The notes below the pieces were generated by a model. That model was not told where the DNA came from and did not search any database. It worked only from the letters and a program-made list of their open reading frames with translations. Below are positions 1 to 64,000 of a stretch of DNA of 64,000 nucleotides, one piece after another. Where the stretch lies: assembly GCA_017502865.1 (NCBI GenBank), contig JAFVUD010000005.1, positions 144,007 to 208,006 on the forward strand, in the 5' to 3' direction. Numbering within the stretch: position 1 is the first letter of the stretch; the number at the start of each line of letters is the position of its first letter. The DNA comes from Alphaproteobacteria bacterium. GTDB taxonomy: Bacteria > Pseudomonadota > Alphaproteobacteria > Rs-D84. Made by a program: the position numbers and the translations under genes.

Positions 1-444
1 CAAAATGCAGAACTAAACGGCCACACACTGGAACTGATTAATACCGATATCACAACATGGCGAACAAACCGCACATTTGACATCGTCGTATCCAATCCAC
101 CATATTTTCGTGGCAATCCCGCCACACATAACGCCCACCATAACGCAGATCTGCCAACATGGGTACGCCGCTGTGTTGCCCGAACCAAACCGAACGGATA
201 CTGCTGCTTAATCAGCGATGCCACAACATTGGCCACAATCATATCCAACATGACACACGCATGTGGCGATATTACAATTATCCCACTATTTGGTGCAAAA
301 AATACCGCAGAACGTGTACTGATACGGGGTCGGGTCGGGTCGCACGCTGGCACAACATTACACCAGGGCATACCTATGAATCAGGAAGCCATTTTGCGTG
401 ATGGCTTGACTATTGCAGATGTTTTGTCTAAACTGTTTCCATAA
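1..444 (+). CDS. SAM-dependent methyltransferase, C-terminal part (5' end outside window)
   Basis: Frame 1 is open from base 1 to TAA at 442-444. The translation contains FDIVVSNPPYF, the NPPY catalytic motif of N6-adenine/N5-glutamine type methyltransferases. The stop overlaps the next ATG (TAATG). Confidence 0.6.
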   Translation, partial: QNAELNGHTLELINTDITTWRTNRTFDIVVSNPPYFRGNPATHNAHHNADLPTWVRRCVARTKPNGYCCLISDATTLATIISNMTHACGDITIIPLFGAKNTAERVLIRGRVGSHAGTTLHQGIPMNQEAILRDGLTIADVLSKLFP

Positions 445-1724
445 TGTTAAACTTTATAACACGATATTTTACATCGCTGTGGGCGTTTATCACATCACCA
501 TTCCGTGCCATTTGGCGCGTGATTTCGCGTGTATTTCCACCACGTGAATTCACGGTTATGGACACCCCCCGTGGCAATGTTTACACATTCAAACAAAGCA
601 GTTTTTGGCGTTTTACACGTTTTTGCGGTAAAATAGGGCTGTTTGTCTGGGCCGCCTGGTCAACATACGTATTTGTATATCATCGTCCATTATTACAAAA
701 ACGCACCCAGCAATTGGACGAAACACGTGCCACACACGCACGCCATATGACTGATTTACAAACATACCTGACCAAATATAACGAATTAACACGCAACCTG
801 AACGTCATTGATGACAAGATTTTAAACTCTAAAAAACTTGACGACAAAGAACGCGAAAAATTAATGAACAGCCGTGTTAAAACCTGGGGTGAACTGGACT
901 TTCTGCGTACACGCATTACCGAAATGTTCACAGACGAAGATTATGCCCCCGAATACACAAAATTATCAGAATTATCTATCGAATACGAATTAACCCGTGC
1001 CGAAAACGAAGGATTAAAAAAACGCAACAATCAAATGTTGGAATCCATGGCAGAAATCACCGCCGCCGACAGCCAGATTGTAGAAGCCGTCGCCACATTA
1101 ACAACCCAAAACACCGAAGAACTACGCCAAAATATCAAAAAGATTAAAGGCACAATCGCAACACTGGGTTTATCTGAAACCACATTAATAAACAAAGCCA
1201 ACAAATATTCAAATCCACTGGTTGGCACTGCGTATAACCCATTGGATTTCGATGGCAAAATCGATGAAAAATACCAAAAATTGGCAGACGGTCTGGAATT
1301 ATGGCACGGTCTGAAACGCCTGAACGATGTATTACCACTGGGGGCCCCATTGGATAAAGTTCGCATTACATCAAATTTCGGCACCCGTAATGACCCATTC
1401 ACAGGCAAACCTAAAAAACACCGTGGCATCGACTTTGCCGGCAAAATCGGCACCGAATTAAAGGCCGTTGCCCCTGGTCGTGTTGTATCCGCCGGTGACC
1501 GTGTTGGGTATGGCACAACGGTTGAAATTGACCACGGATTGGGCTTTACAACATTATACGCCCACCTGTCACAAATAACGGTTTCACGTGGGGACTGGGT
1601 CCGTCCTGGCACTGTAATCGGGCTTGGCGGGTCATCTGGCCGTTCAACTGGCCCACACTTGCACTATGAAATCAGATACAAGGGCTCACCATTTGATCCA
1701 ACAAAATTTGTAAAGGAACAATAA
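444..1724 (+). CDS. M23 family metallopeptidase (murein endopeptidase-like) with N-terminal TM helix and coiled-coil
   Basis: 426-aa ORF. The C-terminus carries the M23 motifs HRGIDFAG...GYGTTVEIDHG...YAHL...GSSGRSTGPHLHYEIR. Confidence 0.85.
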   Translation: MLNFITRYFTSLWAFITSPFRAIWRVISRVFPPREFTVMDTPRGNVYTFKQSSFWRFTRFCGKIGLFVWAAWSTYVFVYHRPLLQKRTQQLDETRATHARHMTDLQTYLTKYNELTRNLNVIDDKILNSKKLDDKEREKLMNSRVKTWGELDFLRTRITEMFTDEDYAPEYTKLSELSIEYELTRAENEGLKKRNNQMLESMAEITAADSQIVEAVATLTTQNTEELRQNIKKIKGTIATLGLSETTLINKANKYSNPLVGTAYNPLDFDGKIDEKYQKLADGLELWHGLKRLNDVLPLGAPLDKVRITSNFGTRNDPFTGKPKKHRGIDFAGKIGTELKAVAPGRVVSAGDRVGYGTTVEIDHGLGFTTLYAHLSQITVSRGDWVRPGTVIGLGGSSGRSTGPHLHYEIRYKGSPFDPTKFVKEQ

Positions 1725-1725
1725 A

Positions 1726-2076
1726 ATGCTGGCATTTACAAACGCAAAAGAAAAACAATCACCCACAATTATCGGGGCAGGGTGCGAATTAACAGGTGAC
1801 ATTAAAACAGACCACATTGTCCAAATTCACGGCCTGGTTATTGGTAACATTACCGCCGAAACCGTTGTTATTGGTCGTGGCGGGCGTGTCCAGGGCCAAA
1901 TAAATGCCACAAACCTGTTCTTGCACGGCACACTGGATGGTCCTGCAACTGTCAACATTGCAAATGTATTTAATGCCGCCCAAATGACCGGCACATTATC
2001 ATACAGAACCCTGAACATTACCGGAAACACGGGTCTGGAATGCAAATTATCGAAACGAAAGGACAAAGAAAAATGA
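1726..2076 (+). CDS. bactofilin family polymer-forming protein
   Basis: 116 aa with repetitive beta-helix-like G/V/I pattern (IIGAGCELTGDI..IHGLVIGNI..VVIGRGGRVQGQI..LHGTLDG) typical of bactofilin/CcmA. Its stop overlaps the rpiB start (ATGA). Confidence 0.7.
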   Translation: MLAFTNAKEKQSPTIIGAGCELTGDIKTDHIVQIHGLVIGNITAETVVIGRGGRVQGQINATNLFLHGTLDGPATVNIANVFNAAQMTGTLSYRTLNITGNTGLECKLSKRKDKEK

Positions 2077-2519
2077 ACAAAACAGTATCCAAAGTCTTCA
2101 TTGCCGCCGATCACCGTGGGGTAGGCCTGAAATTATACTTGATTGAAATGCTGGCTGCGGCTGGATATAACGTTGTAAATCTGGGCACAGACGACCCAAA
2201 CGCATCTGTTGATTACCCAGATGTCGCCAACACATTGGCTGATGCCATGCTGGACGACAAAAATTCACGTGGCATCATTATTTGCGGCACTGGTGCCGGC
2301 ATTATGATTGCCGCCAACCGCCATCGCCATATTCGTGCATCACGTTGCGACCGCCCAGACCAGGCACGTGACGACCGTTTTCACGACGACACAAATGTTT
2401 TGGCATTGGCCGCAGACGACATTGATATAGAAATGGCATTTATGTGTGTCCAGGCATTTCTGGAAAGCCCATTTGATAATATCGAACGCCGCATCCGCCG
2501 TATTGAAAAAATCTCGTAA
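2073..2519 (+). CDS. rpiB: ribose-5-phosphate isomerase B (RpiB/LacAB family)
   Basis: The internal ATG at 2073 gives MNKTVSKVFIAADHRGVGLK...GIIICGTGAGIMIAANR, the RpiB signature. A hairpin terminator follows. Confidence 0.85.
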   Translation: MNKTVSKVFIAADHRGVGLKLYLIEMLAAAGYNVVNLGTDDPNASVDYPDVANTLADAMLDDKNSRGIIICGTGAGIMIAANRHRHIRASRCDRPDQARDDRFHDDTNVLALAADDIDIEMAFMCVQAFLESPFDNIERRIRRIEKIS

Positions 2520-2525
2520 AAAACA

Positions 2526-2550
2526 ATCCCCCTGTCATGGGGGATTTTTC
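2526..2550 (+). terminator. intrinsic terminator after rpiB
   Basis: ATCCCCC-TGTCAT-GGGGGAT followed by TTTTT. Confidence 0.8.
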
Positions 2551-2626
2551 ATTTTGCAACACACCTAAATTTATGATAAAATAAAAATAAACCAACAACG
2601 AATACGATTATTCAAGGGAAGGAAAA

Positions 2627-2863
2627 ATGTTAAAACCTATTGTTTTATCAACTGTTATTTTAATATCTGGCACTGCATTTGCGGACACTAAAAATATTCC
2701 ATCCCAAGAATACGTCCACGCTGTCAACACAGCAACTATCGAATACGTTGATGCCGACAAGGTTAGCGTTGCCGCCGGCACAACACAAACAATGGCGGGC
2801 GACTATACTGTGTCTGGCACATTAAACGTTCCAACACCGGCATTACCAACTGTCGAAGAATAA
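2627..2863 (+). CDS. small secreted protein of the EYV-head / VPTPxLP-tail family
   Basis: 78 aa with a signal peptide, then IPSQEYVHAV and ...TQTMAGDYTVSGTLNVPTPALPTVEE. Paralogous to 45042-45287 and 47490-47711, and to both ends of the protein at 16784-17995. Has its own terminator. Confidence 0.6.
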   Translation: MLKPIVLSTVILISGTAFADTKNIPSQEYVHAVNTATIEYVDADKVSVAAGTTQTMAGDYTVSGTLNVPTPALPTVEE

Positions 2864-2882
2864 AATCAATACAATAAATTCA

Positions 2883-2909
2883 ATCGACCCAAATCGGGTC
2901 GATTTTTTT
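2883..2909 (+). terminator. intrinsic terminator after 2627-2863
   Basis: ATCGACCC-AAATC-GGGTCGAT followed by T7. Confidence 0.8.
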
Positions 2910-2910
2910 A

Positions 2911-2941
2911 CACAAAAGAACAGGGGGGCACATCGCCCCCC
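2911..2941 (-). terminator. intrinsic terminator after leuS
   Basis: GGGGGG-CGATGTG-CCCCCC on the minus strand followed by TGTTCTTTT. Confidence 0.65.
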
Positions 2942-2945
2942 ATCC

Positions 2946-5345
2946 TTACTTTTTAACCACAAAGTTAACCAGCTTCTTTGGCACCACAATCGTTTTAATG
3001 ATTTGTACACCATCTAACTTATTGGCGACCACTTCTTTGGCACGGTTAACAATAACTTCTTCTGTGGCATCAACCGGTACAACAAATTCTGCCGCACGTT
3101 TACCATTAACCGACGCAACAATTGTCATTTCCGTTTCAACCAACTTAGCGGCATCAAACGTTGGCCACTGCGTCATCGCCAGCAATTCTGTATGCCCCAA
3201 TTTTTCCCACATTTCTTCGGTCAAATGTGGTGCAAATGGGTTCAACACCTGCAACAGCACTTCATACGCTGGCCGTGGCATTGTGCCATTAAACGCATTG
3301 ACATATTCCATCATCGCAGAAATAGTCGTATTGTATTTCATATTTTCAATACGTTCTGTCGCATCTGCAACCAATTTATTCATCAAGCGTTCTTGTTCCT
3401 GACCCATTTCATCATCTGTCAAATTATCGGCCATATTTTCCACACGTTTCAAGAAACGCTGAACACCCGCCAACGCACCTTCGGACCAGTTCACATTCGA
3501 ATCCCATGGCCCCAGTGACAACACCGTTGTACGTGCTGCGTCTGCACCAACTTCGGCAATTTTTTCATCTACCTGGAAACCATTCCCCGCAGATTTAGAC
3601 ATCTTTTTACCATCTGTCCCCATCAGCAAACCGTTCGTAGTACGTTTTTTGTATGGTTCTGGGGTGTTTACATGGCCCAAATCATACAACGCACGATGCC
3701 AGAAACGTGAATAAATCAAATGGCGTGTATTGTGTTCATTTCCACCATTATAATGGCCAACCGGCATCCATTTTTCCATCTGGGCACGTGAACAGAATTC
3801 ATTATCATTCTTTGGATCCAGATATCTCAAGAAATACCAAGAAGACCCCGCCCACTGTGGCATAGTATCTGTTTCACGTTTTGCCGCCCCACCACAATGT
3901 GGACATGTTGTATTCACCCAATCGGTCGCACGTGCCAATGGCGATTCACCATCTTCGGTTGGTCTAAAATCTTCCATATGTGGTTGCATCAATGGCAATT
4001 CAGATTCTGGTACCGGCACCCATCCGCATTTTTCGCAATACACCAACGGAATTGGTTCGCCCCAGTACATCTGACGTGAAAAACCCCAATCGCCCATGCG
4101 ATAGCGAACCTTGGGTCGTGCAAAGCCACCTTGTTCACCAACTTTGATTGCGGCGGCAATCGCATCGACCTTGTTCATGCCGTCCATAAATCCAGAATTA
4201 ATATGTTCACCATCTTCTTCCCACGCAGCCTGTGAAATATCACCACCGGCCAACACCTGAATAATTGGCAAATCAAACTTCTTGGCAAATGCATAATCAC
4301 GCCCGTCATGCGCCGGCACCGCCATAATCGTACCATGTGCATAATTCACCAGCACATAATCTGCCACGAACACAGGAATTTCAACACCTGTGAACGGATT
4401 TTTTGCCATAATCCCTTCCAGGCGAACACCTGTCTTGTCCTTGGTCGCATCTGTTCTGTCAAATTCAGACTTTGCCGCAGATTCCTTGATATACGCACGA
4501 ACTGCATCTGCATTTGTAATCTTGCCTTCATCCAACCATTTGGCCAGCAATTTATGTTCTGGGGCAATTGCACAGAATGTCACCCCAAATATTGTATCAA
4601 CACGTGTGGTATAAACCGTCATAATATCATCACCAACACGGAAGTCCACATCTGCCCCGGTTGAACGCCCAATCCAGTTTATCTGGTCACGTTTTACCTT
4701 TTCCGGATAATCAACAATATTCAACCCGTCCAGCAATTTATCTGCATACTTGGTAATCGCCAGGTTCCATTGCATTTTTTCACGCACTTCTACATCACCA
4801 TGACAGCGATTACATTTTCCATCTTCCAATTCTTCATTGGTCAGTGTTGTCCGGCACTTTGGACACCAATTCATTGGCAGCATCGATTTATATGCCAACC
4901 CTGCATTAAAGAACTGAATAAACATCCACTGGGTCCATTTGATAAATTCTGGATCCGATGTTGCCACCTGGGCCGACAAATCAATAGACCAACCCATATC
5001 CAACATATTTTTTGTAAATTTCTTGGCCAAATCACGAACAACAACCGATGGATGCTGGCCGATTTTGGTCGCATAGTTTTCCGCAGAAATCCCCAGTGAA
5101 TCAAACCCCAATGGGAACAAGACATCAAACCCCTGCATACGGCGAAAACGTGCCATAACATCACAACCTGTATAATTCAACATATGTCCACCGTGCAAAC
5201 CGGTACCCGATGGAAATGGAAATTCCGCCAACATATAGAAAGGCTGCTTTGAACCATCATTTTTTGGTGTAAAAACACCAGATTCTTGCCATTTTTTCTG
5301 CCATTTTGCTTCACGTTCGTGAACTTTCTTGATATCTTCTGCCAT
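2946..5345 (-). CDS. leuS: leucine--tRNA ligase
   Basis: 799 aa with the class I aaRS motifs HGGHMLNY (HIGH-like) and KMSKS, plus the LeuRS-type CP1 and zinc-binding region. Confidence 0.95.
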   Translation of the reverse strand: MAEDIKKVHEREAKWQKKWQESGVFTPKNDGSKQPFYMLAEFPFPSGTGLHGGHMLNYTGCDVMARFRRMQGFDVLFPLGFDSLGISAENYATKIGQHPSVVVRDLAKKFTKNMLDMGWSIDLSAQVATSDPEFIKWTQWMFIQFFNAGLAYKSMLPMNWCPKCRTTLTNEELEDGKCNRCHGDVEVREKMQWNLAITKYADKLLDGLNIVDYPEKVKRDQINWIGRSTGADVDFRVGDDIMTVYTTRVDTIFGVTFCAIAPEHKLLAKWLDEGKITNADAVRAYIKESAAKSEFDRTDATKDKTGVRLEGIMAKNPFTGVEIPVFVADYVLVNYAHGTIMAVPAHDGRDYAFAKKFDLPIIQVLAGGDISQAAWEEDGEHINSGFMDGMNKVDAIAAAIKVGEQGGFARPKVRYRMGDWGFSRQMYWGEPIPLVYCEKCGWVPVPESELPLMQPHMEDFRPTEDGESPLARATDWVNTTCPHCGGAAKRETDTMPQWAGSSWYFLRYLDPKNDNEFCSRAQMEKWMPVGHYNGGNEHNTRHLIYSRFWHRALYDLGHVNTPEPYKKRTTNGLLMGTDGKKMSKSAGNGFQVDEKIAEVGADAARTTVLSLGPWDSNVNWSEGALAGVQRFLKRVENMADNLTDDEMGQEQERLMNKLVADATERIENMKYNTTISAMMEYVNAFNGTMPRPAYEVLLQVLNPFAPHLTEEMWEKLGHTELLAMTQWPTFDAAKLVETEMTIVASVNGKRAAEFVVPVDATEEVIVNRAKEVVANKLDGVQIIKTIVVPKKLVNFVVKK

Positions 5346-5413
5346 ATCTTTGTCCTATATTTAATATGTTCGGGGCAAATTTTATAAACAAATGCCCATA
5401 AATTCAAGGAATT

Positions 5414-6127
5414 TTAATTGTGTTTTTCAAAACACGCTAAAAATTCGGTATTACCACTGCCACCCAGCACAGGTGATGGAATAACACCGCACAATCGAAA
5501 GCCCGAATGGGCAAATTCTTCAACCACACGATTGACCGACCAATCGTGCCATTCACTGGATTTAATAACCCCGTTAAATTTCGCCGCCACTTCACGCGGC
5601 ACCTCAAACTGTGGTTTAATCAGTGCAACAATCTTCTCTGGATTCCACTGGGCCAGAACACCCACAATATTCGCCAGTGATATAAAAGACACATCGACCA
5701 CAATCAAACGGGCTGATTCCGGTGGCACAACATCACGAATATCGGTCTGTTCCATCGATACCACACGTGCATCATTCCGCAGCGAATCCACTAACTGGTT
5801 CGTGCCAACGTCAACCGCATAAACCCGGGCGGCACCATTTTTCAATAAAACTTCTGTAAAACCACCCGTACTGGCCCCGACATCCAAACACACCATGCCA
5901 TCTGGATTAATTTTGAAATGTTCCAGTGCCCGTGCCAACTTCAAACTGCCACGACCAGTGGAATAGGGTAAATCACGCCCTATAATATCATCTGTATCCA
6001 AAACCGGTTGACTGGGTTTCTTAGCGACAACCCCATTTACAAAAACCAACCCCGCATCTATCGCAGCCACCGCTTTGGCACGGCTGGGGTATAAATTACG
6101 CTGAACCAGTTCTTGATCTAATCTCAT
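5414..6127 (-). CDS. tlyA: TlyA family rRNA (cytidine-2'-O)-methyltransferase
   Basis: 237 aa. N-terminal S4-like MRLDQELVQRNLYPSRAKA, then FtsJ-type SAM motif CLDVGASTGGFTEVLL. Confidence 0.85.
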   Translation of the reverse strand: MRLDQELVQRNLYPSRAKAVAAIDAGLVFVNGVVAKKPSQPVLDTDDIIGRDLPYSTGRGSLKLARALEHFKINPDGMVCLDVGASTGGFTEVLLKNGAARVYAVDVGTNQLVDSLRNDARVVSMEQTDIRDVVPPESARLIVVDVSFISLANIVGVLAQWNPEKIVALIKPQFEVPREVAAKFNGVIKSSEWHDWSVNRVVEEFAHSGFRLCGVIPSPVLGGSGNTEFLACFEKHN

Positions 6128-6373
6128 ACTACCAATCTTACCCCAGCATATTTACAAAATCAACCGCAATAAATTTATACAGAACAAACATGGAAAAACA
6201 CCAAATAAAAACACCATTTTTACAATTATTAAAAATCATCATGATTTATGTAATATCAAATTATTACTTTAACAATCTAAATTATTTTCTCAACTTTTAT
6301 ATACCTCATCAAAAACACTTACTTTTTGCCCGGCAATCACCCACCCCCAAGCCTAAAAAGCCACCAAAAACCG

Positions 6374-6424
6374 CCCCACCGGGCACAAAAACACCCGCAA
6401 ACCCGCAGAAATCCGCCATTTTTT
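6374..6424. repeat. ~52-bp direct repeat, copy 1 (CCCCACCGGGCACAAAAACACCCGCAAACCCGCAGAAATCCGCCATTTTTT)
   Basis: Matches 7309-7361 with 2 substitutions and a 2-nt indel. Confidence 0.8.
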
Positions 6425-7028
6425 CAATTTTTACCGGCCAGAGCAGGGCAAAAACCACCATTTTTCACCATTTTAACGCCACGCACACAAACAGCCGTTT
6501 TTGCACATTTTCACACCATCAAACAGACCATTTTTACACAAACACATAAAACAATTTATAAACGTATAATCAAAATAATATTTTTAACTTTATATAAATT
6601 AAATTAACTTTATTAACAAGAAAAACACCGGTGACAAAACCACACAAAAAAATCAATTTCAACACAACAGACAACAAGCCACGACATAACCAGAACATAA
6701 AACCAAATCGATTTTCAGCGACCTGAATCAAACCAGACATATAAATATACGCCCAGCACATTCAAACCAAGACATCACAAGAATAAAGCAATACACCAGA
6801 CGGATACAAATCGATTTTCATCGACCAAAAACAAAACAACCACACAACCATACCACCAGGCCGCCCAAATTCGATTACAACAACCACATACACAACAAAC
6901 AAACGCAACCGCATCAACCACAAATCAAACACAAACAAAACAACAACCAAACACAGCCCAGACCACAAACACCAACACAAAAACAAATAACAACATATTA
7001 CACAATTTCGCTATACACACTATATCAA

Positions 7029-7056
7029 ACTATACATAATATACATTATACGCCTT
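7029..7056 (-). other. dif-like Xer recombination site candidate
   Basis: The minus-strand 28-mer AAGGCGTATAATGTATATTATGTATAGT matches E. coli dif GGTGCGCATAATGTATATTATGTTAAAT at 21/28 positions, including a 16-nt exact run ATAATGTATATTATGT (hand alignment). Confidence 0.55.
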
Positions 7057-7308
7057 TTATATATTGCTATAACCTGCCGTTTTCCGCCACTTTTTATCCC
7101 ACCCATTACACAACAAATAATTATTTATAATTTCGGTACAGCACTTATATTTTTTATAATTCATCACCTAACCCAGACCACCTGGACCATCGGGTTCGCC
7201 TATTGTACCCGCACAATACCTTTACACACCCGTATTACTCAAAAACAACACCCCGCATATCCATCCACACAAAAAATCACCTTTACCCATAAAACACATG
7301 CCCACCCA

Positions 7309-7361
7309 CCCCACCGGACACAAAAAAACACCCGCAAACCCGCAGAAATCCGCTATTTTTT
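7309..7361. repeat. ~52-bp direct repeat, copy 2
   Basis: See copy 1. The copies are 935 bp apart inside the ORF-free region. Confidence 0.8.
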
Positions 7362-7450
7362 ACCAAAAAACCGCCAAAATCCGCCTATTTTACGCCTTTT
7401 TTGCAAACAAACTATACATAATCCACCAACACCAAACATACCATCCGCAA

Positions 7451-7483
7451 ATAAAAAGTGGCGATGCAAATATGCCCGCCACC
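7451..7483 (-). terminator. intrinsic terminator after mscL
   Basis: GTGGCG...CGCCAC stem with a 13-nt loop, followed by TTTTTAT on the minus strand. Confidence 0.6.
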
Positions 7484-7506
7484 TAATTAAATCAATTTGT
7501 CACAAA

Positions 7507-8067
7507 TTACTTTTTAGTCTTTGTAATCTTTTTGATTTTTGAAATCTGACCAGACGCAATTTTAGTCAAATTTTTGATGCCTTTTTCCAATTCGCTATCT
7601 TCTACTTCGCCTGTTTTTACAGGTTCCACAGCCGAACAGCAATGCGGACATTTTGTTGCAGAATTACTAATCGACATCGTGCAATATGGACACGCATGTG
7701 TGTTCGCAGGTTTCTTGCTACGCATTTTATTAACCGTACGCACAAACAAGAATATCGCAAACATAGTAATAAAGAAACTAACCACAGAATTCAGGAACAG
7801 CCCCATATTCAATGTTGTCGCACCTGCTGCCTGGGCGGCTGCAATTGTTTCATAATGCCCACCCGATGGATTATTCAACACAAAGAACCACTGGGAAAAA
7901 TCAACCCCACCTATCAACAACCCAATCGGCGGCATAATAACATCTTTTACCAGTGAATTTACAACACCGGTCATAACACTACCTACGATGATACCGACAG
8001 CCATGTCGATAGCATTGCCACGTTCCACAAATGCGCGGAATTCTTTTAATAAATTGGTCTTAGCCAT
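7507..8067 (-). CDS. mscL: large-conductance mechanosensitive channel MscL with C-terminal CxxC...CxxC extension
   Basis: N-terminus LKEFRAFVERGNAIDMAVGIIVG...PPIGLLIGGVDFS is canonical MscL. About 60 extra C-terminal residues contain CPYC...CPHCC. Confidence 0.85.
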   Translation of the reverse strand: MAKTNLLKEFRAFVERGNAIDMAVGIIVGSVMTGVVNSLVKDVIMPPIGLLIGGVDFSQWFFVLNNPSGGHYETIAAAQAAGATTLNMGLFLNSVVSFFITMFAIFLFVRTVNKMRSKKPANTHACPYCTMSISNSATKCPHCCSAVEPVKTGEVEDSELEKGIKNLTKIASGQISKIKKITKTKK

Positions 8068-8644
8068 TTTCTTTCCTTTTTTCTATATATTCGGTTATTG
8101 CTGCAACAACCTTGTCCAGGGTTTTACGCAGGCTTTCATCACGTGTTTCCACCGTAATATCCGCCAACGCATATGTTTTATAGCGTTCATCAATAAGCTG
8201 CCCCAGGATTTGGCGACTGTCCGCATGCAACAATTGCGGTCGTGTATGCCGAAAATTAGTCCGCTTAACCAGCAAATCTAAATCCGCACGCAACCACACT
8301 GTAATCGCACGCTTCATCACCATTTCACGCACAGCCGGCGTAATAAACGCCCCCTCGCCCGTAGATAAAACCTTTAACCCCGGCCCCGTATCCAACAAAC
8401 GTTCTATAACACGCTGTTCTACACGCCGAAATTCGGTTTCACCATACATTGCAAAGATATCAACCACGCTGCAGCCCGCAGCTGCTTCTATTTCTTTATC
8501 AGAATCAACGAACGGAATCCCCAGCCGCCGTGCCAACGCACGCCCGACACTGGTTTTTCCCGCCCCCATCAGCCCAACCATAACGATTGGCCTGTCTAAC
8601 AAAGATACTATTTCTTTACCCATAACACCCGTTATTCTATACAA
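8060..8644 (-). CDS. aroK: shikimate kinase
   Basis: Walker A motif GLMGAGKTSVGRALA followed by PFVDSDKEIE. The 3' end overlaps the mscL start by 8 nt. Confidence 0.85.
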   Translation of the reverse strand: MYRITGVMGKEIVSLLDRPIVMVGLMGAGKTSVGRALARRLGIPFVDSDKEIEAAAGCSVVDIFAMYGETEFRRVEQRVIERLLDTGPGLKVLSTGEGAFITPAVREMVMKRAITVWLRADLDLLVKRTNFRHTRPQLLHADSRQILGQLIDERYKTYALADITVETRDESLRKTLDKVVAAITEYIEKRKENG

Positions 8645-8769
8645 AAATGCTAAAATTCACAATAAAAATTCGCACAGCCCTGTTTTACCTTTTTATTTTC
8701 AGGATTTTTATGCTATAATATAACTATCAAAAACCTTAATTTAACCCAAAGAACAGAGAGAGAAGCAAA

Positions 8770-9819
8770 ATGAAATCAGCATTCTTTATTGCACCCGCTT
8801 TGATATTCTCTGCTGTCCACGCATCCGATGCCACCGCATCCATGTATGCCAGCACCATATCATCGCACAACATTATGCAAATTCAACACAGTGCACTGTC
8901 AAACGCATTTAATGCATTTGAATCAAACCGCACAACCCCTGCCCCTGCAAAAAAACAGGCAAAACCATCACCTGATCGTTATGGCACAATGTCAATGTAC
9001 GGCGAATACGGCGACGACGGTTCTGTATTCCAGGGCCGCAACGGTGGCGAATCCCCTGCACTGCGTGGCACATGGGCAAATTGGCAGCATACCAGCGACG
9101 ACGTACACTTTAATGACTACGCTGTTGTAGATACGGACACAGACATCATCACATTAGGTCTGGCCGGCGGCAAAAAACGCACTTCACACGGCACAACCGA
9201 ATGGGGCCTGTTCGGCGGCTACTTTAACGGCGACCAGACAACATCCGACACCACCATTGACCAACAGGGTGGCTTTGCCGGTGTTTACAGTGGTTATGCC
9301 CAAAACAACTTCCGTGTTGTCGCTGGCATCTCGGGCGGTGTAATGGATAATGGCGTAGAATTCGCATCTGGCGAAGATTCATTTGTTAATATGTGGGTCG
9401 GCGCCGGCGTTCGTTCAACATACGACATTCCATTGGACTCTACATTTACACTGCGTCCTGGTCTGCAGATTGAATACACTTGGATAAATTCACCAAGTTA
9501 CACTTCTGAATCCGGCATGGATATCGAACCAGACAACTTCAGTGCATTTAACATTGTGCCATCATTCCGTGCAATCAAACACATTGCAAACGGCTGGTAC
9601 GGCAGTGCAAATGTTAAATACGTTGCCACAATCACCCAAGAAGATGCACTGTTCGTAGATTCCGTCGCATTCCCTGCGCTGGAAATCGACAACTATACCG
9701 AATACGGCATCACATTGGAAAAATCGATTGCTGGATTTGACTTTGCCGCCACATTGGCACGCCGCGACGGTGGCCGCTCGGGCTGGCTGGGCCAATTTAA
9801 CATCAAATACGCATTCTAA
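8770..9819 (+). CDS. outer-membrane beta-barrel protein, autotransporter-barrel-like
   Basis: Signal peptide MKSAFFIAPALIFSAVHA, alternating beta-strand pattern, and C-terminal ...NIKYAF ending in an aromatic residue. An RBS-like purine run precedes the ATG. Confidence 0.6.
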   Translation: MKSAFFIAPALIFSAVHASDATASMYASTISSHNIMQIQHSALSNAFNAFESNRTTPAPAKKQAKPSPDRYGTMSMYGEYGDDGSVFQGRNGGESPALRGTWANWQHTSDDVHFNDYAVVDTDTDIITLGLAGGKKRTSHGTTEWGLFGGYFNGDQTTSDTTIDQQGGFAGVYSGYAQNNFRVVAGISGGVMDNGVEFASGEDSFVNMWVGAGVRSTYDIPLDSTFTLRPGLQIEYTWINSPSYTSESGMDIEPDNFSAFNIVPSFRAIKHIANGWYGSANVKYVATITQEDALFVDSVAFPALEIDNYTEYGITLEKSIAGFDFAATLARRDGGRSGWLGQFNIKYAF

Positions 9820-9833
9820 TTCGAATGCACAAA

Positions 9834-9866
9834 CAAAAAAAAATCCCGCACTTGCGGGATTTTTTA
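9834..9866. terminator. bidirectional terminator between the OMP gene and prfA
   Basis: A-run, ATCCCGC-ACTT-GCGGGAT, T-run. Confidence 0.8.
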
Positions 9867-9880
9867 TTTGAACACAAACC

Positions 9881-10945
9881 CTACTCCATATTTGCCAGTT
9901 GTTCCAACTGATCCGCCGCAATCAGCGCATCTATCATTTCATCCAAACCGGCACCGCCCGCCAAGATATCATCTAACTTGTACAAGGTCAGTTTAATACG
10001 ATGATCCGTCACACGCTGTTCTGGGAAATTATATGTACGAATCTTTTCGCTGCGATCACCCGAACCAACCATAGTCTTGCGTGACGCATTACTGGCCGAT
10101 TCCTGTTCCATACGCTGTTTTTCATACAATTTAGAACGCAACACAGACATCGCCGAAATCTTGTTCTGCAACTGACTGCGTTCATTTTGACACGTCACAA
10201 CAATCCCTGTTGGAAAGTGGGTAATACGAATTGCACTGTCAGTTTTGTTAACGTGCTGACCACCTGCCCCAGATGCACGAAAAATATCGATACGAATATC
10301 TTTATCTTCGATAACAACGTCAATTTCTTTGGCCTCGGGCATAACTGCAACCGATGCCGCACTGGTATGAATACGACCACCCGCTTCGGTTTCCGGCACA
10401 CGCTGAACACGATGAATACCTGATTCAAACTTCATACGTCCATACGCACCCGCCCCATCGATTTTGAACACAATTTCTTTATACCCACGCAGCGATGTTG
10501 CATTTTCTTCGATAACCTCTACCTTCCAGCCCTGACGCAACGCATAGGATTTATATTGATTGTACAAATCACCTGCAAACAACGCAGATTCTTCACCACC
10601 AACACCGGCACGAATTTCCATAATCACACTGTTATCATCCGCATCATCACGTGGCAACAATGGAATTTGCAGATTTTTTTCAATATCTGGCAGTTTGTGA
10701 TTTAATTCATGCAACTGATCATTTGCAATTTCACGCAATTCTGCATCACCCATCATTTCTTCGGCATCTTTGATACCAGCGACCGTCTGGAAATATTCGC
10801 TAATCAGCGGCAATATTTCATTCAATCGTGAATATTCTTTGGACAACTTGGTCAATTCATCGCCCGACACCGAACCCGAATTCATCTGGGCTTCTATATC
10901 CGCAGCACGTGCCTGAATATCTTTTAATTTCTGTTCAATAATCAT
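9881..10945 (-). CDS. prfA: peptide chain release factor 1
   Basis: 354 aa containing the PET-like tripeptide region and the GGQ motif (SGAGGQHVNKTDSAIRITH). Confidence 0.95.
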   Translation of the reverse strand: MIIEQKLKDIQARAADIEAQMNSGSVSGDELTKLSKEYSRLNEILPLISEYFQTVAGIKDAEEMMGDAELREIANDQLHELNHKLPDIEKNLQIPLLPRDDADDNSVIMEIRAGVGGEESALFAGDLYNQYKSYALRQGWKVEVIEENATSLRGYKEIVFKIDGAGAYGRMKFESGIHRVQRVPETEAGGRIHTSAASVAVMPEAKEIDVVIEDKDIRIDIFRASGAGGQHVNKTDSAIRITHFPTGIVVTCQNERSQLQNKISAMSVLRSKLYEKQRMEQESASNASRKTMVGSGDRSEKIRTYNFPEQRVTDHRIKLTLYKLDDILAGGAGLDEMIDALIAADQLEQLANME

Positions 10946-10950
10946 TTTTA

Positions 10951-12252
10951 TTACATACCTTTTAACATTTCTATCGCATCTGCGATGACCATTTCCTGTT
11001 GCTGACCAGATTCCATATTTTTAATCGCAACAACTTGATTTAATTTCTCGGTTTCGCCAATTATCATACTGAATCTAGAATTTATTTTATCCGCATATTC
11101 AATTTGATTTTTGAACTTTTTATCTGCATCCAAATACGCCACAGACGCAATATTTGCATCACGCAACGCATTCAAAACAGAAACCGCATAGTCCATATTT
11201 TCATTTCCCATACACAGTACCGCAACATCGACCGGTGACTCAAATTGCGACAAATCAATCGCCCCAGATTCCATCAGTGCAACAAAGATACGTGAAAAAC
11301 CGATTGCAGCCCCCACACCAATAATCTTGGTCTTGCTAAATTTCCCTGCTAAATCGGCATAACGACCACCACCGGCCGCTGTACCTAATTCCGGATGACT
11401 TAACAACTTAAATTCAAACACCAGACCGGTATAATACGCCAACCCACGTGTAATCGACAGATCTATTTCAGCATTTTTTACCCCGAACAATTCCAAAGTT
11501 TTCATAAACTCGTTCAACTCTGCAATTGCTGCATCTAACTTAACAGATTTGTTCACAAAATCAAAATAACCGTTTGTAAATACTGATTTAATTTGATTTT
11601 CTTTTTCTGTGTTATCCAGGGTATCTTTCAGCCCTTCGGCAAAATCTTCGTCGCCCATTTTGTCTTTTTTATCGATTAAAACGAACACGTCTTTCTTTTG
11701 CCCGTCATTCATTTCCAGATAATCAAACAACGCATCCCAGAACGGACGTGAACCGACACGAACTGCATTTTCACCAATAAATTCCGACACAGAATTCAAT
11801 GTACGTTGAATCACAGAAATAATTTCTGCATCATAATTTGTGGACAATGTATTTACACCCATAATATCCATGTCCATCTGATAAAATTCACGATAGCGAC
11901 CACGTTGTGCACGTTCCCCACGATAACGTTTAGAAAACTGACTGGCACGGAATGGGAACGTCAAATCGTTCAGATGCCCCGCAACATAACGTGACAACCC
12001 AACGGTCCCGTCATAACGCAGCCCCATTTTTGTATCACCCTTTTGAAACAAGAACATCTGAGTTTCGATTTCATCCCAGTTATCTTTATCTGTCAAAACT
12101 TCTGCCCGTTCAATGGCTGGCAAATCCAGTTGATTAAATCCCGCTGTTTTCAGCACATCCAACATACGTGCTGCACAAAAATCAAAGCAACGCTGCTGAA
12201 CCGGCAATAATTCTATAAAACCCGACAGTGGTTTTGTTGGTTTCAAATCCAT
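10951..12252 (-). CDS. hisS: histidine--tRNA ligase (class II, HisS-type)
   Basis: 433 aa with class II motif 2-like RGERAQRGRYREFYQ, GLAYYTGLVFE, GGGRYADL, and a C-terminal anticodon-binding-like domain. Confidence 0.75.
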   Translation of the reverse strand: MDLKPTKPLSGFIELLPVQQRCFDFCAARMLDVLKTAGFNQLDLPAIERAEVLTDKDNWDEIETQMFLFQKGDTKMGLRYDGTVGLSRYVAGHLNDLTFPFRASQFSKRYRGERAQRGRYREFYQMDMDIMGVNTLSTNYDAEIISVIQRTLNSVSEFIGENAVRVGSRPFWDALFDYLEMNDGQKKDVFVLIDKKDKMGDEDFAEGLKDTLDNTEKENQIKSVFTNGYFDFVNKSVKLDAAIAELNEFMKTLELFGVKNAEIDLSITRGLAYYTGLVFEFKLLSHPELGTAAGGGRYADLAGKFSKTKIIGVGAAIGFSRIFVALMESGAIDLSQFESPVDVAVLCMGNENMDYAVSVLNALRDANIASVAYLDADKKFKNQIEYADKINSRFSMIIGETEKLNQVVAIKNMESGQQQEMVIADAIEMLKGM

Positions 12253-12443
12253 TTTATTATTCCTATTGTTTATATTTTTAATGGAAAAACTTTTTGCACA
12301 TTATGTGCAGATTATATCATATAAAAAGACAATATGCTAATACCCACCCAACTGGGTGTGATGAAAAACAGCCAAGATAAAATCTTTTTTAATCATTACA
12401 CCTTAATTTTAGGGTATTTTTTTGTATTTTCAAGGCAAAAATA

Positions 12444-13145
12444 CTAAAAATAGCGATGCAATTGCCCACCATTCTGTACCAACCACCGCTTTGCACGTTC
12501 CACACCAAACCCATACAGTTCACGCACATACGCCCAAAATTCTGGCGAATGATTCATATGCCGTACATGTGCCAATTCATGCATAACCACATACCGCATA
12601 ACATCATACGGTGCAAACGCCAATCGCCACGAAAAAGACATTGTCCCCGAACTGGAACAACTGCCCCAGCGACTGGTCGTATCACGAATTGCGATACGTT
12701 TTGGCCACAATTCCGCCGGTGCCGTACGCACAACCGCCTTTAATTCACGCAAAAATTCACTTTTGATAAAATCCCGCACCCGCCGTTCAAACATAGACAC
12801 ATCGCCACCAATAATTAATTTTTCGCCATCATCGCTAAATTTATTTGACCGCAACGCACCATCATGCACCAACACAACCCGTCGCCCCAGAAATTCTATT
12901 TCGTCCCCCGGCACCAATTTTACCTTGGCTGGGGACTTTTCAAATATTTGATTCACCCAACGTGATTTTGATTCTAAAAAGCGTATCGCCGCCGCATTTG
13001 ACACCAACCACGGCTTAGACATACAAATTTCCCGCCGTGGCGACACACGTGGCCGCAGCGTAATATTACGCAAACCACGACGTGTTTGAATTATAACTGG
13101 AATTTCTTCACCACTGGCCAAAACAAAAACAAAATCGTCCGCCAT
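12444..13145 (-). CDS. M48/YgjP-like (DUF45) metal-dependent hydrolase
   Basis: 233 aa with the HELAHVRHMNHS zinc motif near the C-terminus. The start overlaps the tkt stop (TAATG). Confidence 0.75.
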   Translation of the reverse strand: MADDFVFVLASGEEIPVIIQTRRGLRNITLRPRVSPRREICMSKPWLVSNAAAIRFLESKSRWVNQIFEKSPAKVKLVPGDEIEFLGRRVVLVHDGALRSNKFSDDGEKLIIGGDVSMFERRVRDFIKSEFLRELKAVVRTAPAELWPKRIAIRDTTSRWGSCSSSGTMSFSWRLAFAPYDVMRYVVMHELAHVRHMNHSPEFWAYVRELYGFGVERAKRWLVQNGGQLHRYF

Positions 13146-14926
13146 TATTTAATATTCTTTTTCAGCGATTCCGCAATCTTATCCGCATCAAAGCCAAAAT
13201 GTGCATATACTTCTGCCCCTGGGCCCGACACACCAAATTCATCGATACCAACAACCGCATCTGCAAACTCAAACCATGGTGCCGATGCCCCTGCTTCGAT
13301 TACAACGACAAAGCCACGCAAAATTCCCTGCTTATACGCATCTGTTTGCCGCTTAAAATGCCCAACCGATGGCATAGACACAACCTGAATTCCATCGCCC
13401 AACTTTTTTGCAACATCAACCGCCAATGGAACCTCGGCCCCTGTTGCTATAATTGTTGCACGCACACGTCCAGAATTCGCCGGCACTATTACATAGCCAC
13501 CACGACGAACATCCGCCCCACGTGGTGTTTCAATTTGCTTAAACTTTTGCCGTGACAAAACAATCGACGACGGACTGTTGTTATCCTGTAACGCCATTTG
13601 CCATGCAACTGCAACTTCATCTGCATTACATGGACGAAAAACATTCATATTCGGCATTAAACGCAGTGATGCCAATTGTTCAATCGGCTGATGCGTTGGA
13701 CCATCTTCGCCAACTGCAACACTGTCATGCGTTAAAACAAAGATTGACGGTATTCCCGACAACGCCGCCAACCGCATCGCAGGCCGCATATAATCACTGA
13801 ACACCAAAAACGTAGAACCATACGTACGCAAACCGACCGATGAAATTCCATTCATAATCGCCGCCATCGCATGTTCACGCACGCCATAGTTTATATAGTT
13901 TCCATTCCATACCCCCGGCACCACATCAACCGAAGATTCAACACGGCCATTCGTACTGCCACCTAAATCTGCACTGCCCCCAATGATTGGGAAACCTGAT
14001 TTTATAATTTCATTTATATACAACCCCGACAGTTCACGTGTTGACACATCACCCGAAACCGCCGGCATTTTTGCACGTCGCACATCCATAGACGGATTTA
14101 TCATCAACATATCAAAATGATTTTTCGCCACATCCGCCCATAACGATTCGCCCGCCGGACTGATAAATTTATCAATCAATTCAGCCAATTCCGCATCAGA
14201 TAACGCCAAACCATGCGCTTTGTTCTGGCCTGCCAAACTGGAACCAAAACCAATCTGGGTTTTACACTGCACAAAGACCGGCTTTGGCTGATTATTCACC
14301 ACCGCCATTGCACGTGTGATTTGATCGCCTTTTTCGCCATCCACAGTGGTTATTTTCCACCCTGCCGCCATCATTCGTGCTGGAATATTTTCTTCACCCT
14401 GGGTGACACCATCAATCGTCATACCATTATCATCCCAGATTAAGACCAAATTATTTAATTTATACCGCCCTGCGAACGCAATTGCTTCCTGGGCGACGCC
14501 CTCCATCAAATCGCCATCGGAACACAGACAGTACACACACCCGTCTGAATTACGCATTTTTTCTGCCAATGCGATACCAACCGCATTTGCAACCCCCTGG
14601 CCCAGCGGCCCGGTCGTAGCATCAACACCATCAATTCCAAATTCAGGATGCCCAGGCAATCCGCCCATTTTACGGAAAGTCCCCAATCCGTCAATATCAT
14701 ACCCTGCCAAATTCAGCACAGAATATAACAACGCACTGCCATGCCCCGCCGACATAACAAATTTATCGCGTCCAACACGCAGTGCATTTGCAAAAACCGC
14801 TGTAATCGCCGTGGCTGCACCCAATACAATCCCCACATGCCCACTGCGTGCCATACGCAATGCGTGCAGTGCACCCGCCCGCACCGCATTTGCCATTTCT
14901 TTTAAATCTTTGGAATTATAGCTCAT
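13145..14926 (-). CDS. tkt: transketolase
   Basis: Motifs SGHVGIVLG, MSAGHGSALLY, CLCSDGDLMEG and HDSVAVGEDGPTHQP. I chose the ATG at 14926 (MSYNSKDLKE...) because the longer ORF to 15130 adds a Cys/Arg-rich non-homologous extension overlapping rnhA. Confidence 0.9.
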   Translation of the reverse strand: MSYNSKDLKEMANAVRAGALHALRMARSGHVGIVLGAATAITAVFANALRVGRDKFVMSAGHGSALLYSVLNLAGYDIDGLGTFRKMGGLPGHPEFGIDGVDATTGPLGQGVANAVGIALAEKMRNSDGCVYCLCSDGDLMEGVAQEAIAFAGRYKLNNLVLIWDDNGMTIDGVTQGEENIPARMMAAGWKITTVDGEKGDQITRAMAVVNNQPKPVFVQCKTQIGFGSSLAGQNKAHGLALSDAELAELIDKFISPAGESLWADVAKNHFDMLMINPSMDVRRAKMPAVSGDVSTRELSGLYINEIIKSGFPIIGGSADLGGSTNGRVESSVDVVPGVWNGNYINYGVREHAMAAIMNGISSVGLRTYGSTFLVFSDYMRPAMRLAALSGIPSIFVLTHDSVAVGEDGPTHQPIEQLASLRLMPNMNVFRPCNADEVAVAWQMALQDNNSPSSIVLSRQKFKQIETPRGADVRRGGYVIVPANSGRVRATIIATGAEVPLAVDVAKKLGDGIQVVSMPSVGHFKRQTDAYKQGILRGFVVVIEAGASAPWFEFADAVVGIDEFGVSGPGAEVYAHFGFDADKIAESLKKNIK

Positions 14927-14961
14927 GTGTGATATTATATCATAAAAAGGACACATATAAA

Positions 14962-15393
14962 ATGTTAAAAATTTACACAGATGGCAGTTGTTTGGGCAAC
15001 CCTGGCCCCGGCGGTTGGGGCTTTGTCGCCACAGACGGAAAACATACCGCCGAACGCAGTGGCGGCGAATTAAACACAACCAACAACCGCATGGAATTAA
15101 TGGCGGTAATTCGTGCCCTGACTGCGGCAAAAAATCATGACGAATTAGAAATCCACACCGACAGCCAATATGTTAAAAACGGCATGACCACATGGGTCGC
15201 CGGGTGGAAGAAAAACAATTGGCGTACATCCACAAAAAAGCCAGTAAAAAATCAAGACCTGTGGATGCAGTTGGACGAATTGGCATCAACCAAGAAAATT
15301 CATTGGTTTTGGGTACGTGGCCACAATGGCGACGAAATGAACGAACGTGTTGACACATTGGCCCGCACCTTTGCCGAAGGGTTAAAGAAATAA
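14962..15393 (+). CDS. rnhA: ribonuclease HI
   Basis: MLKIYTDGSCLGNPGPGGWG...TNNRMELMA...HTDSQYV...WVRGHNGDEMNERVD. Start taken at the internal ATG at 14962. Confidence 0.9.
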   Translation: MLKIYTDGSCLGNPGPGGWGFVATDGKHTAERSGGELNTTNNRMELMAVIRALTAAKNHDELEIHTDSQYVKNGMTTWVAGWKKNNWRTSTKKPVKNQDLWMQLDELASTKKIHWFWVRGHNGDEMNERVDTLARTFAEGLKK

Positions 15394-15410
15394 CTACCAC
15401 CCACACAAAT

Positions 15411-15438
15411 AAAAAACGCCCCATTCGGGGCATTTTTT
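15411..15438. terminator. bidirectional terminator between rnhA and 15437-16774
   Basis: AAAAAACGCCCC-ATTC-GGGGCATTTTTT. Confidence 0.8.
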
Positions 15439-16774
15439 ATCGCCAAACTTCCGGCATTGTCGAATAATCATCTAAATTGGAACAATTCTGGTACATATTC
15501 TGCACCTGGGCACTGGTTGCATCTGGCCAAATCTCGTACAGATATTGCCCATTTATCTTGGCCGAATCCCCCGTCAAACCTGTACAACCTGTAAACATAT
15601 AAGAAAACGAAGCACTTGCCAAATCACCCGAAATATCACCAAACAAATCATCCGGAATCGATGTCAATTTTGTACACTTTTCAAATGTATAGTTAAACAT
15701 CTTGCCCGCCGGCGCCCCATTAATATTTTTAAACAATCCTGCTGGTATTTCTTCCAGACTGGTACAGTTACTGAATGTATTATTAAACATTTCATACACA
15801 GGATACCCATAAAACGCATCAAACAATCCCTCTGGCAAACGTTTTAAGCCTGTACAACGATTAAACGTACTGGAAAACATTGTATCGGCCGGCTGGCCAC
15901 GCAACCCCGCAAACAAACCCGATGGCAATTCGGTCAGCCCATAACAGTACTGAAATGTACGGCGAAACATTTTTGTTGTCGAATTGCCATAAATCCCCGA
16001 AAACACACCATCTGGTATAGACTTTATGTCTGGATTATGTGCAAAAGTCTGATAGAAACGCGGTTGAGTCCCATCTGACAAAGTACTAAACACACACCCC
16101 AAACATCCTTCAAAAGACGAAATTTTCGGTGTTAGTGTAGCACCACCAAAAAATGACTCTCTAAGCGTTCCTGCAAACGACACCGCCGCGGTTTCATCAT
16201 TTGTACTATACGCAGTCGCATCACCCGAAACACCAATTTTATAATTGCTGGCCGCATCACTGTATGTATGCGAATACGCAGTATCATTTGTATCTGTTTT
16301 ATTTATTACCTGCAAATCACTGCCATCACCCCAATCTATTACATAATCCCCCGCCGCACTGATATTAAATGAAAAACTTGTACTGGTCCCCGCCGGCGTA
16401 ATCCAGAATTCCGGCACATGCGTAACCGTTCCATCATCGCCGCCCTCTTCTTCATCTACGACCGTCTTTTTAATCAGCCTGTTTACTGCATCTATCGCAG
16501 CAATCGTATCAACCGCATCCAACGTTGCAAATTCACTGTTTGCATAATCCGTTGTTGCAATACCATTTAATTTTTTATTCGCAATATCAACCGCCGTCAG
16601 CAAATATTTCATATTTACCGCCGCACTGGGACTGTCCAGATGGGTATTATATTTAACGTCAACCTGATGTTCACGACTGATTAAATTATGTAAATATTGC
16701 ACATTTATCAAATCGCCTGCATAAACAGACGCATTACCAAACAACGCCAATAAAAATATCATCAAATATTTCAT
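15437..16774 (-). CDS. secreted repeat protein, single-unit member of the PKD-like + 30-aa LFAG/MF/TF/C repeat family (BspA/LRR-like logic)
   Basis: Signal peptide, then NVQYLHNLI...AVNMKYLLTAVDIAN head, IDWGDG...YSHTY domain, repeats LFAGLRGQPADTMFSSTFNRCTGLKRLPEG, and C-terminus GQYLYEIWPDA...MPEVWR. Confidence 0.8.
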   Translation of the reverse strand: MKYLMIFLLALFGNASVYAGDLINVQYLHNLISREHQVDVKYNTHLDSPSAAVNMKYLLTAVDIANKKLNGIATTDYANSEFATLDAVDTIAAIDAVNRLIKKTVVDEEEGGDDGTVTHVPEFWITPAGTSTSFSFNISAAGDYVIDWGDGSDLQVINKTDTNDTAYSHTYSDAASNYKIGVSGDATAYSTNDETAAVSFAGTLRESFFGGATLTPKISSFEGCLGCVFSTLSDGTQPRFYQTFAHNPDIKSIPDGVFSGIYGNSTTKMFRRTFQYCYGLTELPSGLFAGLRGQPADTMFSSTFNRCTGLKRLPEGLFDAFYGYPVYEMFNNTFSNCTSLEEIPAGLFKNINGAPAGKMFNYTFEKCTKLTSIPDDLFGDISGDLASASFSYMFTGCTGLTGDSAKINGQYLYEIWPDATSAQVQNMYQNCSNLDDYSTMPEVWR

Positions 16775-16783
16775 AAAAATCCA

Positions 16784-17995
16784 TTATTCGGTTGGCAACG
16801 CTGGGGTTGGTACCTTGAACGAACCTGTAACAGTGTAATTACCACCCATCTCATTCGTTCCCGTCTTGCTAACATAGCCCGACATATCCGTAGATTCTGG
16901 GAATTCTGGGATATCCGCCGCCGTAATAAATCCCGAATCGTTGGTCAGTTGCGATGTCTTGGTCGGCACAGCCGGCAATTCACTGGACTTTACATAGCCT
17001 GCATCATTTGTAAATGCTGAAACCGCCGTTGGAACGGTTGGAATTTCAGACTTTAACGCATAATTACCCGCCGCCTGTTTACCTGCAATTTGTGTCGCAT
17101 ATCCATCATATGTTGAAACCTTGGCCGCTGTGATTCCCGAATTTACCGCATTTTGCTGGGCTGCAGTCAATGCATCCTGTTTACCCGACAACGCACTGTT
17201 CATTGCACTGGTTGTTGCATAACCAGACAAAGCCGAATTCGTGATATACCCCGAATCGTTGGTCAGTTCTGAAACCTTGGTCGGAACTGTTGGAATATCT
17301 GTTGTTTTGGCATAGCCTGACAATGCAGAACTGGTAATAAAACCACTGTCATTGGTCAATTGTGACGTTTTTGTTGGCAAATCCGTCTTTAACGCATATG
17401 CCGTCAATGCCCCTGAATCCACCTTACCCGCCAGTGCCGTATTCATTGCACTGGTCGTTGCATAACCACTTAATGCAGCATCGGTAATAAACCCAGAATC
17501 GTTTGTTAACTGTGATGTTTTTGTTGGCAAATCCGCCATTTTTGCATAACCATTTAACGCCGCACTGGTGATATAACCCGAATCGTTTGTTAAACTGGAT
17601 GTCTTGGTTGGCAATTTGTCCGCCGTCACAAATCCCGAATCGTTTGTCAAATCTGAAACCTTGGTCGGCACAGACGGAATATCAATCAATTTTGCATAAT
17701 CATTCAATGCGGCACTGGTAATAAAACCGCTGTCATTGGTCAATTTCGATGTTTTTGTTGGCAAATCCGCCTTTAATGCATAATCACCAACCGCCTGTTT
17801 ACCGGCCAATCCCGTGTTTAATTCATCCTTGGTCGCCAATGAACTGACCTGATTTTGCACGTGCGTATCTACATATTCTTTACTGGTAATCGCAGCAAAG
17901 CCAGGCGTATTAAACACCACCACACATGCGAAAATCCATAAAATCGCCCGCTTAAACGCCACTCTACTCTCCAAACAGCCTACTTTGCTTACCAC
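16784..17995 (-). CDS. secreted fibrous protein with 8 PTKTSxLTNDSGFIT repeats
   Basis: 403 aa. Eight copies of P-T-K-[TV]-S-x-L-T-N-D-S-G-[FY]-[IV]-T alternate with LSGYA[KT] segments. N-terminus has ITSKEYVDTHV and C-terminus has MGGNYTVTGSFKVPTPALPTE. Lies 9 nt upstream of 15437-16774. Confidence 0.75.
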   Translation of the reverse strand: MVSKVGCLESRVAFKRAILWIFACVVVFNTPGFAAITSKEYVDTHVQNQVSSLATKDELNTGLAGKQAVGDYALKADLPTKTSKLTNDSGFITSAALNDYAKLIDIPSVPTKVSDLTNDSGFVTADKLPTKTSSLTNDSGYITSAALNGYAKMADLPTKTSQLTNDSGFITDAALSGYATTSAMNTALAGKVDSGALTAYALKTDLPTKTSQLTNDSGFITSSALSGYAKTTDIPTVPTKVSELTNDSGYITNSALSGYATTSAMNSALSGKQDALTAAQQNAVNSGITAAKVSTYDGYATQIAGKQAAGNYALKSEIPTVPTAVSAFTNDAGYVKSSELPAVPTKTSQLTNDSGFITAADIPEFPESTDMSGYVSKTGTNEMGGNYTVTGSFKVPTPALPTE

Positions 17996-18070
17996 TCATT
18001 ATATCATAAAATCAGTCCACAAACAAGCCACCATTAAGAAAATCGGCCGACATTTTATATCGACCGATTT

Positions 18071-18730
18071 TTATCCCCTAAATCCCATCGCAACAATGAA
18101 CATTTCCACACTGTCTTTGCGTGATGCCGGCGGTTTTATATGATGCACAGATTCAAATTTTTCTTTAATCTGCTTTAACAATTCGTTTGTTGTGCCACCT
18201 GTGAACGATTTGCACACAAACGTTCCACCTGGTTTTAACGCACGCAGTGCAAAATCAAACGCATATTCCAGCAAAACCATCTGGCGAATATGATCTGTTT
18301 TTTTATGTCCAACCGTATTTGGTGCCATATCCGACACTATCACATCGGCTGTACCCGCCCCCATTTCATCTGGTTGCAGTCCCAACTTTCCTTCCAGCCA
18401 GCGCAAAGCCTCGTCCGTGGTAAAATCCCCTTGGTATGTTTCCACACCAACAATCGGTGATATTTCCAGCAAATCCATTGCAAAAATACGTGATTTTGGA
18501 TACGTACGTGCAATATACTGCGACCACGATCCTGGTGCCGCCCCTAAATCAACAACGACCTGGCCATTACGCAGGAAATGAAATTTTTCATCCATTTCAA
18601 TCAGTTTATATGCCGCACGGGCCCGATATCCATCTTTGTGGGCACGTGCAACATATGGATCCGCCGCCTGGCGTTGCAGCCATGCGACAGATGATTTTTT
18701 ACTGGCAATCTTTTTATTGGTTATTTTCAT
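18071..18730 (-). CDS. rlmE: 23S rRNA (uridine2552-2'-O)-methyltransferase RlmE/FtsJ
   Basis: SSVAWLQRQAADPYVARAHKDGYRARAAYKL...VVDLGAAPGSWSQY...VIVSDMAPN. Start taken at the ATG at 18730 (MKITNKK). Confidence 0.9.
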   Translation of the reverse strand: MKITNKKIASKKSSVAWLQRQAADPYVARAHKDGYRARAAYKLIEMDEKFHFLRNGQVVVDLGAAPGSWSQYIARTYPKSRIFAMDLLEISPIVGVETYQGDFTTDEALRWLEGKLGLQPDEMGAGTADVIVSDMAPNTVGHKKTDHIRQMVLLEYAFDFALRALKPGGTFVCKSFTGGTTNELLKQIKEKFESVHHIKPPASRKDSVEMFIVAMGFRG

Positions 18731-18732
18731 TT

Positions 18733-19014
18733 TTAGTCTTTTTGACGTGACATTTCCGCTGCCATACGTGCCTTTTGACGGTTCATACGACGAACGGCGT
18801 CTGCATAGCACAATTTCGCCGCTTCTTCTGGGCTGCGGAAAGTTGTGTACAATCTTTCATCTTCGGCATCGAAATAATATTTGTCTGTACCGTGATACTT
18901 ATACCGCACCAGAACTGTATAACCTGCTGTCTGGCCATTGCTCTTAAAACTCTGTGCTGGGCCACCAACAGAATCAATTGTCCAATCAAACAAATGTTTC
19001 CAATCTAATTTCAT
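18733..19014 (-). CDS. hypothetical protein, tandem paralog A (GYTVxVRYKYHGT motif)
   Basis: 93-aa ORF packed between neighbouring genes (2-nt gaps). Shares the FDWT...GYTV[LR]VRYKYHGT core with the next ORF. Confidence 0.55.
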   Translation of the reverse strand: MKLDWKHLFDWTIDSVGGPAQSFKSNGQTAGYTVLVRYKYHGTDKYYFDAEDERLYTTFRSPEEAAKLCYADAVRRMNRQKARMAAEMSRQKD

Positions 19015-19015
19015 T

Positions 19016-19294
19016 TTAACGTCCTTTTATTTTACCCTGCATCCTCTCGTAAAACTTAATTGCATTATCCAGTGCCTTTTCCTGACTAACCAACCCCAGT
19101 TTTTCTTCATCATACCCAAACAAATGCGACTGGGTTCCATGATACTTGTACCGTACACGCACCGTATATCCCAACAACACATGTCCTTTGTCACGATATG
19201 TACGATATTCTGGCCGTGGGAATGCCACAGACACCGGTGTCCAATCAAACGCCTGTTTTATCTTTGTACACAATGCCTTGAACGAAAAATCCAT
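19016..19294 (-). CDS. hypothetical protein, tandem paralog B (GYTVxVRYKYHGT motif)
   Basis: 92-aa ORF, paralogous to 18733-19014. Confidence 0.55.
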   Translation of the reverse strand: MDFSFKALCTKIKQAFDWTPVSVAFPRPEYRTYRDKGHVLLGYTVRVRYKYHGTQSHLFGYDEEKLGLVSQEKALDNAIKFYERMQGKIKGR

Positions 19295-19297
19295 ATT

Positions 19298-19831
19298 TTA
19301 ATTACCCTGTGGTTTCATACCTGGCATACCACCCTGCTGTTGCATACGCGCCATCACTGCTTCCATTCCCCCCATACGCTGAATCATAGCCATCTGTTGT
19401 TTCATTTTTGTGTACTGTTTAATCATGTGTTCAACATCACGTACCGTACATTTCGCAGTTTCCGCAATACGTGCCTTGGCATTTGCGAAAATCTTTTCTG
19501 GTTCTGCACGTTCAGCAGGTGTCATTGCTTCCAGAATTTTAATCTGGGCATCAACACTGCCATCTTTAATCTTTTCTTTCATTGCAGATACCGCACCACT
19601 CATACCCGGCACCATTTTCAACAGACCGCTAAAATTGCTCATTTTCTTAATCTGCTTTAACTGGGCCAACATATCATTCATATCGAATTGCCCCGCCATC
19701 ATACGTGCTGCTGTTTCTTTCATGCCACTGGGCATTTTATCTACACCCAATTCTTTTTCAGCCGCCTTGACATCTGCATCTGTAAAATTTTCTACTACTT
19801 TTTTTTCTTTCTTTTTACCAAAACCAAACAT
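19298..19831 (-). CDS. stand-alone SRP54/Ffh M-domain-like protein (no NG GTPase domain)
   Basis: 177 aa. GQFDMNDMLAQLKQIKKMSNFSGLLKMVPGMSG...EAMTPAERAEPEKI...ARIAETAKCTVRDVEHMIKQYTKMKQ plus a Met-rich tail matches the Ffh M domain. Only 39 nt separate it from the uvrA stop. Confidence 0.7.
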   Translation of the reverse strand: MFGFGKKKEKKVVENFTDADVKAAEKELGVDKMPSGMKETAARMMAGQFDMNDMLAQLKQIKKMSNFSGLLKMVPGMSGAVSAMKEKIKDGSVDAQIKILEAMTPAERAEPEKIFANAKARIAETAKCTVRDVEHMIKQYTKMKQQMAMIQRMGGMEAVMARMQQQGGMPGMKPQGN

Positions 19832-19870
19832 TTCTACTCCTTTTACCTTGTTTATTTTAATTGCTTTTCC

Positions 19871-22711
19871 CTATTTGTCCAGATACTTCTGCAAATATTT
19901 TCCTGTCTTAGACTGGGGAACCTTGACCACATCTTCCGGGGTCCCTGTGGCAATAACCTGGCCACCGCCGGCACCACCGGTCGGCCCCAAATCCACAATC
20001 CAGTCCGCTGTTTTAATCACTTCCAGATTATGTTCAATAACAATAACTGTGTTTCCTTGGTCAACCAATTCATGCAACACCGACAACAGCAATTTAATAT
20101 CTTCGAAATGCAAGCCCGTGGTTGGTTCGTCCAGAATATAAATCGTCTGCCCCGTACTGCGTGCCGCCAATTCTTTGGATAATTTGATACGTTGGGCTTC
20201 CCCACCAGACAAATCCAGCGAACTTTGCCCCAATTTGATGTAATCCAGCCCCACACGCTTTAACAGTTCCAATTTGCGTGCTATTTTTGGCACATTTACA
20301 AAGAATCTATATGCTTCTTCAACCGTCATATTCAAAACATCGGCAATAGATTTACCCTTGTACTTTACCGCCAACGTTTCTTCGTTATAACGCGTCCCGT
20401 GACAACAATCACATTCCACATACACATCGGCCAAGAAATTCATTTCAATCTTAATCTGGCCATCACCCTGGCACGCTTCGCATCGCCCACCCTTGACATT
20501 GAACGAAAATCTGCCCGGCCCGTACCCACGTGCCTTGGCTTCGGGCAATCCTGCAAAGAAATCACGAATATCACCGAATACACCGGTATAGGTCGCCGGA
20601 TTACTGCGTGGACTGCGTCCAATTGGCGATTGGTCAATATCAACAACCTTGTCCACATTTTCCATACCACGAATAATATCATGGGCACCTGTTTCAATCT
20701 TGGAATTATACAGTGCACGCATCAATGCCGGATACAACGTATCCAACAACAACGTTGATTTTCCAGACCCCGACACACCTGTCAACGCAACAAATTTCCC
20801 CAACGGAAATTCAACCGTCACATTTTTCAGGTTATTTTCACGTGCCCCCGAAACCACAATCGATTTACCATTGCCCTTGCGACGTGTTTTAGGAACGGCT
20901 ATCTTACGCTTTCCTGACAAATACAGTCCGGTCAAAGAATCTTTATTTTTAATAACCTGGGCGGGTGTACCATGTGCAACAACATTGCCTCCATTTATCC
21001 CGGCACCACGACCAATATCAACCAGATAATCCGCCGCACGCATTGCATCTTCGTCATGTTCAACAACAATAACTGTATTATCTTTGTCACGCAGCATTTT
21101 CAACGTTTCCAGCAATTTATCATTATCTGCCTGGTGCAGACCAATGGACGGTTCATCCAACACATACAGAACGCCCGACAAACCACTGCCAATCTGTGAT
21201 GCCAATCTAATACGCTGGGCTTCACCCCCCGACAACGTTCCCGCCATACGTGACATTGTCAAATACCCCAACCCCACATTTTGCAGGAAATACAATCTGT
21301 CCGTAATTTCACGCAGAACAATCCGTGCAATATCGTTATCTTTCTGGGACAAATGATTTGGCAAATCACGGAACCATTCCAAACAATCATCCACAGACAT
21401 ATCGCACACGTCCATAATATCCGCACCGTTTATTTTAACGCATAATGCATGAATATTTAAACGCTTGCCATGACAAATCGGGCATGGCTTTTCTGCCTGA
21501 TATTTGGCTAATTCGTTGCGTACCGCTTCGGAATCAGATTCACGCCACCGTCTTTCCAGATTTGGAATCACACCCTCGAACGGTTTTTCATATACAAAAC
21601 CATTCCAGTTAATTTTAACGGCTTCATCACCACTGCCATACAGAATCAAATCTTTCTGTTCCTGGGTCAACGTATGCCATGGTTTTCCCAATGGAATTTT
21701 GAACTTTTTATGCAACGCATCTAACAAGTGTTCAAATTGGCTTAACATACCACCACGTGACCATGGTGCAATCGCACCACCCAAAATCGTCTTAGACGGA
21801 TCCGGCACCACCAAATCTGGCGACATATTTAACTGAACACCCAAACCATCACAGGTTTGACACGCCCCCATTGGTGCGTTAAACGAAAACAAACGTGGTT
21901 CAATCTTTGGCACTGTAAAACCACTGACGGGACATGCATAGTTCTGGGAATACAAAATATCTTCGTTGGTGTCCAATCTGCGAACCAGAACCGCACCCGG
22001 CACCAATCGCAACGAACCTTCGAACGAAGAATACATACGTGAACGCATTTCTTCGTCATCTGCAACATCTGGAATTGCCAAACGATCAACAATCACAAAA
22101 ATATTATGCTTTTTATTTTTATCCAATGGCTGTACCGCCGATAAATCAACCAACTCATCATCTATTATCGCACGTTGATAGCCCTGCTTAATCAAGAACG
22201 CAATTTCCTTGCGATATTCACCTTTGCGTTCACGAACCAGTGGGGCCATAATAAAAATCTTGGTCCCAGATGGAATTTTCATTGTCCAATCGACCATTTC
22301 TGCAATAGTCTGTGATTTAATTGGCAACCCGGTTACAGGCGAATGTGGCACCCCAATACGTGCCCACAACAAACGTAAATAATCATAAATTTCTGTAACT
22401 GTACCAACCGTAGAACGTGGATTTTTCGACGTAGTCTTTTGCTCTATTGAAATTGCTGGTGCCAAACCTTCGATTAAATCAACATCTGGCTTTTTCTGCA
22501 TATCTAAAAATTGGCGTGCATAACTGGACAACGATTCCACATATCTGCGCTGGCCTTCGGCATAAATGGTATTAAATGCCAACGACGATTTTCCAGAACC
22601 AGATACGCCTGTAAAGACCACCAATTTATTTTTTGGTATGTCCAAATCAATATTCTTAAGATTATTTTCGCGTGCACCACGAATTTTAATTATGCTTGCC
22701 ATAGTACCCAT
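19871..22711 (-). CDS. uvrA: excinuclease ABC subunit A
   Basis: 946 aa. N-terminus [19 protein letters not shown], two ABC ATPase modules ([31 protein letters not shown] twice) and zinc-finger Cys clusters. Confidence 0.95.
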
Positions 22712-22780
22712 AAATATAGTGGAAATAATGAATTTTTCAATAACAAAGGGCGAATATTTTTCGCCCCTGTGTAAAGTTTC

Positions 22781-23638
22781 TTATTTGCTGGCAACCAGAC
22801 TTTCTGGCGACAACGAAATACCGGACTTTCTGGTATGATCCGGCCCCGCATCTGGCACCTGAACACCATCAACCCAGATATCTATACCGCCCGCATTACC
22901 AAATGTAGCCTTGTACTTATCACCATTTGGCACATAGTACACATCACCTGGTACCAATACACGACTGAACACTGTGTTGCCACGACCGTCTTCAACCTTG
23001 ACCCATGATTCCTGGGCAGCCTGCAAAATAACCTTGGCAGATTCACGATTTTCTGTACCAAATCTTTCACGAACCGCTGTTGTGTACGCAGGTTCAGCAA
23101 CCTGGACAACCGGTGCTGCAACCGCAGTCGGCGCCAATTCTTTAACCTCTTTTTCGGTTGCACCAATCAAAACAATACCCACAACCAACAAAATAACCGC
23201 AACCAGCGCACCTACAAACCAAATCCAGTTTCTGGCAACAAATTTCCATGCACTTTCCATTGTTTTCTGGAAATGTTTTTCTTCTTTGATGCTTGGCATT
23301 GCACATGTTGGGCCTTCTTCATCGGCAACATCAGCCGTTGATGTACATGCACCATTTACCATGCCCAATTCTTGTTTAATTTTCAGCACGATTTCATCTG
23401 GATTCAGCCCCAGTTCCATCGCATAATTGCGTGCAAAACCCAAAATATAAATAGTTTCCGGGATAATGGTATAATTACCTTCTTCCAGCGCAGTCAAAAA
23501 TTCTTCACGAATGCACAACTGTTTTGCAATCGTTGAAATTTCACGTTTACGACGACCGGTTGTACGTGCCTGACGCAACATTTCACCCACTGTCAGTTCT
23601 GCTTTTACTTCCTGTTCTACTACAATATCTTCTGTCAT
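22781..23638 (-). CDS. RodZ-like cytoskeleton protein (HTH + TM + DUF4115-like C-terminus)
   Basis: N-terminal HTH (GEMLRQAR...IAKQLCIREEFLTALEEGNY), a central TM helix (WIWFVGALVAVILLVVGIVLI), and a C-terminal beta-rich domain (WVKVEDGRGNTVFSRVLVPGDVY). Confidence 0.7.
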   Translation of the reverse strand: MTEDIVVEQEVKAELTVGEMLRQARTTGRRKREISTIAKQLCIREEFLTALEEGNYTIIPETIYILGFARNYAMELGLNPDEIVLKIKQELGMVNGACTSTADVADEEGPTCAMPSIKEEKHFQKTMESAWKFVARNWIWFVGALVAVILLVVGIVLIGATEKEVKELAPTAVAAPVVQVAEPAYTTAVRERFGTENRESAKVILQAAQESWVKVEDGRGNTVFSRVLVPGDVYYVPNGDKYKATFGNAGGIDIWVDGVQVPDAGPDHTRKSGISLSPESLVASK

Positions 23639-23665
23639 ATTAAACCATCCATTCCTGTTAAATTT

Positions 23666-24607
23666 TTAACAATGATAATCCCAAAATTCTCTAATTGCAA
23701 CCTTCAATGTTTCTGCATCTGTAATCTGGTTTACCCTGATACGAAATTCAGACGAATTTTTCATGCCTGCACTGTACCACGCCGCATGCTTTCTAAACAT
23801 AGGCACCGCCGTCTTTTCCCCATAATATTCCAACGCATATTCCAAATGTTGCAACGCCACCGCCGCAACATTAACCGGCACATCCATGCCACACATTTGC
23901 GATATAATCCATGGTTGCCCCAACAATCCACGCCCAACCATCGCACCCGCAAAGCCCATATTTAACACACGTTCAACATCATCTGCGTTTTTTATATCAC
24001 CATTGGCAATGATTGGAATCGGTGCATCTGTCACATCTGGCAACACCGCCGGTCCAACATACAACTGGGCACGGGTTCGACCATGCAACGCGGCAAACTT
24101 TACCCCACTGTCCGCCGCAATATTTATCAAATCACGCCAATCTTTGTGCTCTTCGTCCCACCCCAGACGTGTTTTAATCGATACAGGAATCTTAACTGCA
24201 CGCACAACCGCATCCATAATCTTGCCCGCCAACACATGATCACGCATTAAAAATGCACCCGCACCGGCCCGTGTTGCAACCTTAGGCACCGGACATCCCA
24301 TATTTATATCAATCCAACGGGCACCTTGGCCTTCCAGTATCTTGGCGGCTTCGGCCATTAATTTTACATTTGCCCCAAAAATTTGTGCACCAACGGCACC
24401 TTCATCATCATACCTGTCGAAATTACGCAGACAATTTTTATGTGCCCCCACAATCGAATGGCACGAAATCATTTCCGTCACCATCGGGGCATCTGGGGCA
24501 AATTGACGCACAATACGACGAAACGGGCGATCAGTGATGCCCGCCAAAGGTGCTGCAAAAATTTGTTTCTGACTAAACATTTCAAATATTTTGTGATATA
24601 ATGCCAT
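23666..24607 (-). CDS. dus: tRNA-dihydrouridine synthase
   Basis: FAAPLAGITDRPFRRI...DINMGCPVPKV...GAGAFLM...HGRTRAQ, the Dus family signature. Confidence 0.85.
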   Translation of the reverse strand: MALYHKIFEMFSQKQIFAAPLAGITDRPFRRIVRQFAPDAPMVTEMISCHSIVGAHKNCLRNFDRYDDEGAVGAQIFGANVKLMAEAAKILEGQGARWIDINMGCPVPKVATRAGAGAFLMRDHVLAGKIMDAVVRAVKIPVSIKTRLGWDEEHKDWRDLINIAADSGVKFAALHGRTRAQLYVGPAVLPDVTDAPIPIIANGDIKNADDVERVLNMGFAGAMVGRGLLGQPWIISQMCGMDVPVNVAAVALQHLEYALEYYGEKTAVPMFRKHAAWYSAGMKNSSEFRIRVNQITDAETLKVAIREFWDYHC

Positions 24608-24936
24608 TCATGAAAGAAAAAATCAAAAATTTATTTAGTTTTATTGGTCGTGCTTGGTCGGGCAGCCTGCGTGGCAAAGCCGGCGTTATCGCCCTGATGA
24701 TGGCATTAATTATTTTTGTACGCATGTTTATGGGCGAACGCAACGTGCAATCATTTGTATTGAACATATGGCGTCTAAATGGGGAACAGGCAACGTTAAC
24801 CATGGAAACAGACCGATTAAACGACCTGAACCGGCATATCGAATTATTAAAAGGATACAGCCCCGATTACGTTTCCGAAATGGGGCTGAAATACCTGAAT
24901 ATTGGCGATTCTAATTACAAAATTTTGAAATTTTAA
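24601..24936 (+). CDS. septum formation initiator (FtsB/DivIC-like)
   Basis: 111 aa with a single TM helix (GVIALMMALIIFV), a short coiled coil, and ...YSPDYVSEMGLKYLN. An alternative start exists at 24610. Confidence 0.55.
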   Translation: MPFMKEKIKNLFSFIGRAWSGSLRGKAGVIALMMALIIFVRMFMGERNVQSFVLNIWRLNGEQATLTMETDRLNDLNRHIELLKGYSPDYVSEMGLKYLNIGDSNYKILKF

Positions 24937-25406
24937 TTCAAAAAGGCAATCGTTCCATTCAAATACATTGCAAAGCACAACCATGCAATATATGGCCATA
25001 CCAGATAGAACGCACCTTTGCTGATTGGTTTGAATGCACACGCCATCCATACCGACACCACAATCAATGCCAACAGTATGACCAATGCAACCCCAGTCAA
25101 ATGCAAACCAAAGAACAAATATGTCCACAATGCATTCAAAATCATTTGAACCACAAACAGAACATACGCCTTGGTCTTGCTAAGTCTTGTTTTTTCATTA
25201 TTCATAATCAAGAATAACGCGATACCCAACAACGTGTACAGTATTGTCCACGCCATTCCAAACACCCACCCATCTGGGGTCAGCACTGAATTATTCAGTG
25301 CATTATACCACGCATCATTACCGTGACTGGGCGTAAACATAACCCCGATAATACCGGGAATAAAAGAAATAAAAATCGCCAACAAAAATTTGAAAAACTT
25401 TTTCAT
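24933..25406 (-). CDS. tspO: TspO/MBR family tryptophan-rich sensory protein
   Basis: Five predicted TM segments and Trp-rich motifs (WYNALN..P.GWVFGMAWTILY...NALWTYLFFG). Start taken at the ATG at 25406. Confidence 0.8.
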   Translation of the reverse strand: MKKFFKFLLAIFISFIPGIIGVMFTPSHGNDAWYNALNNSVLTPDGWVFGMAWTILYTLLGIALFLIMNNEKTRLSKTKAYVLFVVQMILNALWTYLFFGLHLTGVALVILLALIVVSVWMACAFKPISKGAFYLVWPYIAWLCFAMYLNGTIAFLN

Positions 25407-25483
25407 ATTCTCTCTCCTTGTACTCCACAACCACTATACCACGCCCAAAACCAAATCCCCACAGGAACGATTTCGCAGCCGCC

Positions 25484-25512
25484 TTGACTTTATTGGTATT
25501 TTTTCCCATAAT
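25484..25512 (+). promoter_or_regulatory. sigma70-like promoter for CDS 25542-25994
   Basis: TTGACT (25484-25489), 17-nt spacer, CATAAT (25507-25512). A GGAG RBS precedes the ATG. Confidence 0.5.
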
Positions 25513-25541
25513 TCTTATGGTTAGAACGGAGAAAAAAGACT

Positions 25542-25994
25542 ATGAACGAAACAACAAAAACCAAAGAACAGGCATTCCTGCGCACAGTCGGCAAAAACCC
25601 ATCTGTTTTCCAATACACACGTTTTGCCGCGGGCACACCATACATCACATCATTTGACCAAAATGGTCGCCGCAGTGCCCGCCATGTCAGCCACGACGAA
25701 GTTATCGTTGCATCAAAACTGTCCACCCAGTTGAACCAACCGGTTTTAACATATGACAACGGTGTTTATTGCTGGTCATGGGGCCCAGACGTTGTATTTT
25801 TGTTTGTTGAACCCGAACTGGCCCATGCACTGATGCCAAACCGCAAACCAATTACAACAGAATTTGTACCTATGGCAAACGGTGAAACATATCTGGGTTC
25901 GCCATCTTTAAGCCACCTGCGTCGTATTTCATACGATTACCAGAAACGAAAAATCACACAACAAACACAACAGGTATTACAGCACACCAAATAA
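25542..25994 (+). CDS. hypothetical protein
   Basis: 150-aa ORF with a good upstream sigma70-like promoter, a GGAG RBS and a downstream hairpin terminator. No motif recognised. Confidence 0.5.
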   Translation: MNETTKTKEQAFLRTVGKNPSVFQYTRFAAGTPYITSFDQNGRRSARHVSHDEVIVASKLSTQLNQPVLTYDNGVYCWSWGPDVVFLFVEPELAHALMPNRKPITTEFVPMANGETYLGSPSLSHLRRISYDYQKRKITQQTQQVLQHTK

Positions 25995-25998
25995 CAAT

Positions 25999-26027
25999 AA
26001 AATCCCCAAATTGGGGATTTTATTTTT
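25999..26027. terminator. bidirectional terminator
   Basis: AAAATCCCC-AAATT-GGGGATTTTATTTTTT. Confidence 0.75.
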
Positions 26028-26604
26028 TGTTTTCATAAATAAATAACTTATGCGGATATTTCAGCGGTCCATATCGTGTAAATCCATGTTTCAAATCAAC
26101 AACATAATCCGCCCCACCATCTGTCAACGAAACATCTAACAAAATCAGCACCCGAAATTTATCCATATACGGTTTTAATTTATCATTAATCCCTGGCCCC
26201 ATATACGCCACCGCCACATCAAACACACCATCATATTCCCCCAGAAATTCAAACGCATCACATTTAATTGTCTTAACACGTCGTGCAAACGTAAAAAAAT
26301 CCGCAACACGTGCAACAAAATATGTAAACGGCATATTTTCCAGTGCAACAACATTTGCCCCTGTACGCCGTGCAATCGCACGTGCCATACCGCCATATCC
26401 CGAACCAATTTCACAGATATTTTTTGCGTTTGGATATCTTGATGCAATTTCACGTACCACCGCACGTCGCAATGTACGATCACTGGCCACAAATGGCACC
26501 TGCTTTTTTTGATATGCACACCGTGCATATTCCATACACCGTACAATCCAGTATATTTCCAGCACTGCAATAAATACCGTAAAACAAACCAAAAATATTT
26601 TCAT
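26020..26604 (-). CDS. class I SAM-dependent methyltransferase with N-terminal TM helix
   Basis: Motif I ICEIGSGYGGMARAIA followed by VVALE. 194 aa. Confidence 0.6.
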   Translation of the reverse strand: MKIFLVCFTVFIAVLEIYWIVRCMEYARCAYQKKQVPFVASDRTLRRAVVREIASRYPNAKNICEIGSGYGGMARAIARRTGANVVALENMPFTYFVARVADFFTFARRVKTIKCDAFEFLGEYDGVFDVAVAYMGPGINDKLKPYMDKFRVLILLDVSLTDGGADYVVDLKHGFTRYGPLKYPHKLFIYENKK

Positions 26605-26613
26605 TTATCCCAC

Positions 26614-26683
26614 CATCCCCCAACACATTTAATTAAACCCAACACGATGTGTTGGGTGAAACTTTGGCACGCCCTGGGGGATT
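26614..26683. repeat. 70-bp perfect direct repeat, copy 1 (duplicate of tRNA-Arg 3' end plus its downstream hairpin)
   Basis: Identical to 26743-26812. Contains TGGCACGCCCTGGGGGATT (the last 19 nt of tRNA-Arg) and the CCCAACAC..GTGTTGGG hairpin. Confidence 0.9.
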
Positions 26684-26742
26684 GTAATTCCCACCGCAAT
26701 TGCGGCGGGCCCCTTTCGCCGTTGGCCCGAACCCTGGGTTCT

Positions 26743-26812
26743 CATCCCCCAACACATTTAATTAAACCCAACACGATGTGTTGGGTGAAACTTTGGCACG
26801 CCCTGGGGGATT
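26743..26812. repeat. 70-bp perfect direct repeat, copy 2 (overlaps the genuine tRNA-Arg 3' end)
   Basis: Identical to 26614-26683. Period 129 bp. Confidence 0.9.
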
Positions 26813-26870
26813 CGAACCCTCGACCTGCAGATTAGAAATCTGATGCTCTATCCAGCTGAGCTAAGGGCGC
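26794..26870 (-). tRNA. tRNA-Arg (anticodon UCU)
   Basis: The reverse complement GCGCCCTTAGCTCAGCTGGATAGAGCATCAGATTTCTAATCTGCAGGTCGAGGGTTCGAATCCCCCAGGGCGTGCCA folds as a cloverleaf. The anticodon loop is TTTCTAA, and a GGTTCGAATCC T-arm and encoded CCA are present. Confidence 0.9.
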
Positions 26871-26920
26871 ACTGCTGATAATCTTACACCAAAAAACTTG
26901 AAATTTCAAGCCCCACACAC

Positions 26921-26950
26921 ATAAAAAACAAAACCGCCCGAATGGGCGGT
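26921..26950 (-). terminator. terminator after the HdeD-like gene
   Basis: ACCGCCC-GAAT-GGGCGGT with a T-run on the minus strand. Confidence 0.7.
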
Positions 26951-26954
26951 ATTT

Positions 26955-27566
26955 TTAATCATCAACTGCTTCTTTTAATTTATGCAATTCAATAACCATA
27001 TAAACATCTGCCGCGGCATACAGTAACAATGTCATCGCCAGATAATATACCACTGCAACCGCCCCTGCCATTGGCCAGAACAGCAACATTACCGCCATAA
27101 CACACAGCACAATCGCCAACACCAAATCAATCAACCAGTGTCCAAAACGTGCACGTGTCATATGTATTGCAAATATCAGTGATTTAATCGCCTTGGCCAA
27201 GAATAATGCCAGGAATATATACAACAATGTTATCATTGACCCCGATGGAAATACACACAGCAACACACCCAACGCAACATTGACCAAACCAAATGTAATA
27301 TCCATTCCGCCAATGCCATATTTATGCGACATAATAAAACCTGAAATCGTACGCCACAATCCAACCAGTATCAACCCAACACCAATAACCAATACCAGTG
27401 TTGCAAACACCGCCAACGGCTTAAATGCCATAAACAGTGCAATCACACCAAACAACAACGCTTCACCAATCAACATTGGCGCACTTTTTTCATACAGACG
27501 TTCAACCGCATCTTCGACCATTTCATGATGTGCCGCTGCAACTTTTTTATTTTGTTTTTTTGCCAT
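26955..27566 (-). CDS. HdeD/DUF308-like multi-pass membrane protein
   Basis: About 200 aa with six hydrophobic helices in repeated pairs. Start taken at the ATG at 27566 (MAKKQNKK). Confidence 0.5.
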   Translation of the reverse strand: MAKKQNKKVAAAHHEMVEDAVERLYEKSAPMLIGEALLFGVIALFMAFKPLAVFATLVLVIGVGLILVGLWRTISGFIMSHKYGIGGMDITFGLVNVALGVLLCVFPSGSMITLLYIFLALFLAKAIKSLIFAIHMTRARFGHWLIDLVLAIVLCVMAVMLLFWPMAGAVAVVYYLAMTLLLYAAADVYMVIELHKLKEAVDD

Positions 27567-27641
27567 GAAATCCCCCCTTTGGATTAAATTCATTATAATA
27601 TATAATAATATACATTAATCACAATTTCAAGACGAACAAAA

Positions 27642-28049
27642 TCAGTTTTCATCACTATCAATTACACGTTCAATCAAATCAATCAACACATCGAAATCTG
27701 CACGTCCCAAACGTGATTTAATTTGCGACAAAAAATCATCTCTTTCAGCCCGGAATTTATCGAATAACGCACGTCCACGTTTGGTTGGCATAACATAAAA
27801 ACTGCGACCATCTTCGGGCGACGGAATCTTGGCCACAAAACCCTGGGATATCAGGGAATTTATCAATGTTGTCACCATTGGCTTTGACACCCCCAGCATA
27901 TCCGCCAACAGAACCGGTGTATGCGGTCCAACCGTTGAACAAATAATTTTCATCACATTCATTTCACTGTTGCGAATCGGAAAATTCGCACCAATTTCTT
28001 CATACATACGGCAAAAATCCGCCAATATCGCACCCGCATCACGTCGCAT
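27642..28049 (-). CDS. MarR family transcriptional regulator
   Basis: 135 aa with a winged-HTH pattern (LADMLGVSKPMVTTLINSLISQGFVAKIPSPEDGRS). Confidence 0.8.
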   Translation of the reverse strand: MRRDAGAILADFCRMYEEIGANFPIRNSEMNVMKIICSTVGPHTPVLLADMLGVSKPMVTTLINSLISQGFVAKIPSPEDGRSFYVMPTKRGRALFDKFRAERDDFLSQIKSRLGRADFDVLIDLIERVIDSDEN

Positions 28050-28080
28050 AATATTTCCTTGATTGTTTTTTAGTTAAACA

Positions 28081-28103
28081 CAGTTAACTATATTAGTTAA
28101 CTA
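28081..28103. promoter_or_regulatory. two copies of palindrome [CT]AGTTAACTA in the marR / secreted-protein divergent region (candidate MarR operator)
   Basis: CAGTTAACTA at 28081-28090 and the perfect palindrome TAGTTAACTA at 28094-28103. Extra AGTTAA/TTAACTA half sites lie at 28072 and 28107. Confidence 0.45.
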
Positions 28104-28197
28104 ACCTTAACTATGTCAATATAAAATATTCCCCCACCCGGTTTGCTTGGGACGCAAATCCATGATATAATTATCAAAGAATAAAAATATGTAAATC

Positions 28198-29640
28198 ATG
28201 CGCAAACTGATTGGCTTTATATCTTGTTTATCATTACTGCTGAACGGCACCATCGCTGCATCTGCCACACGTCAATCACAAAACACACAAACACGTGCAT
28301 CACGTGCACGCACTGCAACACAAACAAATTCACCACGCACAGCCAACACACAAACACGCCGCGTTGTTGCACGTTCTGCCACAAAACAAACAAATTCGCC
28401 ACGTACAACCAATACACAGTCACGCCGTGTTGTTGCACGTGCCGCAACACGCACCGGTTCCACACGCACGCACGTAACACCAACACGCAACGTCGTCGCC
28501 CGCAGTGCAGTCCGCACAACACCATCAACAACCACGGCCGCAACATATACAAATTCATACCTGGCCGACATCCTTGACGAAACAACCGGCTTAATCACAA
28601 CAGATGCATATAATTCATGTATGAAATCATATTACGCATGCATGGACGAAATCTGCACTGCCCGTGCCCCAAACCAGGGTCGCTGTGGCTGTGCCGACCG
28701 CACCAAATCGTTTGCCGATGCACAATCTGCAATCGCAACCGCTACCACCGAATTGATTAAGGTTTCTGGCGAACTAACCCTGTTGCTGACCGGCGACGGC
28801 AATGACATTTCTGCCGCATTTCAATTAACCGATGCCGAAAAAGTCCTTAACTGTGTTTCATGGCGTGATGCCAGCAAGAATGGCACCGCCACCGCCGTTG
28901 AATTCGGCGATTGGTGTGCCGAACACGGCATTCACAACGGCAAATGCAGTGTCAGAACCGCACCATCATATTGCTATCAAGAATTTAATAATTTTGGATT
29001 CGACATATCTGATTTAAACAGTGGAAAATCCGATATCATATCCGCACTCCAGGGCTGGGCCGCCACCAAAGAAGCCGCCGTCGCCATTGCAGATTCCAAA
29101 ACAAACAATATGGCGGGGGTTGCAAACGGATTGGCCAATATCACAAACAAACCTGCCGATGAAATCAAAGACTCGCTGGCCGAAACATGGGGCTATAATT
29201 TGCTGGAATACGCACACAACAACGTCTGTGCCCGCATACTGGACAATTGCTTTAATGGCATTTACGAAGACTGTGGCTTCCCACCATCATACATCCGCAC
29301 ATGCAACAACGAAAACGGCTGTCCATATAATTACAACAGTCGCATCGCCCTGCGCCCAGACACAAACGAACCAATAATTATTAAACCCGACCCAACGTCA
29401 AACCCATATCACAAATCCCAGTGTTTTGGCTACACCAATACTGCCGACCCATACATCAACGTTCGCACCGCCGTCGCCGATTCCCGTCGCAGCATTATTG
29501 AACGATATAAAATCGATGCAAACGCAGATTGCGACACATTTGGTGCCGCATTGCAACGCACCGCCCAAAATTTGGAATACCAAACCCAAATTGCCAAACA
29601 AAAACTACAAGAATTCCGTAACGACCACACCGACAAATAA
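28198..29640 (+). CDS. secreted Thr/Arg-rich (RRVVAR repeats) and Cys-rich protein, family member 1
   Basis: Signal peptide, three TNSPRT.NTQ.RRVVARSA repeats, then a Cys-rich region (YNSCMKSYYACMDEICTARAPNQGRCGCADR...). Paralogous to 31502-32443. Confidence 0.7.
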   Translation: MRKLIGFISCLSLLLNGTIAASATRQSQNTQTRASRARTATQTNSPRTANTQTRRVVARSATKQTNSPRTTNTQSRRVVARAATRTGSTRTHVTPTRNVVARSAVRTTPSTTTAATYTNSYLADILDETTGLITTDAYNSCMKSYYACMDEICTARAPNQGRCGCADRTKSFADAQSAIATATTELIKVSGELTLLLTGDGNDISAAFQLTDAEKVLNCVSWRDASKNGTATAVEFGDWCAEHGIHNGKCSVRTAPSYCYQEFNNFGFDISDLNSGKSDIISALQGWAATKEAAVAIADSKTNNMAGVANGLANITNKPADEIKDSLAETWGYNLLEYAHNNVCARILDNCFNGIYEDCGFPPSYIRTCNNENGCPYNYNSRIALRPDTNEPIIIKPDPTSNPYHKSQCFGYTNTADPYINVRTAVADSRRSIIERYKIDANADCDTFGAALQRTAQNLEYQTQIAKQKLQEFRNDHTDK

Positions 29641-29643
29641 ACA

Positions 29644-29670
29644 CCCCGCCGAATCGGCGGGGTATATTTT
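29644..29670 (+). terminator. terminator after 28198-29640
   Basis: CCCCGCCGA-A-TCGGCGGGG followed by TATATTTT. Confidence 0.7.
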
Positions 29671-30571
29671 ATTCGAACATCTCTAACGGAATATCATAAT
29701 CCCTGCAAAACTCGTAAAAGAATTCCAAAAACGCCTGCACCTTGGGTGTTTTTACTGTTAACGGATTCCCAATACCCGTCAAAATATATTCATAATCAAA
29801 ATCGATATTTGGAACCTCTATCAATTTCGTGTTTTTTGTGGTACACCATTCTGGCATCAACGCAATACCGGCACCATCACTAACCAACTGATATATAATT
29901 GATGCAGAATCCGCCGTAGTATTCAGTTTCTTGGCACGCTTTAATATAAAATTACACTCTGGCAATTCCAGAAACTTTTGACGCATACACATATCGAAAT
30001 TTTCCAGCATATCATCCATATCCCGGGGCACACCATATTTATCCAAATATTCCTGTACGGCATAAAACTTTGCCTTGGTCTTGAACTTAAACAATGGTTT
30101 GCCTGGGAATTTTTCCAGCGATCGTGCATCCATAATTGCAATATCTGGATTTGACATATGCATATGCCGATTCGTTAAAATATCCAATCGAATTTTTGGA
30201 TGCTTGGCATACAACTTAGACAATTCAATAAACAAACGGCTGCCGGCAAAACCCTCTTCTGTCCAGATTGAAATGTATCCTGTTAATTCTTCGGGGCCGG
30301 CCACATTCTGCAATATCGCATTCAGCGTATCCACAATACTTTCAATTTCCGCATATACTTGCCGTGTTGTATTTGTCGGCACACTGCCCGACGAACTGCG
30401 TATTAATAAACGTGCTTTAAACCTGGCTTCTAAATCCGCTATCAATTTCGACATATTAGAATGCTTGATTCCATTACGTTCCGCTGCCGCTTGAATCTGC
30501 CCTGCATCAATCACTTCTTTCAGTGCCAACAATTCACGCAGCAGCGTCACCTTCGTTTTGATAGTAGCCAT
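29669..30571 (-). CDS. LysR family transcriptional regulator
   Basis: N-terminal HTH (LRELLALKEVIDAGQIQAAAERNGIKHSNMSKLIADLE) plus a substrate-binding domain. Start taken at the ATG at 30571. Confidence 0.85.
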   Translation of the reverse strand: MATIKTKVTLLRELLALKEVIDAGQIQAAAERNGIKHSNMSKLIADLEARFKARLLIRSSSGSVPTNTTRQVYAEIESIVDTLNAILQNVAGPEELTGYISIWTEEGFAGSRLFIELSKLYAKHPKIRLDILTNRHMHMSNPDIAIMDARSLEKFPGKPLFKFKTKAKFYAVQEYLDKYGVPRDMDDMLENFDMCMRQKFLELPECNFILKRAKKLNTTADSASIIYQLVSDGAGIALMPEWCTTKNTKLIEVPNIDFDYEYILTGIGNPLTVKTPKVQAFLEFFYEFCRDYDIPLEMFE

Positions 30572-30668
30572 AAAAACCCCTTTGGTTATTAAGAAAACGA
30601 TACCCTGCATCTTACACTAGGAAAAGAAACCAACACAACCACAAAATTACCCCAGGAAAAAATCCGCA

Positions 30669-30683
30669 TTACCAATGGGGTAA
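30669..30683. promoter_or_regulatory. inverted repeat TTACC-N5-GGTAA (contains T-N11-A) in the lysR / HTH divergent region, candidate LysR box
   Basis: TTACCAATGGGGTAA read directly. The core TACCAATGGGGTA fits the generic LysR T-N11-A motif. Confidence 0.35.
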
Positions 30684-30835
30684 CCGAAAAAAATCCGCAA
30701 AAATATGCACATTTCCACAATTACAGCCCCCTTTTTATACATACCACGGCGTAAAAACAGAATAACAGTAAATATAAAAACCTATTTTATAATTTAGACA
30801 TGTCACAGAACAACTACAAACAAGGAGAAAAAACT

Positions 30836-31084
30836 ATGACACATCAAGACGTATGGCTGGCCATCGACACATTCGCCCGTGAACACAAAATGTCCTGTTC
30901 CGGATTGGCAAAACGCAGTGGTTTGGATCCAACCACATTTAACAAAAGCAAACGTTGGTCTAAATACGGCCAGCCACGGTGGCCATCAACCAACAGCATT
31001 GCAAAAATCCTGGACGCAACCGGTGCATCGTTAAATGACTTTATTAAATACTTCGCACCTGCTGCCCAGCAACCAGACCGCTGA
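30836..31084 (+). CDS. small HTH DNA-binding protein (phage-repressor-like N-terminal domain only)
   Basis: AAGGAG RBS lies 8 nt upstream of the ATG at 30836. MTHQDVWLAIDTFAREHKMSCSGLAKRSGLDPTTFNKSKR has an HTH pattern. A terminator follows. Confidence 0.6.
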   Translation: MTHQDVWLAIDTFAREHKMSCSGLAKRSGLDPTTFNKSKRWSKYGQPRWPSTNSIAKILDATGASLNDFIKYFAPAAQQPDR

Positions 31085-31107
31085 GACAAAAAAAACATCA
31101 AAAAAAA

Positions 31108-31136
31108 ATACCGCATCAACTGCGGTATTTTTGTTT
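31108..31136 (+). terminator. terminator after the HTH gene
   Basis: ATACCGCA-TCAAC-TGCGGTAT followed by TTTTGTTT. Confidence 0.8.
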
Positions 31137-31327
31137 ATCTCTGGTCGGGGCGACAATGAGTAGATTTCGCAAGCAACGCACAGCGAAATCGTTAGGAATG
31201 CCACGCAGCCGACACAACGTGTCGTGCGAGTGAAACGTTCGAACCCGACAAAAGAATTTTGTCGTTCAAATCCGCACGTTCCAAACAGAAAATTAAAACC
31301 GCCGCAAATGCGACGGTTTGAATTTTC

Positions 31328-31405
31328 TGGTCGGGGCGAAAGGATTCGAACCTTCGACACCTTGGTCCCAAACCAAGTACTCTACCAGACTGAGCTACGC
31401 CCCGA
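31328..31405 (-). tRNA. tRNA-Pro (anticodon UGG)
   Basis: The reverse complement is TCGGGGCGTAGCTCAGTCTGGTAGAGTACTTGGTTTGGGACCAAGGTGTCGAAGGTTCGAATCCTTTCGCCCCGACCA. Anticodon stem CTTGG/CCAAG, loop TTTGGGA, and encoded CCA. Confidence 0.9.
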
Positions 31406-31501
31406 AACGAACCACATTATAACAACATTTTTTTGAAATGCAACAATTTCTGTGAATTTTTATGCTTGTTTGATTTTATTAAAAAAACTATCATATAACA
31501 T

Positions 31502-32443
31502 ATGGGAAAAAAACTATCATATTTCGGGATTTTATTTTTATCCGCAACTGCGGCGGGGACTGCATTTGCCGCAACCCGCGCATCCCAATATATCAAGCCT
31601 GATACATACAATTACATGTATCCATACATGAATAATCAAATGCGGGTTGATTTGAATCCTGGCATAACACCATCCCAATCTACAAATCCAATGGACATTG
31701 TTGTTCGCACAGAACAATTGTCAACCGAACGCCGTGTTGTTCCACGTGCACGCAAATCAACTACCGCCCGTGCCGCAACAAACACATCTGCAAAAACATC
31801 TAATAATTCGAATCGGCGTGTTGTGGCCCGTCGTGGAAAAAACACAAACGCAAACACAATTGCAACCGTTAACAGATATCGCAACGATGCATCATACACA
31901 AACCGGACCAGTGCAAACGCCACGGGTGCCACCCAGTTGGCGACACAAACATGGACATCGTCACGGTGCCTGGCGGATTACAGTGCATGCATGGACAATT
32001 ATTGCGAACGTGAAAATACTGCATACAACCGCTGTTATTGCAGTGCAAAACTGTCACAAATTGATTCCACGTATCAGCCTGCTATTGATAAATTAATCAA
32101 ACAAATCATTTCGCTGAAAAACACCAACACATGGACCGATGCCGAAATGAATGAATACTGGATGGAAAAGATTGGCAATTACGTTGGCGACAACAGTTGG
32201 GTTAATCTGGAAAATGCGTTAAACATTGACTGGGCCGGCACAGAAAGCCGTGTTCGCGGTCAATATGCATTTACAACTGGCCACGATTATTGCATGCAAC
32301 ACCTTCAGGGTTGCTTTTACATGGCATCGAATCTGCGCGATGCATACCGTTCTGAAATCGCACGTGATTGCGGTTCATACGAACAATCATTACAAAGAAT
32401 TAAAAACGCCGCAGAAAGCATAGTAGAGAGTTATAATGACTAA
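31502..32443 (+). CDS. secreted Thr/Arg-rich (RRVV[AP]R) and Cys-rich protein, family member 2
   Basis: Signal peptide, ERRVVPRARKS...NRRVVARRGKN, then SSRCLADYSACMDNYCERENTAYNRCYCSAKL. The stop overlaps the next gene by 8 nt. Confidence 0.7.
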   Translation: MGKKLSYFGILFLSATAAGTAFAATRASQYIKPDTYNYMYPYMNNQMRVDLNPGITPSQSTNPMDIVVRTEQLSTERRVVPRARKSTTARAATNTSAKTSNNSNRRVVARRGKNTNANTIATVNRYRNDASYTNRTSANATGATQLATQTWTSSRCLADYSACMDNYCERENTAYNRCYCSAKLSQIDSTYQPAIDKLIKQIISLKNTNTWTDAEMNEYWMEKIGNYVGDNSWVNLENALNIDWAGTESRVRGQYAFTTGHDYCMQHLQGCFYMASNLRDAYRSEIARDCGSYEQSLQRIKNAAESIVESYND

Positions 32444-33275
32444 GAAAATGATGGGTATTAAATATGGCCGTGGGGCAACTGCGACCATTACAAATGACGG
32501 CCCGGCCCACGGCCCTGATGCGATTCGCAAAATGTTCCCAAATGCAGACTGGACAATGGTCACCCCCGATGAATTTAATCTGGCAGAATGCATGGCCGAC
32601 CGTTTTGGCGAAAACGCAAAAATCCAGAAAAGAATTTACGAAAACACACCAAACGAATCGCACATAATGATTGGTGGTGACCATTCTGTAAACTTTGGCC
32701 ACTTTGCTGCAATTGCAGACAACCTGGACGACACAGATATTTGTTTGATATATATCGATGCCCACCTGGACATCCACAGCCCCGAAAGCTCCAAACTCCA
32801 GGCATCTGGGGCACCACACGGCACAAATGTACGTGCACTGCTGGGCGACGGGGATATGCGCTGGCTGTCATTACAAAAACACACACCGGCCCTGAAACCA
32901 GAAAACCTGTTTTATTTGGGCACCCGTGCCTTTGAACCGGCTGAAATCGAATTTGCCCAATCTAAAAACATTTATATTCGCACACCATTACAGTTAAAAA
33001 ACGAATCGGATTGGGCTGAAACCGTGGCTGAAATCCGGAAACGTATCGGCAACCGTAAATTCGTTGTTTCATTTGACTTTGATGCAATCGACCCAACAAT
33101 ATTCAGCGACGTTTTGGTCCCAGAATCAAACGGCATTTCATTGGATGCTGCACGCCATTTGATAAACGCATTCCGTGATGCATTCAGTTTTGAATTTGTG
33201 GAATATTCACCAACCGGCGACCCAGCCAGCGCATCTATTGCCAACGAATTAGTGAATATTGTGTATGCTGGATAA
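32436..33275 (+). CDS. arginase/agmatinase/formiminoglutamase family (ureohydrolase) protein
   Basis: Metal-binding motifs GGDHSV, IDAHLDIHS and SFDFDAIDP. Confidence 0.8.
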   Translation: MTKKMMGIKYGRGATATITNDGPAHGPDAIRKMFPNADWTMVTPDEFNLAECMADRFGENAKIQKRIYENTPNESHIMIGGDHSVNFGHFAAIADNLDDTDICLIYIDAHLDIHSPESSKLQASGAPHGTNVRALLGDGDMRWLSLQKHTPALKPENLFYLGTRAFEPAEIEFAQSKNIYIRTPLQLKNESDWAETVAEIRKRIGNRKFVVSFDFDAIDPTIFSDVLVPESNGISLDAARHLINAFRDAFSFEFVEYSPTGDPASASIANELVNIVYAG

Positions 33276-33276
33276 A

Positions 33277-34230
33277 TTATCGCTGGTTCAAACTGTTAAC
33301 AAAATTTAACAGGCGTTCATTATCATCGTACCACGCAACCAGTCCAACCAACTCAATCGCCCGTTCTGCTTCGGCTTTATCACGGGCGTTTTTTGCATTT
33401 GCACGTGCCCGTTGAACCGCTGCTGCATCCATACATGCAACCTGGCGAAACAATTTACGTGCCCGATACGACATACTGCCATAATCTGTACGATATGTTT
33501 CGCCCCAATCTATTCTGCGACCAGCACGCAGATTTCTGCTTTTATTTTCATCATCACGTGCGACAAAGACAATATACTTGTTTTCACGCTGTCTGATTTC
33601 ATCATCTTTATCCCCACCCCACGCAGACAACATATATTGTTCATACATTAACGATGCCATATAGACCATATTATTATCACGTGGTTCTGCCCTGCCCGCA
33701 GCCAACGCCGTGGCAACTTCGAACCATGGCCCATGACTAAAATGCAGCCATTGGTCGGCATCATGATGAAATAACTTTAACGCATAGTGTGCATTAATAT
33801 CTGGAAACGATAACTTAGACACAAATCCAGATATACCAACCCACGGATTACATTCGGTTATACCACGTGTATGCAATTGACACTGTGTACCGAACAAATC
33901 ACCAATTTCTGGAATATTATAAACAACATCTGCCTTGGCGACACGCATCTGTGGTGCATTTTGAATCAAGAAATTTTCTAGCCCATCACGAAACAGTACC
34001 GTTATTTCCGCAATCTTGCCCCCGGGCAATTGTGCCCGCAGTTCCGGTGGCAACGCCCCCAGATATGGCGACACATCACAGTTATAAACGATACGTCGCA
34101 GCACATTTGGATTACGTTCCCATTTATGACGTAACACCTTGGTCAAAGCAGGATGCTTGACCCGTGGTGCGTTTATATCATAAATCAAAATATTGTCTAA
34201 ATTCGTTATCACACCAGACTTATAGTACAA
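33277..34230 (-). CDS. hypothetical protein (317 aa, cytoplasmic)
   Basis: Long ORF with normal amino-acid composition. No motif I can name. Confidence 0.55.
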   Translation of the reverse strand: MYYKSGVITNLDNILIYDINAPRVKHPALTKVLRHKWERNPNVLRRIVYNCDVSPYLGALPPELRAQLPGGKIAEITVLFRDGLENFLIQNAPQMRVAKADVVYNIPEIGDLFGTQCQLHTRGITECNPWVGISGFVSKLSFPDINAHYALKLFHHDADQWLHFSHGPWFEVATALAAGRAEPRDNNMVYMASLMYEQYMLSAWGGDKDDEIRQRENKYIVFVARDDENKSRNLRAGRRIDWGETYRTDYGSMSYRARKLFRQVACMDAAAVQRARANAKNARDKAEAERAIELVGLVAWYDDNERLLNFVNSLNQR

Positions 34231-34250
34231 AACACACCAAAGTCAACCTG

Positions 34251-34448
34251 TTATTTATCATATTGCTGACAAATCATATTATGCCGGTATATATTACGGG
34301 CTAAATCATCGCTTATTATGCCCCAGTCACTTTTTCGTCCATAAATCGGCACACATGGCCACCCCGCCCTACCATCATTCTGCAATGGTGTATTTTTCGC
34401 ACAGGACACGCCTAATATCATCAGTGCTACTGCGAACCACTTTTTCAT
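34251..34448 (-). CDS. small lipoprotein
   Basis: MKKWFAVALMILGVSC has a lipobox-like LGVSC. 65 aa. Confidence 0.45.
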   Translation of the reverse strand: MKKWFAVALMILGVSCAKNTPLQNDGRAGWPCVPIYGRKSDWGIISDDLARNIYRHNMICQQYDK

Positions 34449-34602
34449 TTATTCCCTCTAATTTTTGATTTATTTGCATTTGGCGTCCATTTTGTTGTTG
34501 ATACATGTCCGCCTGGCAATCTGCTGTGGCAATTTTACGTCCCGATATATATGCCCCCATCATTAATACAGCCAAAACCACCACCAAATAAAATTTTACC
34601 AT
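34375..34602 (-). CDS. possible small membrane-anchored protein
   Basis: 75-aa ORF with an N-terminal TM helix (FYLVVVLAVLMMGAYI). Its 3' end overlaps 34251-34448 by 74 nt, so one of the two calls may be wrong. Confidence 0.3.
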   Translation of the reverse strand: MVKFYLVVVLAVLMMGAYISGRKIATADCQADMYQQQNGRQMQINQKLEGINEKVVRSSTDDIRRVLCEKYTIAE

Positions 34603-34618
34603 TACAAATCCTTTACCA

Positions 34619-34646
34619 TTAAAAAACGCCCCGTTTGGGGCGTTTT
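34619..34646 (-). terminator. terminator after the giant repeat gene
   Basis: AACGCCCC-AAAC-GGGGCGTT followed by TTTTTT on the minus strand. Confidence 0.8.
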
Positions 34647-34649
34647 GTT

Positions 34650-37600
34650 TTACTTCCAGTAACTTGGGATACTTGAATAATCCGTCAAGCCTGTCGAATT
34701 ATAATACGTGTACTGCCAACCCGGATTTGACCAGATTTGGTATAAATATTTACCATTAATCTTGGCCGACGGTCCACGCAACGCTGGGCAATATGCAAAT
34801 GTATAGTAGAACATATAACTTGCATAACTACCACTTATGTTACCAAACAGGTTTGCTGGAATCGCTGCCAATTTGTCACAACTATAGAATGTTCGATAAA
34901 ACATTGAGTATGCTGGCGTTCCACTCAAACCACCAAACAGATTTTCCGGTATAGTGGTCAGATTGTCACAGTCATTAAATGTGTTATTGAACATGTACTG
35001 CGCCGGTGTGCCCTTGATACCCGCAAACAAACCTGCTGGAATCGTTGTCAAACCATCACAATTACTGAACGTTCCTTCAAACATATATGTTGCTGGTGCC
35101 CCTGAAATGCCGGCAAACAAACCTGCTGGGATTGTTGTCAGACCCGAAGAAGCAAAGGTATACATGAACATATTTGACGCTGGTTTTCCTGTAATACCCG
35201 CAAACAAACCTGCTGGAACTGTCTTCAAGCTAGAACAGCCACTAAAGGTATAATCAAACATATTTGATGCTGGTACCCCTGAAATACCTGCGAACAGATC
35301 TTCTGGAACAGCTGTCAGCTTTTTACAACCATTAAATGTATTTGCAAACATATATTGTGCTGGTTTCCCTGAAAGACCCGCAAACAAGTCTTCTGGGATT
35401 GTTGTCAAATTATCACAACCTTCAAAAGTCCCTTCAAACATGTACTTTGCTGGTGCCCCCTTGATACTTGCAAACAAACCTGCTGGCACTGTAACCAAGT
35501 TGTCACAGTTATTAAATGTATCCTGGAACATGTTTGTTTCTGGTGCTCCCTTGATACCTGCGAACAAGCCTTCTGGGATTGACTTAATCGCTGTTCCAGC
35601 GAACGCATTCTTAAACATTGACTTTGTTGGTTCACCTGTAATACCTGCGAACAAACCTTCTGGGATTGCCGCCAGCTTAGAACAGTTATTAAATACATTC
35701 TGCAACATATAGTCTGCCGCATCACCCTTGACACCTGCAAACAATTCTTCTGGAATTGCTGTCAAGCTGGAACAGCCGCTAAATGTAGAGTCAAACATAT
35801 ACTTTGCCGGCGCCCCACTGATACCTGCGAACAAGTCCGATGGAATTGCCTTCAGGCTGGTACAATCCTGGAATGTCTGCTTAAACATATTCTGGACTGG
35901 TGCCCCCTGGACATTCGCAAACAGACCCTCTGGCAATGTTGTCAATCCATTACAGTTGCTAAATGTTGCTTCAAACATACTTGATGCTGGTGCACCCGAA
36001 ATGCCTGCGAACAAGCCCGCTGGCACAACTGTCAGCCTGTCACAATCATAAAATGTCTGCTTGAACATATTTGCCGCTGGTGCCCCCTTGATACTTGCAA
36101 ACAAACCTTCTGGCAATGTTGCCAAGTTATAGCATCCATAGAACGTCTGATAGAACAATGATTCCGCTGGTGCCCCTGAAATGCTTGCAAACAAACCTTC
36201 TGGAACAGACCGCAATGCGGAACAACCATAGAATGTTCCATTGAACAGGTGTTCAACCGGTGCCCCAGAAATGTTTGCGAACAAACCTTCTGGAACTTCT
36301 GTCAAATTATAGTTCCCTTCAAATGTCTGATAGAACATATATGGACGTGGTGCCCCCTTAACCCCTGCAAACAAATCTGCCGGAACTGTCTTCAAAGACG
36401 CATCCGCAAATGTCTGATAGAAACTTGGCTGGCTACCATCGGCCAATGTTGGGAACACATCCCCCAACTGGCCTGTCACAGACGCAACACGTGTAAATTT
36501 CACTGTTGCGGTCTTGTCATTGGTGCTATATGCTGTCGCCAAACCTGCAACCTTAACATTATACGCAGCAGACTTTGCATACATGTGATTATACGATTTC
36601 AAACTTGTATCTGTACGTTCAATCACACTGGATGAACCATCACCCCAATCAACATAGAACGTACCCTTTGCCGACAACGAAATCGTCACATCTGATGTAT
36701 TGGTTGTTGTGTATTCAAACGCCCAATCATCAACACATGCCTGTGCACCCCAAATTGCTGGCATCATGACACCCGTTTCACAGTTATTATCTGTCAAACC
36801 GGTACAACCTGTGTACATATCACCAACCTGGGCTGATGTTGCGTTTGGCCAAATTTCATACAAGAATTTACCACCCGATTTAACAGATGTACCTGTCAAA
36901 CCTGAACATCCCTGGAACGTTTGTACAAACATATTGCTTGTGGCCGACCCTGACAATGTACCTGCAAAAACATTCGATATGTCGCCTTTCATGTTCTGAC
37001 AGCCAAAGAATGTCTGATAGAACATATAACTTGCTGGTGCACCGTTTAATGTACCAAACATACCAGACAGTTCTGCTTCTTCCAACCCAGAACAATTATA
37101 GAATGTTTGCTGGAACATATAACTTGCTGGGGCACCTGAAATACCGGCGAACAATGGCCCACCAATACCCGTCAAACCAGAACAGTTATAGAATGTTTGA
37201 TAGAACATATAACTTGCTGGCGCCCCTTTGATACCTGCGAACAGACCCGCTGGGATTTCACCTGTCAAACCATAACAATTATAGAATGTCCGATAGAACA
37301 TATATTGACGTGGTGTGCCACTTATCCCGCTGAACAATGTTGCTGGGATTTCACCTGTCAAACTAGAACAGTTATAGAATGTCTGATAGAAGCTTGGCTG
37401 GCTGCCATTAGACAACGTTGGGAAGATTTCACCCAAACTACCCTTTACCCCCGCTGTAGCGGTACTGAATGAAATTGCTGCTGTTGAATACGATGTATTA
37501 TACGCTGTTGCCAACCCCGCCAATTTAACAGTATACACACCCGACTTGTTATACGAATGACTATAATAAGTGCTATATGTATCTGTCTTATTTATAACCT

Positions 37601-40600
37601 GTGTGTAACCATCACCCCAATCGACATAGAACGTACCAGCCGCTGCGATATAGAATGAATAGCTATACGTATTGGTTGTAGTCAGTTCTAATGGCCAGTA
37701 GTCCAAGCATACCGGACCACCCCAACTTAATGGGACCTGGTCTTCTGAACCACATCTCATCCCTGTCAGGCCCACTGCACCTTCATACACCCCACCAATA
37801 TGGTCGGTTGTTGCATCTGGCCAGATATTATACAAATATTCACCGCCAGCACGCACAGTATTACCCGTCAAATTGCGGCAATTAGCGAACATATAGGCAA
37901 ACATATTTGTTGCCGCATTACCAGACAATGCCCCAATAAAGTTAGCAGGGATTTCGCCTGTCAAACCAGAACAGTTATAGAATGTCTGATAGAACATATA
38001 CTGTGCTGGTGTGCCGCTGATTCCTGCAAACAATGCACCACCAATACCCGACAATCTGTTACATCCATAGAATGTCTGATAGAACATATACGCACGTGGC
38101 TGCCCCGAAATACCGGCAAACAAGTCCGCTGGGATTTCACCGGATAAACCACTACAGCCATTGAACGTCCGATAGAACATATACGCACGTGGTTGCCCCG
38201 AAATACCTGCGAACAAGTCCGCTGGGATTTCATCATAGATATTATTTGCCCCATAGAACGTCTGATAGAAGCTTGGCTGGCTGCCATCAGCCAATGTTGG
38301 GAATATCGCACCCAAACTGCCCGACAGTTTTGTCAAAGAACCTGTATTGCTAAACGAAATCGTAGCCAATTCATCATCGGTATTATATGCCGTTGCCAAA
38401 CCGCCCATTTTAATCGTATATGTATTTGCACGGCGATACGAATGTGAATGACCTGTCCGTGATGCATCTGTCTTTTCGATTACATCAACCTTGCCATCGC
38501 CCCAACTGATATAGTATTTACCAGCCGCCGCCAAATAAACTGTCATCGAAGACACATTGGTTGTCGCCGTTTCAAATGCCCAATCAGAAAAATCAACATC
38601 CGAAACGTCTTCACATGCGGTCATATCTGCTGGGATATTGGCCACATCTTCCAACTGGGTATCACCACAATACATGGTCTTCATATACGATGGGTCCCAA
38701 ATATTGTACAGATACTGTTCACCTGTCTGGGCCGACGTGCCACTTAATGATGTGCAACGTCCAAACGTACCATAGAACATATCTGTTGCTGCTGTCCCTG
38801 AAATCCCCGCAAACAAGCCTGCTGGGATTTCGCCTGTCAATCCTGTACAGCCCCAGAATGTTTGTTCAAACATATATGGTGCCGGGGTGCCTTCAATACC
38901 TGCGAACAAGTCCGCTGGGATTGGGCCTTCTAACCCTGTACAATCTGCAAATGTACGTGTGAACATATCCTGGGCTGGTGCTCCCTTAATTCCACTGAAC
39001 AATGTTGCTGGAATTGTTCCGGTCAATCCTGAACAGCCTTCAAATGTCCCCATAAACATCCCATACGATGGGGCACCCTGGATTCTTGCGAACAATGTCG
39101 CTGGGATTGATCCTGTCAACCCTGAACAACCCTTGAATGTTTCACGGAACAGTTCAGCTGATGGCTGTGCATACAAATCTTCAAACAGATCTGCTGGGAT
39201 TGAACCTGTCAAGCCAGAACAACCCATGAATGTTTGATAGAACTTCTTGCTTTCTCCATCAATGCCGCCCATTGCCAACATATTTCTTGGGAACAATTGT
39301 TCTGGGATTTCACCCTTCAAATTCTTGCAGTTATAGAATGTTCTATAGAAGTTTGGCGATGGAATCAATACACCCACAACCGATGGCATAACTGGGAACA
39401 ATTCACGGAAAGACCCCTCAATCTTAGCCAAGTTATAGTTCGATTCAAAACTAATCGTTGGAACCGTGGCACCCCCAACATATCCTACCGCTTCACCTGA
39501 TATTTTGATTTTGTATTCACCCGCTTTGTCATACTTATGTGAAAATACCAGTTCATCTACACTATCATGCGTCACAGTGTCAAATGTACCATCACCCCAA
39601 TCAACACCGAAAACACCCGATGCATTCATACGGAATTCAAATGATGTCGTATCTGGTGTTGTTGTTGCGATAAACTTTGGTTCGCCCAGTCCTGTCTGGC
39701 CCAAACCACCCCAGTTTTCTGGGATTGTCGCATAATCATCCAACTTATTACTGTGCATAAATGAATATGTCAATGCATCTGGCCAGATTTCATACAAATA
39801 CTTACCACCCTTACCCTTAGCAGATGGCCCTGCCAAATCAGACATGCTAAAGAATGTATAGAAGAACATACCTAATTCTGCAGAACCTTCGATACCTGCA
39901 AACAGGCCATCCCCAATACCACTTAATCTATCATCTTCGATAAATGTAAATCCAAACATACCCAATGCTGGGGCCCCTTCAAGATTACGGAACAACCCAC
40001 CCGGGATTTCGCCAGACAATTGTGTGCAGCCCGCAAAAGTACCTAAGAAACAACCAACGCTTGGTGCACCCTTAACACCCTTGAACAAATCTTCTGGAAT
40101 TGTGCCAGACAAGCCAAAACTGGCCCCAAATGTACCTGCAAATGCCAATTCACCCGGTGCACCATTCAGGTTTCCAAACAAAGATTCTGGAATTGTTCCT
40201 GTCAAGCCTTCACCCTTAAAGATATTTACATCTGGGCCATTATTCACCAATTCAATTATGTCAATCCCACTGCCGGCAAATGTACCCAAATACTGTGCCG
40301 CCATTGGACGACCAGATATACCTGCAAACAATTTCGCTGGGATGCGACCTTCCAAATATGGCATAGCCGCAAAAGTCAATGCAAAAGCGGCTTCTTTTGC
40401 CTGGCCTTTTAAGCCTGAAAACAAAGTCGATGGCAATTCGCCCTTGAACCCGGATACCGCAAATGTGCCCAAGAACGCCCCACGTTCCGGTGCACCACGC
40501 AAATTAGCATACAATTTTGCTGGTATTGAACTTTCTACAAGTGGCGTTAACAAGAAAGTACCTGCATTCATCGCATATGATGGATGGCCGGTCAAACCTG

Positions 40601-41462
40601 CAAATAATTTTTCTGGAACAGATTTCAAACCAGAAAGCGCAAAAGTCCCCGTGAACATCAATGGGGATGGCTGACCATAAACACGGCTGAACAATCTTTC
40701 TGGAATAATACCATCCCAATTCATGGCCCCTGCGAAAGTCAGCAAGAAACTTGGGTTATCGCCATTTTCCAGCGTTGGGAAAACCGAACCCAAACTGCCA
40801 TCGATATGTGCAATACGATCTGAATCTGTTACAAAAGAAATGGTGATACCTTCTGGTGCAATCTGTAAATTATCAAACGCATGTTCATCAAAATCAACGA
40901 TAAAGCGTTGCAGGGAATTAATAATTGGGTCAACATCCATATATGCATAGCCTGTGGCACGGCCACCAAAGCGAACTACATATTTACCTGGTGTTGCATA
41001 ACTGTGGTTATATGGCATAAATTCTGTGTTATCACGCACAATTGTTTCAACCGTACCATCACCCCAGTCAACCATAAATGTCCCCGCAGCCCCCAGGATA
41101 AACCCAAACGATTCTGCATTTTCGGTGGTAGTAACCGAGAATGGCCATTCTTCATAGACCAGTTCATTAACCGCCTGTTCTGTGACTGTAATATCAGCAA
41201 TCTGATTCGTTGCATATTCACCGGCACCGTATCTTGATGTCACTTCGCCATTCAATATTTCATTGGCTACGTCAACCGCAGTCAGCAGATATTCCATATT
41301 TGCCACCTGGCGTGGATTACGCAACTTGGCATTATATGGCACTTCCACCCCGATACGATTCGCAATCATGTTATGTACATACTCTACATTTGCGATCTGT
41401 GCAGCATGCGCAGCAAATGCAAAAAATGCACCAAAAACAACGGTTAACAGTTTCTTTAACAT
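34650..41462 (-). CDS. giant secreted repeat protein made of five concatenated PKD-like + 30-aa-repeat family units
   Basis: 2270 aa from the ATG at 41462 (MLKKLLTVVFGAFFAFAAHA). Five WGDG...H.Y domains, dozens of LFAGI.GAPA..MF..TF..C..LT.IP repeats, and five YLY.IW terminal motifs. Terminators lie on both sides. Confidence 0.85.
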   Translation of the reverse strand: MLKKLLTVVFGAFFAFAAHAAQIANVEYVHNMIANRIGVEVPYNAKLRNPRQVANMEYLLTAVDVANEILNGEVTSRYGAGEYATNQIADITVTEQAVNELVYEEWPFSVTTTENAESFGFILGAAGTFMVDWGDGTVETIVRDNTEFMPYNHSYATPGKYVVRFGGRATGYAYMDVDPIINSLQRFIVDFDEHAFDNLQIAPEGITISFVTDSDRIAHIDGSLGSVFPTLENGDNPSFLLTFAGAMNWDGIIPERLFSRVYGQPSPLMFTGTFALSGLKSVPEKLFAGLTGHPSYAMNAGTFLLTPLVESSIPAKLYANLRGAPERGAFLGTFAVSGFKGELPSTLFSGLKGQAKEAAFALTFAAMPYLEGRIPAKLFAGISGRPMAAQYLGTFAGSGIDIIELVNNGPDVNIFKGEGLTGTIPESLFGNLNGAPGELAFAGTFGASFGLSGTIPEDLFKGVKGAPSVGCFLGTFAGCTQLSGEIPGGLFRNLEGAPALGMFGFTFIEDDRLSGIGDGLFAGIEGSAELGMFFYTFFSMSDLAGPSAKGKGGKYLYEIWPDALTYSFMHSNKLDDYATIPENWGGLGQTGLGEPKFIATTTPDTTSFEFRMNASGVFGVDWGDGTFDTVTHDSVDELVFSHKYDKAGEYKIKISGEAVGYVGGATVPTISFESNYNLAKIEGSFRELFPVMPSVVGVLIPSPNFYRTFYNCKNLKGEIPEQLFPRNMLAMGGIDGESKKFYQTFMGCSGLTGSIPADLFEDLYAQPSAELFRETFKGCSGLTGSIPATLFARIQGAPSYGMFMGTFEGCSGLTGTIPATLFSGIKGAPAQDMFTRTFADCTGLEGPIPADLFAGIEGTPAPYMFEQTFWGCTGLTGEIPAGLFAGISGTAATDMFYGTFGRCTSLSGTSAQTGEQYLYNIWDPSYMKTMYCGDTQLEDVANIPADMTACEDVSDVDFSDWAFETATTNVSSMTVYLAAAGKYYISWGDGKVDVIEKTDASRTGHSHSYRRANTYTIKMGGLATAYNTDDELATISFSNTGSLTKLSGSLGAIFPTLADGSQPSFYQTFYGANNIYDEIPADLFAGISGQPRAYMFYRTFNGCSGLSGEIPADLFAGISGQPRAYMFYQTFYGCNRLSGIGGALFAGISGTPAQYMFYQTFYNCSGLTGEIPANFIGALSGNAATNMFAYMFANCRNLTGNTVRAGGEYLYNIWPDATTDHIGGVYEGAVGLTGMRCGSEDQVPLSWGGPVCLDYWPLELTTTNTYSYSFYIAAAGTFYVDWGDGYTQVINKTDTYSTYYSHSYNKSGVYTVKLAGLATAYNTSYSTAAISFSTATAGVKGSLGEIFPTLSNGSQPSFYQTFYNCSSLTGEIPATLFSGISGTPRQYMFYRTFYNCYGLTGEIPAGLFAGIKGAPASYMFYQTFYNCSGLTGIGGPLFAGISGAPASYMFQQTFYNCSGLEEAELSGMFGTLNGAPASYMFYQTFFGCQNMKGDISNVFAGTLSGSATSNMFVQTFQGCSGLTGTSVKSGGKFLYEIWPNATSAQVGDMYTGCTGLTDNNCETGVMMPAIWGAQACVDDWAFEYTTTNTSDVTISLSAKGTFYVDWGDGSSSVIERTDTSLKSYNHMYAKSAAYNVKVAGLATAYSTNDKTATVKFTRVASVTGQLGDVFPTLADGSQPSFYQTFADASLKTVPADLFAGVKGAPRPYMFYQTFEGNYNLTEVPEGLFANISGAPVEHLFNGTFYGCSALRSVPEGLFASISGAPAESLFYQTFYGCYNLATLPEGLFASIKGAPAANMFKQTFYDCDRLTVVPAGLFAGISGAPASSMFEATFSNCNGLTTLPEGLFANVQGAPVQNMFKQTFQDCTSLKAIPSDLFAGISGAPAKYMFDSTFSGCSSLTAIPEELFAGVKGDAADYMLQNVFNNCSKLAAIPEGLFAGITGEPTKSMFKNAFAGTAIKSIPEGLFAGIKGAPETNMFQDTFNNCDNLVTVPAGLFASIKGAPAKYMFEGTFEGCDNLTTIPEDLFAGLSGKPAQYMFANTFNGCKKLTAVPEDLFAGISGVPASNMFDYTFSGCSSLKTVPAGLFAGITGKPASNMFMYTFASSGLTTIPAGLFAGISGAPATYMFEGTFSNCDGLTTIPAGLFAGIKGTPAQYMFNNTFNDCDNLTTIPENLFGGLSGTPAYSMFYRTFYSCDKLAAIPANLFGNISGSYASYMFYYTFAYCPALRGPSAKINGKYLYQIWSNPGWQYTYYNSTGLTDYSSIPSYWK

Positions 41463-41520
41463 ATTCCCACCTTTCTTTATGATAACCACTGTACTAAATC
41501 ATACGAAATCTACACAAGCA

Positions 41521-41550
41521 AAAAATTTAAACGCCCCGTTTGGGGCGTTT
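41521..41550 (-). terminator. terminator after rho
   Basis: AAACGCCCC-AAAC-GGGGCGTTT followed by AAATTTTT on the minus strand. Confidence 0.7.
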
Positions 41551-41553
41551 TAT

Positions 41554-42822
41554 TTATTGATTCATGGAACTGAAAAAGTCCGCATTTGTCTTGGTCAACC
41601 GCAATTTATCCAGCAAGAATTCCATCGCTTCCAACGTTCCCATTGGATTTATAATGCGACGCAAGACATACATCTTGGACAGATATTCTTTCCCGACCAG
41701 CAAATCTTCTTTACGTGTTCCAGATTTAGTAATATCAATCGCCGGATACACACGTTTATCAGACAATTTACGATCCAGGATAATTTCACTGTTCCCTGTA
41801 CCTTTAAATTCTTCAAAGATAACTTCGTCCATTTTCGACCCTGTATCCACCAACGCAGTTGCAATAATGGTCAATGAACCGCCACCTTCGATATTACGTG
41901 CCGCCCCAAAGAAGCGTTTTGGACGTTGCAACGCATACGCATCAACGCCACCGGTCAACACTTTACCACTGGATGGCACACATGTATTATATGCACGCCC
42001 CAAACGTGTAATAGAATCTAACAAGATAACAACATCCTGTCCTGCTTCGACCAAACGCTTGGCTTTTTCAATAACCATTTCGGCAACCTGAATATGTCGT
42101 GCCGCAGGTTCATCGAATGTAGATGATATAACTTCGCCTTTAACGCTGCGTTGCATATCCGTCACTTCTTCTGGACGTTCATCAATCAACAATACGATTA
42201 ATTTCACATCTGGATAGTTTGTTGCAATACTGTGTGCAATGTTTTGCAGCATAACTGTTTTACCGGTACGTGGTGGTGCCACAATCAGTGAACGTTGCCC
42301 TTTACCAGTTGGTGAAATCAAATCGATAACACGTGCCGACAAATTGCGACCTTTGTCCTTGTCATCTGGCACTTCCATTTTCAACTGTTCATCTGGATAC
42401 AGCGGTGTCATATCATCGAACGACACACGATGTTTCAACTTTTCTGGATTATCGCCGTTAACACGTTCAATTGTTTCCAACGCAAAATAACGTTCTGTTT
42501 CTGCGGCCGGTGCCTGAATCTGTCCTTCGACATAGTCACCCGTTTTCAACCCATACTTTTTAATCAAATTTGGTGACACATACAAATCATCTGGTCCCGC
42601 CAGATAATTAGATTCTGGTGCACGCAAGAATCCAAACCCATCCTGCATACGTTCCAGCACCCCGTCACCAATCAGTGTGACCTTTTTATCCGCAGCAAAC
42701 ACACGCATAACTGCAAAACGCAGTTGTTGCACATTTAATTGCGCCGGATTTTCAATACCCATATCTTCTGCCATTTTCAGCAGTTGCTGTGGCGATTTCG
42801 CCTTTAATTCATTTATATGCAT
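41554..42822 (-). CDS. rho: transcription termination factor Rho
   Basis: [16 protein letters not shown]-terminal domain, Walker A motif PPRTGKT, and RNA-binding and ATPase motifs. Start taken at the ATG at 42822. Confidence 0.95.
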
Positions 42823-42913
42823 AAATAATCCTTTTGTGGAGATTGGCACATGGAACCATGGCCATTTGATATGTATATTATAGACTAAATTGACAAAAAT
42901 GTCAAGTCCCCAA

Positions 42914-42937
42914 CAAAAAACCGCCATATTGGCGGTC
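42914..42937 (-). terminator. terminator after 42943-45027
   Basis: ACCGCC-AATA-TGGCGGT followed by TTTTTT on the minus strand. An identical copy lies at 45352-45375. Confidence 0.8.
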
Positions 42938-42942
42938 TTTTA

Positions 42943-45027
42943 TTACTTCCAGTTATCTGGGATATTCGCATAGTCTTTTAATCCCGTTGCGCCGTTATAT
43001 GTATTCGCATCCCCAGATGGTGTGAACACTTCATACAAGAATTTATCAGCCGTCGTAAATGTACCATCTTCATTTTCGGTCACAACCGTCATCTTGGCAG
43101 AATCACTGGCCAATTTGGTTGCATTGTTAAATGTATTACTGAACATTCCCGACACCCAATTACCCGTAATATTGCCAAATATAGGATGCCCACTGGTACC
43201 GGTTGCCGCATCATAACCAATATTTATCAGACCCGTACTGTCAGCAAATGTGCTATTAAACATATTCTGTGCTGGTTCGCCCGAAATTCCCGCAAACAAT
43301 CCCTTTGGAATATTTTTAATATTCCATGTTGTACTGAATGTGCTACTGAACATATTTTTAGCTGGTGCCCCAACAATCCCTGCAAACAAACCTTCTGGCA
43401 AATCACCTACATTATTCCAATGGAATGTTCCACTAAACATCCCCTCGGCCGGTTCACCACGAATCCCCGCAAACAATTTCGCTGGCACAGTATTCACACC
43501 AGAATCCTGGAATGTACCCTGGAACATATATTCCAACGGGCGCCCCTCAATCCCACGGACATAATTGCCATTGTCATCATATTCTGTGAACAGATTTTCT
43601 GGAATATTATTCCCCATTCCCCCGGTCTGACAGAACGTATACGCAAATGCACGTCCCATATTATAATGCCATGTTATACCCGAAAACAAATCTGCTGGAA
43701 TGGGTCCACCCAATCTGCGGCACTGCTGGAAAGTACCTTCGAACATCCCATATGCCCCTGGCCCCTTAATCCCAGCAAACAGTCCACTTGGCAACTTCCC
43801 TTGAATTCCCGAAAAACCAAATGTTCCATGGAACATCTTGTGTGCAGGTGCGCCTTCGATACCCGCAAACAATTCCGCCGGAATCGAGCCAGTCAGTCTA
43901 GTATGCTGACTCCAACAACTACCATCTGGTCTATCATCTGGTGCAGACAAACAGGCAAAAGTAGAATGGAACATCATTGGTTTTGGTGCCCCCTTGATGC
44001 CCGCAAAGAAATCTTTATCCAACGGTCCAATTAAATTACGTGCAGAATCAAATGTCCCATAGAACAAACCTGTTGTTGGTGCACCACTAATCTTTGCAAA
44101 CAATTTTGGTGGTATCTGCCCCGATAAACTGTCGCAATTTCTAAATGTATGCATAAACATACCTGTTGTCGGGCGGCCGCTGATACCCGCAAAGAAATCT
44201 TCTGGAATCGCCCCATCCAATTCATAACAACCATCAAACATTTCACGGAACATATATGCCTTGTCCGCTTGGCCTGTCAATCCGGTCAAGAAACCATCTG
44301 GAATTGGACCAATCAAATTCTTGCACCCTTTACAGAAACCATAAAAGCTGGGTTGACTGCCATCGGCCAATGTTGAAAAAACCGCACCCAATGAATTATA
44401 AATTTTATACAGGTTTTCTGGCGTGCCGATTTTAATAGATGGAATTACCCCACTAACTTCATCCGCCATCAGTGTAACGGCCCCTTCGACATAGCCAGCA
44501 CCACCGGTTGAATTATATTCAGTTGGTGTACCCGTTAATTTAATATAGTGTGCTTCGGCCGTATCATATGTATGTGAATATGTGACCTGGTCTGTGGTAT
44601 CCTGGGTAAATGTTTCGTTGGTACCATCACCCCATTTAATAGTAAATGTACCCTTGGCTGCGATTTTAATTTCAAAATATGTTGTATCGGTTGTTGTACG
44701 GAATGTCAAACCACGCACATCAATCAAATCAACAACTGCTTTATCCGTTGCCTCCTTATCCGCCGCCAGCATAGTTGCCAACGGATCTTCGGCATAGTCA
44801 CTGATATCAATACTGTTCACGGTCCAGTTTGTTTCATCCATCGCATGCAGCAGATATTTCATATTTGCCGCAGCCATGGTACTGCTGACCTCGTCATTAT
44901 ATGGTAAAAAGAATCCCCATTCGGCCTGAATAGCCTTGTGAATATAATCCAGGTTTGCGACCACTGCGGAATCGGCCGTCGCCACCACACCGCACGACAC
45001 CATCAACGCAAACAACAATTTTTTCAT
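42943..45027 (-). CDS. secreted PKD-like + 30-aa-repeat family protein (694 aa)
   Basis: Signal peptide, VANLDYIHKAI...ANMKYLLHAMDETN head, IKWGDG...YSHTY domain, LFAGI.G.P...MF..TF repeats, and C-terminus KFLYEVF...IPDNWK. Confidence 0.85.
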   Translation of the reverse strand: MKKLLFALMVSCGVVATADSAVVANLDYIHKAIQAEWGFFLPYNDEVSSTMAAANMKYLLHAMDETNWTVNSIDISDYAEDPLATMLAADKEATDKAVVDLIDVRGLTFRTTTDTTYFEIKIAAKGTFTIKWGDGTNETFTQDTTDQVTYSHTYDTAEAHYIKLTGTPTEYNSTGGAGYVEGAVTLMADEVSGVIPSIKIGTPENLYKIYNSLGAVFSTLADGSQPSFYGFCKGCKNLIGPIPDGFLTGLTGQADKAYMFREMFDGCYELDGAIPEDFFAGISGRPTTGMFMHTFRNCDSLSGQIPPKLFAKISGAPTTGLFYGTFDSARNLIGPLDKDFFAGIKGAPKPMMFHSTFACLSAPDDRPDGSCWSQHTRLTGSIPAELFAGIEGAPAHKMFHGTFGFSGIQGKLPSGLFAGIKGPGAYGMFEGTFQQCRRLGGPIPADLFSGITWHYNMGRAFAYTFCQTGGMGNNIPENLFTEYDDNGNYVRGIEGRPLEYMFQGTFQDSGVNTVPAKLFAGIRGEPAEGMFSGTFHWNNVGDLPEGLFAGIVGAPAKNMFSSTFSTTWNIKNIPKGLFAGISGEPAQNMFNSTFADSTGLINIGYDAATGTSGHPIFGNITGNWVSGMFSNTFNNATKLASDSAKMTVVTENEDGTFTTADKFLYEVFTPSGDANTYNGATGLKDYANIPDNWK

Positions 45028-45041
45028 TACAAAATCCTCTG

Positions 45042-45287
45042 CTATTCTTCTACATGTGCCACAGATTTTGGCAATGGTTGGGTTGCCACATTTAACGATC
45101 CTGTCACGTCGTACGTACCGGCCATGGTCTGATTGGCATTTTCGGAAACACTGACCTTGTCTTCATCAACATATTTACGTGTATTCGCATCCACTTCATC
45201 TACATAGTTTTGTGATGGAATATTCGGTGCCGCAATCGCCGCCCCTGACATCAACGCCAACACTGAAAAAACAAGGATTTTTTGCAT
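45042..45287 (-). CDS. small secreted protein, EYV-head / VxTxPLP-tail family
   Basis: MQKILVFSVLALMSGAAIAAPNIPSQNYVDEV...NQTMAGTYDVTGSLNVATQPLP. Lies 14 nt upstream of 42943-45027. Confidence 0.6.
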   Translation of the reverse strand: MQKILVFSVLALMSGAAIAAPNIPSQNYVDEVDANTRKYVDEDKVSVSENANQTMAGTYDVTGSLNVATQPLPKSVAHVEE

Positions 45288-45351
45288 TTTTCTTTCTCCT
45301 AACACACTATTATTGATAATAATTGTATCATAAAACACCCCGCCCCGCAAA

Positions 45352-45375
45352 TAAAAAACCGCCATATTGGCGGTC
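45352..45375 (-). terminator. terminator after 45381-47483
   Basis: Same sequence as 42914-42937. Confidence 0.8.
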
Positions 45376-45380
45376 TTTTG

Positions 45381-47483
45381 TTATTTCCACAATTCTGGGA
45401 TATTCGCATAGTCTGTTAATCCCGTTGCACCGTTATATGTATTTGCATCCCCAGATGGTGTGAACACTTCATACAAATACTTTATCGCCGAAGACGTCGT
45501 TCCATCTTCATTTTCAGTTATAACCGTCATCTTGGCAGAATCACTGGCCAATTTGGTTGCGTTACTAAACGTATTGCTGAACATTCCCGACACCCAACTC
45601 CCCGTAATATTACCAAATATTGGATGCCCACTGGTACCGGTTGCCGCATCATAACCAATATCTACCAACGATTTATTATTCGAAAACGTGCCATTAAACA
45701 TATTCTTGGCCGCTGGTCCAGAAATCTTGGCAAACAACCCCTTTGGAATTTTTGTTGTGCTTGACCAAGCATCACCGGCACTAAATGTACCACTGAACAT
45801 AGACTCTGCCGGTTCCCCTTCGATACCATCAAAGAACCCTTCGGGAATATCACCAACACTATTCCAGTGGAACGTGTTGGCAAACATAGCTTTGGCCGGT
45901 TTTCCACGAATACCTGCGAACAATTTCGCTGGCAAATTACTTGCACCACTATCCGTCCATGTACCATTGAACATTTCTGCGGACGGTGCCCCCTCTATCC
46001 CACGGACATAATTACCGTCTTCGTCATATTCTGTGAACAGGTTTTCTGGAATATTTCCGCCCGCCCATGTCTGACAGAACGTCAACGCAAACGCACGTGA
46101 CATATCCGGCGACCATGTTATCCCTGCAAAGAAATCTTCGGGAATTTGTCCTCCCATACCACGGGCCTGTTGGAATGTGGCTTCAAACATACCGGGCGCC
46201 CCAGGTCCCTTGATGCCTGCAAACAATCCTGCTGGATACCCACCTGTATGCCCCGAAAATGCAAATGTAGAATGGAACATTTTGTACGCAGGGGCCCCTT
46301 CAATTTTACCAAACAATTTTGCTGGAATTGGGTTTTTCATCGACATTTTTGACCAACATTCACCATCTGGCAAATTAACACATCCAAATGTCCCCAGGAA
46401 CATCATCGGTTTTGGTGCACCACCAATATTTGCAAACAACTGGTCCGACAAAGCACCCGTCAACCCACGTGCCCCGTTAAATGTTTCATAGAACAATGCC
46501 AATGTAACATCACCGTTCAAACCACCAAACACGTCGGCCGGAATCCCACCCGTCAATGATTTACAGTTATAAAATGTCTGCATAAACTGGGCAGTTGTTG
46601 GACGACCTGTTATGCCCGCAAACATACCTGCTGGGATTTCACCATTTAACTTATAACAATTCAAGAACATACGACGAAATTGGTACGCTTTATCCGATTC
46701 GCCCGTAATCCCAGCCAACAAATTTGCTGGAATCGGCCCAACCAGGTTCGTACATCCTTCACAAAATGTATTAAAGCTTGGCTGACTGCCATCAGCCAAC
46801 GTTGGGAAAACCGAACCCAACGAATTATAAATCTTATACAAATTGGCTGGTGTAGCAATTTTAATAGTTGGCGTCGCCCCACTAACTTCACCTAAACTTT
46901 CATCTACACCACCATCTGAATATTGAACAATAATATCTCCGCCGGTCGAATTATACTCGGTCGCCTTGCCTAACAATTTGATATAGTGTGCTTCGGCCTT
47001 ATCATACGTATGCGAATACGTTTTTTGTTCTGTGGTATCGTGGGTAAAAGTTTCATTAACGCCGTCGCCCCATTTAATTGTAAATGTACCCTTGGCTGCG
47101 ATTTTAATTGAAAATTCCGTTGTATCAGTCGTCGTACGGAATGTTAAACCACGCACATCAATCAGGTCAACAACTGCGACATCTGTCGCATTGGTGTCTG
47201 CGGCACGCATTGTCGCCAATGGATCTTCGGCATAGTCACTGATGTCTTCACTGTTCACGGTCCAGTTTGTTTCGTCCATCGCATGCAACAGATATTTCAT
47301 ATTTGCCGCCGCCATTGTACTGCGAACCTCTTCATTCCATGGCAAAAAGAATCCCCACTCGGCCTGGATTGCGTTATGAATATATTCCAAATTTGCGATT
47401 TTGCCGGACCAAGCGGCCGAAATCACCATAAAACAAGACAAAAAAGCGACACATAACTTTTTAATCACGCTAAAATCCCCCAT
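45381..47483 (-). CDS. secreted PKD-like + 30-aa-repeat family protein (700 aa), tandem paralog of 42943-45027
   Basis: Same architecture. N- and C-terminal ~150 aa are nearly identical to the neighbour and the middle has diverged. C-terminus is ...IPELWK. Confidence 0.85.
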   Translation of the reverse strand: MGDFSVIKKLCVAFLSCFMVISAAWSGKIANLEYIHNAIQAEWGFFLPWNEEVRSTMAAANMKYLLHAMDETNWTVNSEDISDYAEDPLATMRAADTNATDVAVVDLIDVRGLTFRTTTDTTEFSIKIAAKGTFTIKWGDGVNETFTHDTTEQKTYSHTYDKAEAHYIKLLGKATEYNSTGGDIIVQYSDGGVDESLGEVSGATPTIKIATPANLYKIYNSLGSVFPTLADGSQPSFNTFCEGCTNLVGPIPANLLAGITGESDKAYQFRRMFLNCYKLNGEIPAGMFAGITGRPTTAQFMQTFYNCKSLTGGIPADVFGGLNGDVTLALFYETFNGARGLTGALSDQLFANIGGAPKPMMFLGTFGCVNLPDGECWSKMSMKNPIPAKLFGKIEGAPAYKMFHSTFAFSGHTGGYPAGLFAGIKGPGAPGMFEATFQQARGMGGQIPEDFFAGITWSPDMSRAFALTFCQTWAGGNIPENLFTEYDEDGNYVRGIEGAPSAEMFNGTWTDSGASNLPAKLFAGIRGKPAKAMFANTFHWNSVGDIPEGFFDGIEGEPAESMFSGTFSAGDAWSSTTKIPKGLFAKISGPAAKNMFNGTFSNNKSLVDIGYDAATGTSGHPIFGNITGSWVSGMFSNTFSNATKLASDSAKMTVITENEDGTTSSAIKYLYEVFTPSGDANTYNGATGLTDYANIPELWK

Positions 47484-47489
47484 TGTTAA

Positions 47490-47711
47490 TTATTCTGCGG
47501 CAGTATTTGCAACAGATGTTGGCAATGGCTGTGTTGGCACATCAAAAGTGCCCGTCACAGTATATGTTCCTGCCATTGTCTGGTTGGCTGATGCCGATGT
47601 ATCAACCTTGGTCGCAATAGATTCTTCTACATATTGCGTACCTGCCAAATCTGCCCATGCAGCCGGCATAAAACAGCACATAAACAACGCAAAAAACAAT
47701 GTATTTTTCAT
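47490..47711 (-). CDS. small secreted protein, EYV-head / VPTxPLP-tail family
   Basis: MKNTLFFALFMCCFMPAAWADLAGTQYVEESI...NQTMAGTYTVTGTFDVPTQPLP. Lies 6 nt upstream of 45381-47483. Confidence 0.6.
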   Translation of the reverse strand: MKNTLFFALFMCCFMPAAWADLAGTQYVEESIATKVDTSASANQTMAGTYTVTGTFDVPTQPLPTSVANTAAE

Positions 47712-47880
47712 TTTTCCTCCAACAAAATAAATACTTCCTGTCACCGTATATTGTACAATAAAACTCAATCATTAACAAGGGCAATTTTTCGTCACATTCC
47801 CACTTAAATATTTCTTGCAATTTGATATTAATGTTGCTCAAATACAAATATATAAAATTAAACACAAAAGGAAGCGAAAA

Positions 47881-48333
47881 ATGGCAGGCAGTATTAATAA
47901 AGTGACATTGGTCGGCAACATTGGCGGCGATCCCCAGGTTCGCAACATGCCCAGCGGTCAAAAGGTTGTAAATTTCAACCTGGCAACATCCGAACGTTGG
48001 CGTGACCGTGCAACCGGCGAAATGAAAGAACAAACCGAATGGCATCGTATTGTTATCTTTAACCCAAATTTGGCAGATGTTGCCGAACGCATGTTGCAGA
48101 AAGGCACAAAATTATACATCGAAGGTTCATTAAAAACCCGCAAATGGCAAAATCAACAGGGCGTTGACGTTTACACAACCGAAGTTGTATTGAACCCATT
48201 CGCCGGTCAAATGGTAATCTTGTCCGGGTCCAAGGGTGCCGGTGACAGCGAATATAACGCCGCCCCAACACCCGCATCGGCCCCACGTGAAGAAATTTCC
48301 GTTGCCGACATCAACGACGATATTCCATTCTAA
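47881..48333 (+). CDS. ssb: single-stranded DNA-binding protein
   Basis: [21 protein letters not shown]...[11 protein letters not shown]-fold and acidic C-terminal tip DDIPF. A terminator follows. Confidence 0.9.
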
Positions 48334-48355
48334 AAAGAAAAATATATCACACAAA

Positions 48356-48380
48356 AACCGCCATTTCGGCGGTTTTTTTT
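48356..48380 (+). terminator. terminator after ssb
   Basis: AACCGCC-ATTTC-GGCGGTT followed by T8. Confidence 0.85.
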
Positions 48381-48482
48381 CTGCCGACACAATCCCCCCA
48401 GGTCACAATTCCCTGTTCGCCCCATTTACCTGGGTTCCACGGTCAAGCCGTGGAATGACAAAGATTGATAAATTTCGAAATT

Positions 48483-48778
48483 AAATTAGAACGATTTAGA
48501 TGTGGAACGGTCCCGGCAACGTAGTGCACAAACCGCTACATGAGTTGTCGGGACCGCCCAACCCCTTGCCTGTTAAAAATAAATTAGAATGATTTAGATG
48601 TGGAACGGTCCCGGCAACGTAGTGTACAAACGCTACATGAGTTGTCGGGCCACCCAACCCCTTGCCTGTTAAAAATAAATTAGAATGATTTAGATGTGGA
48701 ACGGTCCCGGCAACGTAGTGTACAAACGCTACATGAGTTGTCGGGACCGCCCACAGATGAATTATTATAATTTATTTT
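48483..48778 (+). repeat. tandem array A: three ~97-nt hairpin-containing repeat units
   Basis: Units start at 48483, 48581 and 48677. The conserved hairpin is CCCGGCAAC-GTAGTG-TACAAA-CGCTAC-ATGA-GTTGTCGGG. The last unit has a distinct AT-rich tail. Confidence 0.9.
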
Positions 48779-51700
48779 TTAGAAGCGGTAAGAACCTGAG
48801 ACTTTAATATTATGCAACTGGATGGCATCGTTGTATTGATATCTGTAATCAACACCAATTTGAATGCCGGTTGCGGAAATCAGTTCAAAACCACCACCAA
48901 TATTTGCCCACAATGGATCAATATCCAATGCATAGTCGGTGAACGAATGGGCCGGACCAAATTTATATTGAACCTGGTCTGGGGCACCCAGAACATCATA
49001 TTCGACACCAATCGATGCATATGGTCTGATTTGGAACCATGCTGTTGGATAGATGCGTTTCTGGGCCGTTAATGTGTACCCAGGGGTCAACATCAAATAG
49101 CCATCTGATTCCATATTCATGTAATCGCCACTGCCGGCGGTTTCATCAACACTGAAACCAAAATTATAACCAACACGTGCATACAGATTTCCAACGATAT
49201 ACTGGTTCAACCAATCGTGCATCAACCCCCATTCAGATGTCAATGCCAACGCCATACCATCACCATCGATTGTATCCATGAAATTCATGTTTCTGTCTGT
49301 ATCTAACATATGGATATCCAAGAACGCATTTCCATACGCACGCACAGAATTAGTCAATGTTTTAGCCAAATAACCGCCCAGGCCGATATTTGTATCTGTG
49401 ACGGACACAGAAACATTTCCTTGTTCTGTGATGGCACCATAACTTAAATCCATAGAATCTGAATTATCGCTGGACATATGTGAAACACGACCTGTCAACC
49501 CCAGAATCAGTGTTTCAGATTCCTGCCAGTCAAATCCACCGGCAACACTGAAACGATTTCCACCAACACGTTTGTTATCTGTCACATTCTGGCGGAACAT
49601 ACCATAGTCAACATCAACCCATGCTTTTTTCAAACTGCGGTTTCTGTTCCAGATAAATTCATCCATCATGCGATCTTCGAAATCACGGAACGATGTATGT
49701 TCATTCAACATAACTGCACCCGCAATTTGTTCGATTTCACGTGGCTGAACCAATCTGCTGAATCGTGCCAATGGTGCACCTTCGGCATTGGCAACATAGT
49801 GTTCCATACGATTGTACAATTCATTTGCCAATTTAGACATATCTGTCCCTTCGAACAACAATGGAATCACTTCAATTGGCGTACTGTTAAAGAATCCCTG
49901 ATTAACCAATTGACCATCCAACAGATCGTCCAACGCACCGGCCGCCATATATTCACCATCTGTATGATCTGGTTCACGGCCAACAATTGGCTGGATACGC
50001 ATATTTTCAATCAAAACAGGGCCACCAAAGCGTGGATCAAACACGACATACAAACTGTCATTTTCACCATTTGCATCCGCATCACGAACCGAGATATACG
50101 CCGGCAATTCTTCGCCCGATTTATTATTCGCATCAATCGCATCCAGATAGTTAAAGCATTTTGAACCATCTGCATTACAGAACATAACTTCCAGATTGCG
50201 AACCTTGGCCAATGCATCAAATTCTTCGATACCATCTTTGGCGTTTAACAACCAAATCGCAGTACCCTGGTCAACGGCATCAAATATATTAATACCGATT
50301 TGTGAATCCGCCAACTGAACTTCTTTGTTACCCAAATTCAGCCCAGAATCATATACTTTACCCGATATAAATTTGCCATTAACCGAAATCATTGGTTCTG
50401 CATCGGCTGCATTTGTGATATCACCCAGTGTATCATCTTCGGCCAGGCTGACGGTTGCCCAATAATTCTTGGCACTGGAATTCATTGTGGTACCATCTGC
50501 ATATTTCAAGATTGCAACATTCAATCGGCTGTTTTCATCAAATGTATAATTACCACCAATACTCATTTGTTCCAGACCGATAAAGTCAACCCCACCTGAA
50601 ACATCACCACCAACCGACACATCCATCCAGTTTGCATATGGCGACGCAACAAATGCTAAATCAACTGCATCTATGCTGCCAGAAACATCAATATCACTGC
50701 TGTTCACAACCATTGTCCCAGATTTCTGGTCAATCGCCCCAACATTCATATTAGATGTATTTATAACATAATCAGATGCCGCCACATTTACATCACGACT
50801 GGCCAATGTACCTGCATAATTTTGATATAATGTACCATCGGTTGTAAATGGTGTTGCCAAATCCAATCCAGCCCCAGACAACTGAATCATACCATCGTTC
50901 ATGGCCAATGAATTCATTGTTATAAACCCATTACCCGAACCAATATACAACGTACCATTATTCGCAACATCTGCGAAATCAGCAGATTCCTGGGCAAATA
51001 TTGCCAAAGAACCGCTGTTTTCCAAATTCTGCGACGCAAACGATTTCGCATTTACCATCACGCCGGCACCATCTGCCACAGAAACATTACCAACAACATT
51101 GAATAAATCTGTAATGTTATATGAAACCGTATTTTCATCTGCGACAAAATTACCACCAATGTTCATACTGGCCGCCTGAACACTTGATTCATCGGCTGTC
51201 AAATTCAGCATACCATTTTTAGCAGTACCCTGGTTCAAATCGCCTGCAACGCTAATATCGCCACCGACGATTGTGCGTTCCGCATCAATATTTGCCCCAC
51301 CCCCAGACACTGTCAAACCATATGAAACATCGAATTGTTTTGCATCAACCGACACTAAACCACCCGTTGATGTAATTGAATTCGCAGACACATTGTTGGC
51401 ATTTGCTGTAAACGCACCACTGTTTGTCACATTTTCAACAGACACCGCATTTACATTCCCCTGGCCTAACAAAGTTGTCAAACCTGTATTTGTAATATCC
51501 TGGGCGGTTATCATTGTACCCGATGCATACAGCGATCCACCAACCGTTGTATCATTTTTGATATCAACCAATTTATTCGCCACCAGGTTCAATTCACCAC
51601 CTGCATCAATCAAGCCAGAAACATTGATATTATTCGCAGATTTCAATGTTAACCCGTCACGTGTTGCCGCCATAACTGTAATACCACCGGCAACATCAAT

Positions 51701-54088
51701 ATCCTGATTTGCCCCGGTTGATTGCAATGTCATACCGTCTGTACCAATTATCGACAGCCCCCGTGTTGGATTCAAACTGCTGTCATACCAGATACCATTT
51801 TTAATATTAATACCGCCCTGGTCTGCAACAACAAATTGACCATACAGATTAATCAAACCATCTTGTTCAACCAGCGATGCAACATTTGCCCCCGCGTTAT
51901 AGATTTCAACAGTACCACCATTTTGTGCAACAACATCACCTGTCACATCCAGTGTCACATCCTCTACCTCTGGAATATACATATCATAGGTTGTCGGCGC
52001 ACCCGCATCTGGAATTTTATATATAAACGCAACCTGCCCCTGGCCCGATGCTACAACATCACCACCCACGGTCATACCGGCTGCAGAAAATCCCATTTTT
52101 CGAACATTACTGGCATCTGTTGCGGTAATATCACCATCAACATTGATTGTATTATCAGATGCCAAAACAAAACCTTGGACACCCTTGGCTGCGACATTTA
52201 CATCACCTGCCGCCCCTGTTGTTGCAGATGTTGCTGTGATATTACCAGCAATTTCAACACTGCCTGCAACATTAACCGTGTTCGTATTGCCGCCAATATT
52301 CAGCACACCACCCGTCACAGTCAAATCACCCGAACCTGTTAAATAACGGTCGTCTTCTGCGATTGCAAACTGACCGATTAAGGCATCAATGTTTGTTGTA
52401 CCACCCTGAACATCCAGACCACCCATTGTGATTGGCCCTTCGCCTAAATCTGAACCCTTGATGGTGGTAGAACCATTTTTATTTATAACATTCCCTAAAA
52501 TTGCGATATTACGCCCTTCGATTAATGTAGAACCACTGTTATTGTTCACATTTCCCACAACCCCAACGGATCCATATTCATCTGTATATGCCACGACACG
52601 CAAATTACCGCCATCATTTACCAGATTACCCCCCGACACCGTTGGTTCAGACGCATTATCCTCTTGCAGCATTTGCCCCAACATAATCGTTTCTGCATTC
52701 AATGTTGTATTTCCAGAATTCGAAACATTTTCATCGACATACAAATACGAAGACGCCGTCAAATGTGCGGTTGCATCTTGGGCTGTGGTCAAAGATTTAA
52801 TTGCAATTTCACCATACACACTGTTGCTGTCGTTATATGGCTGAATTGAACCCGCAACGGCATCATTATTCACTTCGGCCACCATATTCAGTGTACCACC
52901 CGATGCATAAACGTCTTGGGCCCAGATATCACCAGCCTTGATATTCATGATTGCATTTTTATTATTTGCCCCATTTTGAATATCCAAAACTATCAGTTCG
53001 CCACGTGTCACATTCAAATCGAACTGTTTTGCATCGTTCGACATCATAGCAAACACTTGGTCTTCCGTAGTATTCCCCCAATAAATCTGCCCTGTGGTCA
53101 AACTGAATGTATTATCAGTCCCCATTGTGCTTAAATCCACACCATTGGCGAAATAAGTTTCCCCAGAAACATTGATATTCACATTACCGCCATTGACAAA
53201 AGACGCATTATTATCGTCACCACCATTTAATTGCAGCGATCCTGTATTAATAACTAACGTCCCATTTGCCGAATCGTTTTTGACTGTGCCCCCAACATTA
53301 ATCGAACTGTTGACGGCATTAAATGTCAAACTGTCACCTGAATTTTCCAGATTACCATCAATATAAACAATCGATCCATTGTTAACATTGATTTCCATAT
53401 CACCGGCATTATTCTGGATATTCCCCACCGTTTCATCATCGATACTGCCGTCCAACGCTTCTTCCTGTGGGCCACGCATATCCAACGAACCCGCATTAAC
53501 AACAAACTTACCCGTACTGTCGTTTTGTAATTTTTCTGCTTCCAGCGTATCTGTCGCAGTGATTGTTGTATTACCTGTACCTGTTGCCGCCAAATCTTGA
53601 ACTGAGATATATTCCGCCCCCAGTGTCAAATCCCCATTACTGGTCACATGCTGTGCATACAACCCCACAATTCCATCATCAATCGTCAGCGTCCCCAGGT
53701 TTTCGATTGCACCAAAATACGCTTCTGAAATCTGTGCATTGTCTGTTGCATTTGCATGAATGCCCAACGTACGACCATTTGCCACCGTCAGTGCCCCCAG
53801 CACTTCGATATTACCGCTGCTTAAAATCGTGTACGAAGAATTCGTATCTGGCCCGACATAGACCCAGCCATCTGGACTGGCCGCAGGAATTTGTGCCCCA
53901 ACAGACAATCCGTGTGTTACCGTCATACCACCGGTCCCCACAACAAAACCACTACCACCGGTAAAATGATATACGTCTGTCGTCGCATTCAACCCATCAA
54001 ATGTTGCATTATTTGGATAAACTAACGGTTCGGCCACCGCACCAAAAGGCGCCAAGCAGCACATCAGTGACATAATTTTCTTGAACAT
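48779..54088 (-). CDS. large autotransporter (beta-helical passenger plus C-terminal barrel)
   Basis: 1769 aa from the ATG at 54088 (MFKKIMSLMCCLAPFGAVA). The passenger is G/N/T/V-rich and repetitive. The C-terminal ~280 aa show alternating beta-strands ending in ...SGSYRF. Confidence 0.8.
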   Translation of the reverse strand: MFKKIMSLMCCLAPFGAVAEPLVYPNNATFDGLNATTDVYHFTGGSGFVVGTGGMTVTHGLSVGAQIPAASPDGWVYVGPDTNSSYTILSSGNIEVLGALTVANGRTLGIHANATDNAQISEAYFGAIENLGTLTIDDGIVGLYAQHVTSNGDLTLGAEYISVQDLAATGTGNTTITATDTLEAEKLQNDSTGKFVVNAGSLDMRGPQEEALDGSIDDETVGNIQNNAGDMEINVNNGSIVYIDGNLENSGDSLTFNAVNSSINVGGTVKNDSANGTLVINTGSLQLNGGDDNNASFVNGGNVNINVSGETYFANGVDLSTMGTDNTFSLTTGQIYWGNTTEDQVFAMMSNDAKQFDLNVTRGELIVLDIQNGANNKNAIMNIKAGDIWAQDVYASGGTLNMVAEVNNDAVAGSIQPYNDSNSVYGEIAIKSLTTAQDATAHLTASSYLYVDENVSNSGNTTLNAETIMLGQMLQEDNASEPTVSGGNLVNDGGNLRVVAYTDEYGSVGVVGNVNNNSGSTLIEGRNIAILGNVINKNGSTTIKGSDLGEGPITMGGLDVQGGTTNIDALIGQFAIAEDDRYLTGSGDLTVTGGVLNIGGNTNTVNVAGSVEIAGNITATSATTGAAGDVNVAAKGVQGFVLASDNTINVDGDITATDASNVRKMGFSAAGMTVGGDVVASGQGQVAFIYKIPDAGAPTTYDMYIPEVEDVTLDVTGDVVAQNGGTVEIYNAGANVASLVEQDGLINLYGQFVVADQGGINIKNGIWYDSSLNPTRGLSIIGTDGMTLQSTGANQDIDVAGGITVMAATRDGLTLKSANNINVSGLIDAGGELNLVANKLVDIKNDTTVGGSLYASGTMITAQDITNTGLTTLLGQGNVNAVSVENVTNSGAFTANANNVSANSITSTGGLVSVDAKQFDVSYGLTVSGGGANIDAERTIVGGDISVAGDLNQGTAKNGMLNLTADESSVQAASMNIGGNFVADENTVSYNITDLFNVVGNVSVADGAGVMVNAKSFASQNLENSGSLAIFAQESADFADVANNGTLYIGSGNGFITMNSLAMNDGMIQLSGAGLDLATPFTTDGTLYQNYAGTLASRDVNVAASDYVINTSNMNVGAIDQKSGTMVVNSSDIDVSGSIDAVDLAFVASPYANWMDVSVGGDVSGGVDFIGLEQMSIGGNYTFDENSRLNVAILKYADGTTMNSSAKNYWATVSLAEDDTLGDITNAADAEPMISVNGKFISGKVYDSGLNLGNKEVQLADSQIGINIFDAVDQGTAIWLLNAKDGIEEFDALAKVRNLEVMFCNADGSKCFNYLDAIDANNKSGEELPAYISVRDADANGENDSLYVVFDPRFGGPVLIENMRIQPIVGREPDHTDGEYMAAGALDDLLDGQLVNQGFFNSTPIEVIPLLFEGTDMSKLANELYNRMEHYVANAEGAPLARFSRLVQPREIEQIAGAVMLNEHTSFRDFEDRMMDEFIWNRNRSLKKAWVDVDYGMFRQNVTDNKRVGGNRFSVAGGFDWQESETLILGLTGRVSHMSSDNSDSMDLSYGAITEQGNVSVSVTDTNIGLGGYLAKTLTNSVRAYGNAFLDIHMLDTDRNMNFMDTIDGDGMALALTSEWGLMHDWLNQYIVGNLYARVGYNFGFSVDETAGSGDYMNMESDGYLMLTPGYTLTAQKRIYPTAWFQIRPYASIGVEYDVLGAPDQVQYKFGPAHSFTDYALDIDPLWANIGGGFELISATGIQIGVDYRYQYNDAIQLHNIKVSGSYRF

Positions 54089-54199
54089 TTTTTTCTTTTT
54101 CTGTTTTATTTCCAATCCGATTGTGTTTATATTATACCGCAAAATGAATTTAATGCAAAGGTAAACTGTGCATAAACTCATTATTATTTATCAAAGTAA

Positions 54200-55474
<1,275 letters not shown>

Positions 55475-55495
55475 TACAGTGCGAAGTGTGAACGG

Positions 55496-55520
55496 GGGGG
55501 GCAAACATTTGCCCCCTTTT
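55496..55520 (+). terminator. terminator after eno
   Basis: GGGGGCAA-ACA-TTGCCCCC followed by TTTT. Confidence 0.8.
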
Positions 55521-55533
55521 CTATTAAACAAAC

Positions 55534-55740
55534 ATGATTGAATTGGGCGAAATTTTATTGGTGGCAAAATATGCAATCTGCATATATATTTTGCTGATAA
55601 TAATTTGTGCACCCGCATGGCTGGCCCGCCAAACCAAAAAGAACAAGCAAGACATGATTTTGGTCCGCCTGGGGTCCTGGCTGTTTTTATGGTCTGGTGT
55701 TGGCTGGCTGTGGGCCCTGTATTGGTCGGTCAAGAAATAA
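55534..55740 (+). CDS. small two-TM membrane protein (superinfection-immunity Imm-like pattern)
   Basis: 68 aa with two hydrophobic helices and a C-terminal GVGWLWALYWSV motif. Flanked by terminators. Confidence 0.45.
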   Translation: MIELGEILLVAKYAICIYILLIIICAPAWLARQTKKNKQDMILVRLGSWLFLWSGVGWLWALYWSVKK

Positions 55741-55767
55741 AAACCGCCCATCTGGGCGGTAATTTTT
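55741..55767. terminator. bidirectional terminator
   Basis: AAACCGCCCA-TC-TGGGCGGT followed by AATTTTT. An A-run lies on the other side. Confidence 0.7.
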
Positions 55768-56599
55768 ATTCAGTCGGTCCATCTTCGTACAGCCCCGTCA
55801 ACACCGTTGACCGGTACCATTCCACCCCGGCGAAATAGTCTGCACAGTTTCCTTCACAGTTATCATCACATCCTGCCCAACTGGAACTGAATCTGAACAC
55901 CCACGGTGTAAAATCCAATCCCGGCACATTTTTCACACGACAATAGCACACATTGCCATAATATGCTTCACTGCGGTCGGCATTATCCAAATCCTGTTTT
56001 CGTGGAATATATATCGCCCCACCGGTACTGGTAAAATCGCTTTCTATATATGTTGTACACAACGCATCGCCTTCGACATAGCCAAAATCATAATACGCCC
56101 GCCATGTACCAATTGTTTCACGGTTTGGCGAATGTGCCGAATACCCCATTGTCTGGGTCCATTCATATCCATCGGCACCATTACCGCCCGATCCCATTGC
56201 CGCCCGCAAATCATCGGCGGTTGCCGGCCCGACCCAGTTTGGCCGCACCGTAATATCAGACGTAAAATTATAAACAAACGAAACCGCAGTATTTGTACCG
56301 TATGTTGCAACCCGATTATCACCAACATAAATTGCGATACCACCCCATGCCAAACCATCGGGTGCCGTACAAATCAAAGAACTTAAACTGCCATCAAAAC
56401 GATCTGCCGTTGCCAACCGTTCCAACGTCACAGTTTCCCCATATGTCACGGTTTGTGATTCCGGCAGTGTTTTTCCATCCGCCACCGTTCCCGCACCACA
56501 GTCATATGTAATTGTATATGTTTCATTAACACAGTCTGTCACCGCATACAACGGCAAAACCGCCATAATTCCAACCAAAGACATTAAAACTTTCCGCAT
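55766..56599 (-). CDS. secreted Cys-rich protein with one DCG-type B-repeat-like domain (operon gene 3)
   Basis: Signal peptide MRKVLMSLVGIMAVLPLYA, then YTITYDCGAGTVADGKTLPESQTVTYGETVT, and a Cys-rich C-terminus. Confidence 0.65.
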   Translation of the reverse strand: MRKVLMSLVGIMAVLPLYAVTDCVNETYTITYDCGAGTVADGKTLPESQTVTYGETVTLERLATADRFDGSLSSLICTAPDGLAWGGIAIYVGDNRVATYGTNTAVSFVYNFTSDITVRPNWVGPATADDLRAAMGSGGNGADGYEWTQTMGYSAHSPNRETIGTWRAYYDFGYVEGDALCTTYIESDFTSTGGAIYIPRKQDLDNADRSEAYYGNVCYCRVKNVPGLDFTPWVFRFSSSWAGCDDNCEGNCADYFAGVEWYRSTVLTGLYEDGPTE

Positions 56600-56616
56600 C
56601 ATAACGCCCCCATCCA

Positions 56617-57399
56617 TTAGCACGGTCTGCCACACCCAGAAACCATAGACCTACGAATTGGCATACCTGTTTGTGCATCCATCATTGATTTTCCACATGT
56701 TGTTGCACATTCTGCCGAACATGCGTCAACATCATCATATACCTGTGTTTGTACCCACACCGGACCACAACCAGAACATTGCTCATTCAAACAATAACAA
56801 ACAGGACCCGTATCCATGTAATCAGCAATCGAATCACCACTTGTCAAACCAAATGTTATTCCTAAATTTGCCCCAACATTCGAAACCGTTGGCACACCAC
56901 AATACGATACACCACTTGCGGTTCCAGACCATCCAACAAAACTCCATTCTCCTAAAACACCATTTGTAGCAGTATATTCTATACCACCTGGCACTATATC
57001 CTCAGACATCGTACCAACCCATCGTGGTTGAATTGTAATATCACGGGTATATTTATACACAAACGATTGGGCCGTTTTTGATAACACATCGGCAACAATC
57101 TGTTCGCCATACCCCCATTCATCCACAACACGTGGTTCGGCAACAATTTGATACCCCGCCCATTTTTCATAACCATTATTCGGACCAACGCATTGTGATT
57201 TTATCAATTGCGGTGTGACGGTTTGGTTATATTTTACCGGTGTTGGTTCGGGCAATGTTTGACCATCTGCCAATGTACCATTACCACACGAATAATGTAT
57301 ATAATACACCGTATCATCGGTTGCACATGTTAACGCATTTGCATTAAACGCAAATAATGCAACACCCCATACCACAAACAATATTTTATATAATTTCAT
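56617..57399 (-). CDS. secreted Cys-rich protein with one B-repeat-like domain (operon gene 2)
   Basis: Signal peptide MKLYKILFVVWGVALFAFNANA, then YYIHYSCGNGTLADGQTLPEPTPVKYNQTVT. Paralogous to gene 3. Confidence 0.65.
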   Translation of the reverse strand: MKLYKILFVVWGVALFAFNANALTCATDDTVYYIHYSCGNGTLADGQTLPEPTPVKYNQTVTPQLIKSQCVGPNNGYEKWAGYQIVAEPRVVDEWGYGEQIVADVLSKTAQSFVYKYTRDITIQPRWVGTMSEDIVPGGIEYTATNGVLGEWSFVGWSGTASGVSYCGVPTVSNVGANLGITFGLTSGDSIADYMDTGPVCYCLNEQCSGCGPVWVQTQVYDDVDACSAECATTCGKSMMDAQTGMPIRRSMVSGCGRPC

Positions 57400-57410
57400 T
57401 TCTTCACCAC

Positions 57411-58868
57411 CTACATTGGACAAACCCAATTTGCCGACAAAATCGCATTATAGCCCCGCTTATAAACCGCACTTTCTCCCTCATCAATAGTCATCGATGC
57501 ACCATACCTGTCATAACCATCCATAACATATAGCTTCCACCCTTGACGCGACACACTACACTCCCACTCTGGCGGTGTTGTACACAAACTGGAATCCGGG
57601 CTAATGACATCACCATAATGTACCTGTATATAGGCATCTGTTTCATCGCCACCATCACCACAATCATACGCAATTATATATGTTTCTGGGGTCCAAATGG
57701 CATGCAATGTTGTGTCCGCTTTCCATGAATATCGGATTGCAGTATATGGATCAATAACCGTTTCCGTATCACCAACCGTCCATCCCGAAACATAATGACC
57801 AGCACGAGAACATCCTCTGCCATAATTCGCCGGACTGAATAATTCATTATAACCAACCGTTACGACAAGATCTTCATCCCAACCGTATTTATCGCCATCG
57901 GCATCGGTCCCACAATCAAACGTCAGTTGATATTCCCCTTCGTCAACGGTGCGATCCCATTCCCACACCGCACGCAGCACGACATTATGTGGCCACTGGA
58001 ACTTGGCACTCTGTCCTGCTGGAATAAACAGTCCCAAATCCTGGTTCGCCATACTGTAAACATCGTATCCCTTGAACACAGCACCCGCCGGACGTTGACA
58101 TTGACCCTCGCTAGGGGCACCAGGGGTAAAGTTCGAACCATATCTGGTCGCATTTTTTACATTCATTGGCCCCTTAACCCACGGATATTCACAGTCATTA
58201 CACAAACGAACCCAATACATCAATCGCTGGGACCAAACGGCGGTGGCGGTCATATCACTGGCCCATTTCCAAACCGGTGCCGATTTGTGATTATATGTTG
58301 TTCCATCAATTTTCCACCCGGAAATATAGTACCCATCACGATAGCATGTACCACCGGTATGCCCAACACCAAATGCCGAACCATATCGAATCGTCTGGGA
58401 TTCGGGCGGTGTACCATAATCACCACCGCAATCATAATTCAGTGTAAACGACGGTGCACAAATCTTGTGCGTGGTTGGTGCAACATAATATGCCGTACCA
58501 TCTACATCAACATTCAATGTTCCCGCCTGGCTGCCCGATGGCATATCGGCATAGCAAACCATATCATTATATTTTGTGGCTAATTTACGTGTGGTGGATG
58601 CAGTCTTGAACAAATCAATACGTGTGCCATTTTCTGCAACAATTGCACGCACCCCCGCATCGCACAGATCTGTACATTCACCATTTAAATTTTCCATCTG
58701 GGTAACCGCCGGCCCGGTATATGGCACCATGCCCGTTGGACACACCGATTCCGCATATGCCAAACCAACAATAAACAATCCCGCGACGGCTAAACTACCG
58801 CTGGGGGGGGGGGGGGGTAAAAACCGCAGAAATCCGGCACACTTGCCGTTATCACAACATTTTTTCAT
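57411..58868 (-). CDS. secreted Cys-rich protein with three Listeria-Bacteroides (InlB B)-repeat-like domains; C15 tract in 5' coding region (operon gene 1)
   Basis: FTLNYDCGGDYGTPPESQTIRYGSAF...GYYISGWKIDG, YQLTFDCGTDADGD...GHYVSGWTVGD, and YIIAYDCGDGGDETDAYIQVHYGDV...RQGWKL. The N-terminus reads MKKCCDNGKCAGFLRFLPPPPPSGSLAVAGLFIVGLAYA. Confidence 0.7.
   Translation of the reverse strand: MKKCCDNGKCAGFLRFLPPPPPSGSLAVAGLFIVGLAYAESVCPTGMVPYTGPAVTQMENLNGECTDLCDAGVRAIVAENGTRIDLFKTASTTRKLATKYNDMVCYADMPSGSQAGTLNVDVDGTAYYVAPTTHKICAPSFTLNYDCGGDYGTPPESQTIRYGSAFGVGHTGGTCYRDGYYISGWKIDGTTYNHKSAPVWKWASDMTATAVWSQRLMYWVRLCNDCEYPWVKGPMNVKNATRYGSNFTPGAPSEGQCQRPAGAVFKGYDVYSMANQDLGLFIPAGQSAKFQWPHNVVLRAVWEWDRTVDEGEYQLTFDCGTDADGDKYGWDEDLVVTVGYNELFSPANYGRGCSRAGHYVSGWTVGDTETVIDPYTAIRYSWKADTTLHAIWTPETYIIAYDCGDGGDETDAYIQVHYGDVISPDSSLCTTPPEWECSVSRQGWKLYVMDGYDRYGASMTIDEGESAVYKRGYNAILSANWVCPM
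58803..58817 (-). repeat. homopolymeric C15 tract (G15 on + strand) inside codons 18-22 of CDS 57411-58868
   Basis: Counted directly: 15 consecutive G at 58803-58817, translated as PPPPP. Confidence 0.95.
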
Positions 58869-58958
58869 GATTTTTGCGTCTTCCTTCTTTTTACCCTATT
58901 CTATCATAACACGAATTTATTCACAAGTACATTTTCCATATCTTTGCCAAACAAAAAT

Positions 58959-59255
58959 AAATTAGAATGATTTAGATGTGAAACGGTCCCGGCAACGTAG
59001 TGTACAAATCGCTACATGAGTTGTCGGGCCACCCACCCCCTTGCCTGTTAAAAATGAATTAGAATGATTTAGATAAAAGAAAATCGGGAATCGTAGTGTA
59101 CACGACGCTACATAAGATTCCCAGACAACCACACCCCCTTGCCTGTTAAAAATAAATTAGAATGATTTAGATGTGGAACGGTCCCGACAACGTAGTGTAC
59201 AAACGCTACATGAGTTGTCGGGACCGCCCACAGATGAATTATTATAATTTATTTT
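58959..59255 (+). repeat. tandem array B: three ~97-nt units of the same element
   Basis: Units start at 58959, 59056 and 59154. The third unit is 104/105 identical to the third unit of array A. The middle unit has a swapped outer stem. Confidence 0.9.
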
Positions 59256-59822
59256 TTATTCGTCGTCTGGAACTTCTTCCTCCTCCTCATCCTCTTCTTC
59301 AACGGCATTCAAATCAATTTCTTTTGGAATACCCAAAATATCTTCGATTTTGTCAGATGCAGAATCCAAATCCATTTTATGCAGAACTGCAAATTCCTGG
59401 GCCATACGTTCCAACGCACGCAAATATAATTGCCGGGCCGAAAATGTCATTGTATCTGCCGCTGTGCGACGTTGCAGGTCACGCACCACTTCGGCCAATT
59501 TCATTGGGTCACCCGAATTAATGTTTTCTTCGTACTGGGCGGCACGACGGGCCCAAATCATACGTTTTACACCGGCTTTACCCTTGGCTGATGCGATGGC
59601 CTCATCCATTTTTTTAGTTGTCGTCAACGGACGCAGCCCTGAAATTTCTGCACGTTCGATTGGCACACGCAATGTCATATGATTGCGTTCAAAATCGATA
59701 ACCAACATCTTTATTTTCTGGCCTGCGACGGTCTGTTCTTCGATTCGCAACAGTTTACCAACACCCTGGGTTGGATAAACGACATACTGTCCGGCTTTAA
59801 AATCTAACTTTTTACTTGGCAT
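59256..59822 (-). CDS. carD: CarD/CdnL family RNA-polymerase-binding transcription regulator
   Basis: FKAGQYVVYPTQGVGKLLRIEEQTVAGQKIKMLVIDFERNHMTLRVPIERAE, with an acidic C-terminal tail. Confidence 0.85.
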   Translation of the reverse strand: MPSKKLDFKAGQYVVYPTQGVGKLLRIEEQTVAGQKIKMLVIDFERNHMTLRVPIERAEISGLRPLTTTKKMDEAIASAKGKAGVKRMIWARRAAQYEENINSGDPMKLAEVVRDLQRRTAADTMTFSARQLYLRALERMAQEFAVLHKMDLDSASDKIEDILGIPKEIDLNAVEEEDEEEEEVPDDE

Positions 59823-59865
59823 ACTTACACTCTTTTACAGTTTTGCCATTCTCTCTGTCCCGGAC

Positions 59866-59893
59866 ATTATACCATAAAAAACACGAAAAACAA
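59866..59893 (-). promoter_or_regulatory. sigma70-like promoter for carD
   Basis: The minus strand reads TTGTTT-N16-TATAAT with an extended -10 TGG. It lies about 45 nt upstream of the ATG at 59822. Confidence 0.4.
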
Positions 59894-59939
59894 ATAAAGT
59901 TGACGAAAAAAATTTATGCACCCAAACGGGTGCATATAA

Positions 59940-60485
59940 TCAGCGGCCCAACTGGCGAATCTGCCCGGTTCGACGAATTGTCGATTTCCGCAGGGCTTCT
60001 GGATTTTCCTGGGGGATTGCACAAACCCATTCACCATCCTGCAAAATCGCTGTTTCGCCCGCCCCACATTCTGGCTTTTCCAGACGCCATGCAAAACAAC
60101 TGCCCTTTTGATATGACAAATATGTCGCATTATCGGCACCACCACGGGTATATGCACCATATTCTGGGTTCCATGCACCGGCGGCCACACCCGAACACCA
60201 TTTGCGTTCGCCCCAGCAAACTACACAGTTCCCATTGGCATCACACAATTCATTGGCAGACGGGGTTGCAACATAACCACTGGCTGGTGCATTACCAGTC
60301 CCCATGGCACGCCCTGTTTCTAAATCACGGCACCACAATTTTTGACATTCGTATGTATCAATACCATCTGTCTTTTTCACTTTTTCCAGAACATAGCCTT
60401 CGCCACATGAAAATTCTGGTTCAACAACACTAAACGCAGGCATTGCACACAACATGGCAAAAACAAAAATACAAACTCTCTTCAT
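59940..60485 (-). CDS. secreted Cys-rich hypothetical protein
   Basis: Signal peptide MKRVCIFVFAMLCAMPAFS. Roughly a dozen Cys in 181 aa. Confidence 0.5.
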   Translation of the reverse strand: MKRVCIFVFAMLCAMPAFSVVEPEFSCGEGYVLEKVKKTDGIDTYECQKLWCRDLETGRAMGTGNAPASGYVATPSANELCDANGNCVVCWGERKWCSGVAAGAWNPEYGAYTRGGADNATYLSYQKGSCFAWRLEKPECGAGETAILQDGEWVCAIPQENPEALRKSTIRRTGQIRQLGR

Positions 60486-60494
60486 ATCATCCCC

Positions 60495-60923
60495 CTATTG
60501 CCCCAGACCAGCCGGGCTGAAACGTCCAATATTATTGAACAATTCTTCAATTGCATTCAATTCGATTGCAGCCGGAATTGCCGTTTCGCCATCTGCGATT
60601 TTCACATCTGGCAAATCTTTATCGTGTAAAACCTGGGTCTTGACAACATTTTTGCCACGCACCCACGCCAACAACACTGTTTCATCTGTAAATGTCGGTG
60701 CCAATGGCCCACGATAGTTTTCATTTGCCCCATAATAAATCCAAACTTCGTCCCCGTGCACAGTCTTTACCTGGGGGGCACCAATCTTGTCAATCAATTG
60801 ATTTGTATTTTTTATGGTTGCAACCTGGGCTTCTAAATCAGACGGAAAAACATAGCCACGTGGCTTGGTCTGGAATGTACAGGCCGCAACAAATAATGCA
60901 AAAAATAAAAAAATCTTCCTCAT
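60495..60923 (-). CDS. bamE: outer membrane protein assembly factor BamE (SmpA/OmlA) lipoprotein
   Basis: Lipobox FVAAC after MRKIFLFFAL, then PRGYVFPSDLEAQVA...IDKIGAPQ...WIYY, a BamE-like fold pattern. Confidence 0.7.
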   Translation of the reverse strand: MRKIFLFFALFVAACTFQTKPRGYVFPSDLEAQVATIKNTNQLIDKIGAPQVKTVHGDEVWIYYGANENYRGPLAPTFTDETVLLAWVRGKNVVKTQVLHDKDLPDVKIADGETAIPAAIELNAIEELFNNIGRFSPAGLGQ

Positions 60924-61032
60924 GCCTGTAAATGTACAACAAAAAGCACATACTGTGCAACGAAAAAAATTCGCACAAACTATTGACAATTACTACTTTT
61001 GTCCTACAATATAGTCAAAGGAGTCATAAATT

Positions 61033-61566
61033 ATGGCAACGCTGACAAACAAAACAACAACTGAATACGCATTCAAAACCCCTATTGCGATACATTCATG
61101 CACCTGCACCACGTACAATTTCCATGGTGCCGCCCCGACCCAGACAGTTCGTTTCGGCAAAATGCTGGTGGTGCTGGAAGATTTTGCAAAAATGCCAATG
61201 GTAAAACCCAGCCAGACTTTTTACAAGGTCGCACCTGTCACCAACGAATCAACAGGTCAACTTGAAGGTAAATTTGTTGCGGTTCCAAATTGCAGCATGT
61301 ATTTCTTGCTGGACAAAAGAAAAGGTTTCTTTGTATTCCGCACTGCGAAAACACCTGAAATCGCATACAGAATGTGTTCTGATGCATTACAGTCATTTGA
61401 TGACCAGCACAACACATCATACATTCGTCAAATAACAGATTCGACACCCGCCATCCCCAGTGGCATGTACATTAAAAACCAAGATCCTCAGTTCAACAAT
61501 GTTGAAAATGCATACGAATATAACTGGGATAAATATATTATGCAAAATCTTGGAAAACAGCGTTAA
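61033..61566 (+). CDS. hypothetical protein (177 aa)
   Basis: GGAG RBS upstream and a bidirectional terminator downstream. No motif recognised. Confidence 0.5.
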   Translation: MATLTNKTTTEYAFKTPIAIHSCTCTTYNFHGAAPTQTVRFGKMLVVLEDFAKMPMVKPSQTFYKVAPVTNESTGQLEGKFVAVPNCSMYFLLDKRKGFFVFRTAKTPEIAYRMCSDALQSFDDQHNTSYIRQITDSTPAIPSGMYIKNQDPQFNNVENAYEYNWDKYIMQNLGKQR

Positions 61567-61573
61567 AGAAAAT

Positions 61574-61606
61574 AAAAACCGGCATTTGTGTGCCGGTTTT
61601 ATTTTT
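61574..61606. terminator. bidirectional terminator between 61033-61566 and the PFOR gene
   Basis: AAAACCGGCA-TTTGTG-TGCCGGTTTT followed by ATTTTT. Confidence 0.8.
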
Positions 61607-64000
61607 AGCCTTCTCCGTTTTCTTTAACTTCGGGATTATTCAACATTGCAAAGTGTGCAATATGCTTTTTCAATTCGCTTTTATACAAATTGTTGGCCTT
61701 GGCCATATCGACCAATTTGTTAAATTGCGGATTTGCAGCACGTGCCGCCCCGAAACGAGATTCCGTTTTCAAGAAATCTTCCAATGGCAACGGATTATCA
61801 ACATTTGAATCCATCGTTAATGGATTATGCCCATCTGCAATCAAACATGGATCAAATCTGTACAGTGGCCATGCACCGGTTTGCACCATCTGGGTCTGGT
61901 GTTCTGGGCCATTTTGCAGTGCAAACCCATGTGCAATACATGGTGCATACGCCAAAATGATTGATGGACCATTAAACGATTCCGCTTCACGGAATGCACG
62001 AATCGCCTGGGCCTGGTTTGCACCCATTGCAATCTGGGCAACATACGCACCACTCATCATTGCAATCATACCCAAATCTTTCTTGGCGTGTTCTTTACCA
62101 CCGATGGCAAATTTCATACTGGCCCCAAATGGCGTAGATTTTGATTGCTGGCCACCTGTATTCGAATACCCTTCGGTATCCAGAACCAATATATTTACAT
62201 TTTCACCACTGTGCAGAATATGATCAACGCCACCATATCCAATGTCATAGGCCCAACCGTCACCACCGATAATCCAAACAGACTTATCAACGATTTCGCC
62301 GACCAAGCTTTCGGCCAAACGTGCACGTGGCCCATCGATTGTTGCCAATTTTGCACGCAACCCCGTTTCTATTTCACGCTGTTTACCAGAATCGGTTTCA
62401 TCAAACAGTTCTTCGACATTTTCAATCCCCAGTTCGAACAGCAACGCTTTCAGGTTTTCACGTTTTTGATTCAGTGCCAAACGCATACCCAACCCATATT
62501 CCGCATTATCTTCGAACAGCGAATTAGACCATGCTGGACCACGACCACTGGCATCCTTGGTCCATGGTGTTGTTGGCAAATTCGCCCCATAAATAGACGA
62601 ACACCCCGTTGCATTTGCAACAACCATACGATCACCAAACAAATGCGACAATAATTTCACATATGGCGTTTCACCACATCCCGCACACGCCCCTGGGAAT
62701 TCAAAGTAATGTGGCAAGAATTCCACATGCTTTGGAATATTCAGGTTTAATTTTTCACGTGGCATATCTGGCAATTTTTCTGCTGCATTAAATGCCGCCT
62801 GGTTTTCAGCCATCACTTCACTGGCTGGTGCCATTGCCAATGCTTTGACTGGGCAATTTTTCACACACAGATTACACCCGGTACAATCCGCCGGCGAAAT
62901 ATTCAATGTGTAATACATATTTGGCCCCAGTTCTGGTGTTTTCATTGGCACGACTGTAATTCCAGATTTACGTGCTTCTTCTGCCTGTTCTTCGGTCATT
63001 GCCTTGATACGGATTGCCGCATGTGGACACAACATAGAACATTTTCCACACTGGATACATTTATCCAAATCACATGTCGCCACCGAAGACGAAACTGCAC
63101 GTTTTTCGTATTTTGACGTACCAACTGGATATTGACCGCCACCAAATTCACCATCAACACGGAAACGTGAAACCGGTATCGCATCACCACGTTGTGCCGC
63201 CATTTCACCCAACGTTCCCGCAATAGATGCTGGGGCATCTGCCGTCATAGCCGGGACAAAATCTGGGGCAAAATTAGAAATTGACGATGGCACCTGATAT
63301 TCATGCAGGTATTCGGCCGCCTTGTCCACCGCCGCCCAGTTTGCCTGGACAACGTCCATACCCTTCTTTTTATATGTCTTTTCAATTGCAACCTTGGCAC
63401 TGTCTGCTGCAACCTTAGGATCAATAACACCGGTCAGGTTAAAGAAATTCAACATGATAAATGTGTTGATACGATTACCCAACCCCAATTGTGCCGCCGC
63501 AGTATTGGCATCTAAAAAGAACACACGTGCACGAATCCGCATCAGGTGTTCCTGAACATCCTTGGGCAGGTTTGCAAATGCAACATCCGGTGCCATCGAT
63601 GTATTAATCATCACTGTCCCACCGGCACGCAATCCACGGAACACATCAAAACGTTGTGCAATCATAAAGTTTGAAACACTGATAAAATCCGCCACTTCGA
63701 CCAAGTACTGACTTTTAATCGGTGCATTTGAAAATCTGATATGCGATGCCGTTAACCCACCTGATTTTTTGGAATCATAGACCGCATACGATTGTGGATA
63801 CAAATCTGAATTTTCCCCAACAATCTTTACAATATTCTTAACTGCACCAACGGTACCGTCACTACCGATACCATACAGAATTGCGGTCTTGAATCCTGGA
63901 TCTTCGATTGAAAACGCTGCATCTGTTTCCAGTGACAGCCCCATCAAATCATCATCAATACCAACTGTAAAGTTATGGACCAATGTGCCACGCATCATAT
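61605..64000 (-). CDS. nifJ: pyruvate:ferredoxin (flavodoxin) oxidoreductase, C-terminal ~800 aa (5' end outside window)
   Basis: Two 4Fe-4S ferredoxin motifs (CIQCGKCSMLCPHAA, CTGCNLCVKNCPVKA), a TPP-binding GGDGWAYDIGYGG motif and the YSNTGGQ motif. The ORF is open to the window edge. Confidence 0.9.
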   Translation of the reverse strand, partial: MMRGTLVHNFTVGIDDDLMGLSLETDAAFSIEDPGFKTAILYGIGSDGTVGAVKNIVKIVGENSDLYPQSYAVYDSKKSGGLTASHIRFSNAPIKSQYLVEVADFISVSNFMIAQRFDVFRGLRAGGTVMINTSMAPDVAFANLPKDVQEHLMRIRARVFFLDANTAAAQLGLGNRINTFIMLNFFNLTGVIDPKVAADSAKVAIEKTYKKKGMDVVQANWAAVDKAAEYLHEYQVPSSISNFAPDFVPAMTADAPASIAGTLGEMAAQRGDAIPVSRFRVDGEFGGGQYPVGTSKYEKRAVSSSVATCDLDKCIQCGKCSMLCPHAAIRIKAMTEEQAEEARKSGITVVPMKTPELGPNMYYTLNISPADCTGCNLCVKNCPVKALAMAPASEVMAENQAAFNAAEKLPDMPREKLNLNIPKHVEFLPHYFEFPGACAGCGETPYVKLLSHLFGDRMVVANATGCSSIYGANLPTTPWTKDASGRGPAWSNSLFEDNAEYGLGMRLALNQKRENLKALLFELGIENVEELFDETDSGKQREIETGLRAKLATIDGPRARLAESLVGEIVDKSVWIIGGDGWAYDIGYGGVDHILHSGENVNILVLDTEGYSNTGGQQSKSTPFGASMKFAIGGKEHAKKDLGMIAMMSGAYVAQIAMGANQAQAIRAFREAESFNGPSIILAYAPCIAHGFALQNGPEHQTQMVQTGAWPLYRFDPCLIADGHNPLTMDSNVDNPLPLEDFLKTESRFGAARAANPQFNKLVDMAKANNLYKSELKKHIAHFAMLNNPEVKENGEG

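Follow-up and report, generated by a model that had tools for sequence, protein, structure and literature searches.

A 28-nucleotide sequence at positions 7029-7056 of the stretch of DNA analysed here (64,000 nucleotides, hereafter the window; positions refer to it unless a contig or locus is named) is, judging from its sequence and context, the real chromosomal dif of Candidatus Enterousia (Alphaproteobacteria), because it is conserved and syntenic among relatives, its genome encodes the Xer and FtsK proteins, and KOPS converge on it. It is a known kind of site, previously undescribed in this lineage. The best explanation of the data, and in our judgement a very probable one, is a chromosomal dif that is KOPS-guided and displaced from the replication turning point. 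The skew turning point lies off the dif/KOPS centre by 6-10% of the chromosome (60-90 kb), and this offset is real, genus-wide and unusual.

The window corresponds to C5:144007-208006 of a MAG in six contigs (889 kb, 78% complete; labelled G000), and dif is located at C5:151,035, i.e. 151 kb into a 300-kb contig. The relatives found with tlyA were gut MAGs, from ruminants among others, that carry the names Candidatus Enterousia or Alphaproteobacteria bacterium. Candidatus Enterousia belongs to the uncultured order Rs-D84 and has genomes of <1 Mb (PMC12306168).

The dif site, its conservation and KOPS polarity

The site and its surroundings comprise the following features.

7029-7056, minus strand: dif, 28 bp, predicted XerC/XerD recombination site (21/28 to E. 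coli dif, conservation, KOPS convergence)
7046-7056, minus strand: XerC arm of dif, AAGGCGTATAA
7040-7045, minus strand: central TGTATA of dif
7029-7039, minus strand: XerD arm of dif, TTATGTATAGT
6128-7506: spacer containing dif, 1,379 bp, ORF-free and extremely G-poor, with a GC skew of -0.58 on either side of the site
7507-8067, minus strand: mscL, large-conductance mechanosensitive channel, neighbour on the XerC side (PF01741, 1e-34; synteny)
5414-6127, minus strand: tlyA-type rRNA methyltransferase gene, neighbour on the XerD side (FtsJ and S4 domains; synteny)
6371-6424, plus strand: direct repeat copy 1 (~55 bp), XerD side of dif, 88-95% identity to copy 2
7306-7361, plus strand: direct repeat copy 2, XerC side of dif, 88-95% identity to copy 1

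The plus strand of 7029-7056 is ACTATACATAATATACATTATACGCCTT and the minus strand is AAGGCGTATAATGTATATTATGTATAGT; the layout is 11-6-11, with two 11-bp arms and a 6-bp centre. A dif-like 28-mer in an ORF-free region had been proposed in the first-pass annotation of this DNA. Recomputation confirmed that it shares 21 of its 28 positions with E. coli dif, including an exact 16-nt core, and the gap 6128-7506 around it contains no credible ORF. The 28-mer is single in the window, where dinucleotide shuffles gave no chance match (0/100), and also in the whole assembly, where the runner-up to E. coli dif has 8 mismatches. The better match elsewhere that would have counted against the site was therefore absent, and no second dif candidate was found in the 889-kb assembly (78% complete). 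One dif site only is present in G003, a relative with two contigs (945 kb, 94% complete).

In a pattern search of 41 genomes (40 relatives and this genome), dif was present in 38, nearly always as one copy; it was found in all 24 other genus genomes searched, and five other families of the order have it in most genomes. The consensus is AAGGCG(C/T)ATAATGTATATTATGTATAGT in the genus and TTGTCGCATAATATATATTATGT... in the other families; all 28 positions are conserved within the genus and a 19-nt core in the five other families. The comparison of this intergenic region among relatives, which the first-pass annotation had proposed as a check, thus showed the 28-mer to be kept and its flanks to have diverged, the DNA flanking dif being unrelated between relatives in the alignment. 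As for the 23 Enterousia loci fetched via tlyA, dif is upstream of tlyA in the same orientation in 19 (20 when L060, a variant with a 7-nt centre, is counted), and the order aroK-mscL-dif-tlyA was observed in 17 of these loci, the genus context being aroK-mscL-dif-tlyA-leuS. The spacer lengths vary from 68 to 453 bp on the mscL side and from 465 to 2367 bp on the tlyA side (17 loci measured).

Within the spacer, an mscL terminator hairpin with a T-run is located at about 7450-7481, and the hairpin can be aligned across species. The ~55-bp direct repeat brackets dif, 605 bp off one side and 250 bp off the other; it has two copies only, genome-wide, and a related stretch in L045. An Rfam scan of 5000-9000 (E<=1) gave no match, and no tRNA genes were found close to dif. 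The MscL of the window ends in an extra ~60 residues that include two CxxC pairs (CPYC...CPHC); this C-terminal extension is zinc-ribbon-like and is missing from ordinary MscL. Where relatives have a long dif-tlyA spacer, small genes of a repeated family occur in it, one to four per spacer, with the motif C-(D/N)-G-C-x2-x-C-x-L...(Y/I)-x-P-T-I-N; no such genes were observed in the window. The loci of this family are as follows.

L044:2348-3911: spacer-gene family
L052:2339-3907: spacer-gene family
L053:1971-3911: spacer-gene family
L055:3086-3898: spacer-gene family
L054:3091-3996: spacer-gene family
L045:3654-3971: spacer-gene family

Two tyrosine recombinases are encoded in the genome (288 and 303 aa), and both xerC and xerD, on the presence of which the first-pass proposal depended, were thus assigned by their best NCBIfam matches.

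C6:172192-173058: XerD-like recombinase (best NCBIfam match TIGR02225, 294 bits)
C1:19084-19995: XerC-like recombinase (best NCBIfam match TIGR02224, 292 bits)

Both scores are below the equivalog cut-offs, and that of the first (XerD-like) is above the PRK00283 cut-off. FtsK (750 aa) has the alpha, motor and gamma domains, the last at residues 692-750 (PF09397 FtsK_gamma, 67 bits).

The 8-mer GGGCAGGG, which was picked out by a strand-bias screen of all 8-mers, belongs to the E. coli KOPS family GGGNAGGG. Copies in the window are as follows.

1775-1782, plus strand: KOPS word GGGCAGGG, pointing rightwards to dif, on the C-rich strand
8937-8944, minus strand: KOPS word GGGCAGGG, pointing leftwards to dif
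33690-33697, minus strand: KOPS word GGGCAGGG, pointing leftwards to dif

The KOPS-like motif analysis that had been suggested in the first pass showed a polarity converging exactly on the 28-mer: over the whole genome (synteny-ordered), the arm that reaches dif from its XerC side has GGGCAGGG at 32:0 and the other arm has it at 4:35, and no other 8-mer is near-completely polar in both arms. The word is 31:0 on the G-rich strand over the 392 kb leading to the XerC side of dif; past dif, the counts are 0:9 for the first 80 kb and 1:7 from there on. On contig C5, 18 of 19 GGGNAGGG matches before 151 kb are on the plus strand, and each of the eight GGGCAGGG copies after 151 kb is on the minus strand. 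G003 and G013 also show the flip of polarity at dif, and within 20 kb of dif in eight other species of the genus GGGCAGGG counts are 6:0 to the XerC side and 0:12 to the XerD side; with this genome and ten others, the flip at dif was observed in 11 genus genomes. Across dif in other families (eight genomes), the counts of GGGNAGGG are 8:0 and 0:6. Such convergence is the signature expected of a working FtsK-guided dif. A second polar 8-mer, TGCGCTGG (33:6 in one arm, 5:32 in the other), also converges on dif and may be a Chi-like or a second architecture-imparting sequence.

The lone XerD half-site and prophages at dif

The DNA on the XerC side of dif contains one further feature.

7408-7422, minus strand: lone XerD half-site ATTATGTATAGTTTG (arm 7411-7421), in the dif orientation, 382 bp off dif on the XerC side

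A partial copy of one dif arm had been reported here at a distance of 382 bp, and this held: the 15-mer CAAACTATACATAAT at 7408-7422 is identical to 7026-7040. The half-site has the consensus (GGA)TTATGTATAGTTT; it follows the T-run of the mscL terminator at a distance of 25-40 nt and is 254-382 bp away from dif. It is letter-perfect in 12 species, nine of which are prophage-free and three prophage-bearing (L202, L204, and L205), and it is missing from six species with a short mscL-dif spacer; in the LeuS tree, the forms with and without it are interspersed. Since it is perfect in 12 species beside 250-380 bp that cannot be aligned across species, we consider maintenance by selection a rather better account of the half-site than a decaying scar. 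No further exact lone XerD arms were found in the genome beyond the copy beside dif, and arms with one mismatch are rarer than in shuffled sequence (10 vs 28-42), with no pattern. In two species (L053:1951 and L058:2336), an inverted lone XerD arm is located ~310-355 bp from dif on the XerD side, replacing the direct one on the XerC side.

By analogy with the E. coli proteins, it is conceivable that the half-site acts as a backstop for FtsK overrunning dif from the tlyA side. An SMC-unloading role like that of the XDS was also considered and is unlikely, because ScpB (PF04079) was found in none of 26 Enterousia genomes, 17 of which are at least 90% complete; the SMC-ScpAB condensin may be missing from the genus.

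At least five relatives carry an integrase-less Microviridae prophage of 4.3-5.9 kb between mscL and dif, with genes for capsid F (PF02305, 3e-35), Rep (PF23343), and a pilot-like protein.

L202:2532-6934: Microviridae prophage, mscL to tlyA orientation
L203:2272-7030: Microviridae prophage, mscL to tlyA orientation
L204:2443-8411: Microviridae prophage, mscL to tlyA orientation
L205:2434-6857: Microviridae prophage, mscL to tlyA orientation
L206:2929-8678: Microviridae prophage, mscL to tlyA orientation

The insertion is precisely in the central region of dif. The mscL side in L204, L205, and L206 consists of the chromosomal XerC arm and, after it, a degenerate XerD arm, and a good dif is at the tlyA side; in L202 and L203 a near-perfect dif is at the mscL side and an altered site at the tlyA side. 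Because these junctions are typical of Xer-mediated insertion, XerCD would appear to use this dif in nature, which supports its identity. At the left junction of L204-L206, the XerC arm, an altered centre, and the degenerate XerD arm are followed ~50 nt on by an inverted second dif-like site. The attP of CTXphi is a folded single strand, and the Enterousia prophage ends recall such folding; by this analogy, a forked hairpin like that of CTXphi attP could form at the left junction of L204-L206.

These prophages bear on the reading, offered in the first-pass annotation, of an IMEX (integrative element exploiting Xer) since resolved or decayed. Its two ends would be the full and the partial site, and the real dif, or the original position of dif, would then be elsewhere. 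The 15-nt duplicate 382 bp from dif fits such a pair of ends, but DNA bounded by two recognisable dif-like sites, which characterises an IMEX, was found in L202-L206 and not here: the 354 bp between dif and the half-site are non-coding and non-conserved, and the second site is without the XerC arm or the centre. Relatives do carry prophages flanked by dif-like sites at this very place; however, these leave an XerC arm with a degenerate XerD arm on the mscL side, whereas the supposed partial copy of this genome is a perfect XerD arm without an XerC arm. The patchy presence of the half-site in the LeuS tree likewise speaks for this reading, but the half-site coexists with the prophages and lies outside them (L202, L204, and L205). 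No phage or element genes or remnants were found between the two sites or anywhere in this genome (0 phage ORF remnants), and the assembly offers no other dif candidate to be the original one. When the spacers were compared with the prophage ends, the only notable match was the dif-like sequence (E 1.6e-5), the remaining matches being short and weak (E 4e-4 to 0.1). The reading has some merit at the genus level; for this genome, we regard it as improbable.

GC skew around dif

The absence of a skew switch around the site, pointed out in the first-pass annotation, was borne out, and its hand counts were exact (15 C and 10 G at 1-60, 20 C and 8 G at 61-120). The GC skew is -0.216 to the left (1-7028) and -0.209 to the right (7057-64000), and all 32 of the 2-kb windows are negative, with no reversal anywhere in the window. 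Skew at the third codon position (GC3) was split into a strand component (R) and a transcription component (T). R is -0.23 to -0.46 (-0.23 to -0.44 over C5:80-300 kb, with its peak in the dif bin), and T is mostly <0.1 in magnitude; transcription as the source of the skew was ruled out by this decomposition. Skew of the same sign on both sides of dif was observed in all nine other genus genomes sampled; the genomes named for it are G003, G013, G017, G001, G002, G020, G023, and G004, and it is weaker in G040 (family f3). The non-coding spacers on both sides of dif also have a one-sided composition, with 6-15% C (17 related loci).

With cumulative GC skew, the check proposed in the first pass, the turning point was found away from dif. 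In G003 the cumulative curve is lowest at C1:9 kb and highest at C1:478 kb, which gives antipodal points with arms of 469 and 476 kb, and dif, at 388.6 kb, precedes the turning point by 90 kb (9.5% of the genome). The skew of G013 fades ~110 kb past dif. In the genome of the window, strong skew lasts 60-80 kb past dif, after which the GC3 skew falls by ~0.3, and the turning point is at least 60-80 kb from dif. For the other families of the order, the reversal of the skew was located at dif itself or about 0-20 kb from it: the skew is +0.175 and -0.174 across dif in G035 and similar in G026, G028, G030, and G039, and G025 and G038 have their turning point a few to ~20 kb off dif, on the other side. 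Kono et al. (2011) reported dif within 3% of genome size from the skew shift-point in 578 genomes (PMC3025954). The Enterousia dif falls outside this range, its offset being 9.5% in G003. The location of dif at the shift-point is a usual correlate and not a mechanistic requirement.

One might attribute the missing skew switch to misassembly or to a recent inversion or translocation that moved dif to the middle of a replichore, as the genome is a MAG in six contigs with some local rearrangements relative to G003. The contigs are nevertheless collinear with G003 (in the order C6, C3, reverse C5, C1, C2, C4 along it), gene order is kept for >100 kb on either side of dif, and the same one-sign skew occurs in the nine other genus genomes, which were independently assembled. 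On the 'wrong' side of dif, third codon positions and the fast-evolving spacers both have the skew at its full value, which indicates equilibrium, and the KOPS polarity fits the present position of dif. An artefact or recent event is therefore very unlikely. The first-pass reading of a true dif on a rearranged chromosome accordingly stood as to the true dif; 'rearranged' applies only loosely, the nine genus genomes giving no sign of a recent rearrangement or misassembly. In family f3, the gene order near dif is too scrambled for the displacement to be dated by outgroup synteny.

The annotation had also considered a plasmid-type multimer resolution site. A site of this type (cer/psi-like) would work with accessory sequences and independently of FtsK and would need no terminus. 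In cer and psi, accessory sequences are located beside the XerC arm. A long non-coding stretch is indeed present on that side here, but it is not conserved between species, the site is at 151 kb of a 300-kb contig that is collinear with the chromosomes of relatives, and the FtsK gamma domain with the KOPS convergence is the signature of the FtsK-dependent chromosomal pathway, so that this reading is scarcely credible. A chance AT-rich palindrome or a transcription-factor operator resembling dif, for which the AT-rich and low-complexity character of the region speaks, can be dismissed given 0 matches in 100 shuffles, 28 positions kept in the genus and the 19-nt core in five other families, a nearly always single copy, and the prophages that attach at dif.

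In G000, the GC3 skew is positive on one strand all round the assembled chromosome (+0.3 to +0.45 in one arm and +0.03 to +0.11 in the other); the second arm is without the opposite skew, unlike that of G003, which has the normal +/- pattern. The KOPS (35:4) and the gene-strand bias of this second arm are normal for a counter-clockwise arm. The profile of G000 is what the usual replication step would give with a one-strand offset added along the whole chromosome; put differently, ~60% of the replication rounds would be completed by one fork. Quasi-unidirectional replication or a strand bias of the entire chromosome may thus account for it.

As a marker of the origin, dnaA was uninformative, the gene being in the middle of the strongly skewed arm. 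The genome has only two clusters with at least 4 DnaA-box-like 9-mers within 600 bp.

C6:40522-40795: DnaA-box cluster, adjoining the KOPS divergence (C6:45-54 kb)
C6:98223-98412: DnaA-box cluster, near the start of the strong skew

The skew rises at C6:60-110 kb. The two clusters, the KOPS divergence, and the skew rise are candidate origin marks, the clusters perhaps being an old and a new origin.

Proposed mechanism and comparison with known systems

For a chromosomal dif that is KOPS-guided and displaced from the turning point, the following mechanism is proposed. From the parts list and the E. coli model, XerC and XerD would bind the two arms of dif, and FtsK, steered by GGGCAGGG, would pump DNA to dif from both arms at division and activate recombination there, by which chromosome dimers would be resolved. 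The dif site would not be opposite the origin, the ori-to-dif arms being ~40% and 60% of the chromosome in G003, and no fork trap would hold termination at dif. The fork of the shorter arm would pass through dif and meet the other fork 60-90 kb on, near the origin antipode. Mutational skew would track fork direction, which was read here from base composition alone, and selection would keep KOPS aimed at dif. The skew would then be unreversed at dif because dif is not opposite the origin, and skew and KOPS would disagree over 60-90 kb because the former follows the forks and the latter follow dif. Since the second arm of G000 is without the opposite skew, meeting of the forks at the antipode would explain the drop at 60-80 kb and not the whole profile. 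A shift of the origin or unequal DNA loss between the arms is a possible cause of the arm imbalance. According to work quoted in PMC3025954, E. coli dif functions away from the termination region if it is placed where KOPS converge, with which the proposed mechanism agrees.

A bolder joint reading would combine segregation and replication termini that are stably uncoupled in the genus, quasi-unidirectional replication in the species of G000 (suggested by its one strand that is G-rich at third codon positions all round), and the half-site as an auxiliary FtsK stop; we regard this combination as doubtful. If it were true, forks would routinely replicate through dif, and in the species of G000 one fork alone would complete a large share of the rounds, about half or more.

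Most of the argument over whether dif is where replication ends, and over whether replication or FtsK/KOPS-guided segregation sets the position of dif, has relied on E. coli constructs and on the tight correlation of dif with skew across genomes. Here a whole genus naturally separates the two signals, with KOPS aimed at dif on the C-rich strand over 60-90 kb, which supports KOPS convergence, and not fork meeting, as the definer of dif position and offers a natural system for studying forks passing through dif. The analysis also supplies dif and KOPS sequences for the uncultured order Rs-D84 and shows the Enterousia dif to be the attachment site of integrase-less Microviridae prophages.

Among known systems, the Enterousia site differs from cer and psi in being chromosomal and in that its adjacent XerC-side sequence is not conserved. 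It resembles the E. coli dif/XerC-XerD/FtsK-KOPS system in the 28-bp 11-6-11 site with an identical 16-nt core, one per chromosome, in the two paralogous tyrosine recombinases, in FtsK with a gamma domain, and in converging words of the KOPS family GGGNAGGG (here GGGCAGGG). It departs from E. coli and from the 578 genomes of PMC3025954 in that the skew turning point is 60-90 kb (6-10%) from dif, and from the E. coli system in that KOPS lie on the C-rich strand in the offset zone and a conserved lone XerD half-site is present 254-382 bp from dif.

The integrase-less Microviridae of the relatives, inserted in dif with a good dif at one end and a site whose XerD arm is degenerate at the other, are like the enterogokushoviruses and the CTXphi-type Vibrio IMEXs, although no element is integrated in this window. 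Kirchberger and Ochman (2020) described enterogokushovirus prophages at E. coli dif with a single motif (PMC7062461); unlike these, the Enterousia prophages have a second dif-like site, in inverted orientation, ~50 nt in from their left end.

As for the half-site, the XDS of B. subtilis are XerD-specific binding sites, several across the terminus, that act on SMC-ScpAB (Karaboja et al. 2021, as cited in PMC10945525). The Enterousia half-site is similar in being an isolated XerD arm in the terminus region, conserved without an XerC partner, and differs in being one copy beside dif instead of several and in belonging to a genus with ScpB missing from 26/26 genomes. In the in vitro study of Graham et al. 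(2010), E. coli XerD on a half-site stops FtsK that reaches its outer face (PMC2800217); that paper describes no natural auxiliary half-site beside dif, and its roadblock was formed by E. coli proteins in vitro. In the Enterousia half-site, the outer face points to dif.

Follow-up and report, generated by a model that had tools for sequence, protein, structure and literature searches.

A conserved gene pair encoding candidate parts of a variable surface fibre in genome-reduced alphaproteobacteria of the order Rs-D84

Related repeat proteins and phage fibres

The described proteins closest to those analysed here are of the BspA/PARCEL type, whose canonical repeat is 25 residues long (PMC2996958). 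Repeats of this type are found in signal-peptide-bearing surface proteins of small-genome, host-associated microbes, and in phage proteins. A second relative is gp231 of Escherichia phage ukendt (Phapecoctavirus, YP_009986904.1), an 890-aa protein annotated only as "tail protein", whose gene lies beside those of a tail fibre and a depolymerase. A third point of comparison is given by the long tail fibre of phage T4 (gp34-gp37), a multi-gene phage fibre, and by fibritin, with its C-terminal foldon.

Here we analysed a 64-kb stretch of DNA (the window) from an alphaproteobacterium of the order Rs-D84, Candidatus Enterousia group, in which small genes are followed directly by large genes encoding repeats of this kind. 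The genomes of Enterousia/Rs-D84 are smaller than 1 Mb and lack the TCA cycle and respiration; these organisms, proposed to be partner-dependent, are widespread in animal and human guts (PMC12306168).

The large proteins share with the BspA/PARCEL type the tandem variable repeats, the hydrophobic skeleton F..C..L..IP..LF.GI, the predicted solenoid and the occurrence behind a signal peptide. They differ in their period, which is 30-31 residues, in line with the 30-aa repeat originally read, against about 23-26. Their repeats moreover have a set place, behind a conserved head and a PKD-like domain and ahead of a conserved C-terminal cap, and their genes have a dedicated small partner, for which BspA and PARCEL proteins offer no described counterpart. 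As for gp231, residues 274-445 of the 445-aa large protein align to its last 160 residues, up to the very C-terminus (33% identity, 175 columns, E 4e-19), and in both the same repeats and cap form the C-terminal part of a fibre-like protein. The solenoid and cap are thus homologous to the distal end of the Phapecoctavirus tail protein, and the large family also matches phrog_9915. In contrast, gp231 is a part of the virion, without signal peptide, conserved helical head or PKD-like domain in a matching arrangement.

The pair resembles T4 gp34-gp37 and fibritin in the idea of a fibre whose parts come from neighbouring genes, a short connector among them and a receptor-binding protein at the far end, and phage fibres more widely in its "A[ST]xxYVD" helical units, short C-terminal oligomerisation caps and variable shaft between conserved ends. 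No sequence or structure match to the T4 long tail fibre or to fibritin was found, and unlike them the paired proteins are Sec-exported and cellular, with a trimeric state that is presumed.

Gene pairs, operon signals and pairing across genomes

The original prediction described three minus-strand gene pairs in the window, and an ORF check found all of them with intergenic gaps of 9, 14 and 6 nt (Table 1). The count of three stands for the pairs, but the window holds two further members, an orphan small gene and a giant large-family ORF. The upstream frame of the first pair is open to 17995, as first given, but its start is most likely GTG 17962, since an extended -10-like element occupies about 18008-17998 and since both the called gene and the homologues, P0344 among them, begin MAFKRAIL. 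The giant protein has the same head, followed by a module of PKD-like domain, 30-aa repeats and C-terminal cap that occurs about 5-6 times in tandem; there is no small partner upstream of its gene, where the neighbour is rho. Downstream of the orphan small gene there is no large-family gene, and a convergent leucyl-tRNA-synthetase-like gene is found instead. At the nucleotide level, the 694-aa and 700-aa genes share 80-91% identity across head, PKD region and C-terminal cap, and their central repeats share 54-65%.

Table 1. Members of the two families and associated signals in the 64-kb window
Feature	Position	Strand	Remarks
Pair 1	17995-16784 / 16774-15437	-	gap 9 nt
Pair 2	45287-45042 / 45027-42943	-	gap 14 nt
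Pair 3	47711-47490 / 47483-45381	-	gap 6 nt
Long small-family gene, 392 aa from GTG 17962	16784..17962	-	small HMM E 6e-12
Large-family gene, 445 aa	15437..16774	-	downstream partner of 392-aa gene
Small-family gene, 73 aa	47490..47711	-	small HMM E 6e-31
Large-family gene, 700 aa, ~12 repeats of 29-41 aa	45381..47483	-	
Small-family gene, 81 aa	45042..45287	-	small HMM E 5e-26
Large-family gene, 694 aa	42943..45027	-	tandem paralogue of 700-aa gene
Giant large-family ORF, 2279 aa	34650..41489	-	likely start ATG 41462
Orphan small-family gene, 78 aa	2627..2863	+	small HMM E 1e-24
Extended -10-like element TATGATATAAT	17998..18008	-	consensus match, function inferred; 5' of long small-family gene
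Intrinsic terminator, GCCCCGAATGGGGC then T-run	15410..15431	-	directly 3' of 445-aa gene
Intrinsic terminator hairpin ACCGCCAATATGGCGGT then T-run	45358..45374	-	3' of 700-aa gene
Intrinsic terminator hairpin	42920..42936	-	3' of 694-aa gene; identical to hairpin at 45358-45374

Each pair is predicted to form a bicistronic operon in the order promoter, small gene, large gene, terminator. Direct reading revealed an extended -10-like element of one type 5' of all four small-family genes in the window, the orphan included. A strong Shine-Dalgarno site precedes the small genes, again including the orphan, and a weak one or none precedes the large genes, which follow at gaps of 6-14 nt; translation of the large gene is apparently coupled to that of the small one. 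Beyond the terminator of the 694-aa gene lies the rho promoter, a perfect TTGACA-17-TATAAT at 42905-42877.

To see how far the pairing extends, 47 loci from other Rs-D84/Enterousia genomes were fetched with the large family only, yielding 44 assessable large genes; a small-family gene lay directly upstream on the same strand, at a gap of 1-53 nt, in 28 of these. Among 11 small genes looked up independently, ten had a large-family gene directly downstream, and between the remaining one and its large gene stood another small gene. The adjacency is thus far above chance, and the juxtaposition proposed as conserved from the window, with the caveat that it might be missing elsewhere, is borne out in these genomes. 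Same-strand pairing persists from genus to genus and in many housekeeping neighbourhoods that are unrelated to one another; the neighbours include rho, ssb, ftsJ, RNase H, ribosomal protein genes, smpB and dnaK, and the positions are syntenic between genomes. No conserved third gene was found beside the pairs in at least 15 loci, and no natural small-large fusion occurred among 240 retrieved homologues. A metagenome scan with the small family yielded a single locus.

About one third of the large genes have no adjacent small gene, among them the giant gene of the window and all copies sampled in the MAGs CATNBF01 and JAAVBP01. As the heads of unpaired large genes are indistinguishable from those of paired ones, the small protein is unnecessary in cis, and perhaps altogether. 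Unpaired large genes and the orphan small gene would be natural if the two were independent secreted or surface proteins, merely co-regulated, with the small one a separate surface or periplasmic peptide and the adjacency a product of cassette co-duplication; the correlation of evolutionary distances reported below is explicable by linkage in that case too. We nevertheless regard independence as quite improbable, given a near-universal same-strand adjacency that holds at gaps of 1-53 nt across genera and unrelated neighbourhoods, a small gene that is almost never seen without a large gene downstream, and a large gene that often lacks its own ribosome-binding site.

Architecture and turnover of the two protein families

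The small protein measures about 45 aa when mature. The 73-aa member has a signal peptide, DLAGTQYVEE and, further on, NQTMAGTYTVTGTFDVPTQPLPTSVANTAAE, and the 392-aa member a signal peptide, the N-cap ITSKEYVD, about 8 tail-fibre-like PTKTSxLTNDSGFIT repeats and the C-cap MGGNYTVTGSFKVPTPALPTE. The C-terminal motif first noticed in the upstream proteins, M[AG]G.Y.V[TS]G.[LF].V[PA]T..LP, is present in all three; the family-specific consensus of this C-cap is NQTMAGTYTVSGTLxVPTPPLPxAE, and it always occupies the extreme C-terminus, even in members without the YVD N-cap (L030, P0311 and P0332). The head motifs assigned to the two partners are likewise present, but with minor departures, namely TQYVE in the third small protein and LINVQYLH and AVNMKYLL in the 445-aa protein. 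The small protein also carries one helical unit of phage-tail-fibre type, "ASTxYVDxxxxTKVDTS".

In some loci, shafts made of tail-fibre repeats or coiled coil are inserted between the caps. Long variants with the same caps reach 392 aa (window) and 329 aa (L030), and other members range from 120 to 453 aa. At one orthologous locus (FtsJ - pair - RNase H - transketolase) the small protein has 66 aa in one genome and 392 aa in the window, because PTKTSxLTNDSGFIT repeats have been inserted between the same N- and C-terminal caps, an arrangement that agrees with the fibre-like nature ascribed to the upstream family. The 392-aa protein is 28% identical to the long tail fibre of Synechococcus phage S-CREM2, and its repeats match PHROG.

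AlphaFold2 (AF2) modelling of the small-protein monomer from a 72-sequence MSA gave a pLDDT of 64 and a pTM of 0.22, with one helix at residues 25-41; the low confidence points to the lack of a stable monomer fold, as expected of an obligate oligomer or a partner-binding peptide. An exhaustive HMMER search of 1.84 billion representatives with the small-family profile returned only 138 matches. Nothing significant was found for the small family in the PDB or for its consensus by tblastn in phage genomes (50,697 phage records); the small protein falls within no described family. Among the profile matches, the long ones made of several stretches (P0318, P0351 and P0369) are spurious and reflect LVIVD-type and SprB-like Thr/Gly-rich repeats, and P0322 and P0337 share only the generic fibre unit "LASTxYVD..VSGK.DTS".

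These properties bear on whether the small protein could be an assembly or export helper, that is, a secreted foldon- or fibritin-like oligomerising peptide that aids folding, export or attachment of its large partner, to be released afterwards or to remain apart. It is tiny and better conserved than any other part of the cassette. Its gene, with a strong Shine-Dalgarno site, is translated before the large one, which appears to be coupled to it, and the modelled monomer suggests no stable fold; the many large genes without an adjacent small copy would fit a factor acting in trans. On the other hand, fibrous inserts of 120-450 aa between the same caps are hard to square with a pure chaperone, the small protein resembles no chaperone family, and the chaperones of phage tail fibres usually have their genes behind that of the fibre, which together make the helper role unlikely.

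Behind its signal peptide, the 445-aa large protein has a helical head at about residues 21-105 and, beyond a disordered linker, an Ig/PKD-like sandwich at 123-223; at least four 30-aa repeats and a C-terminal cap follow. Its AF2 model (pLDDT 88, pTM 0.76) has an all-beta sandwich at 123-223 and ends in a solenoid cap. The WGDG...YSHTY motif is invariant. Structural superposition places the modelled repeats in a predicted LRR/BspA-like solenoid fold, and a Foldseek search against BFVD returned phage proteins named LRR, BspA family or 26-residue repeat (probability 1.00, E 7e-13 to 2e-5) as well as phage proteins named "PKD domain-containing". Matches to LRR proteins of the PDB were weak (E 4e-3 by fold; E 3e-3 to FLS2 by sequence), and the full AF2 model gave nothing significant against the PDB.

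For the leucine-rich repeats, profile scores stayed below the curated thresholds. The LRR_5 model (threshold 27.7 bits) gave 11.2 bits for the 445-aa protein (E 0.36) and no match for the rest of the window proteins, and among 60 family members two reached E<=0.01, the best at 26.4 bits. For TIGR02167 (cutoff 30 bits) only the 445-aa protein matched, at 29.2 bits, and the DUF285 Pfam model matched none of the window proteins or of the 60 family members. The PKD Pfam models had no match at E<=1 in the window proteins, but among 60 homologues PF00801 was found in 18 and PF18911 in 10 at E<=0.01 (best 3.4e-7). Taken with the AF2 model, the Foldseek matches and the near-cutoff TIGR02167 score, these PKD matches uphold the view that the downstream protein is variable and joins an Ig/PKD-like domain to a solenoid of BspA/LRR_5/DUF285-like kind. 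As neither family reaches the threshold of any described one, the original view that they cannot be assigned also stands, and nothing found places both families in already characterised systems. LemA (PF04011) matches in 9 of the 60 large-family members were discarded as spurious, being sums of short in-repeat matches with no single stretch above threshold.

The head of the large family is about 85 aa long, strongly conserved and built of three strand-helix units; a head-only profile search returned only short fragments, mostly from contig ends. A head motif common to both families had been proposed. hhalign aligned the two with 83% probability (E 1e-5), but over a span that joins signal peptide and head, and a PSSM of the small N-cap scored large-family heads about 1.3 sd above shuffles, so that any similarity of the motifs is statistically weak.

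Mean pairwise distances were 0.39 for the small protein, 0.44 for the head, 0.52 for the C-terminal cap and 0.59 for the PKD-like domain. Distances between small proteins track those between heads (Mantel r 0.39, p 0.006) and not those between PKD-like domains (r -0.05), a correlation that could reflect physical linkage in a recombining cassette. At the orthologous locus described above, the large proteins share 38% identity, as against 94% for FtsJ and 90% for RNase H; evolution of the cassette far outpaces that of the flanking genes.

A candidate surface fibre and its meaning

In alignments, both families have n-h-c signal peptides that end in AxA-type sites. Neither protein contains a recognisable outer-membrane anchor or translocation domain, and Autotransporter and YadA-anchor Pfam models matched neither family. 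Nor does the locus resemble a chaperone-usher or pilus system, for want of a conserved third gene in the 15 or more loci compared, and the sole pilus-type match, over the Ig-like domain, was to CPR_pilus_PamR and reached 16.7 bits where the cutoff is 300. That the proteins are exposed on the surface of a diderm cell is accordingly an assumption. A 349-aa autotransporter beta-domain protein is encoded separately in the window, at 8770-9819.

The reading we favour, to which we give roughly an even chance, is that the two proteins of a pair are exported by Sec and together build a variable adhesion fibre on the surface of a gut alphaproteobacterium that has a reduced genome and probably depends on partners. 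As a minimal stalk or adaptor of this fibre, lengthened in some loci by the long shaft between its caps, the small protein would probably form oligomers and attach by its C-cap to the conserved head of the protein whose gene comes next. The large protein would be the binding component, with the Ig/PKD-like domain as a spacer followed by the solenoid of 30-31-residue LRR repeats, which varies in length and sequence, and the conserved cap, and one end of the fibre would presumably be anchored.

The same resemblances to phage could point to the pairs being remnants of a prophage, tailocin or gene-transfer agent, that is, tail-fibre genes of a phage-derived particle: the distal module matches a Phapecoctavirus tail protein and the large family phrog_9915, the long form of the small family resembles a cyanophage long tail fibre, and the Foldseek matches are mainly phage proteins. 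However, both proteins bear Sec signal peptides, which virion proteins lack, no other phage genes lie nearby, the neighbours are housekeeping genes syntenic between genomes, each pair has its own promoter and terminator, and the small consensus matches nothing in the phage records searched. A prophage origin of the loci was rejected on gene context and signal peptides, and the remnant reading as a whole is very improbable.

A bolder version of the adhesion fibre, speculative and on balance doubtful, is a cell-borne attachment organelle in the style of a phage tail fibre. A trimeric mini-stalk, in some cases extended by a shaft of tail-fibre or coiled-coil type, would plug by its C-cap into a single-chain, pseudo-threefold head, formed by the three YVD-like strand-helix units and tipped by a hypervariable LRR region for receptor binding; with a set of such fibres the cells would latch onto specific partner cells, a phage receptor-binding architecture domesticated for episymbiosis.

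Large-family genes alone take up about 12 kb of the window (about 19%), and other MAGs hold at least 6-7 copies, which amounts to a major investment for a minimal genome. As a simple marker, the two HMMs could serve to annotate several hundred "hypothetical proteins", and the large family has its distal module in common with phage proteins of receptor-binding type. If the pairs are adhesion fibres, the partner of about 45 aa would be a new and very compact fibre-assembly element, and the pairs themselves would be obvious candidates for the determinants of partner or host specificity in Rs-D84/Enterousia.

Organization of the gene pairs in the window

Three minus-strand pairs had been described, each with a gene for an EYV-head / VPTPxLP-tail protein (small family) immediately upstream of one for a protein with a PKD-like domain and 30-aa repeats (large family); all six ORFs are present, with gaps of 9, 14 and 6 nt. 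In the alignment, the three upstream proteins have a signal peptide followed by a YV[DE] unit, and all three carry the reported C-terminal motif M[AG]G.Y.V[TS]G.[LF].V[PA]T..LP. The copy number of three requires extension, as the window also holds an orphan small gene and a giant large-family ORF, and the start codon of the long upstream gene is probably GTG 17962, yielding 392 aa, because an extended -10-like element lies ahead of it and both its homologues and the gene call begin with MAFKRAIL.

Ahead of each of the four small genes lie an extended -10 element of the TnTGATAnAAT type and a strong Shine-Dalgarno site of the GGAG type. The paired large genes begin 6-14 nt beyond the small gene, their own ribosome-binding site being weak or absent, and a canonical intrinsic terminator lies directly 3' of each of these three large genes. 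A pair is therefore a promoter - small - large - terminator unit, and from these consensus matches we infer that each is transcribed as one. Beyond the terminator of the 694-aa gene lies a perfect TTGACA-17-TATAAT promoter, positioned ahead of rho. The giant ORF is directly downstream of rho, which is thus sandwiched between family members; it contains one head (the conserved N-terminal ~85 aa of the large protein) and then ~5-6 tandem modules of PKD-like domain, 30-aa repeats and C-terminal cap, the last with ~19 near-perfect repeats. The orphan small gene has no large-family gene downstream, only a converging leucyl-tRNA-synthetase-like gene; its product could serve unpaired large proteins, for example the giant, in trans.

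Elsewhere in the window, an 1800-aa signal-peptide protein (no Pfam match at E<=1e-5) ends in ...YRF, as in an outer-membrane beta-barrel, and a separate 349-aa protein combines an Autotransporter beta-domain with a short passenger. The two proteins point to the presence of an outer membrane, and each is a potential anchor for other surface proteins. Two adjacent paralogous ORFs with a shared core (...GYTV.VRYKYHGT...) and no family match lie between ftsJ and a gene for a stand-alone protein whose sole match is the SRP54 M domain (SRP_SPB), without an NG domain; uvrA is the next gene upstream of the latter. The paralogues are called genes in loci L001/L002 and are absent from L053, the locus syntenic to the FtsJ - RNase H site, which has the same short SRP_SPB form (173 aa). 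Most genes are on the minus strand, and plus-strand GC skew is uniformly and strongly negative (between -0.04 and -0.45 in each 2-kb interval; 44% GC).

Features of the window and segments of the modeled large protein
Feature	Position	Strand	Remarks
Small/large pair, 392/445 aa	17962-16784/16774-15437	-	
Small/large pair, 81/694 aa	45287-45042/45027-42943	-	Tandem
Small/large pair, 73/700 aa	47711-47490/47483-45381	-	Tandem
Extended -10-like element TATGATATAAT	~18008-17998	-	Ahead of the 392-aa gene
Identical terminator hairpins AAAAGACCGCCAATATGGCGGTTTTTT, also written ACCGCCAATATGGCGGT	45358-45374 and 42920-42936	-	After the tandem 700-aa and 694-aa genes
TTGACA-17-TATAAT promoter	42905-42877	-	
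Orphan small-family gene, 78 aa	2627-2863	+	Promoter-like element and Shine-Dalgarno site as in paired genes
Giant large-family ORF, 2279 aa	34650-41489	-	Family N-terminal head at start
1800-aa protein	48779-54181	-	
349-aa protein	8770-9819	+	
Paralogous ORFs, 92-93 aa	18733-19014 and 19016-19294	-	
SRP_SPB protein, 177 aa	19298-19831	-	
Transketolase	13145-15130	-	
AF2 model, three strand-plus-helix units	residues 22-100		
AF2 model, linker	residues 106-119		Disordered
AF2 model, sandwich	residues 123-223		All-beta
AF2 model, solenoid	residues ~230-445		

Pairing and divergence across genomes

A profile search returned >600 large-family homologues, all annotated 'hypothetical' and originating from uncultured Alphaproteobacteria MAGs. 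The small family is narrow by sequence search: searching exhaustively with HMMER gave 138 matches among 1.84 billion representatives (credible ones 50-453 aa), and a word-indexed search gave ~400, all from Alphaproteobacteria MAGs, all unnamed and mostly 62-105 aa. As the original prediction had been unable to place either family, so the small family and the pairing were without a match in Pfam, NCBIfam, PHROGs, PDB and the literature searched.

Scanning one genome per GTDB species yielded 47 loci, from Candidatus Enterousia and from gut MAGs related to it; every ORF in these loci was scanned with HMMs of both families. The pairing proved to be conserved: 28 of the 44 assessable large genes directly follow a small gene in the same orientation (gaps 1-53 nt), and the unpaired ones were concentrated in a small number of MAGs (CATNBF01, JAAVBP01) and one recurrent locus type. 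Conversely, a large gene lay directly downstream of 10 of 11 small genes found independently, while in the remaining case another small gene came between the two; within the window itself the figure is three of four. Locus L061 has two tandem small genes (3504-3701, 4001-4198) ahead of one large gene, and L015 (1906-7069) one 122-aa small gene before two large genes. Neighbors vary (ftsJ/RNase H, iPGM/L25, L13/S9, smpB, dnaK/L19) and no third conserved gene was found beside the pairs across the loci compared, so the pair is a module complete in itself, at chromosomal positions that are stable and syntenic, and its identification as a mobile element or prophage was rejected.

FtsJ and RNase H, which flank the pair, are 94% and 90% identical to their L053 counterparts, whereas the large protein is only 38% identical and the small partners differ by a 326-residue insertion. 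The two tandem pairs are mosaic: their nucleotide identity is 80-91% across the head/PKD region and at the C-terminal cap, falls to 54-65% over the central repeats, and is ~50% between the small genes. Diversifying selection or recombination would be expected to leave such divergence and mosaicism in surface proteins. Unlike FtsJ and RNase H, the nearby transketolase is just 64% identical to its L053 counterpart (7178-8959); the region beside the pair may have been exchanged along with it.

Architecture of the two proteins

The 445-, 694- and 700-aa proteins align end to end, the first being 39-40% identical to the others, and the proposed ~30-aa repeat has a measured period of 30-31 residues, compared with a canonical ~25 in known repeat families (PMC2996958). 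No window protein reached threshold in Pfam, and TIGR02167 ('26-residue repeat', PARCEL) scored 29.2 bits against a cutoff of 30; PKD models match 18 of 60 large-family homologues. An AF2 model built on a 60-sequence alignment was confident (pLDDT 88, pTM 0.76), and PDB searches gave no match below E 4e-3. Structurally the repeats belong with BspA/LRR_5 and DUF285/PARCEL proteins, although they miss the sequence thresholds of those families. The head is the best-conserved part (AQIVNVEYIHNAIxQKWDITVPYN...AANMKYLLTAVDVANEILNG...YAT..AADT).

Among specific relatives, the distal module is closest to the C-terminal end of gp231, a Phapecoctavirus tail protein: residues 274-445 of the 445-aa protein (repeats and cap) match the extreme C-terminus of this 890-aa protein of Escherichia phage ukendt (33% identity, E 4e-19). 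The gp231 gene adjoins those for a tail fibre and a colanic-acid depolymerase, so a fibre-type phage protein carries the same module at its distal end. That the pairs are phage or tailocin remnants is nevertheless highly improbable, as it conflicts with the signal peptides and with the gene context.

The mature small-protein consensus is DIASTxYVxxxxxTKVDTSAxANQTMAGTYTVSGTLxVPTPPLPxAE, with the C-cap at the extreme C-terminus in every case. Longer members place fibrous material between the two caps: eight PTKTSxLTNDSGFIT repeats in the 392-aa protein (28% identical, across 81% of its length, to the long tail fibre of a cyanophage), coiled-coil heptads in L030 and other repeats in the homologue P0353. 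The FtsJ - pair - RNase H - transketolase locus carries this 392-aa member in the window and a 66-aa one in a related genome. The N-terminal unit is also repeated many times in the fibre-like proteins P0322 and P0337, and the long members L030, P0311 and P0332 lack the YVD N-cap yet keep the C-cap, which is therefore the defining element of the family. The AF2 monomer model was poor (pLDDT 64, pTM 0.22; a single helix at residues 25-41), as would fit a peptide that needs an oligomer or a partner in order to fold.

Relation between the partners and possible function

The head motif said to be shared by both proteins turned out to be weakly supported: hhalign gave 83% probability (E 1e-5) over signal peptide and head together, and the best matches of a small N-cap PSSM fell mostly in the head, at strand-helix unit 1, 2 or 3, scoring only ~1.3 sd above shuffles. 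A Y-[VIL]-x-x-A-[IV] pattern is common to the N-cap (STxYVDxAV) and head units 1 and 2 (NVEYIHNAI, NMKYLLTAV). Across 29 natural pairs (Mantel Spearman), small-protein distances correlated with those of the head (r 0.39, p 0.006), weakly with the C-terminal cap (r 0.21) and not with the PKD domain (r -0.05); partial correlations were 0.36, 0.12 and 0.05, respectively. Such a pattern would be expected from co-evolving contact partners, and equally from physical linkage in a cassette with a recombining distal part. No small-large fusions were found among retrieved homologues.

The best explanation, to which we give roughly even odds, is that the pairs are a lineage-specific family of bicistronic operons whose products form a variable adhesion fibre on the cell surface. 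Binding would fall to the large protein, which has a conserved head, then an Ig spacer, then a variable LRR tip that also occurs in phage tail proteins; the small protein would serve as a stalk or adaptor, minimal but in some members elongated, and would dock on the head through its C-cap. Against this fibre reading, a third of the large genes lack an adjacent small gene and their heads are nonetheless identical, alike in paired and unpaired genes, and a recognisable outer-membrane anchor or translocation domain was found in neither protein. That the small protein is an assembly or export helper seems unlikely, and that the two are independent and merely co-regulated slightly more so.

Family genes occupy ~19% of the window, and so they are plausible determinants of attachment specificity in a lineage with genomes <1 Mb that is probably partner-dependent (PMC12306168).

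What the first reader, a model, noticed from the sequence alone, without database searches (positions are those of the whole stretch)
34650..41462. The 2270-aa protein is five complete family units fused head-to-tail; the junctions retain the motif that ends stand-alone paralogs
Stand-alone family members (15437-16774, 42943-45027, 45381-47483) have the layout PKD-like WGDG...SH.Y domain, then 30-aa repeats, then G.YLY[EQN][IV][WF]...D[YV]..[IM]P..W[KR]-stop. In the giant ORF this whole layout occurs five times. WGDG is at about aa 141, 631, 996, 1291 and 1615 of the 2279-aa ORF numbering. The terminal motifs are YLYEIWP...IPENWG (~aa 564-594), YLYNIWDP...IPADMT (~926-956), YLYNIWPDA...VPLSWG (~1218-1257), FLYEIWPNA...MPAIWG (~1542-1581) and YLYQIWSN...IPSYWK-stop. 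Approximate nt boundaries of the units are 39711, 38622, 37719 and 36747. Only the first unit keeps the signal peptide and the ANMEYLL head. Unit 3 contains two adjacent, nearly identical repeats (EIPADLFAGISGQPRAYMFY[RQ]TF), indicating recent internal duplication. This looks like gene fusion of a tandem paralog array through loss of stops and intergenic DNA, or a modular expansion mechanism.
Basis: seen in the sequence. Interest (0 to 1): 0.65.

Follow-up and report, generated by a model that had tools for sequence, protein, structure and literature searches.

The report
Five-module secreted repeat protein gene
A gut bacterium with a very small genome (Candidatus Enterousia) carries one real 6.8-kb gene whose secreted protein repeats the same three-part module five times; this is most likely growth of a surface-protein family by duplication of internal modules, which is an ordinary process.

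Summary
The ORF at 34650-41462 (-) encodes a signal peptide, one N-terminal head, and five modules. Each module is a PKD-like beta-sandwich with WGDG, then 30/31-aa LRR-like repeats, then a YLY.IW...IP..W cap. A profile of single-module relatives matches the protein five times from the PKD start to the cap, and matches the head only once.

It is not an assembly artefact. The identical protein sits on 5 contigs, the longest exact internal repeat is 33 nt, and a 57%-identical ortholog at the same locus has the same five units.

Fusion of neighbouring genes by loss of stops is poorly supported. Junction linkers are 7-12 aa and carry no trace of a signal peptide or head. Across 214 relatives, 71 of 74 internal junctions read W-G, often with a Cys pair, whereas 122 of 125 terminal caps end W-K/R. 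Units 3-5 resemble each other most, and junctions 3-4 and 4-5 share a derived insertion. Three other proteins show within-protein unit clades (95-96% bootstrap).

The family is uncharacterised, has about 7,900 cluster representatives, and in every hit carrying a source name comes from uncultured Alphaproteobacteria. A role as an adhesin-like fibre is inferred, not shown. Interest is low to moderate.

The parts
34650..41462 (-). Whole gene: 2270 codons plus the stop codon (34650-34652). One continuous ORF.
   Evidence: The identical product is found on 5 contigs.
41403..41462 (-). Sec-type signal peptide, aa 1-20 (MLKKLLTVVFGAFFAFAAHA|AQ). It has no lipobox Cys.
   Evidence: Read from the sequence. 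The cleavage site is inferred from the AHA-A pattern.
41148..41402 (-). N-terminal head, aa 21-105 (IANVEYVH...ANMEYLL...). It is predicted to be three short helices and occurs once only.
   Evidence: Head HMM hit at aa 21-103, E = 7e-32. The family profile matches positions 1-108 only here. Helices H25-36, H55-70 and H90-100 appear in the AF2 model of paralog p445.
39708..41147 (-). Unit 1, aa 106-585: PKD-like domain (WGDG at aa 133), about 10 repeats, cap YLYEIW...IPENW-G.
38619..39707 (-). Unit 2, aa 586-948: linker GLGQTGLGEPK, PKD-like domain (WGDG at aa 622), about 7 repeats of 31 aa, cap YLYNIW...IPADM-T.
37719..38618 (-). Unit 3, aa 949-1248: PKD-like domain (WGDG at aa 987), about 5 repeats including the two most similar neighbouring repeats, and an internal-type cap with a Cys-containing insertion (..GMRCGSEDQVPLSW-G).
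36747..37718 (-). Unit 4, aa 1249-1572: linker GPVCLDY, PKD-like domain (WGDG at aa 1282), about 6 repeats, internal-type cap (..DNNCETGVMMPAIW-G).
   Evidence: The AF2 model of the junction (aa 1126-1450) has pLDDT 93.3 and pTM 0.86.
34653..36746 (-). Unit 5, aa 1573-2270: linker AQACVDD, PKD-like domain (WGDG at aa 1606), about 19 repeats of 30 aa (90-nt period), terminal-type cap YLYQIW...IPSYWK-stop.
41529..41550 (-). Terminator-like hairpin after rho. Together with the conserved spacer and ribosome-binding site that follow, it suggests the giant gene has its own transcription unit.
   Evidence: The spacer is conserved in the ortholog locus L006.
34624..34645 (-). An identical 22-nt hairpin (AAACGCCCCAAACGGGGCGTTT) plus a T-run, 4 nt after the giant's stop codon. 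It is the likely terminator.

Best explanation
This is one genuine gene of a Candidatus Enterousia genome (order Rs-D84, Alphaproteobacteria), an animal-gut lineage with genomes below 1 Mb. Its product is exported by a Sec signal peptide. It consists of one N-terminal helical head followed by five modules: a PKD-like beta-sandwich, an LRR-like solenoid of 30/31-aa repeats, and a C-terminal cap.

The 'terminal motif' at the junctions is the structural cap of each solenoid, so any copy of a whole module carries it. The multi-module form arose mainly by duplication of internal modules together with their junctions, through unequal recombination within the gene and possibly between paralogs. It did not arise by read-through of stop codons between neighbouring genes. 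The architecture is old, because it predates the split from a 57%-identical ortholog.

Inferred, not shown: the modules are joined by short, well-packed linkers, often with a Cys pair, into a long and fairly rigid fibre. The variable repeat surfaces would bind host or partner-cell ligands, as BspA-type LRR adhesins do.
For: The gene is real:
- The identical 2270-aa product is on 5 contigs.
- A 94%-identical, 2271-aa ortholog is in an NCBI MAG.
- The longest exact repeat inside the gene is 33 nt, and unit DNA identity is about 72% or less except over short stretches.

Five modules and one head:
- Shown by the profile mapping and the junction sequences.

Age and orthology:
- P0122 (1981 aa) lies in the same SSB-paralogs-rho-giant-arginase context.
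- Units 1, 2 and 3 pair 1:1 with their P0122 counterparts at 100%, 99.5% and 84% bootstrap.

Module duplication:
- Units 3, 4 and 5 are 50-52% identical to each other, against 30-40% identity between units 1 or 2 and any other unit.
- Junctions 3-4 and 4-5 share a derived Cys-containing insertion and a C[VL]D.W linker.
- Units cluster within their own protein in P0139, P0125 and P0129 at 95%, 95.5% and 96% bootstrap.

Junction signature:
- W-G in 71 of 74 internal junctions from 52 proteins, against W-K/R in 122 of 125 terminal caps. A Cys pair occurs in 46 of 74 internal junctions against 2 of 125 terminal caps.

Structure:
- The AF2 model of p445 has pLDDT 87.3 and shows a helical head, a beta-sandwich, a solenoid and a cap.
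- The AF2 model across junction 3-4 has pLDDT 93.3 and pTM 0.86, with linker pLDDT about 90.

Repeat type:
- TIGR02167 (PARCEL) scores 41.2 bits against a cut-off of 30.
- There are weak LRR matches by fold and by profile (4r5c, E = 0.022).

Organism and lifestyle:
- The Rho neighbour is 89-98% identical to that of Ca. Enterousia and related gut MAGs.
- The reduced, probably partner-dependent lifestyle is described in PMC12306168.
Against: - The clade uniting units 3-5 across the three orthologs has only 38.5% bootstrap support. One-to-one orthology of units 4 and 5 is weak, at 46% and 33.5%.
- Units 1 and 2 are as distant from the other units as separate paralogs are, so their joining could have been an old fusion.
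- In P0131 and P0123, units are 75-99% identical to units of shorter proteins. That fits recombination or fusion between paralogs rather than strictly intragenic duplication.
- No solved structure matches with E <= 1e-3.
- Pfam LRR_5 and DUF285 do not detect the repeats.
- The export route across the outer membrane, surface location and binding function are all untested.
- Rigidity rests on one AF2 model built from a 22-sequence alignment.
Confidence: 0.68

Rival explanations
1. Gene fusion of a tandem paralog array. Five once-separate family genes were joined by deletions that removed each stop codon, the intergenic DNA, the signal peptide and the head.
For: - Family genes do occur in tandem at this locus: p700 and p694 lie just upstream of rho, and the relative has three such genes.
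- Internal caps are homologous to terminal caps.
- Units 1 and 2 are as divergent from the rest as separate paralogs are.
- In P0131 and P0123, some units are 75-99% identical to units of shorter proteins.
Against: - It requires four independent in-frame deletions of about 130 codons plus the intergenic DNA, all at the same domain boundary.
- The junctions hold no head or signal-peptide remnant and are only 7-12 aa long.
- The stereotyped W-G and Cys-pair junction is shared by 52 proteins.
- Junctions 3-4 and 4-5 are copies of each other.
- No unit is sister to a stand-alone paralog in the same genome.
- No unfused ortholog was found.
Confidence: 0.17
2. Polyprotein. The five modules are exported as one chain using the single signal peptide, then cleaved at the conserved W-G-G junctions into five single-module proteins equivalent to the stand-alone paralogs.
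For: - There is only one signal peptide for five otherwise complete modules.
- W-G(G) is nearly invariant exactly where stand-alone proteins end.
Against: - The junction is predicted to be ordered and tightly packed, with pLDDT about 90 and pTM 0.86.
- It is frequently bracketed by a Cys pair, which suggests a stapled connector rather than a cleavage loop.
- No protease domain was detected in the protein.
- Released units would lack the head that every stand-alone member keeps.
Confidence: 0.08
3. Assembly artefact. The long ORF is a collapse or chimera of several paralogous genes.
For: The gene is repeat-rich. The closest GTDB representative contig (L008) ends 1.2 kb after rho, which shows that assemblies can break in this area.
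Against: - The identical protein is on 5 contigs of up to several hundred kb.
- Orthologs at 94% and 57% identity have the same unit order.
- The longest exact internal repeat is 33 nt, and the longest match to the rest of the window is 21 nt.
- The junction sequences are unique.
Confidence: 0.02

Closest known systems
BspA-type / LRR_5 leucine-rich-repeat surface proteins (Tannerella BspA, Treponema LrrA, Trichomonas TvBspA families)
   Same: Both are secreted or surface proteins built from tandem repeats of about 23-30 aa, with an F..C..L hydrophobic core and variable exposed positions. Both form large, lineage-specific expanded families in host-associated microbes. Some long relatives of this protein carry precomputed PF13306 hits. 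The best, though weak, fold and profile matches are LRR proteins.
   Different: Pfam LRR_5 does not detect the repeats in this protein, even at E = 0.1. The period here is 30/31 aa, with a distinctive G.P..xMF..TF..C..L..IP..LF consensus. Each solenoid here is preceded by a PKD-like domain and closed by a YLY.IW...IP..W cap. No binding data exist.
PARCEL / DUF285 / TIGR02167 repeats (Roske et al. 2010, PMC2996958)
   Same: The giant passes the TIGR02167 cut-off, at 41.2 bits against 30. It shares the MF..(a/c)..F/L core, the variable hydrophilic positions, the variable repeat number and the membrane-targeting N-terminus described for PARCEL proteins.
   Different: The canonical PARCEL period is 25-26 aa with W(D/N)(T/V)SNV..M..MF. 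Here the period is 30/31 aa and only profile positions 1-12 of 26 match. The coding DNA shows no dyad symmetry. Paralog p445 falls just below the cut-off, at 29.2 bits.
Multi-LRR-domain proteins such as Slit (four capped LRR domains in series) and internalins (LRR plus Ig-like inter-repeat domain). This comparison is from my own knowledge and was not tested here.
   Same: These have several complete, individually capped solenoids in one chain joined by short linkers that contain Cys. An LRR solenoid is packed rigidly against an Ig-like domain.
   Different: There is no detectable sequence relationship. The domain order here is Ig-like then solenoid. The caps are not the Cys-rich LRRNT/LRRCT type. 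The protein is bacterial and specific to the Rs-D84 lineage.
Giant modular adhesins that grow by tandem duplication of a domain or supra-domain (for example the SiiE, LapA and Bap types). This comparison is from my own knowledge.
   Same: Length varies by whole-module gain and loss between orthologs and paralogs. There is a single N-terminal export or anchor region and a distal variable part.
   Different: The repeated element here is a three-part supra-module of about 300-700 aa, not a single Ig-like domain. No T1SS signal, autotransporter domain or sortase signal is present.

Membership tests
Rs-D84 head-PKD-30-aa-repeat-cap family (uncharacterised; defined here by profile A1) | A full-length match to the single-unit profile: head, PKD-like WGDG domain, repeats and cap. 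| tested here: met
   The head plus unit 1 match profile positions 1-458. Units 2-5 each match positions of about 109-116 to 449-459. Domain E-values are 1e-50 to 1e-114.
Rs-D84 head-PKD-30-aa-repeat-cap family | A C-terminus ending ...[IMV]P..W[KR] immediately before the stop codon. | tested here: met
   The giant ends IPSYWK-stop. Of 125 terminal caps in relatives, 122 have K or R after W, and 101 stop one residue after W.
PARCEL / TIGR02167 / DUF285 | A score above the curated cut-off of the TIGR02167 HMM. | tested here: met
   The score is 41.2 bits against a cut-off of 30 (E = 9e-11). It is reached only by summing partial matches to profile positions 1-12 of 26, and no single stretch passes. 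Pfam DUF285 was not detected.
PARCEL / TIGR02167 / DUF285 | The canonical 25-26-residue repeat period. | tested here: not met
   The period is 30 aa (90 nt) in unit 5 and 31 aa (93 nt) in units 1-4. The canonical motif is taken from PMC2996958.
PARCEL / TIGR02167 / DUF285 | Dyad symmetry (palindromic character) of the repeat-coding DNA. | tested here: not met
   Only one weak 24-nt palindrome (71% complementary) was found in 1951 nt of unit 5.
PKD domain (Pfam PF00801 / PF18911) | A score above Pfam's gathering threshold. | tested here: not met
   PF00801 scores 19.6 bits against a threshold of 23.5. PF18911 scores 13.5 bits against 27. Some relatives do carry precomputed PKD hits.
PKD domain (Pfam PF00801 / PF18911) | A beta-sandwich fold of about 90 aa containing the WGDG motif. 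| tested here: inconclusive
   AF2 models give an 8-strand all-beta domain with pLDDT of 95 or more. The PDB profile hit to PKD entry 4xed has E = 0.06, and the Foldseek match to 4xed has E = 0.43.
BspA-type LRR (Pfam LRR_5, PF13306) | Detection by the family HMM. | tested here: not met
   There was no hit at E <= 0.1 for the giant or the three paralogs.
LRR solenoid fold in general | Structural similarity to solved LRR proteins. | tested here: inconclusive
   The best Foldseek hits are the Nogo receptor and LRRTM2, with E = 0.01 and TM of about 0.2. No hit reaches E <= 1e-3. The profile hit to LRR protein 4r5c has E = 0.022.
Autotransporter, T1SS-RTX or sortase-anchored adhesins | A C-terminal beta-barrel, a C-terminal secretion signal with RTX repeats, or an LPXTG motif. 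| tested here: not met
   No such Pfam or NCBIfam hits were found. The C-terminus is the solenoid cap.

The most novel reading that the evidence does not exclude
The alternating PKD-solenoid-cap modules, joined by the conserved and often Cys-stapled W-G-G junction, may form a rigid rod whose length is set by module number. This would be a lineage-specific class of fibrous adhesin. With about 7,900 cluster representatives and versions up to 7.6 kaa, it could be the main device by which genome-reduced, probably partner-dependent Rs-D84 gut Alphaproteobacteria attach to a host or partner cell. Module gain and loss would then tune reach and specificity. The small co-located secreted proteins that precede the stand-alone members could be part of the same surface assembly.
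Probability: 0.25. Interest if true: 0.5.

Novelty: new member of a known kind. Interest (0 to 1): 0.3.

Why it matters
As protein evolution this is routine. A repeat-containing surface protein has grown by copying a whole supra-module, and the 'terminal motif at the junctions' is simply each solenoid's structural cap.

The value lies in the context. Candidatus Enterousia and the Rs-D84 order have genomes below 1 Mb and lack many biosynthetic and transport functions (PMC12306168), yet four members of this family occupy about 19% of this 64-kb window. The family is large and its fold has no close solved relative. It is therefore a reasonable first candidate for the unknown molecules that tie these bacteria to a host or partner. 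The conserved junction signature gives a simple rule for recognising multi-module members in annotation.

Tried and rejected
- **Head-cap homology.** I tested whether the head contains a cap-like element that could have mediated cap-to-head recombination. A head HMM does hit caps (i-E 1e-5 to 6e-10). The reciprocal cap HMM scores 4 bits or less on 165 heads, no better than reversed controls. hhalign gives a probability of 0.7% over 16 columns. I treat this as a shared 14-16-aa motif only and did not use it.
- **First reciprocal attempt.** This test was uninformative because the cap alignment included the last repeat.
- **Split or intermediate orthologs.** Rho-anchored synteny across GTDB genomes shows that more distant Enterousia species have no family gene downstream of rho. 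The nearest representative has a different Cys-rich ORF there. Two JGI metagenome scans returned nothing useful. A query with unit 1 alone found no relative above about 43% identity, and so no unfused unit 1.
- **Fold searches.** Foldseek against the PDB with both models gave no hit at E <= 1e-3.
- **Bootstrap run.** The Biopython bootstrap timed out and was replaced by a numpy implementation.
- **PamR match.** The NCBIfam hit to CPR_pilus_PamR scores 69 bits against a cut-off of 300 and covers only the WGDG stretch, so I rejected it as a membership claim.
- **Flanking hairpins.** The identical terminator hairpins on either side of the gene were considered as an insertion scar. In the ortholog locus the two hairpins differ in their loops, so this remains unresolved.

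Full report
**1. What is in the sequence**

The region holds one ORF on the minus strand, 34650..41489, 2279 aa from a GTG. The real start is almost certainly the ATG at 41462, giving 2270 aa. It is preceded by AAGGTGGG at a spacing of 5 nt. It is also the start used by gene callers on public contigs and by the NCBI ortholog.

The translation begins with a Sec-type signal peptide (MLKKLLTVVFGAFFAFAAHA|AQ), followed by a head of about 85 aa.

WGDG occurs five times, at aa 133, 622, 987, 1282 and 1606 in 2270-aa numbering. A cap motif of the form [YF]LY.IW...[IMV]P..[WM] also occurs five times, ending at aa 584, 947, 1247, 1571 and 2269. The last is followed by K-stop.

The three stand-alone paralogs (15437-16774, 42943-45027, 45381-47483) have one WGDG each and end ...[IM]P..W[KR]-stop.

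**2. The pattern is not a chance effect of short motifs**

I built a profile HMM from 34 single-unit relatives (alignment A1, 459 positions) and searched the giant with it. The head plus unit 1 match positions 1-458. Units 2, 3, 4 and 5 each match from about position 109-116, the first strand of the PKD-like domain, to about 449-459, the end of the cap. Domain E-values range from 1e-50 to 1e-114. Profile positions 1-108, the head, are matched only once.

BLASTP between units, and between units and paralogs, gives E-values of 1e-36 to 1e-111. The repeats have a period of 90 nt (30 aa) in unit 5 and 93 nt (31 aa) in units 1-4.

Units 2-5 lack the head as well as the signal peptide. They are modules of PKD-like domain, repeats and cap, not complete genes.

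**3. The gene is not an assembly artefact**

- The identical 2270-aa product was called on 5 contigs, in length classes from 20-50 kb up to 0.2-1 Mb.
- A 94%-identical, 2271-aa protein is present in an NCBI MAG. A 57%-identical, 1981-aa protein (P0122) has five WGDG in the same order.
- The longest exact repeat inside the gene is 33 nt, and the longest exact match to the rest of the window is 21 nt.
- Unit-to-unit DNA identity is about 72% or less except over short stretches.

Nothing here could mislead an assembler.

**4. Organism and locus**

The neighbouring rho gene finds its closest relatives in a sheep-rectum Alphaproteobacteria MAG (98%), in Candidatus Enterousia species (89-92%), and in a human-gut 'Rickettsiales' MAG (90%).

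Enterousia belongs to the uncultured order Rs-D84. Its genomes are below 1 Mb, its metabolism is strongly reduced, and a partner-dependent lifestyle has been proposed (PMC12306168).

P0122 lies in the same context as the giant: SSB, then three stand-alone paralogs of about 690 aa, each preceded by a small ORF, then rho, the five-unit gene, and the arginase-family pair. In more distant Enterousia genomes, rho is followed directly by the homolog of the 317-aa gene and the arginase pair, with no family member. The nearest GTDB representative has an unrelated Cys-rich secreted ORF there. The site downstream of rho is therefore variable, and the five-unit gene is confined to a sub-lineage in which it is already complete.

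**5. How the five units arose**

Junction anatomy is the first line of evidence. Between the cap's W and the first PKD strand (W.F..TTT) there are only 7-12 residues. That leaves no room for a terminator, ribosome-binding site, signal peptide or head.

The second line is family-wide statistics from the 210 relatives retrieved plus the 4 window proteins:

| Feature | Terminal caps (125) | Internal caps (74, in 52 proteins) |
|---|---|---|
| Residue after W | K 113, R 9, G 3 | G 71, T 2, K 1 |
| Stop one residue after W | 101 | not applicable |
| Cys pair (one just before [IMV]P..W, one in the linker) | 2 | 46 |

The internal junction is typically WGG.G. It is a conserved, specialised connector, not raw read-through.

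Third, in the giant, junctions 3-4 (..GLTGMRCGSEDQVPLSWGGPVCLDYW..) and 4-5 (..GLTDNNCETGVMMPAIWGAQACVDDW..) share a derived six-residue insertion and the same Cys spacing. Both features are absent from junction 1-2 and from all terminal caps, and both recur in P0122. These two junctions are copies of each other, which is direct evidence for duplication of a module together with its junction.

Fourth, the identities and trees agree:

- Units 3-5 are 50-52% identical to one another. Units 1 and 2 are 30-40% identical to every other unit. p445 is closest to unit 4, at 46%. p694 and p700 are 69% identical and form their own pair.
- In a neighbour-joining tree of PKD-plus-cap segments with 200 bootstraps, units 1, 2 and 3 pair with their P0122 counterparts at 100%, 99.5% and 84%.
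- In the same tree, units cluster within their own protein in P0139, P0125 and P0129 at 95%, 95.5% and 96%.
- p694 and p700 pair at 98%, and no unit of the giant is sister to a stand-alone gene of the same genome.

There are weak points. The clade of units 3-5 has only 38.5% support. In P0131 and P0123, some units are 75-99% identical to units of shorter proteins, which shows that whole modules are also gained, lost or exchanged between family members.

Taken together, expansion is modular and proceeds by unequal recombination. This is mostly intragenic for this gene, and it is ancient. Fusion by loss of stops remains possible for the first joins (units 1-2 and 2-3), but nothing specifically supports it. 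A query with unit 1 alone found no unfused ortholog.

**6. What the protein is**

Pfam sees only sub-threshold PKD matches. NCBIfam gives TIGR02167 (PARCEL repeat) at 41.2 bits against a cut-off of 30, reached by summing partial matches. It also gives a sub-threshold match of the WGDG stretch to PamR.

The AF2 model of paralog p445, built with 34 sequences, has pLDDT 87.3. It shows three short helices (the head), a low-confidence linker, an all-beta sandwich at residues 123-223, a solenoid with one short strand per 30 aa, and a cap with two short helices.

A model spanning the end of unit 3, the junction, and the start of unit 4 (aa 1126-1450, 22 junction sequences) has pLDDT 93.3 and pTM 0.86, with the linker at about 90. 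This predicts a fixed packing of cap, linker and the next PKD domain.

Foldseek finds no PDB match at E <= 1e-3. The best matches are LRR ectodomains at E of about 0.01. The sequence profile hits an LRR protein at E = 0.022 and a PKD domain at E = 0.06.

The repeats are therefore LRR-like and distantly PARCEL/BspA-like. However, they have a 30/31-aa period and no dyad symmetry in the DNA, so they do not meet the PARCEL definition.

There is no beta-barrel, RTX or sortase signal. How the protein would cross the outer membrane is unknown. The neighbouring 1800-aa ORF ends like an autotransporter, which suggests the cell does have an outer membrane.

An adhesin-like, ligand-binding role is an inference from the architecture, the signal peptide, the size and variability of the family, and the organism's lifestyle.

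**7. How common this is**

An exhaustive profile search of 1.84 billion cluster representatives found 7,906 proteins at E <= 1e-3 and 1,661 at E <= 1e-30. Every named hit comes from an uncultured Alphaproteobacteria MAG.

Two-unit proteins of 600-770 aa are very common. Among the 214 proteins scanned for caps, the numbers of proteins with one, two, three and four internal junctions are 41, 5, 1 and 5. Much larger proteins exist, 4-7.6 kaa with up to 12 WGDG, but their modules lack the cap.

The giant is thus at the upper end of the cap-retaining class but is one of many. Between the orthologs there are whole-repeat indels of 30 and 31 aa. Identity falls from the head and unit 1 (76-78%) towards the distal units (51% for unit 3, and 30-43% for units 4-5, where repeat-number differences degrade the alignment).

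**8. Verdict**

The gene is a new member of a known kind: a modular, repeat-rich secreted protein that has grown by module duplication. It belongs to an uncharacterised family specific to one lineage.

Interest is low to moderate. The point worth following up is the family as a candidate attachment apparatus of genome-reduced gut Alphaproteobacteria, together with the conserved and possibly disulfide-stapled junction.

Noticed in passing
window 47490-47711 (-), 45042-45287 (-), 16784-17995 (-); also L006 1288-1539, 3756-4010, 6223-6438: Every stand-alone family gene is immediately preceded, on the same strand, by a gene of a second small secreted family. That family has a signal peptide, a 'YV[DE]' head and a C-terminal '..MAGTY.VTGS..V.TQPLP' tail. 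The copies are 73 aa and 81 aa before p700 and p694. Before p445 there is a 403-aa version with about 12 inserted 'PTKTS.LTNDSGFIT' repeats. The giant has no such partner; rho lies upstream of it instead. Pfam finds nothing significant in these proteins.
   Followed up: partly
window 41529-41550, 34624-34645 and 15414-15435 (- strand): An identical 22-nt GC-rich hairpin (AAACGCCCCAAACGGGGCGTTT) follows both rho and the giant gene, so it brackets the giant. A variant with 3 mismatches follows p445. The chance expectation is 0 matches. In the ortholog locus L006 the two hairpins share the stem but differ in the loop. This could be a shared terminator family or a trace of how the gene was inserted.
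   Followed up: partly
L008 11401-12456; L009-L012 downstream of rho: The site downstream of rho is variable among Enterousia genomes. It holds the five-unit gene here and in L006. In the nearest GTDB representative, whose contig ends inside the gene, it holds an unrelated Cys-rich secreted ORF. In four more distant species it holds no extra gene.
   Followed up: partly
window 48779-54181 (-): An 1800-aa ORF has a signal-like N-terminus, long Gly/Asn/Thr-rich passenger-like repeats and a C-terminus ending ..SGSYRF, which is typical of an autotransporter or outer-membrane beta-barrel. It has no Pfam or NCBIfam hit at E <= 0.1. Homologs with the same ending occur next to rho in L008 and L010.
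   Followed up: no
family-wide (heads at about aa 45-60, caps about 45 aa from each unit end): The head segment 'L.sP.aa.NmkYLL' resembles the start of the cap, 'LtGPSArINGqYLY'. A head HMM hits caps in 57 or more proteins. The reciprocal HMM and hhalign do not support homology.
   Followed up: yes
window 40024-40674 (+), 41263-41877 (+), 43186-44034 (+): Long antisense ORFs of 204-282 aa lie inside the repeat-coding genes. They are probably by-products of the biased composition of the repeats. They were not examined further.
   Followed up: no
whole window; extreme at 6001-8000: GC skew is negative in every 2-kb bin, from -0.04 to -0.45, and most long ORFs are on the minus strand. The bin 6001-8000 is an outlier, with GC 0.383 and skew -0.454.
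   Followed up: no
P0131, P0144, P0076, P0114 (family members from other contigs): Near-identical units (96-99%) are shared between proteins with 2, 3 and 4 units. This suggests very recent gain or loss of whole modules between strains or paralogs. Some of it could instead be fragmentary gene calls.
   Followed up: partly

Follow-up and report, generated by a model that had tools for sequence, protein, structure and literature searches.

The window, by which we mean the whole stretch of 64,000 nt analysed here, contains 48 ORFs, 33 of which lie on the minus strand, and its plus strand has a GC skew of -0.21. Between ssb and a minus-strand ORF of 1800 aa lies a head-to-tail array of three repeat units on the plus strand (array A; Table 1), which Tandem Repeats Finder delimits at 48478-48753 with a period of 96, 2.8 copies, 95% matches and a score of 508. 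The units begin at 48478, 48576 and 48672 and therefore have periods of 98 and 96 nt; the shorter period is due to a 1-nt deletion in the 3' half of the unit 2 stem. The original prediction had described three tandem units starting at 48483, 48581 and 48677, which gives identical periods, and both this reading and the hairpin it drew in unit 2 (48610-48649) are recovered here, the latter with a covariance model derived from 111 members of the family. One 18-mer of the hairpin (GGTCCCGGCAACGTAGTG) is present in five copies in the window versus 0.02 expected by chance, and the two copies outside array A belong to a second three-unit array on the plus strand (array B, 58954-59255), which adjoins carD. 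A search of the 64 kb with the covariance model returns exactly six units, three in each array, and nothing more.

Table 1. Units of the two repeat arrays and the genes and signals next to them.
Feature	Position	Strand	Remarks
Array A, unit 1	48478-48575	+	internal type; 54.6 bits
Array A, unit 2	48576-48671	+	internal type; core hairpin 48610-48649, 37.3 bits
Array A, unit 3	48672-48778	+	complete 107-nt element; 113.4 bits on the plus strand, 53.8 on the minus strand
Array B, unit 1	58954-59051	+	internal type; stem class as in array A
Array B, unit 2	59052-59148	+	other stem class, AAAAGAAAATCGGGAATC ... GATTCCC; 3' half of stem truncated
Array B, unit 3	59149-59255	+	complete 107-nt element; right arm 59232-59255; 115.1 bits
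ssb	47881-48333	+	Pfam SSB, E = 3e-34; convergent with the 1800-aa ORF
Terminator of ssb	48353-48380	+	canonical; A-run, CCGCC/GGCGG stem, run of 8 T
1800-aa ORF	48779-54181	-	gene of array A; stop TAA (48781-48779) abuts the right arm
carD	59256-59822	-	gene of array B; Pfam CarD_TRCF_RID and CarD_C; stop (59258-59256) abuts the right arm
Promoter-like site	58898-58926	-	TTGTGA-17-TAGAAT with TG before it; consensus match only

The last unit of each array is a complete imperfect palindrome of ~107 nt, composed of a left arm (AAAATAAATTAGAATGATTTAGAT), a GC-rich stem of ~18 bp, a tip (CGTAGTGTACAAACGCTACATGAG), the complementary stem half and a right arm (AGATGAATTATTATAATTTATTTT) that pairs with the left one. 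Internal units keep the left arm and the stem-loop and carry a C-rich linker (CCCAACCCCTTGCCTGTTA) where the right arm would be; unit 1 of array A, for example, runs from its left arm AAATTAAATTAGAACGATTTAGAT through a GC-rich stem-loop directly into this linker. In unit 3 of array A the left arm (48672-48695) is followed by the variable stem, the conserved tip and the right arm (48755-48778), the long hairpin is recovered by folding, and the unit is 98% identical to positions 59132-59258 at array B. The middle unit of array B is of a different class (GGGAATC paired with GATTCCC), and the arrays are therefore class mosaics. The terminal unit of array A ends in a T-run (TTTATTTTTT, 48770-48779) and the internal units have none on the plus strand, so the earlier statement that no canonical T-run follows the hairpin is right for the internal units and wrong for the terminal one. 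Array A as a whole folds to -119.6 kcal/mol on the plus strand (z = -9.3 against shuffled sequences) and to -97.7 kcal/mol on the minus strand (z = -5.9).

The units are contiguous and 95% alike along their whole length, with no spacers between them, in agreement with the original prediction that this is not a CRISPR array. Its exclusion of a peptide gene is likewise sound: short ORFs of 24-37 aa exist and none is conserved, because their frame changes from unit to unit and they run across the hypervariable stem. Rfam 15, run over the whole window at the gathering threshold, reports two tRNAs only and no family for the repeats, and a permissive Rfam scan of array A gives only sub-threshold generic hairpin matches. 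A type III toxin-antitoxin RNA array (ToxI-like), in which a toxin gene directly follows the tandem repeat on its strand, was rejected, both arrays being followed on the plus strand by the 3' end of the convergent gene, and so was a phage origin, for which a viral contig collection yields three chance matches to the 18-mer and none to the tip motif.

An exact-match scan with AATTAGAAYGATTTAGAT over one genome per species matched at least 117 stretches. Among the matches listed, 104 of 117 stretches hold true copies (209 units in all), and of the 13 without a core match 12 are chance occurrences in other taxa and L056 is a contig of Enterousia. The family is present in at least 43 species-level MAGs from animal guts, labelled Candidatus Enterousia or 'Alphaproteobacteria bacterium'; they represent the order Rs-D84, whose genomes measure 0.75-1.0 Mb and have a coding density of ~0.90 (PMC12306168). 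The element is single in 71 cases and otherwise forms direct arrays of two to five units, among the matches listed. When 111 complete elements are aligned (A1), conservation across species exceeds 90% in the arms and the tip, and the middle stem falls into discrete, fully complementary classes, such as GTGGAACGGTCCCGAYRRY, AAAAACAAATCGGGMATC, ATGGGATGGGGGCGACAWC and RCAGTGCCGGCAAY; covariation extends to a second arm subfamily, in which AAATAAAAGATAATGGTATAGAT pairs with AGATATGCCATTAGATTTTATTT. A structure of 42 pairs placed on A1 has 94.6% of its cells paired versus ~40% for slid partners, and 26 of the 42 pairs are changed on both sides, across 651 cells, values that none of 500 shuffles matches. 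The hairpin is therefore real, with the pairing test reading the same for RNA as for DNA. Chimeric elements with stem halves from different classes are present at L010:5916-6022 and other loci, and in one of them (GGGGCCGGCAAC ... GTTGCCCGATTTG) pairing is confined to GGCAAC/GTTGCC; such stem halves suggest that copies recombined at the conserved tip. A literature search found no paper describing this repeat family, which is lineage-specific and resembles REP, REPIN and ERIC in kind while being unrelated to them in sequence.

Contigs encoding an identical SSB protein carry two array alleles. One (L138) has three units and is identical to the window over 445 nt; the other (L139) has one complete unit between the ssb terminator and the stop of a 1802-aa ORF. 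The first 12 nt of this single unit are like unit 1 and the remainder like unit 3, a junction that matches deletion by recombination between units, and the presence of one unit there versus three in the window means that the internal units are dispensable. The original prediction that copy number should expand and contract between strains thus holds, and array length, the only kind of inter-strain polymorphism seen in the family, can serve as a strain marker. The contig L140 ends inside array A, and in the closest relatives (CarD 97% identical) four of four contigs (L118-L121) break inside the right arm just past carD; metagenome assemblies of this group are therefore broken up by the repeats.

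The relation to genes was scored with opposite-strand ORFs of at least 80 codons that run into the right arm, and whole arrays were counted if flanked by 330 nt or more on both sides. In 107 of 137 complete units among the matches listed, such an ORF enters the right arm and has its stop within ~20 nt of the hairpin base; 97 of these 107 stops are TAA, located at or inside the element and often the element's own TAA. At the array level, again among the matches listed, an opposite-strand ORF ends at the right arm in 86 of 92 cases. In 28 of the 86 a convergent ORF ends at the left arm as well, and an ORF at the left arm alone is seen in none of the 92; the six arrays outside the rule are truncated detections. 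By this rule array A goes with the 1800-aa ORF and array B with carD. The tie to ssb drawn by the original prediction is accordingly incidental, as ssb ends at its own terminator, which by its sequence can be used in both directions, and the array abuts the stop of the minus-strand ORF. A Pfam search with the 1800-aa ORF gave no match; its product ends in ...SGSYRF, with a C-terminal Phe resembling that of outer-membrane proteins, and the earlier label 'autotransporter' is putative. Genes that bear the element recurrently across species include efp (at least 19 loci), secB, a secretin and an AddB-like nuclease, and further ones, named by their C-terminal sequences only, are yebC, ftsK, trxB, fabF, clpB, rpsK and outer-membrane proteins. 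At the orthologous efp site both the stem class and the number of units differ between species.

About half of the 48 ORFs in the window are followed by a canonical GC-rich hairpin and T-run starting 0-21 nt past the stop, and many of these terminators are common to both directions between convergent genes. For the 1800-aa ORF and carD, the two array-bearing genes, the same scan of the window found no canonical terminator. Convergent partner genes at many other loci keep a canonical terminator upstream of the left arm, and family-free relatives have an ordinary terminator after carD, with its stem starting ~8-27 nt past the stop. The family was undetected in thirteen loci of 2.4-20.6 kb (seven of ~20 kb) from distant Rs-D84 lineages (CarD ~85-92% identical), and among the loci examined the carD site is occupied only in the lineage of the window. 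The element is thus found just downstream of the stop, at the end of the transcription unit, and the family occupies the terminator position of majority-strand genes. The original prediction had also set aside a simple intrinsic terminator; this was too strong, as the element sits at the terminator position and its complete unit consists of a hairpin followed by a plus-strand T-run.

The orientation of the element follows GC skew, the skew of the locus being negative on the element's plus strand in 98 of 102 arrays among the matches listed. The majority gene strand and GC skew are therefore confounders of orientation, and a constraint at the level of DNA or replication could be responsible instead. 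Convergent intergenic regions are enriched for the element (43/81 versus 105/440, among the matches listed), a comparison that does not discriminate because the background contains operon-internal junctions. The remaining 38 of the 81, also among the matches listed, are tandem gene contexts without an obvious source of plus-strand transcription.

The two strands of the element differ in folding. Of 131 distinct complete elements among the matches listed, 121 fold more stably on the plus strand; the difference averages -10.8 kcal/mol when RNA parameters are used and -4.4 with those for DNA (-26.6 versus -22.2 kcal/mol). At columns 19-99, 23-93 and 50-67 of A1, G.U pairs give way in other elements to G-C or A-U and hardly ever to A.C. 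There is also a conserved tandem G.A/A.G (AGAU opposite AGAU), and a further G.A in the arm. Sporadic mismatches are symmetric, with 83 G.T versus 69 A.C in the variable stem, and one pair near the tip is found in both states (U.G 89, U-A 8, C.A 8 and C-G 1). The strand-specific wobble evidence of the original prediction is therefore general as a plus-strand folding bias, and narrow in its basis, which comes down to three or four fixed, inherited positions plus the G.A pairs; the comparison of wobbles with C-A mismatches that it had proposed as a check gives a mixed answer, biased at the fixed positions and even-handed at the sporadic ones. Of its two wobbles, the G in CCCGGCAAC represents a local A-to-G change, as unit 3 of array B and many relatives have CCCGACAAC and a perfect pair. 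The other, GTAGTG opposite CGCTAC, is probably in the wrong register: this apical pairing leaves the variants GATGTG..TGATAC and ATAGTG..ACATAC uncompensated, and the alignment favours GUGUA/UACAU, which is invariant and itself contains a fixed G.U. Mutation bias was rejected as a source of the G.T excess, because the GC skew of the element's plus strand (+0.20) is opposite to the local background (-0.18 to -0.21) and the asymmetry runs against local composition.

When the last 9 nt are withheld as if engaged in an RNA:DNA hybrid, the lower stem retains a mean of -10.9 kcal/mol on the plus strand versus -4.8 on the minus strand, and the element of array A gives -11.0 versus -2.4 kcal/mol. On these computed energies the complete unit is a plausible hairpin-plus-U-tract terminator for a plus-strand polymerase heading towards the gene's 3' end, and is predicted to be a poor canonical terminator for the gene's own transcript, in which only the GC-rich upper hairpin would be stable.

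Array A represents a local three-unit expansion of a family of ~107-nt imperfect palindromes, and we propose that the complete, gene-adjacent unit acts as a terminator-like insulating hairpin whose well-formed direction faces incoming transcription, and which would also form a 3' hairpin on the gene's mRNA. We give this reading a probability of about one half. The analysis establishes how the element is built, that it belongs to a family, where and in which orientation it lies, that its stem covaries and that its copy number varies; termination itself and the strand that matters are inferred. On the plus strand the helix is predicted to be uninterrupted up to the run UUUAUUUU(UU), so that a polymerase nearing the gene's 3' end from outside, whether from a convergent gene or as antisense transcription, should stop. 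In the gene's own transcript the GC-rich upper hairpin, the part expected to be stable, would protect or define the mRNA 3' end. Internal units, lacking the right arm, would be dispensable by-products of recombination between copies.

The proposed insulating hairpin resembles a bidirectional intrinsic terminator in lying directly past the stop and in its order of A-run, hairpin and T-run, and its outer sequences (AAAATAAA ... TTTATTTT) are similar to those flanking the window's canonical terminators, such as AATAAAATCCCC...GGGGATTTTATT. It differs in its stem of ~50 bp, in the sequence conservation of its copies and in an asymmetric stability that favours the strand antisense to the gene. Against the terminator reading, the design is non-canonical: a canonical terminator has its GC-rich stem directly before the U-tract, whereas here an AU-rich lower stem of ~24 bp intervenes, and the GC-rich stem is separated from the start of the T-run by ~15 nt in the complete element. 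Conservation of the arms and the tip above 90% is not needed for a terminator and suggests a trans-acting factor or a copying mechanism. The contig L139 with the identical SSB protein also encodes the termination factor Rho (L139:1-399), and Rho-dependent termination is therefore available in the lineage.

The same position at gene ends would suit a regulator that works only in the gene's own transcript, where the hairpin would modulate translation termination or mRNA decay, possibly by offering RNase III a long duplex to cleave or by stalling ribosomes near the stop, and the plus-strand features would be irrelevant. In E. coli, ribosomes have been reported to stall where a REP sequence lies close to a stop codon. 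Both the position and the orientation of the element are absolutely tied to the upstream stop, the gene's strand is the sole strand certain to be transcribed, and the GC-rich stem begins ~24 nt past the stop, outside a terminating ribosome. However, it is the gene-sense fold that is the weaker one in 121 of the 131 elements among the matches listed, the fixed non-Watson-Crick positions would be A.C or C.U mismatches on the gene's strand, and no theme unites the host genes, which are housekeeping genes of diverse kinds. We regard a role confined to this transcript as improbable.

The folding bias would also fit a functional plus-strand RNA co-directional with ssb, as the original prediction had it, which could be an independent tandem small RNA or structured non-coding RNA. 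The greater stability of the plus strand, the fixed G.U pairs and the conserved tandem G.A/A.G are in line with such an RNA, and an asymmetric GUA/GA loop below the tip may, in our own reading of the sequence, resemble a bulged-G module. The functional transcript claimed for the plus strand nevertheless lacks a conserved promoter: the sequences before the left arm are several unrelated linker families or the end of another gene. As promoters of individual units only weak consensus matches (TTGCCA/T-16-AATGAT) were seen and rejected, as was TTGATA-16-TAGAAC (TAGAAT in L139) before unit 1 of array A, from which the start would fall inside the left arm. Moreover, ssb has a terminator of its own, the sister strain L139 dispenses with the internal units, sporadic mismatches have no plus-strand bias, no Rfam family matches, and an RNA gene would not have to lie on a convergent gene's stop every time, as the element does in 86 of 86 cases among the matches listed. 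A hairpin repeat with a plus-strand folding bias is thus present, there is no evidence for an independent RNA gene, and we consider such a gene highly improbable.

Among known repeats, REPINs are multi-copy, extragenic and made of conserved inverted ends around a non-conserved middle that always forms a hairpin; REP sequences and REPINs occur in clusters and mosaics, persist within lineages and have flanking A/T runs suggested to attenuate transcription (PMC3337134; PMC3116915). The family described here is likewise multi-copy and extragenic, with conserved inverted ends flanking a variable, hairpin-forming middle, and it persists in a lineage and occurs in clusters and mosaics, as REPINs, REPs and BIMEs do. 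It differs from REPs and REPINs in having no sequence similarity to them, in arms that are not small palindromes and in an additional conserved tip, as well as in arrays of direct repeats with strict orientation and contact with a gene's stop codon. REPs and BIMEs are recognised as imperfect palindromes of ~20-40 nt, often with a GTAG head, that form clusters of alternating orientation; the present element is ~107 nt long and always direct, and GTAG is present in its tip, but within the helix region. A REPIN system has a single-copy gene for its cognate RAYT (a Y1 transposase), usually with the repeats on both sides of it. No RAYT was detected in the DNA of this family, and its host genome is reduced to 0.75-1.0 Mb (PMC12306168). 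The search was a tblastn with E. coli RayT as a single query, which gave no match at E < 1 in 1.11 Mb (the window and 140 loci), covering part of each genome and the flanks of ~120 arrays.

These resemblances raise the alternative that the element is a selfish or domesticated mobile palindrome, REPIN/RAYT-like or derived from IS200/IS605. The arms and tip would then be sites for a single-strand DNA transposase, the better-folding strand would be the DNA strand that matters, the fixed orientation would come from replication direction, and any terminator effect would be secondary. Conservation of the arms and tip goes far beyond the needs of pairing and the middle is variable yet complementary, as in REPINs (PMC3337134); the family is absent from related Rs-D84 lineages at the thirteen loci, the carD site being filled only in the window's lineage among the loci examined. 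Stem classes are shuffled between orthologous sites, orientation follows GC skew as described, and the folding asymmetry persists with the DNA parameters. What makes a mobile palindrome unlikely in our view is that the RayT search was negative over the DNA covered, that no target-site duplication is evident, that the genes beside the elements are housekeeping genes in reduced genomes (PMC12306168) and that identical orthologous sites such as efp are filled across many species. A rule based on replication alone also predicts left arms against lagging-strand genes, of which there are none among the matches listed. As a miniature inverted-repeat element the unit has inverted ends of 24 nt, and no duplication is recognisable in the A/T-rich flanks.

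ERIC and Correia/NEMIS elements are imperfect palindromes of ~100-150 bp in transcribed intergenic regions, whose long RNA hairpins can affect mRNA 3' ends and stability; they insert at TA in either orientation and are conserved over their whole length. The present family shares with them an imperfect palindrome on the ~100-bp scale and a long RNA hairpin, and differs in its hypervariable stem with discrete classes, its single orientation and the lack of an evident target duplication. Integron attC sites are imperfect palindromes of ~60-140 nt directly past an ORF whose folding strand is antisense to that ORF and, in chromosomal integrons, lies on the leading-strand template. The element is similarly a post-ORF imperfect palindrome that folds on the antisense strand. 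An attC identity was rejected all the same: there are no RYYYAAC / GTTRRRY core sites at the element ends, no integrase was seen, and the hosts are scattered housekeeping genes (efp, secB, carD) rather than a cassette array.

It is doubtful, though conceivable, that the element is a recognised, strand-specific module rather than a passive hairpin. Such a module may be a dedicated terminator or insulator that faces outward from majority-strand 3' ends and blocks head-on antisense transcription, or it may be a structured-RNA or single-strand DNA ligand for some putative protein. The arms, the tandem G.A and the GUA/GA loop may in that case be binding determinants, with the stem classes carrying specificity. 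Repeats are rare in reduced genomes of ~0.9 Mb, which suggests that a family locked in position and orientation is probably doing something. With its simple design of invariant arms and tip and a swappable stem, the family offers a clean natural system in which to study the recruitment, copying and shuffling of terminator-like hairpins. The fold that favours the antisense strand leads to a testable idea, namely that some hairpins at gene ends exist mainly against incoming antisense transcription.

The window has several other features of note. Between the ssb terminator and array A there is a perfect 8-bp hairpin (TTCCACGG-TCAAG-CCGTGGAA, 48436-48456), which the sister strain L139 shares apart from a single change in the loop. 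Very large minus-strand ORFs at 34650-47483 and 15437-16774, one of them of 2279 aa, contain periodic repeats of 90/93 nt (30/31 aa); the ORFs at 42943-45027 and 45381-47483 are paralogues 2438 nt apart with near-identical terminators (AGACCGCCAATATGGCGGTTT). Beyond array B in the direction of carD begins the next minus-strand gene (57411-58868). Its start codon is preceded by a ribosome-binding site and by the promoter-like site, which lies just past array B in the reading direction and is a candidate promoter for this gene. This gene, a 485-aa ORF without a Pfam match, carries a poly-G tract of 15 G (poly-C on the coding strand) at 58803-58817, 52-66 nt into the ORF, and the tract makes it a candidate for a phase-variable gene switched by slipped-strand mispairing.
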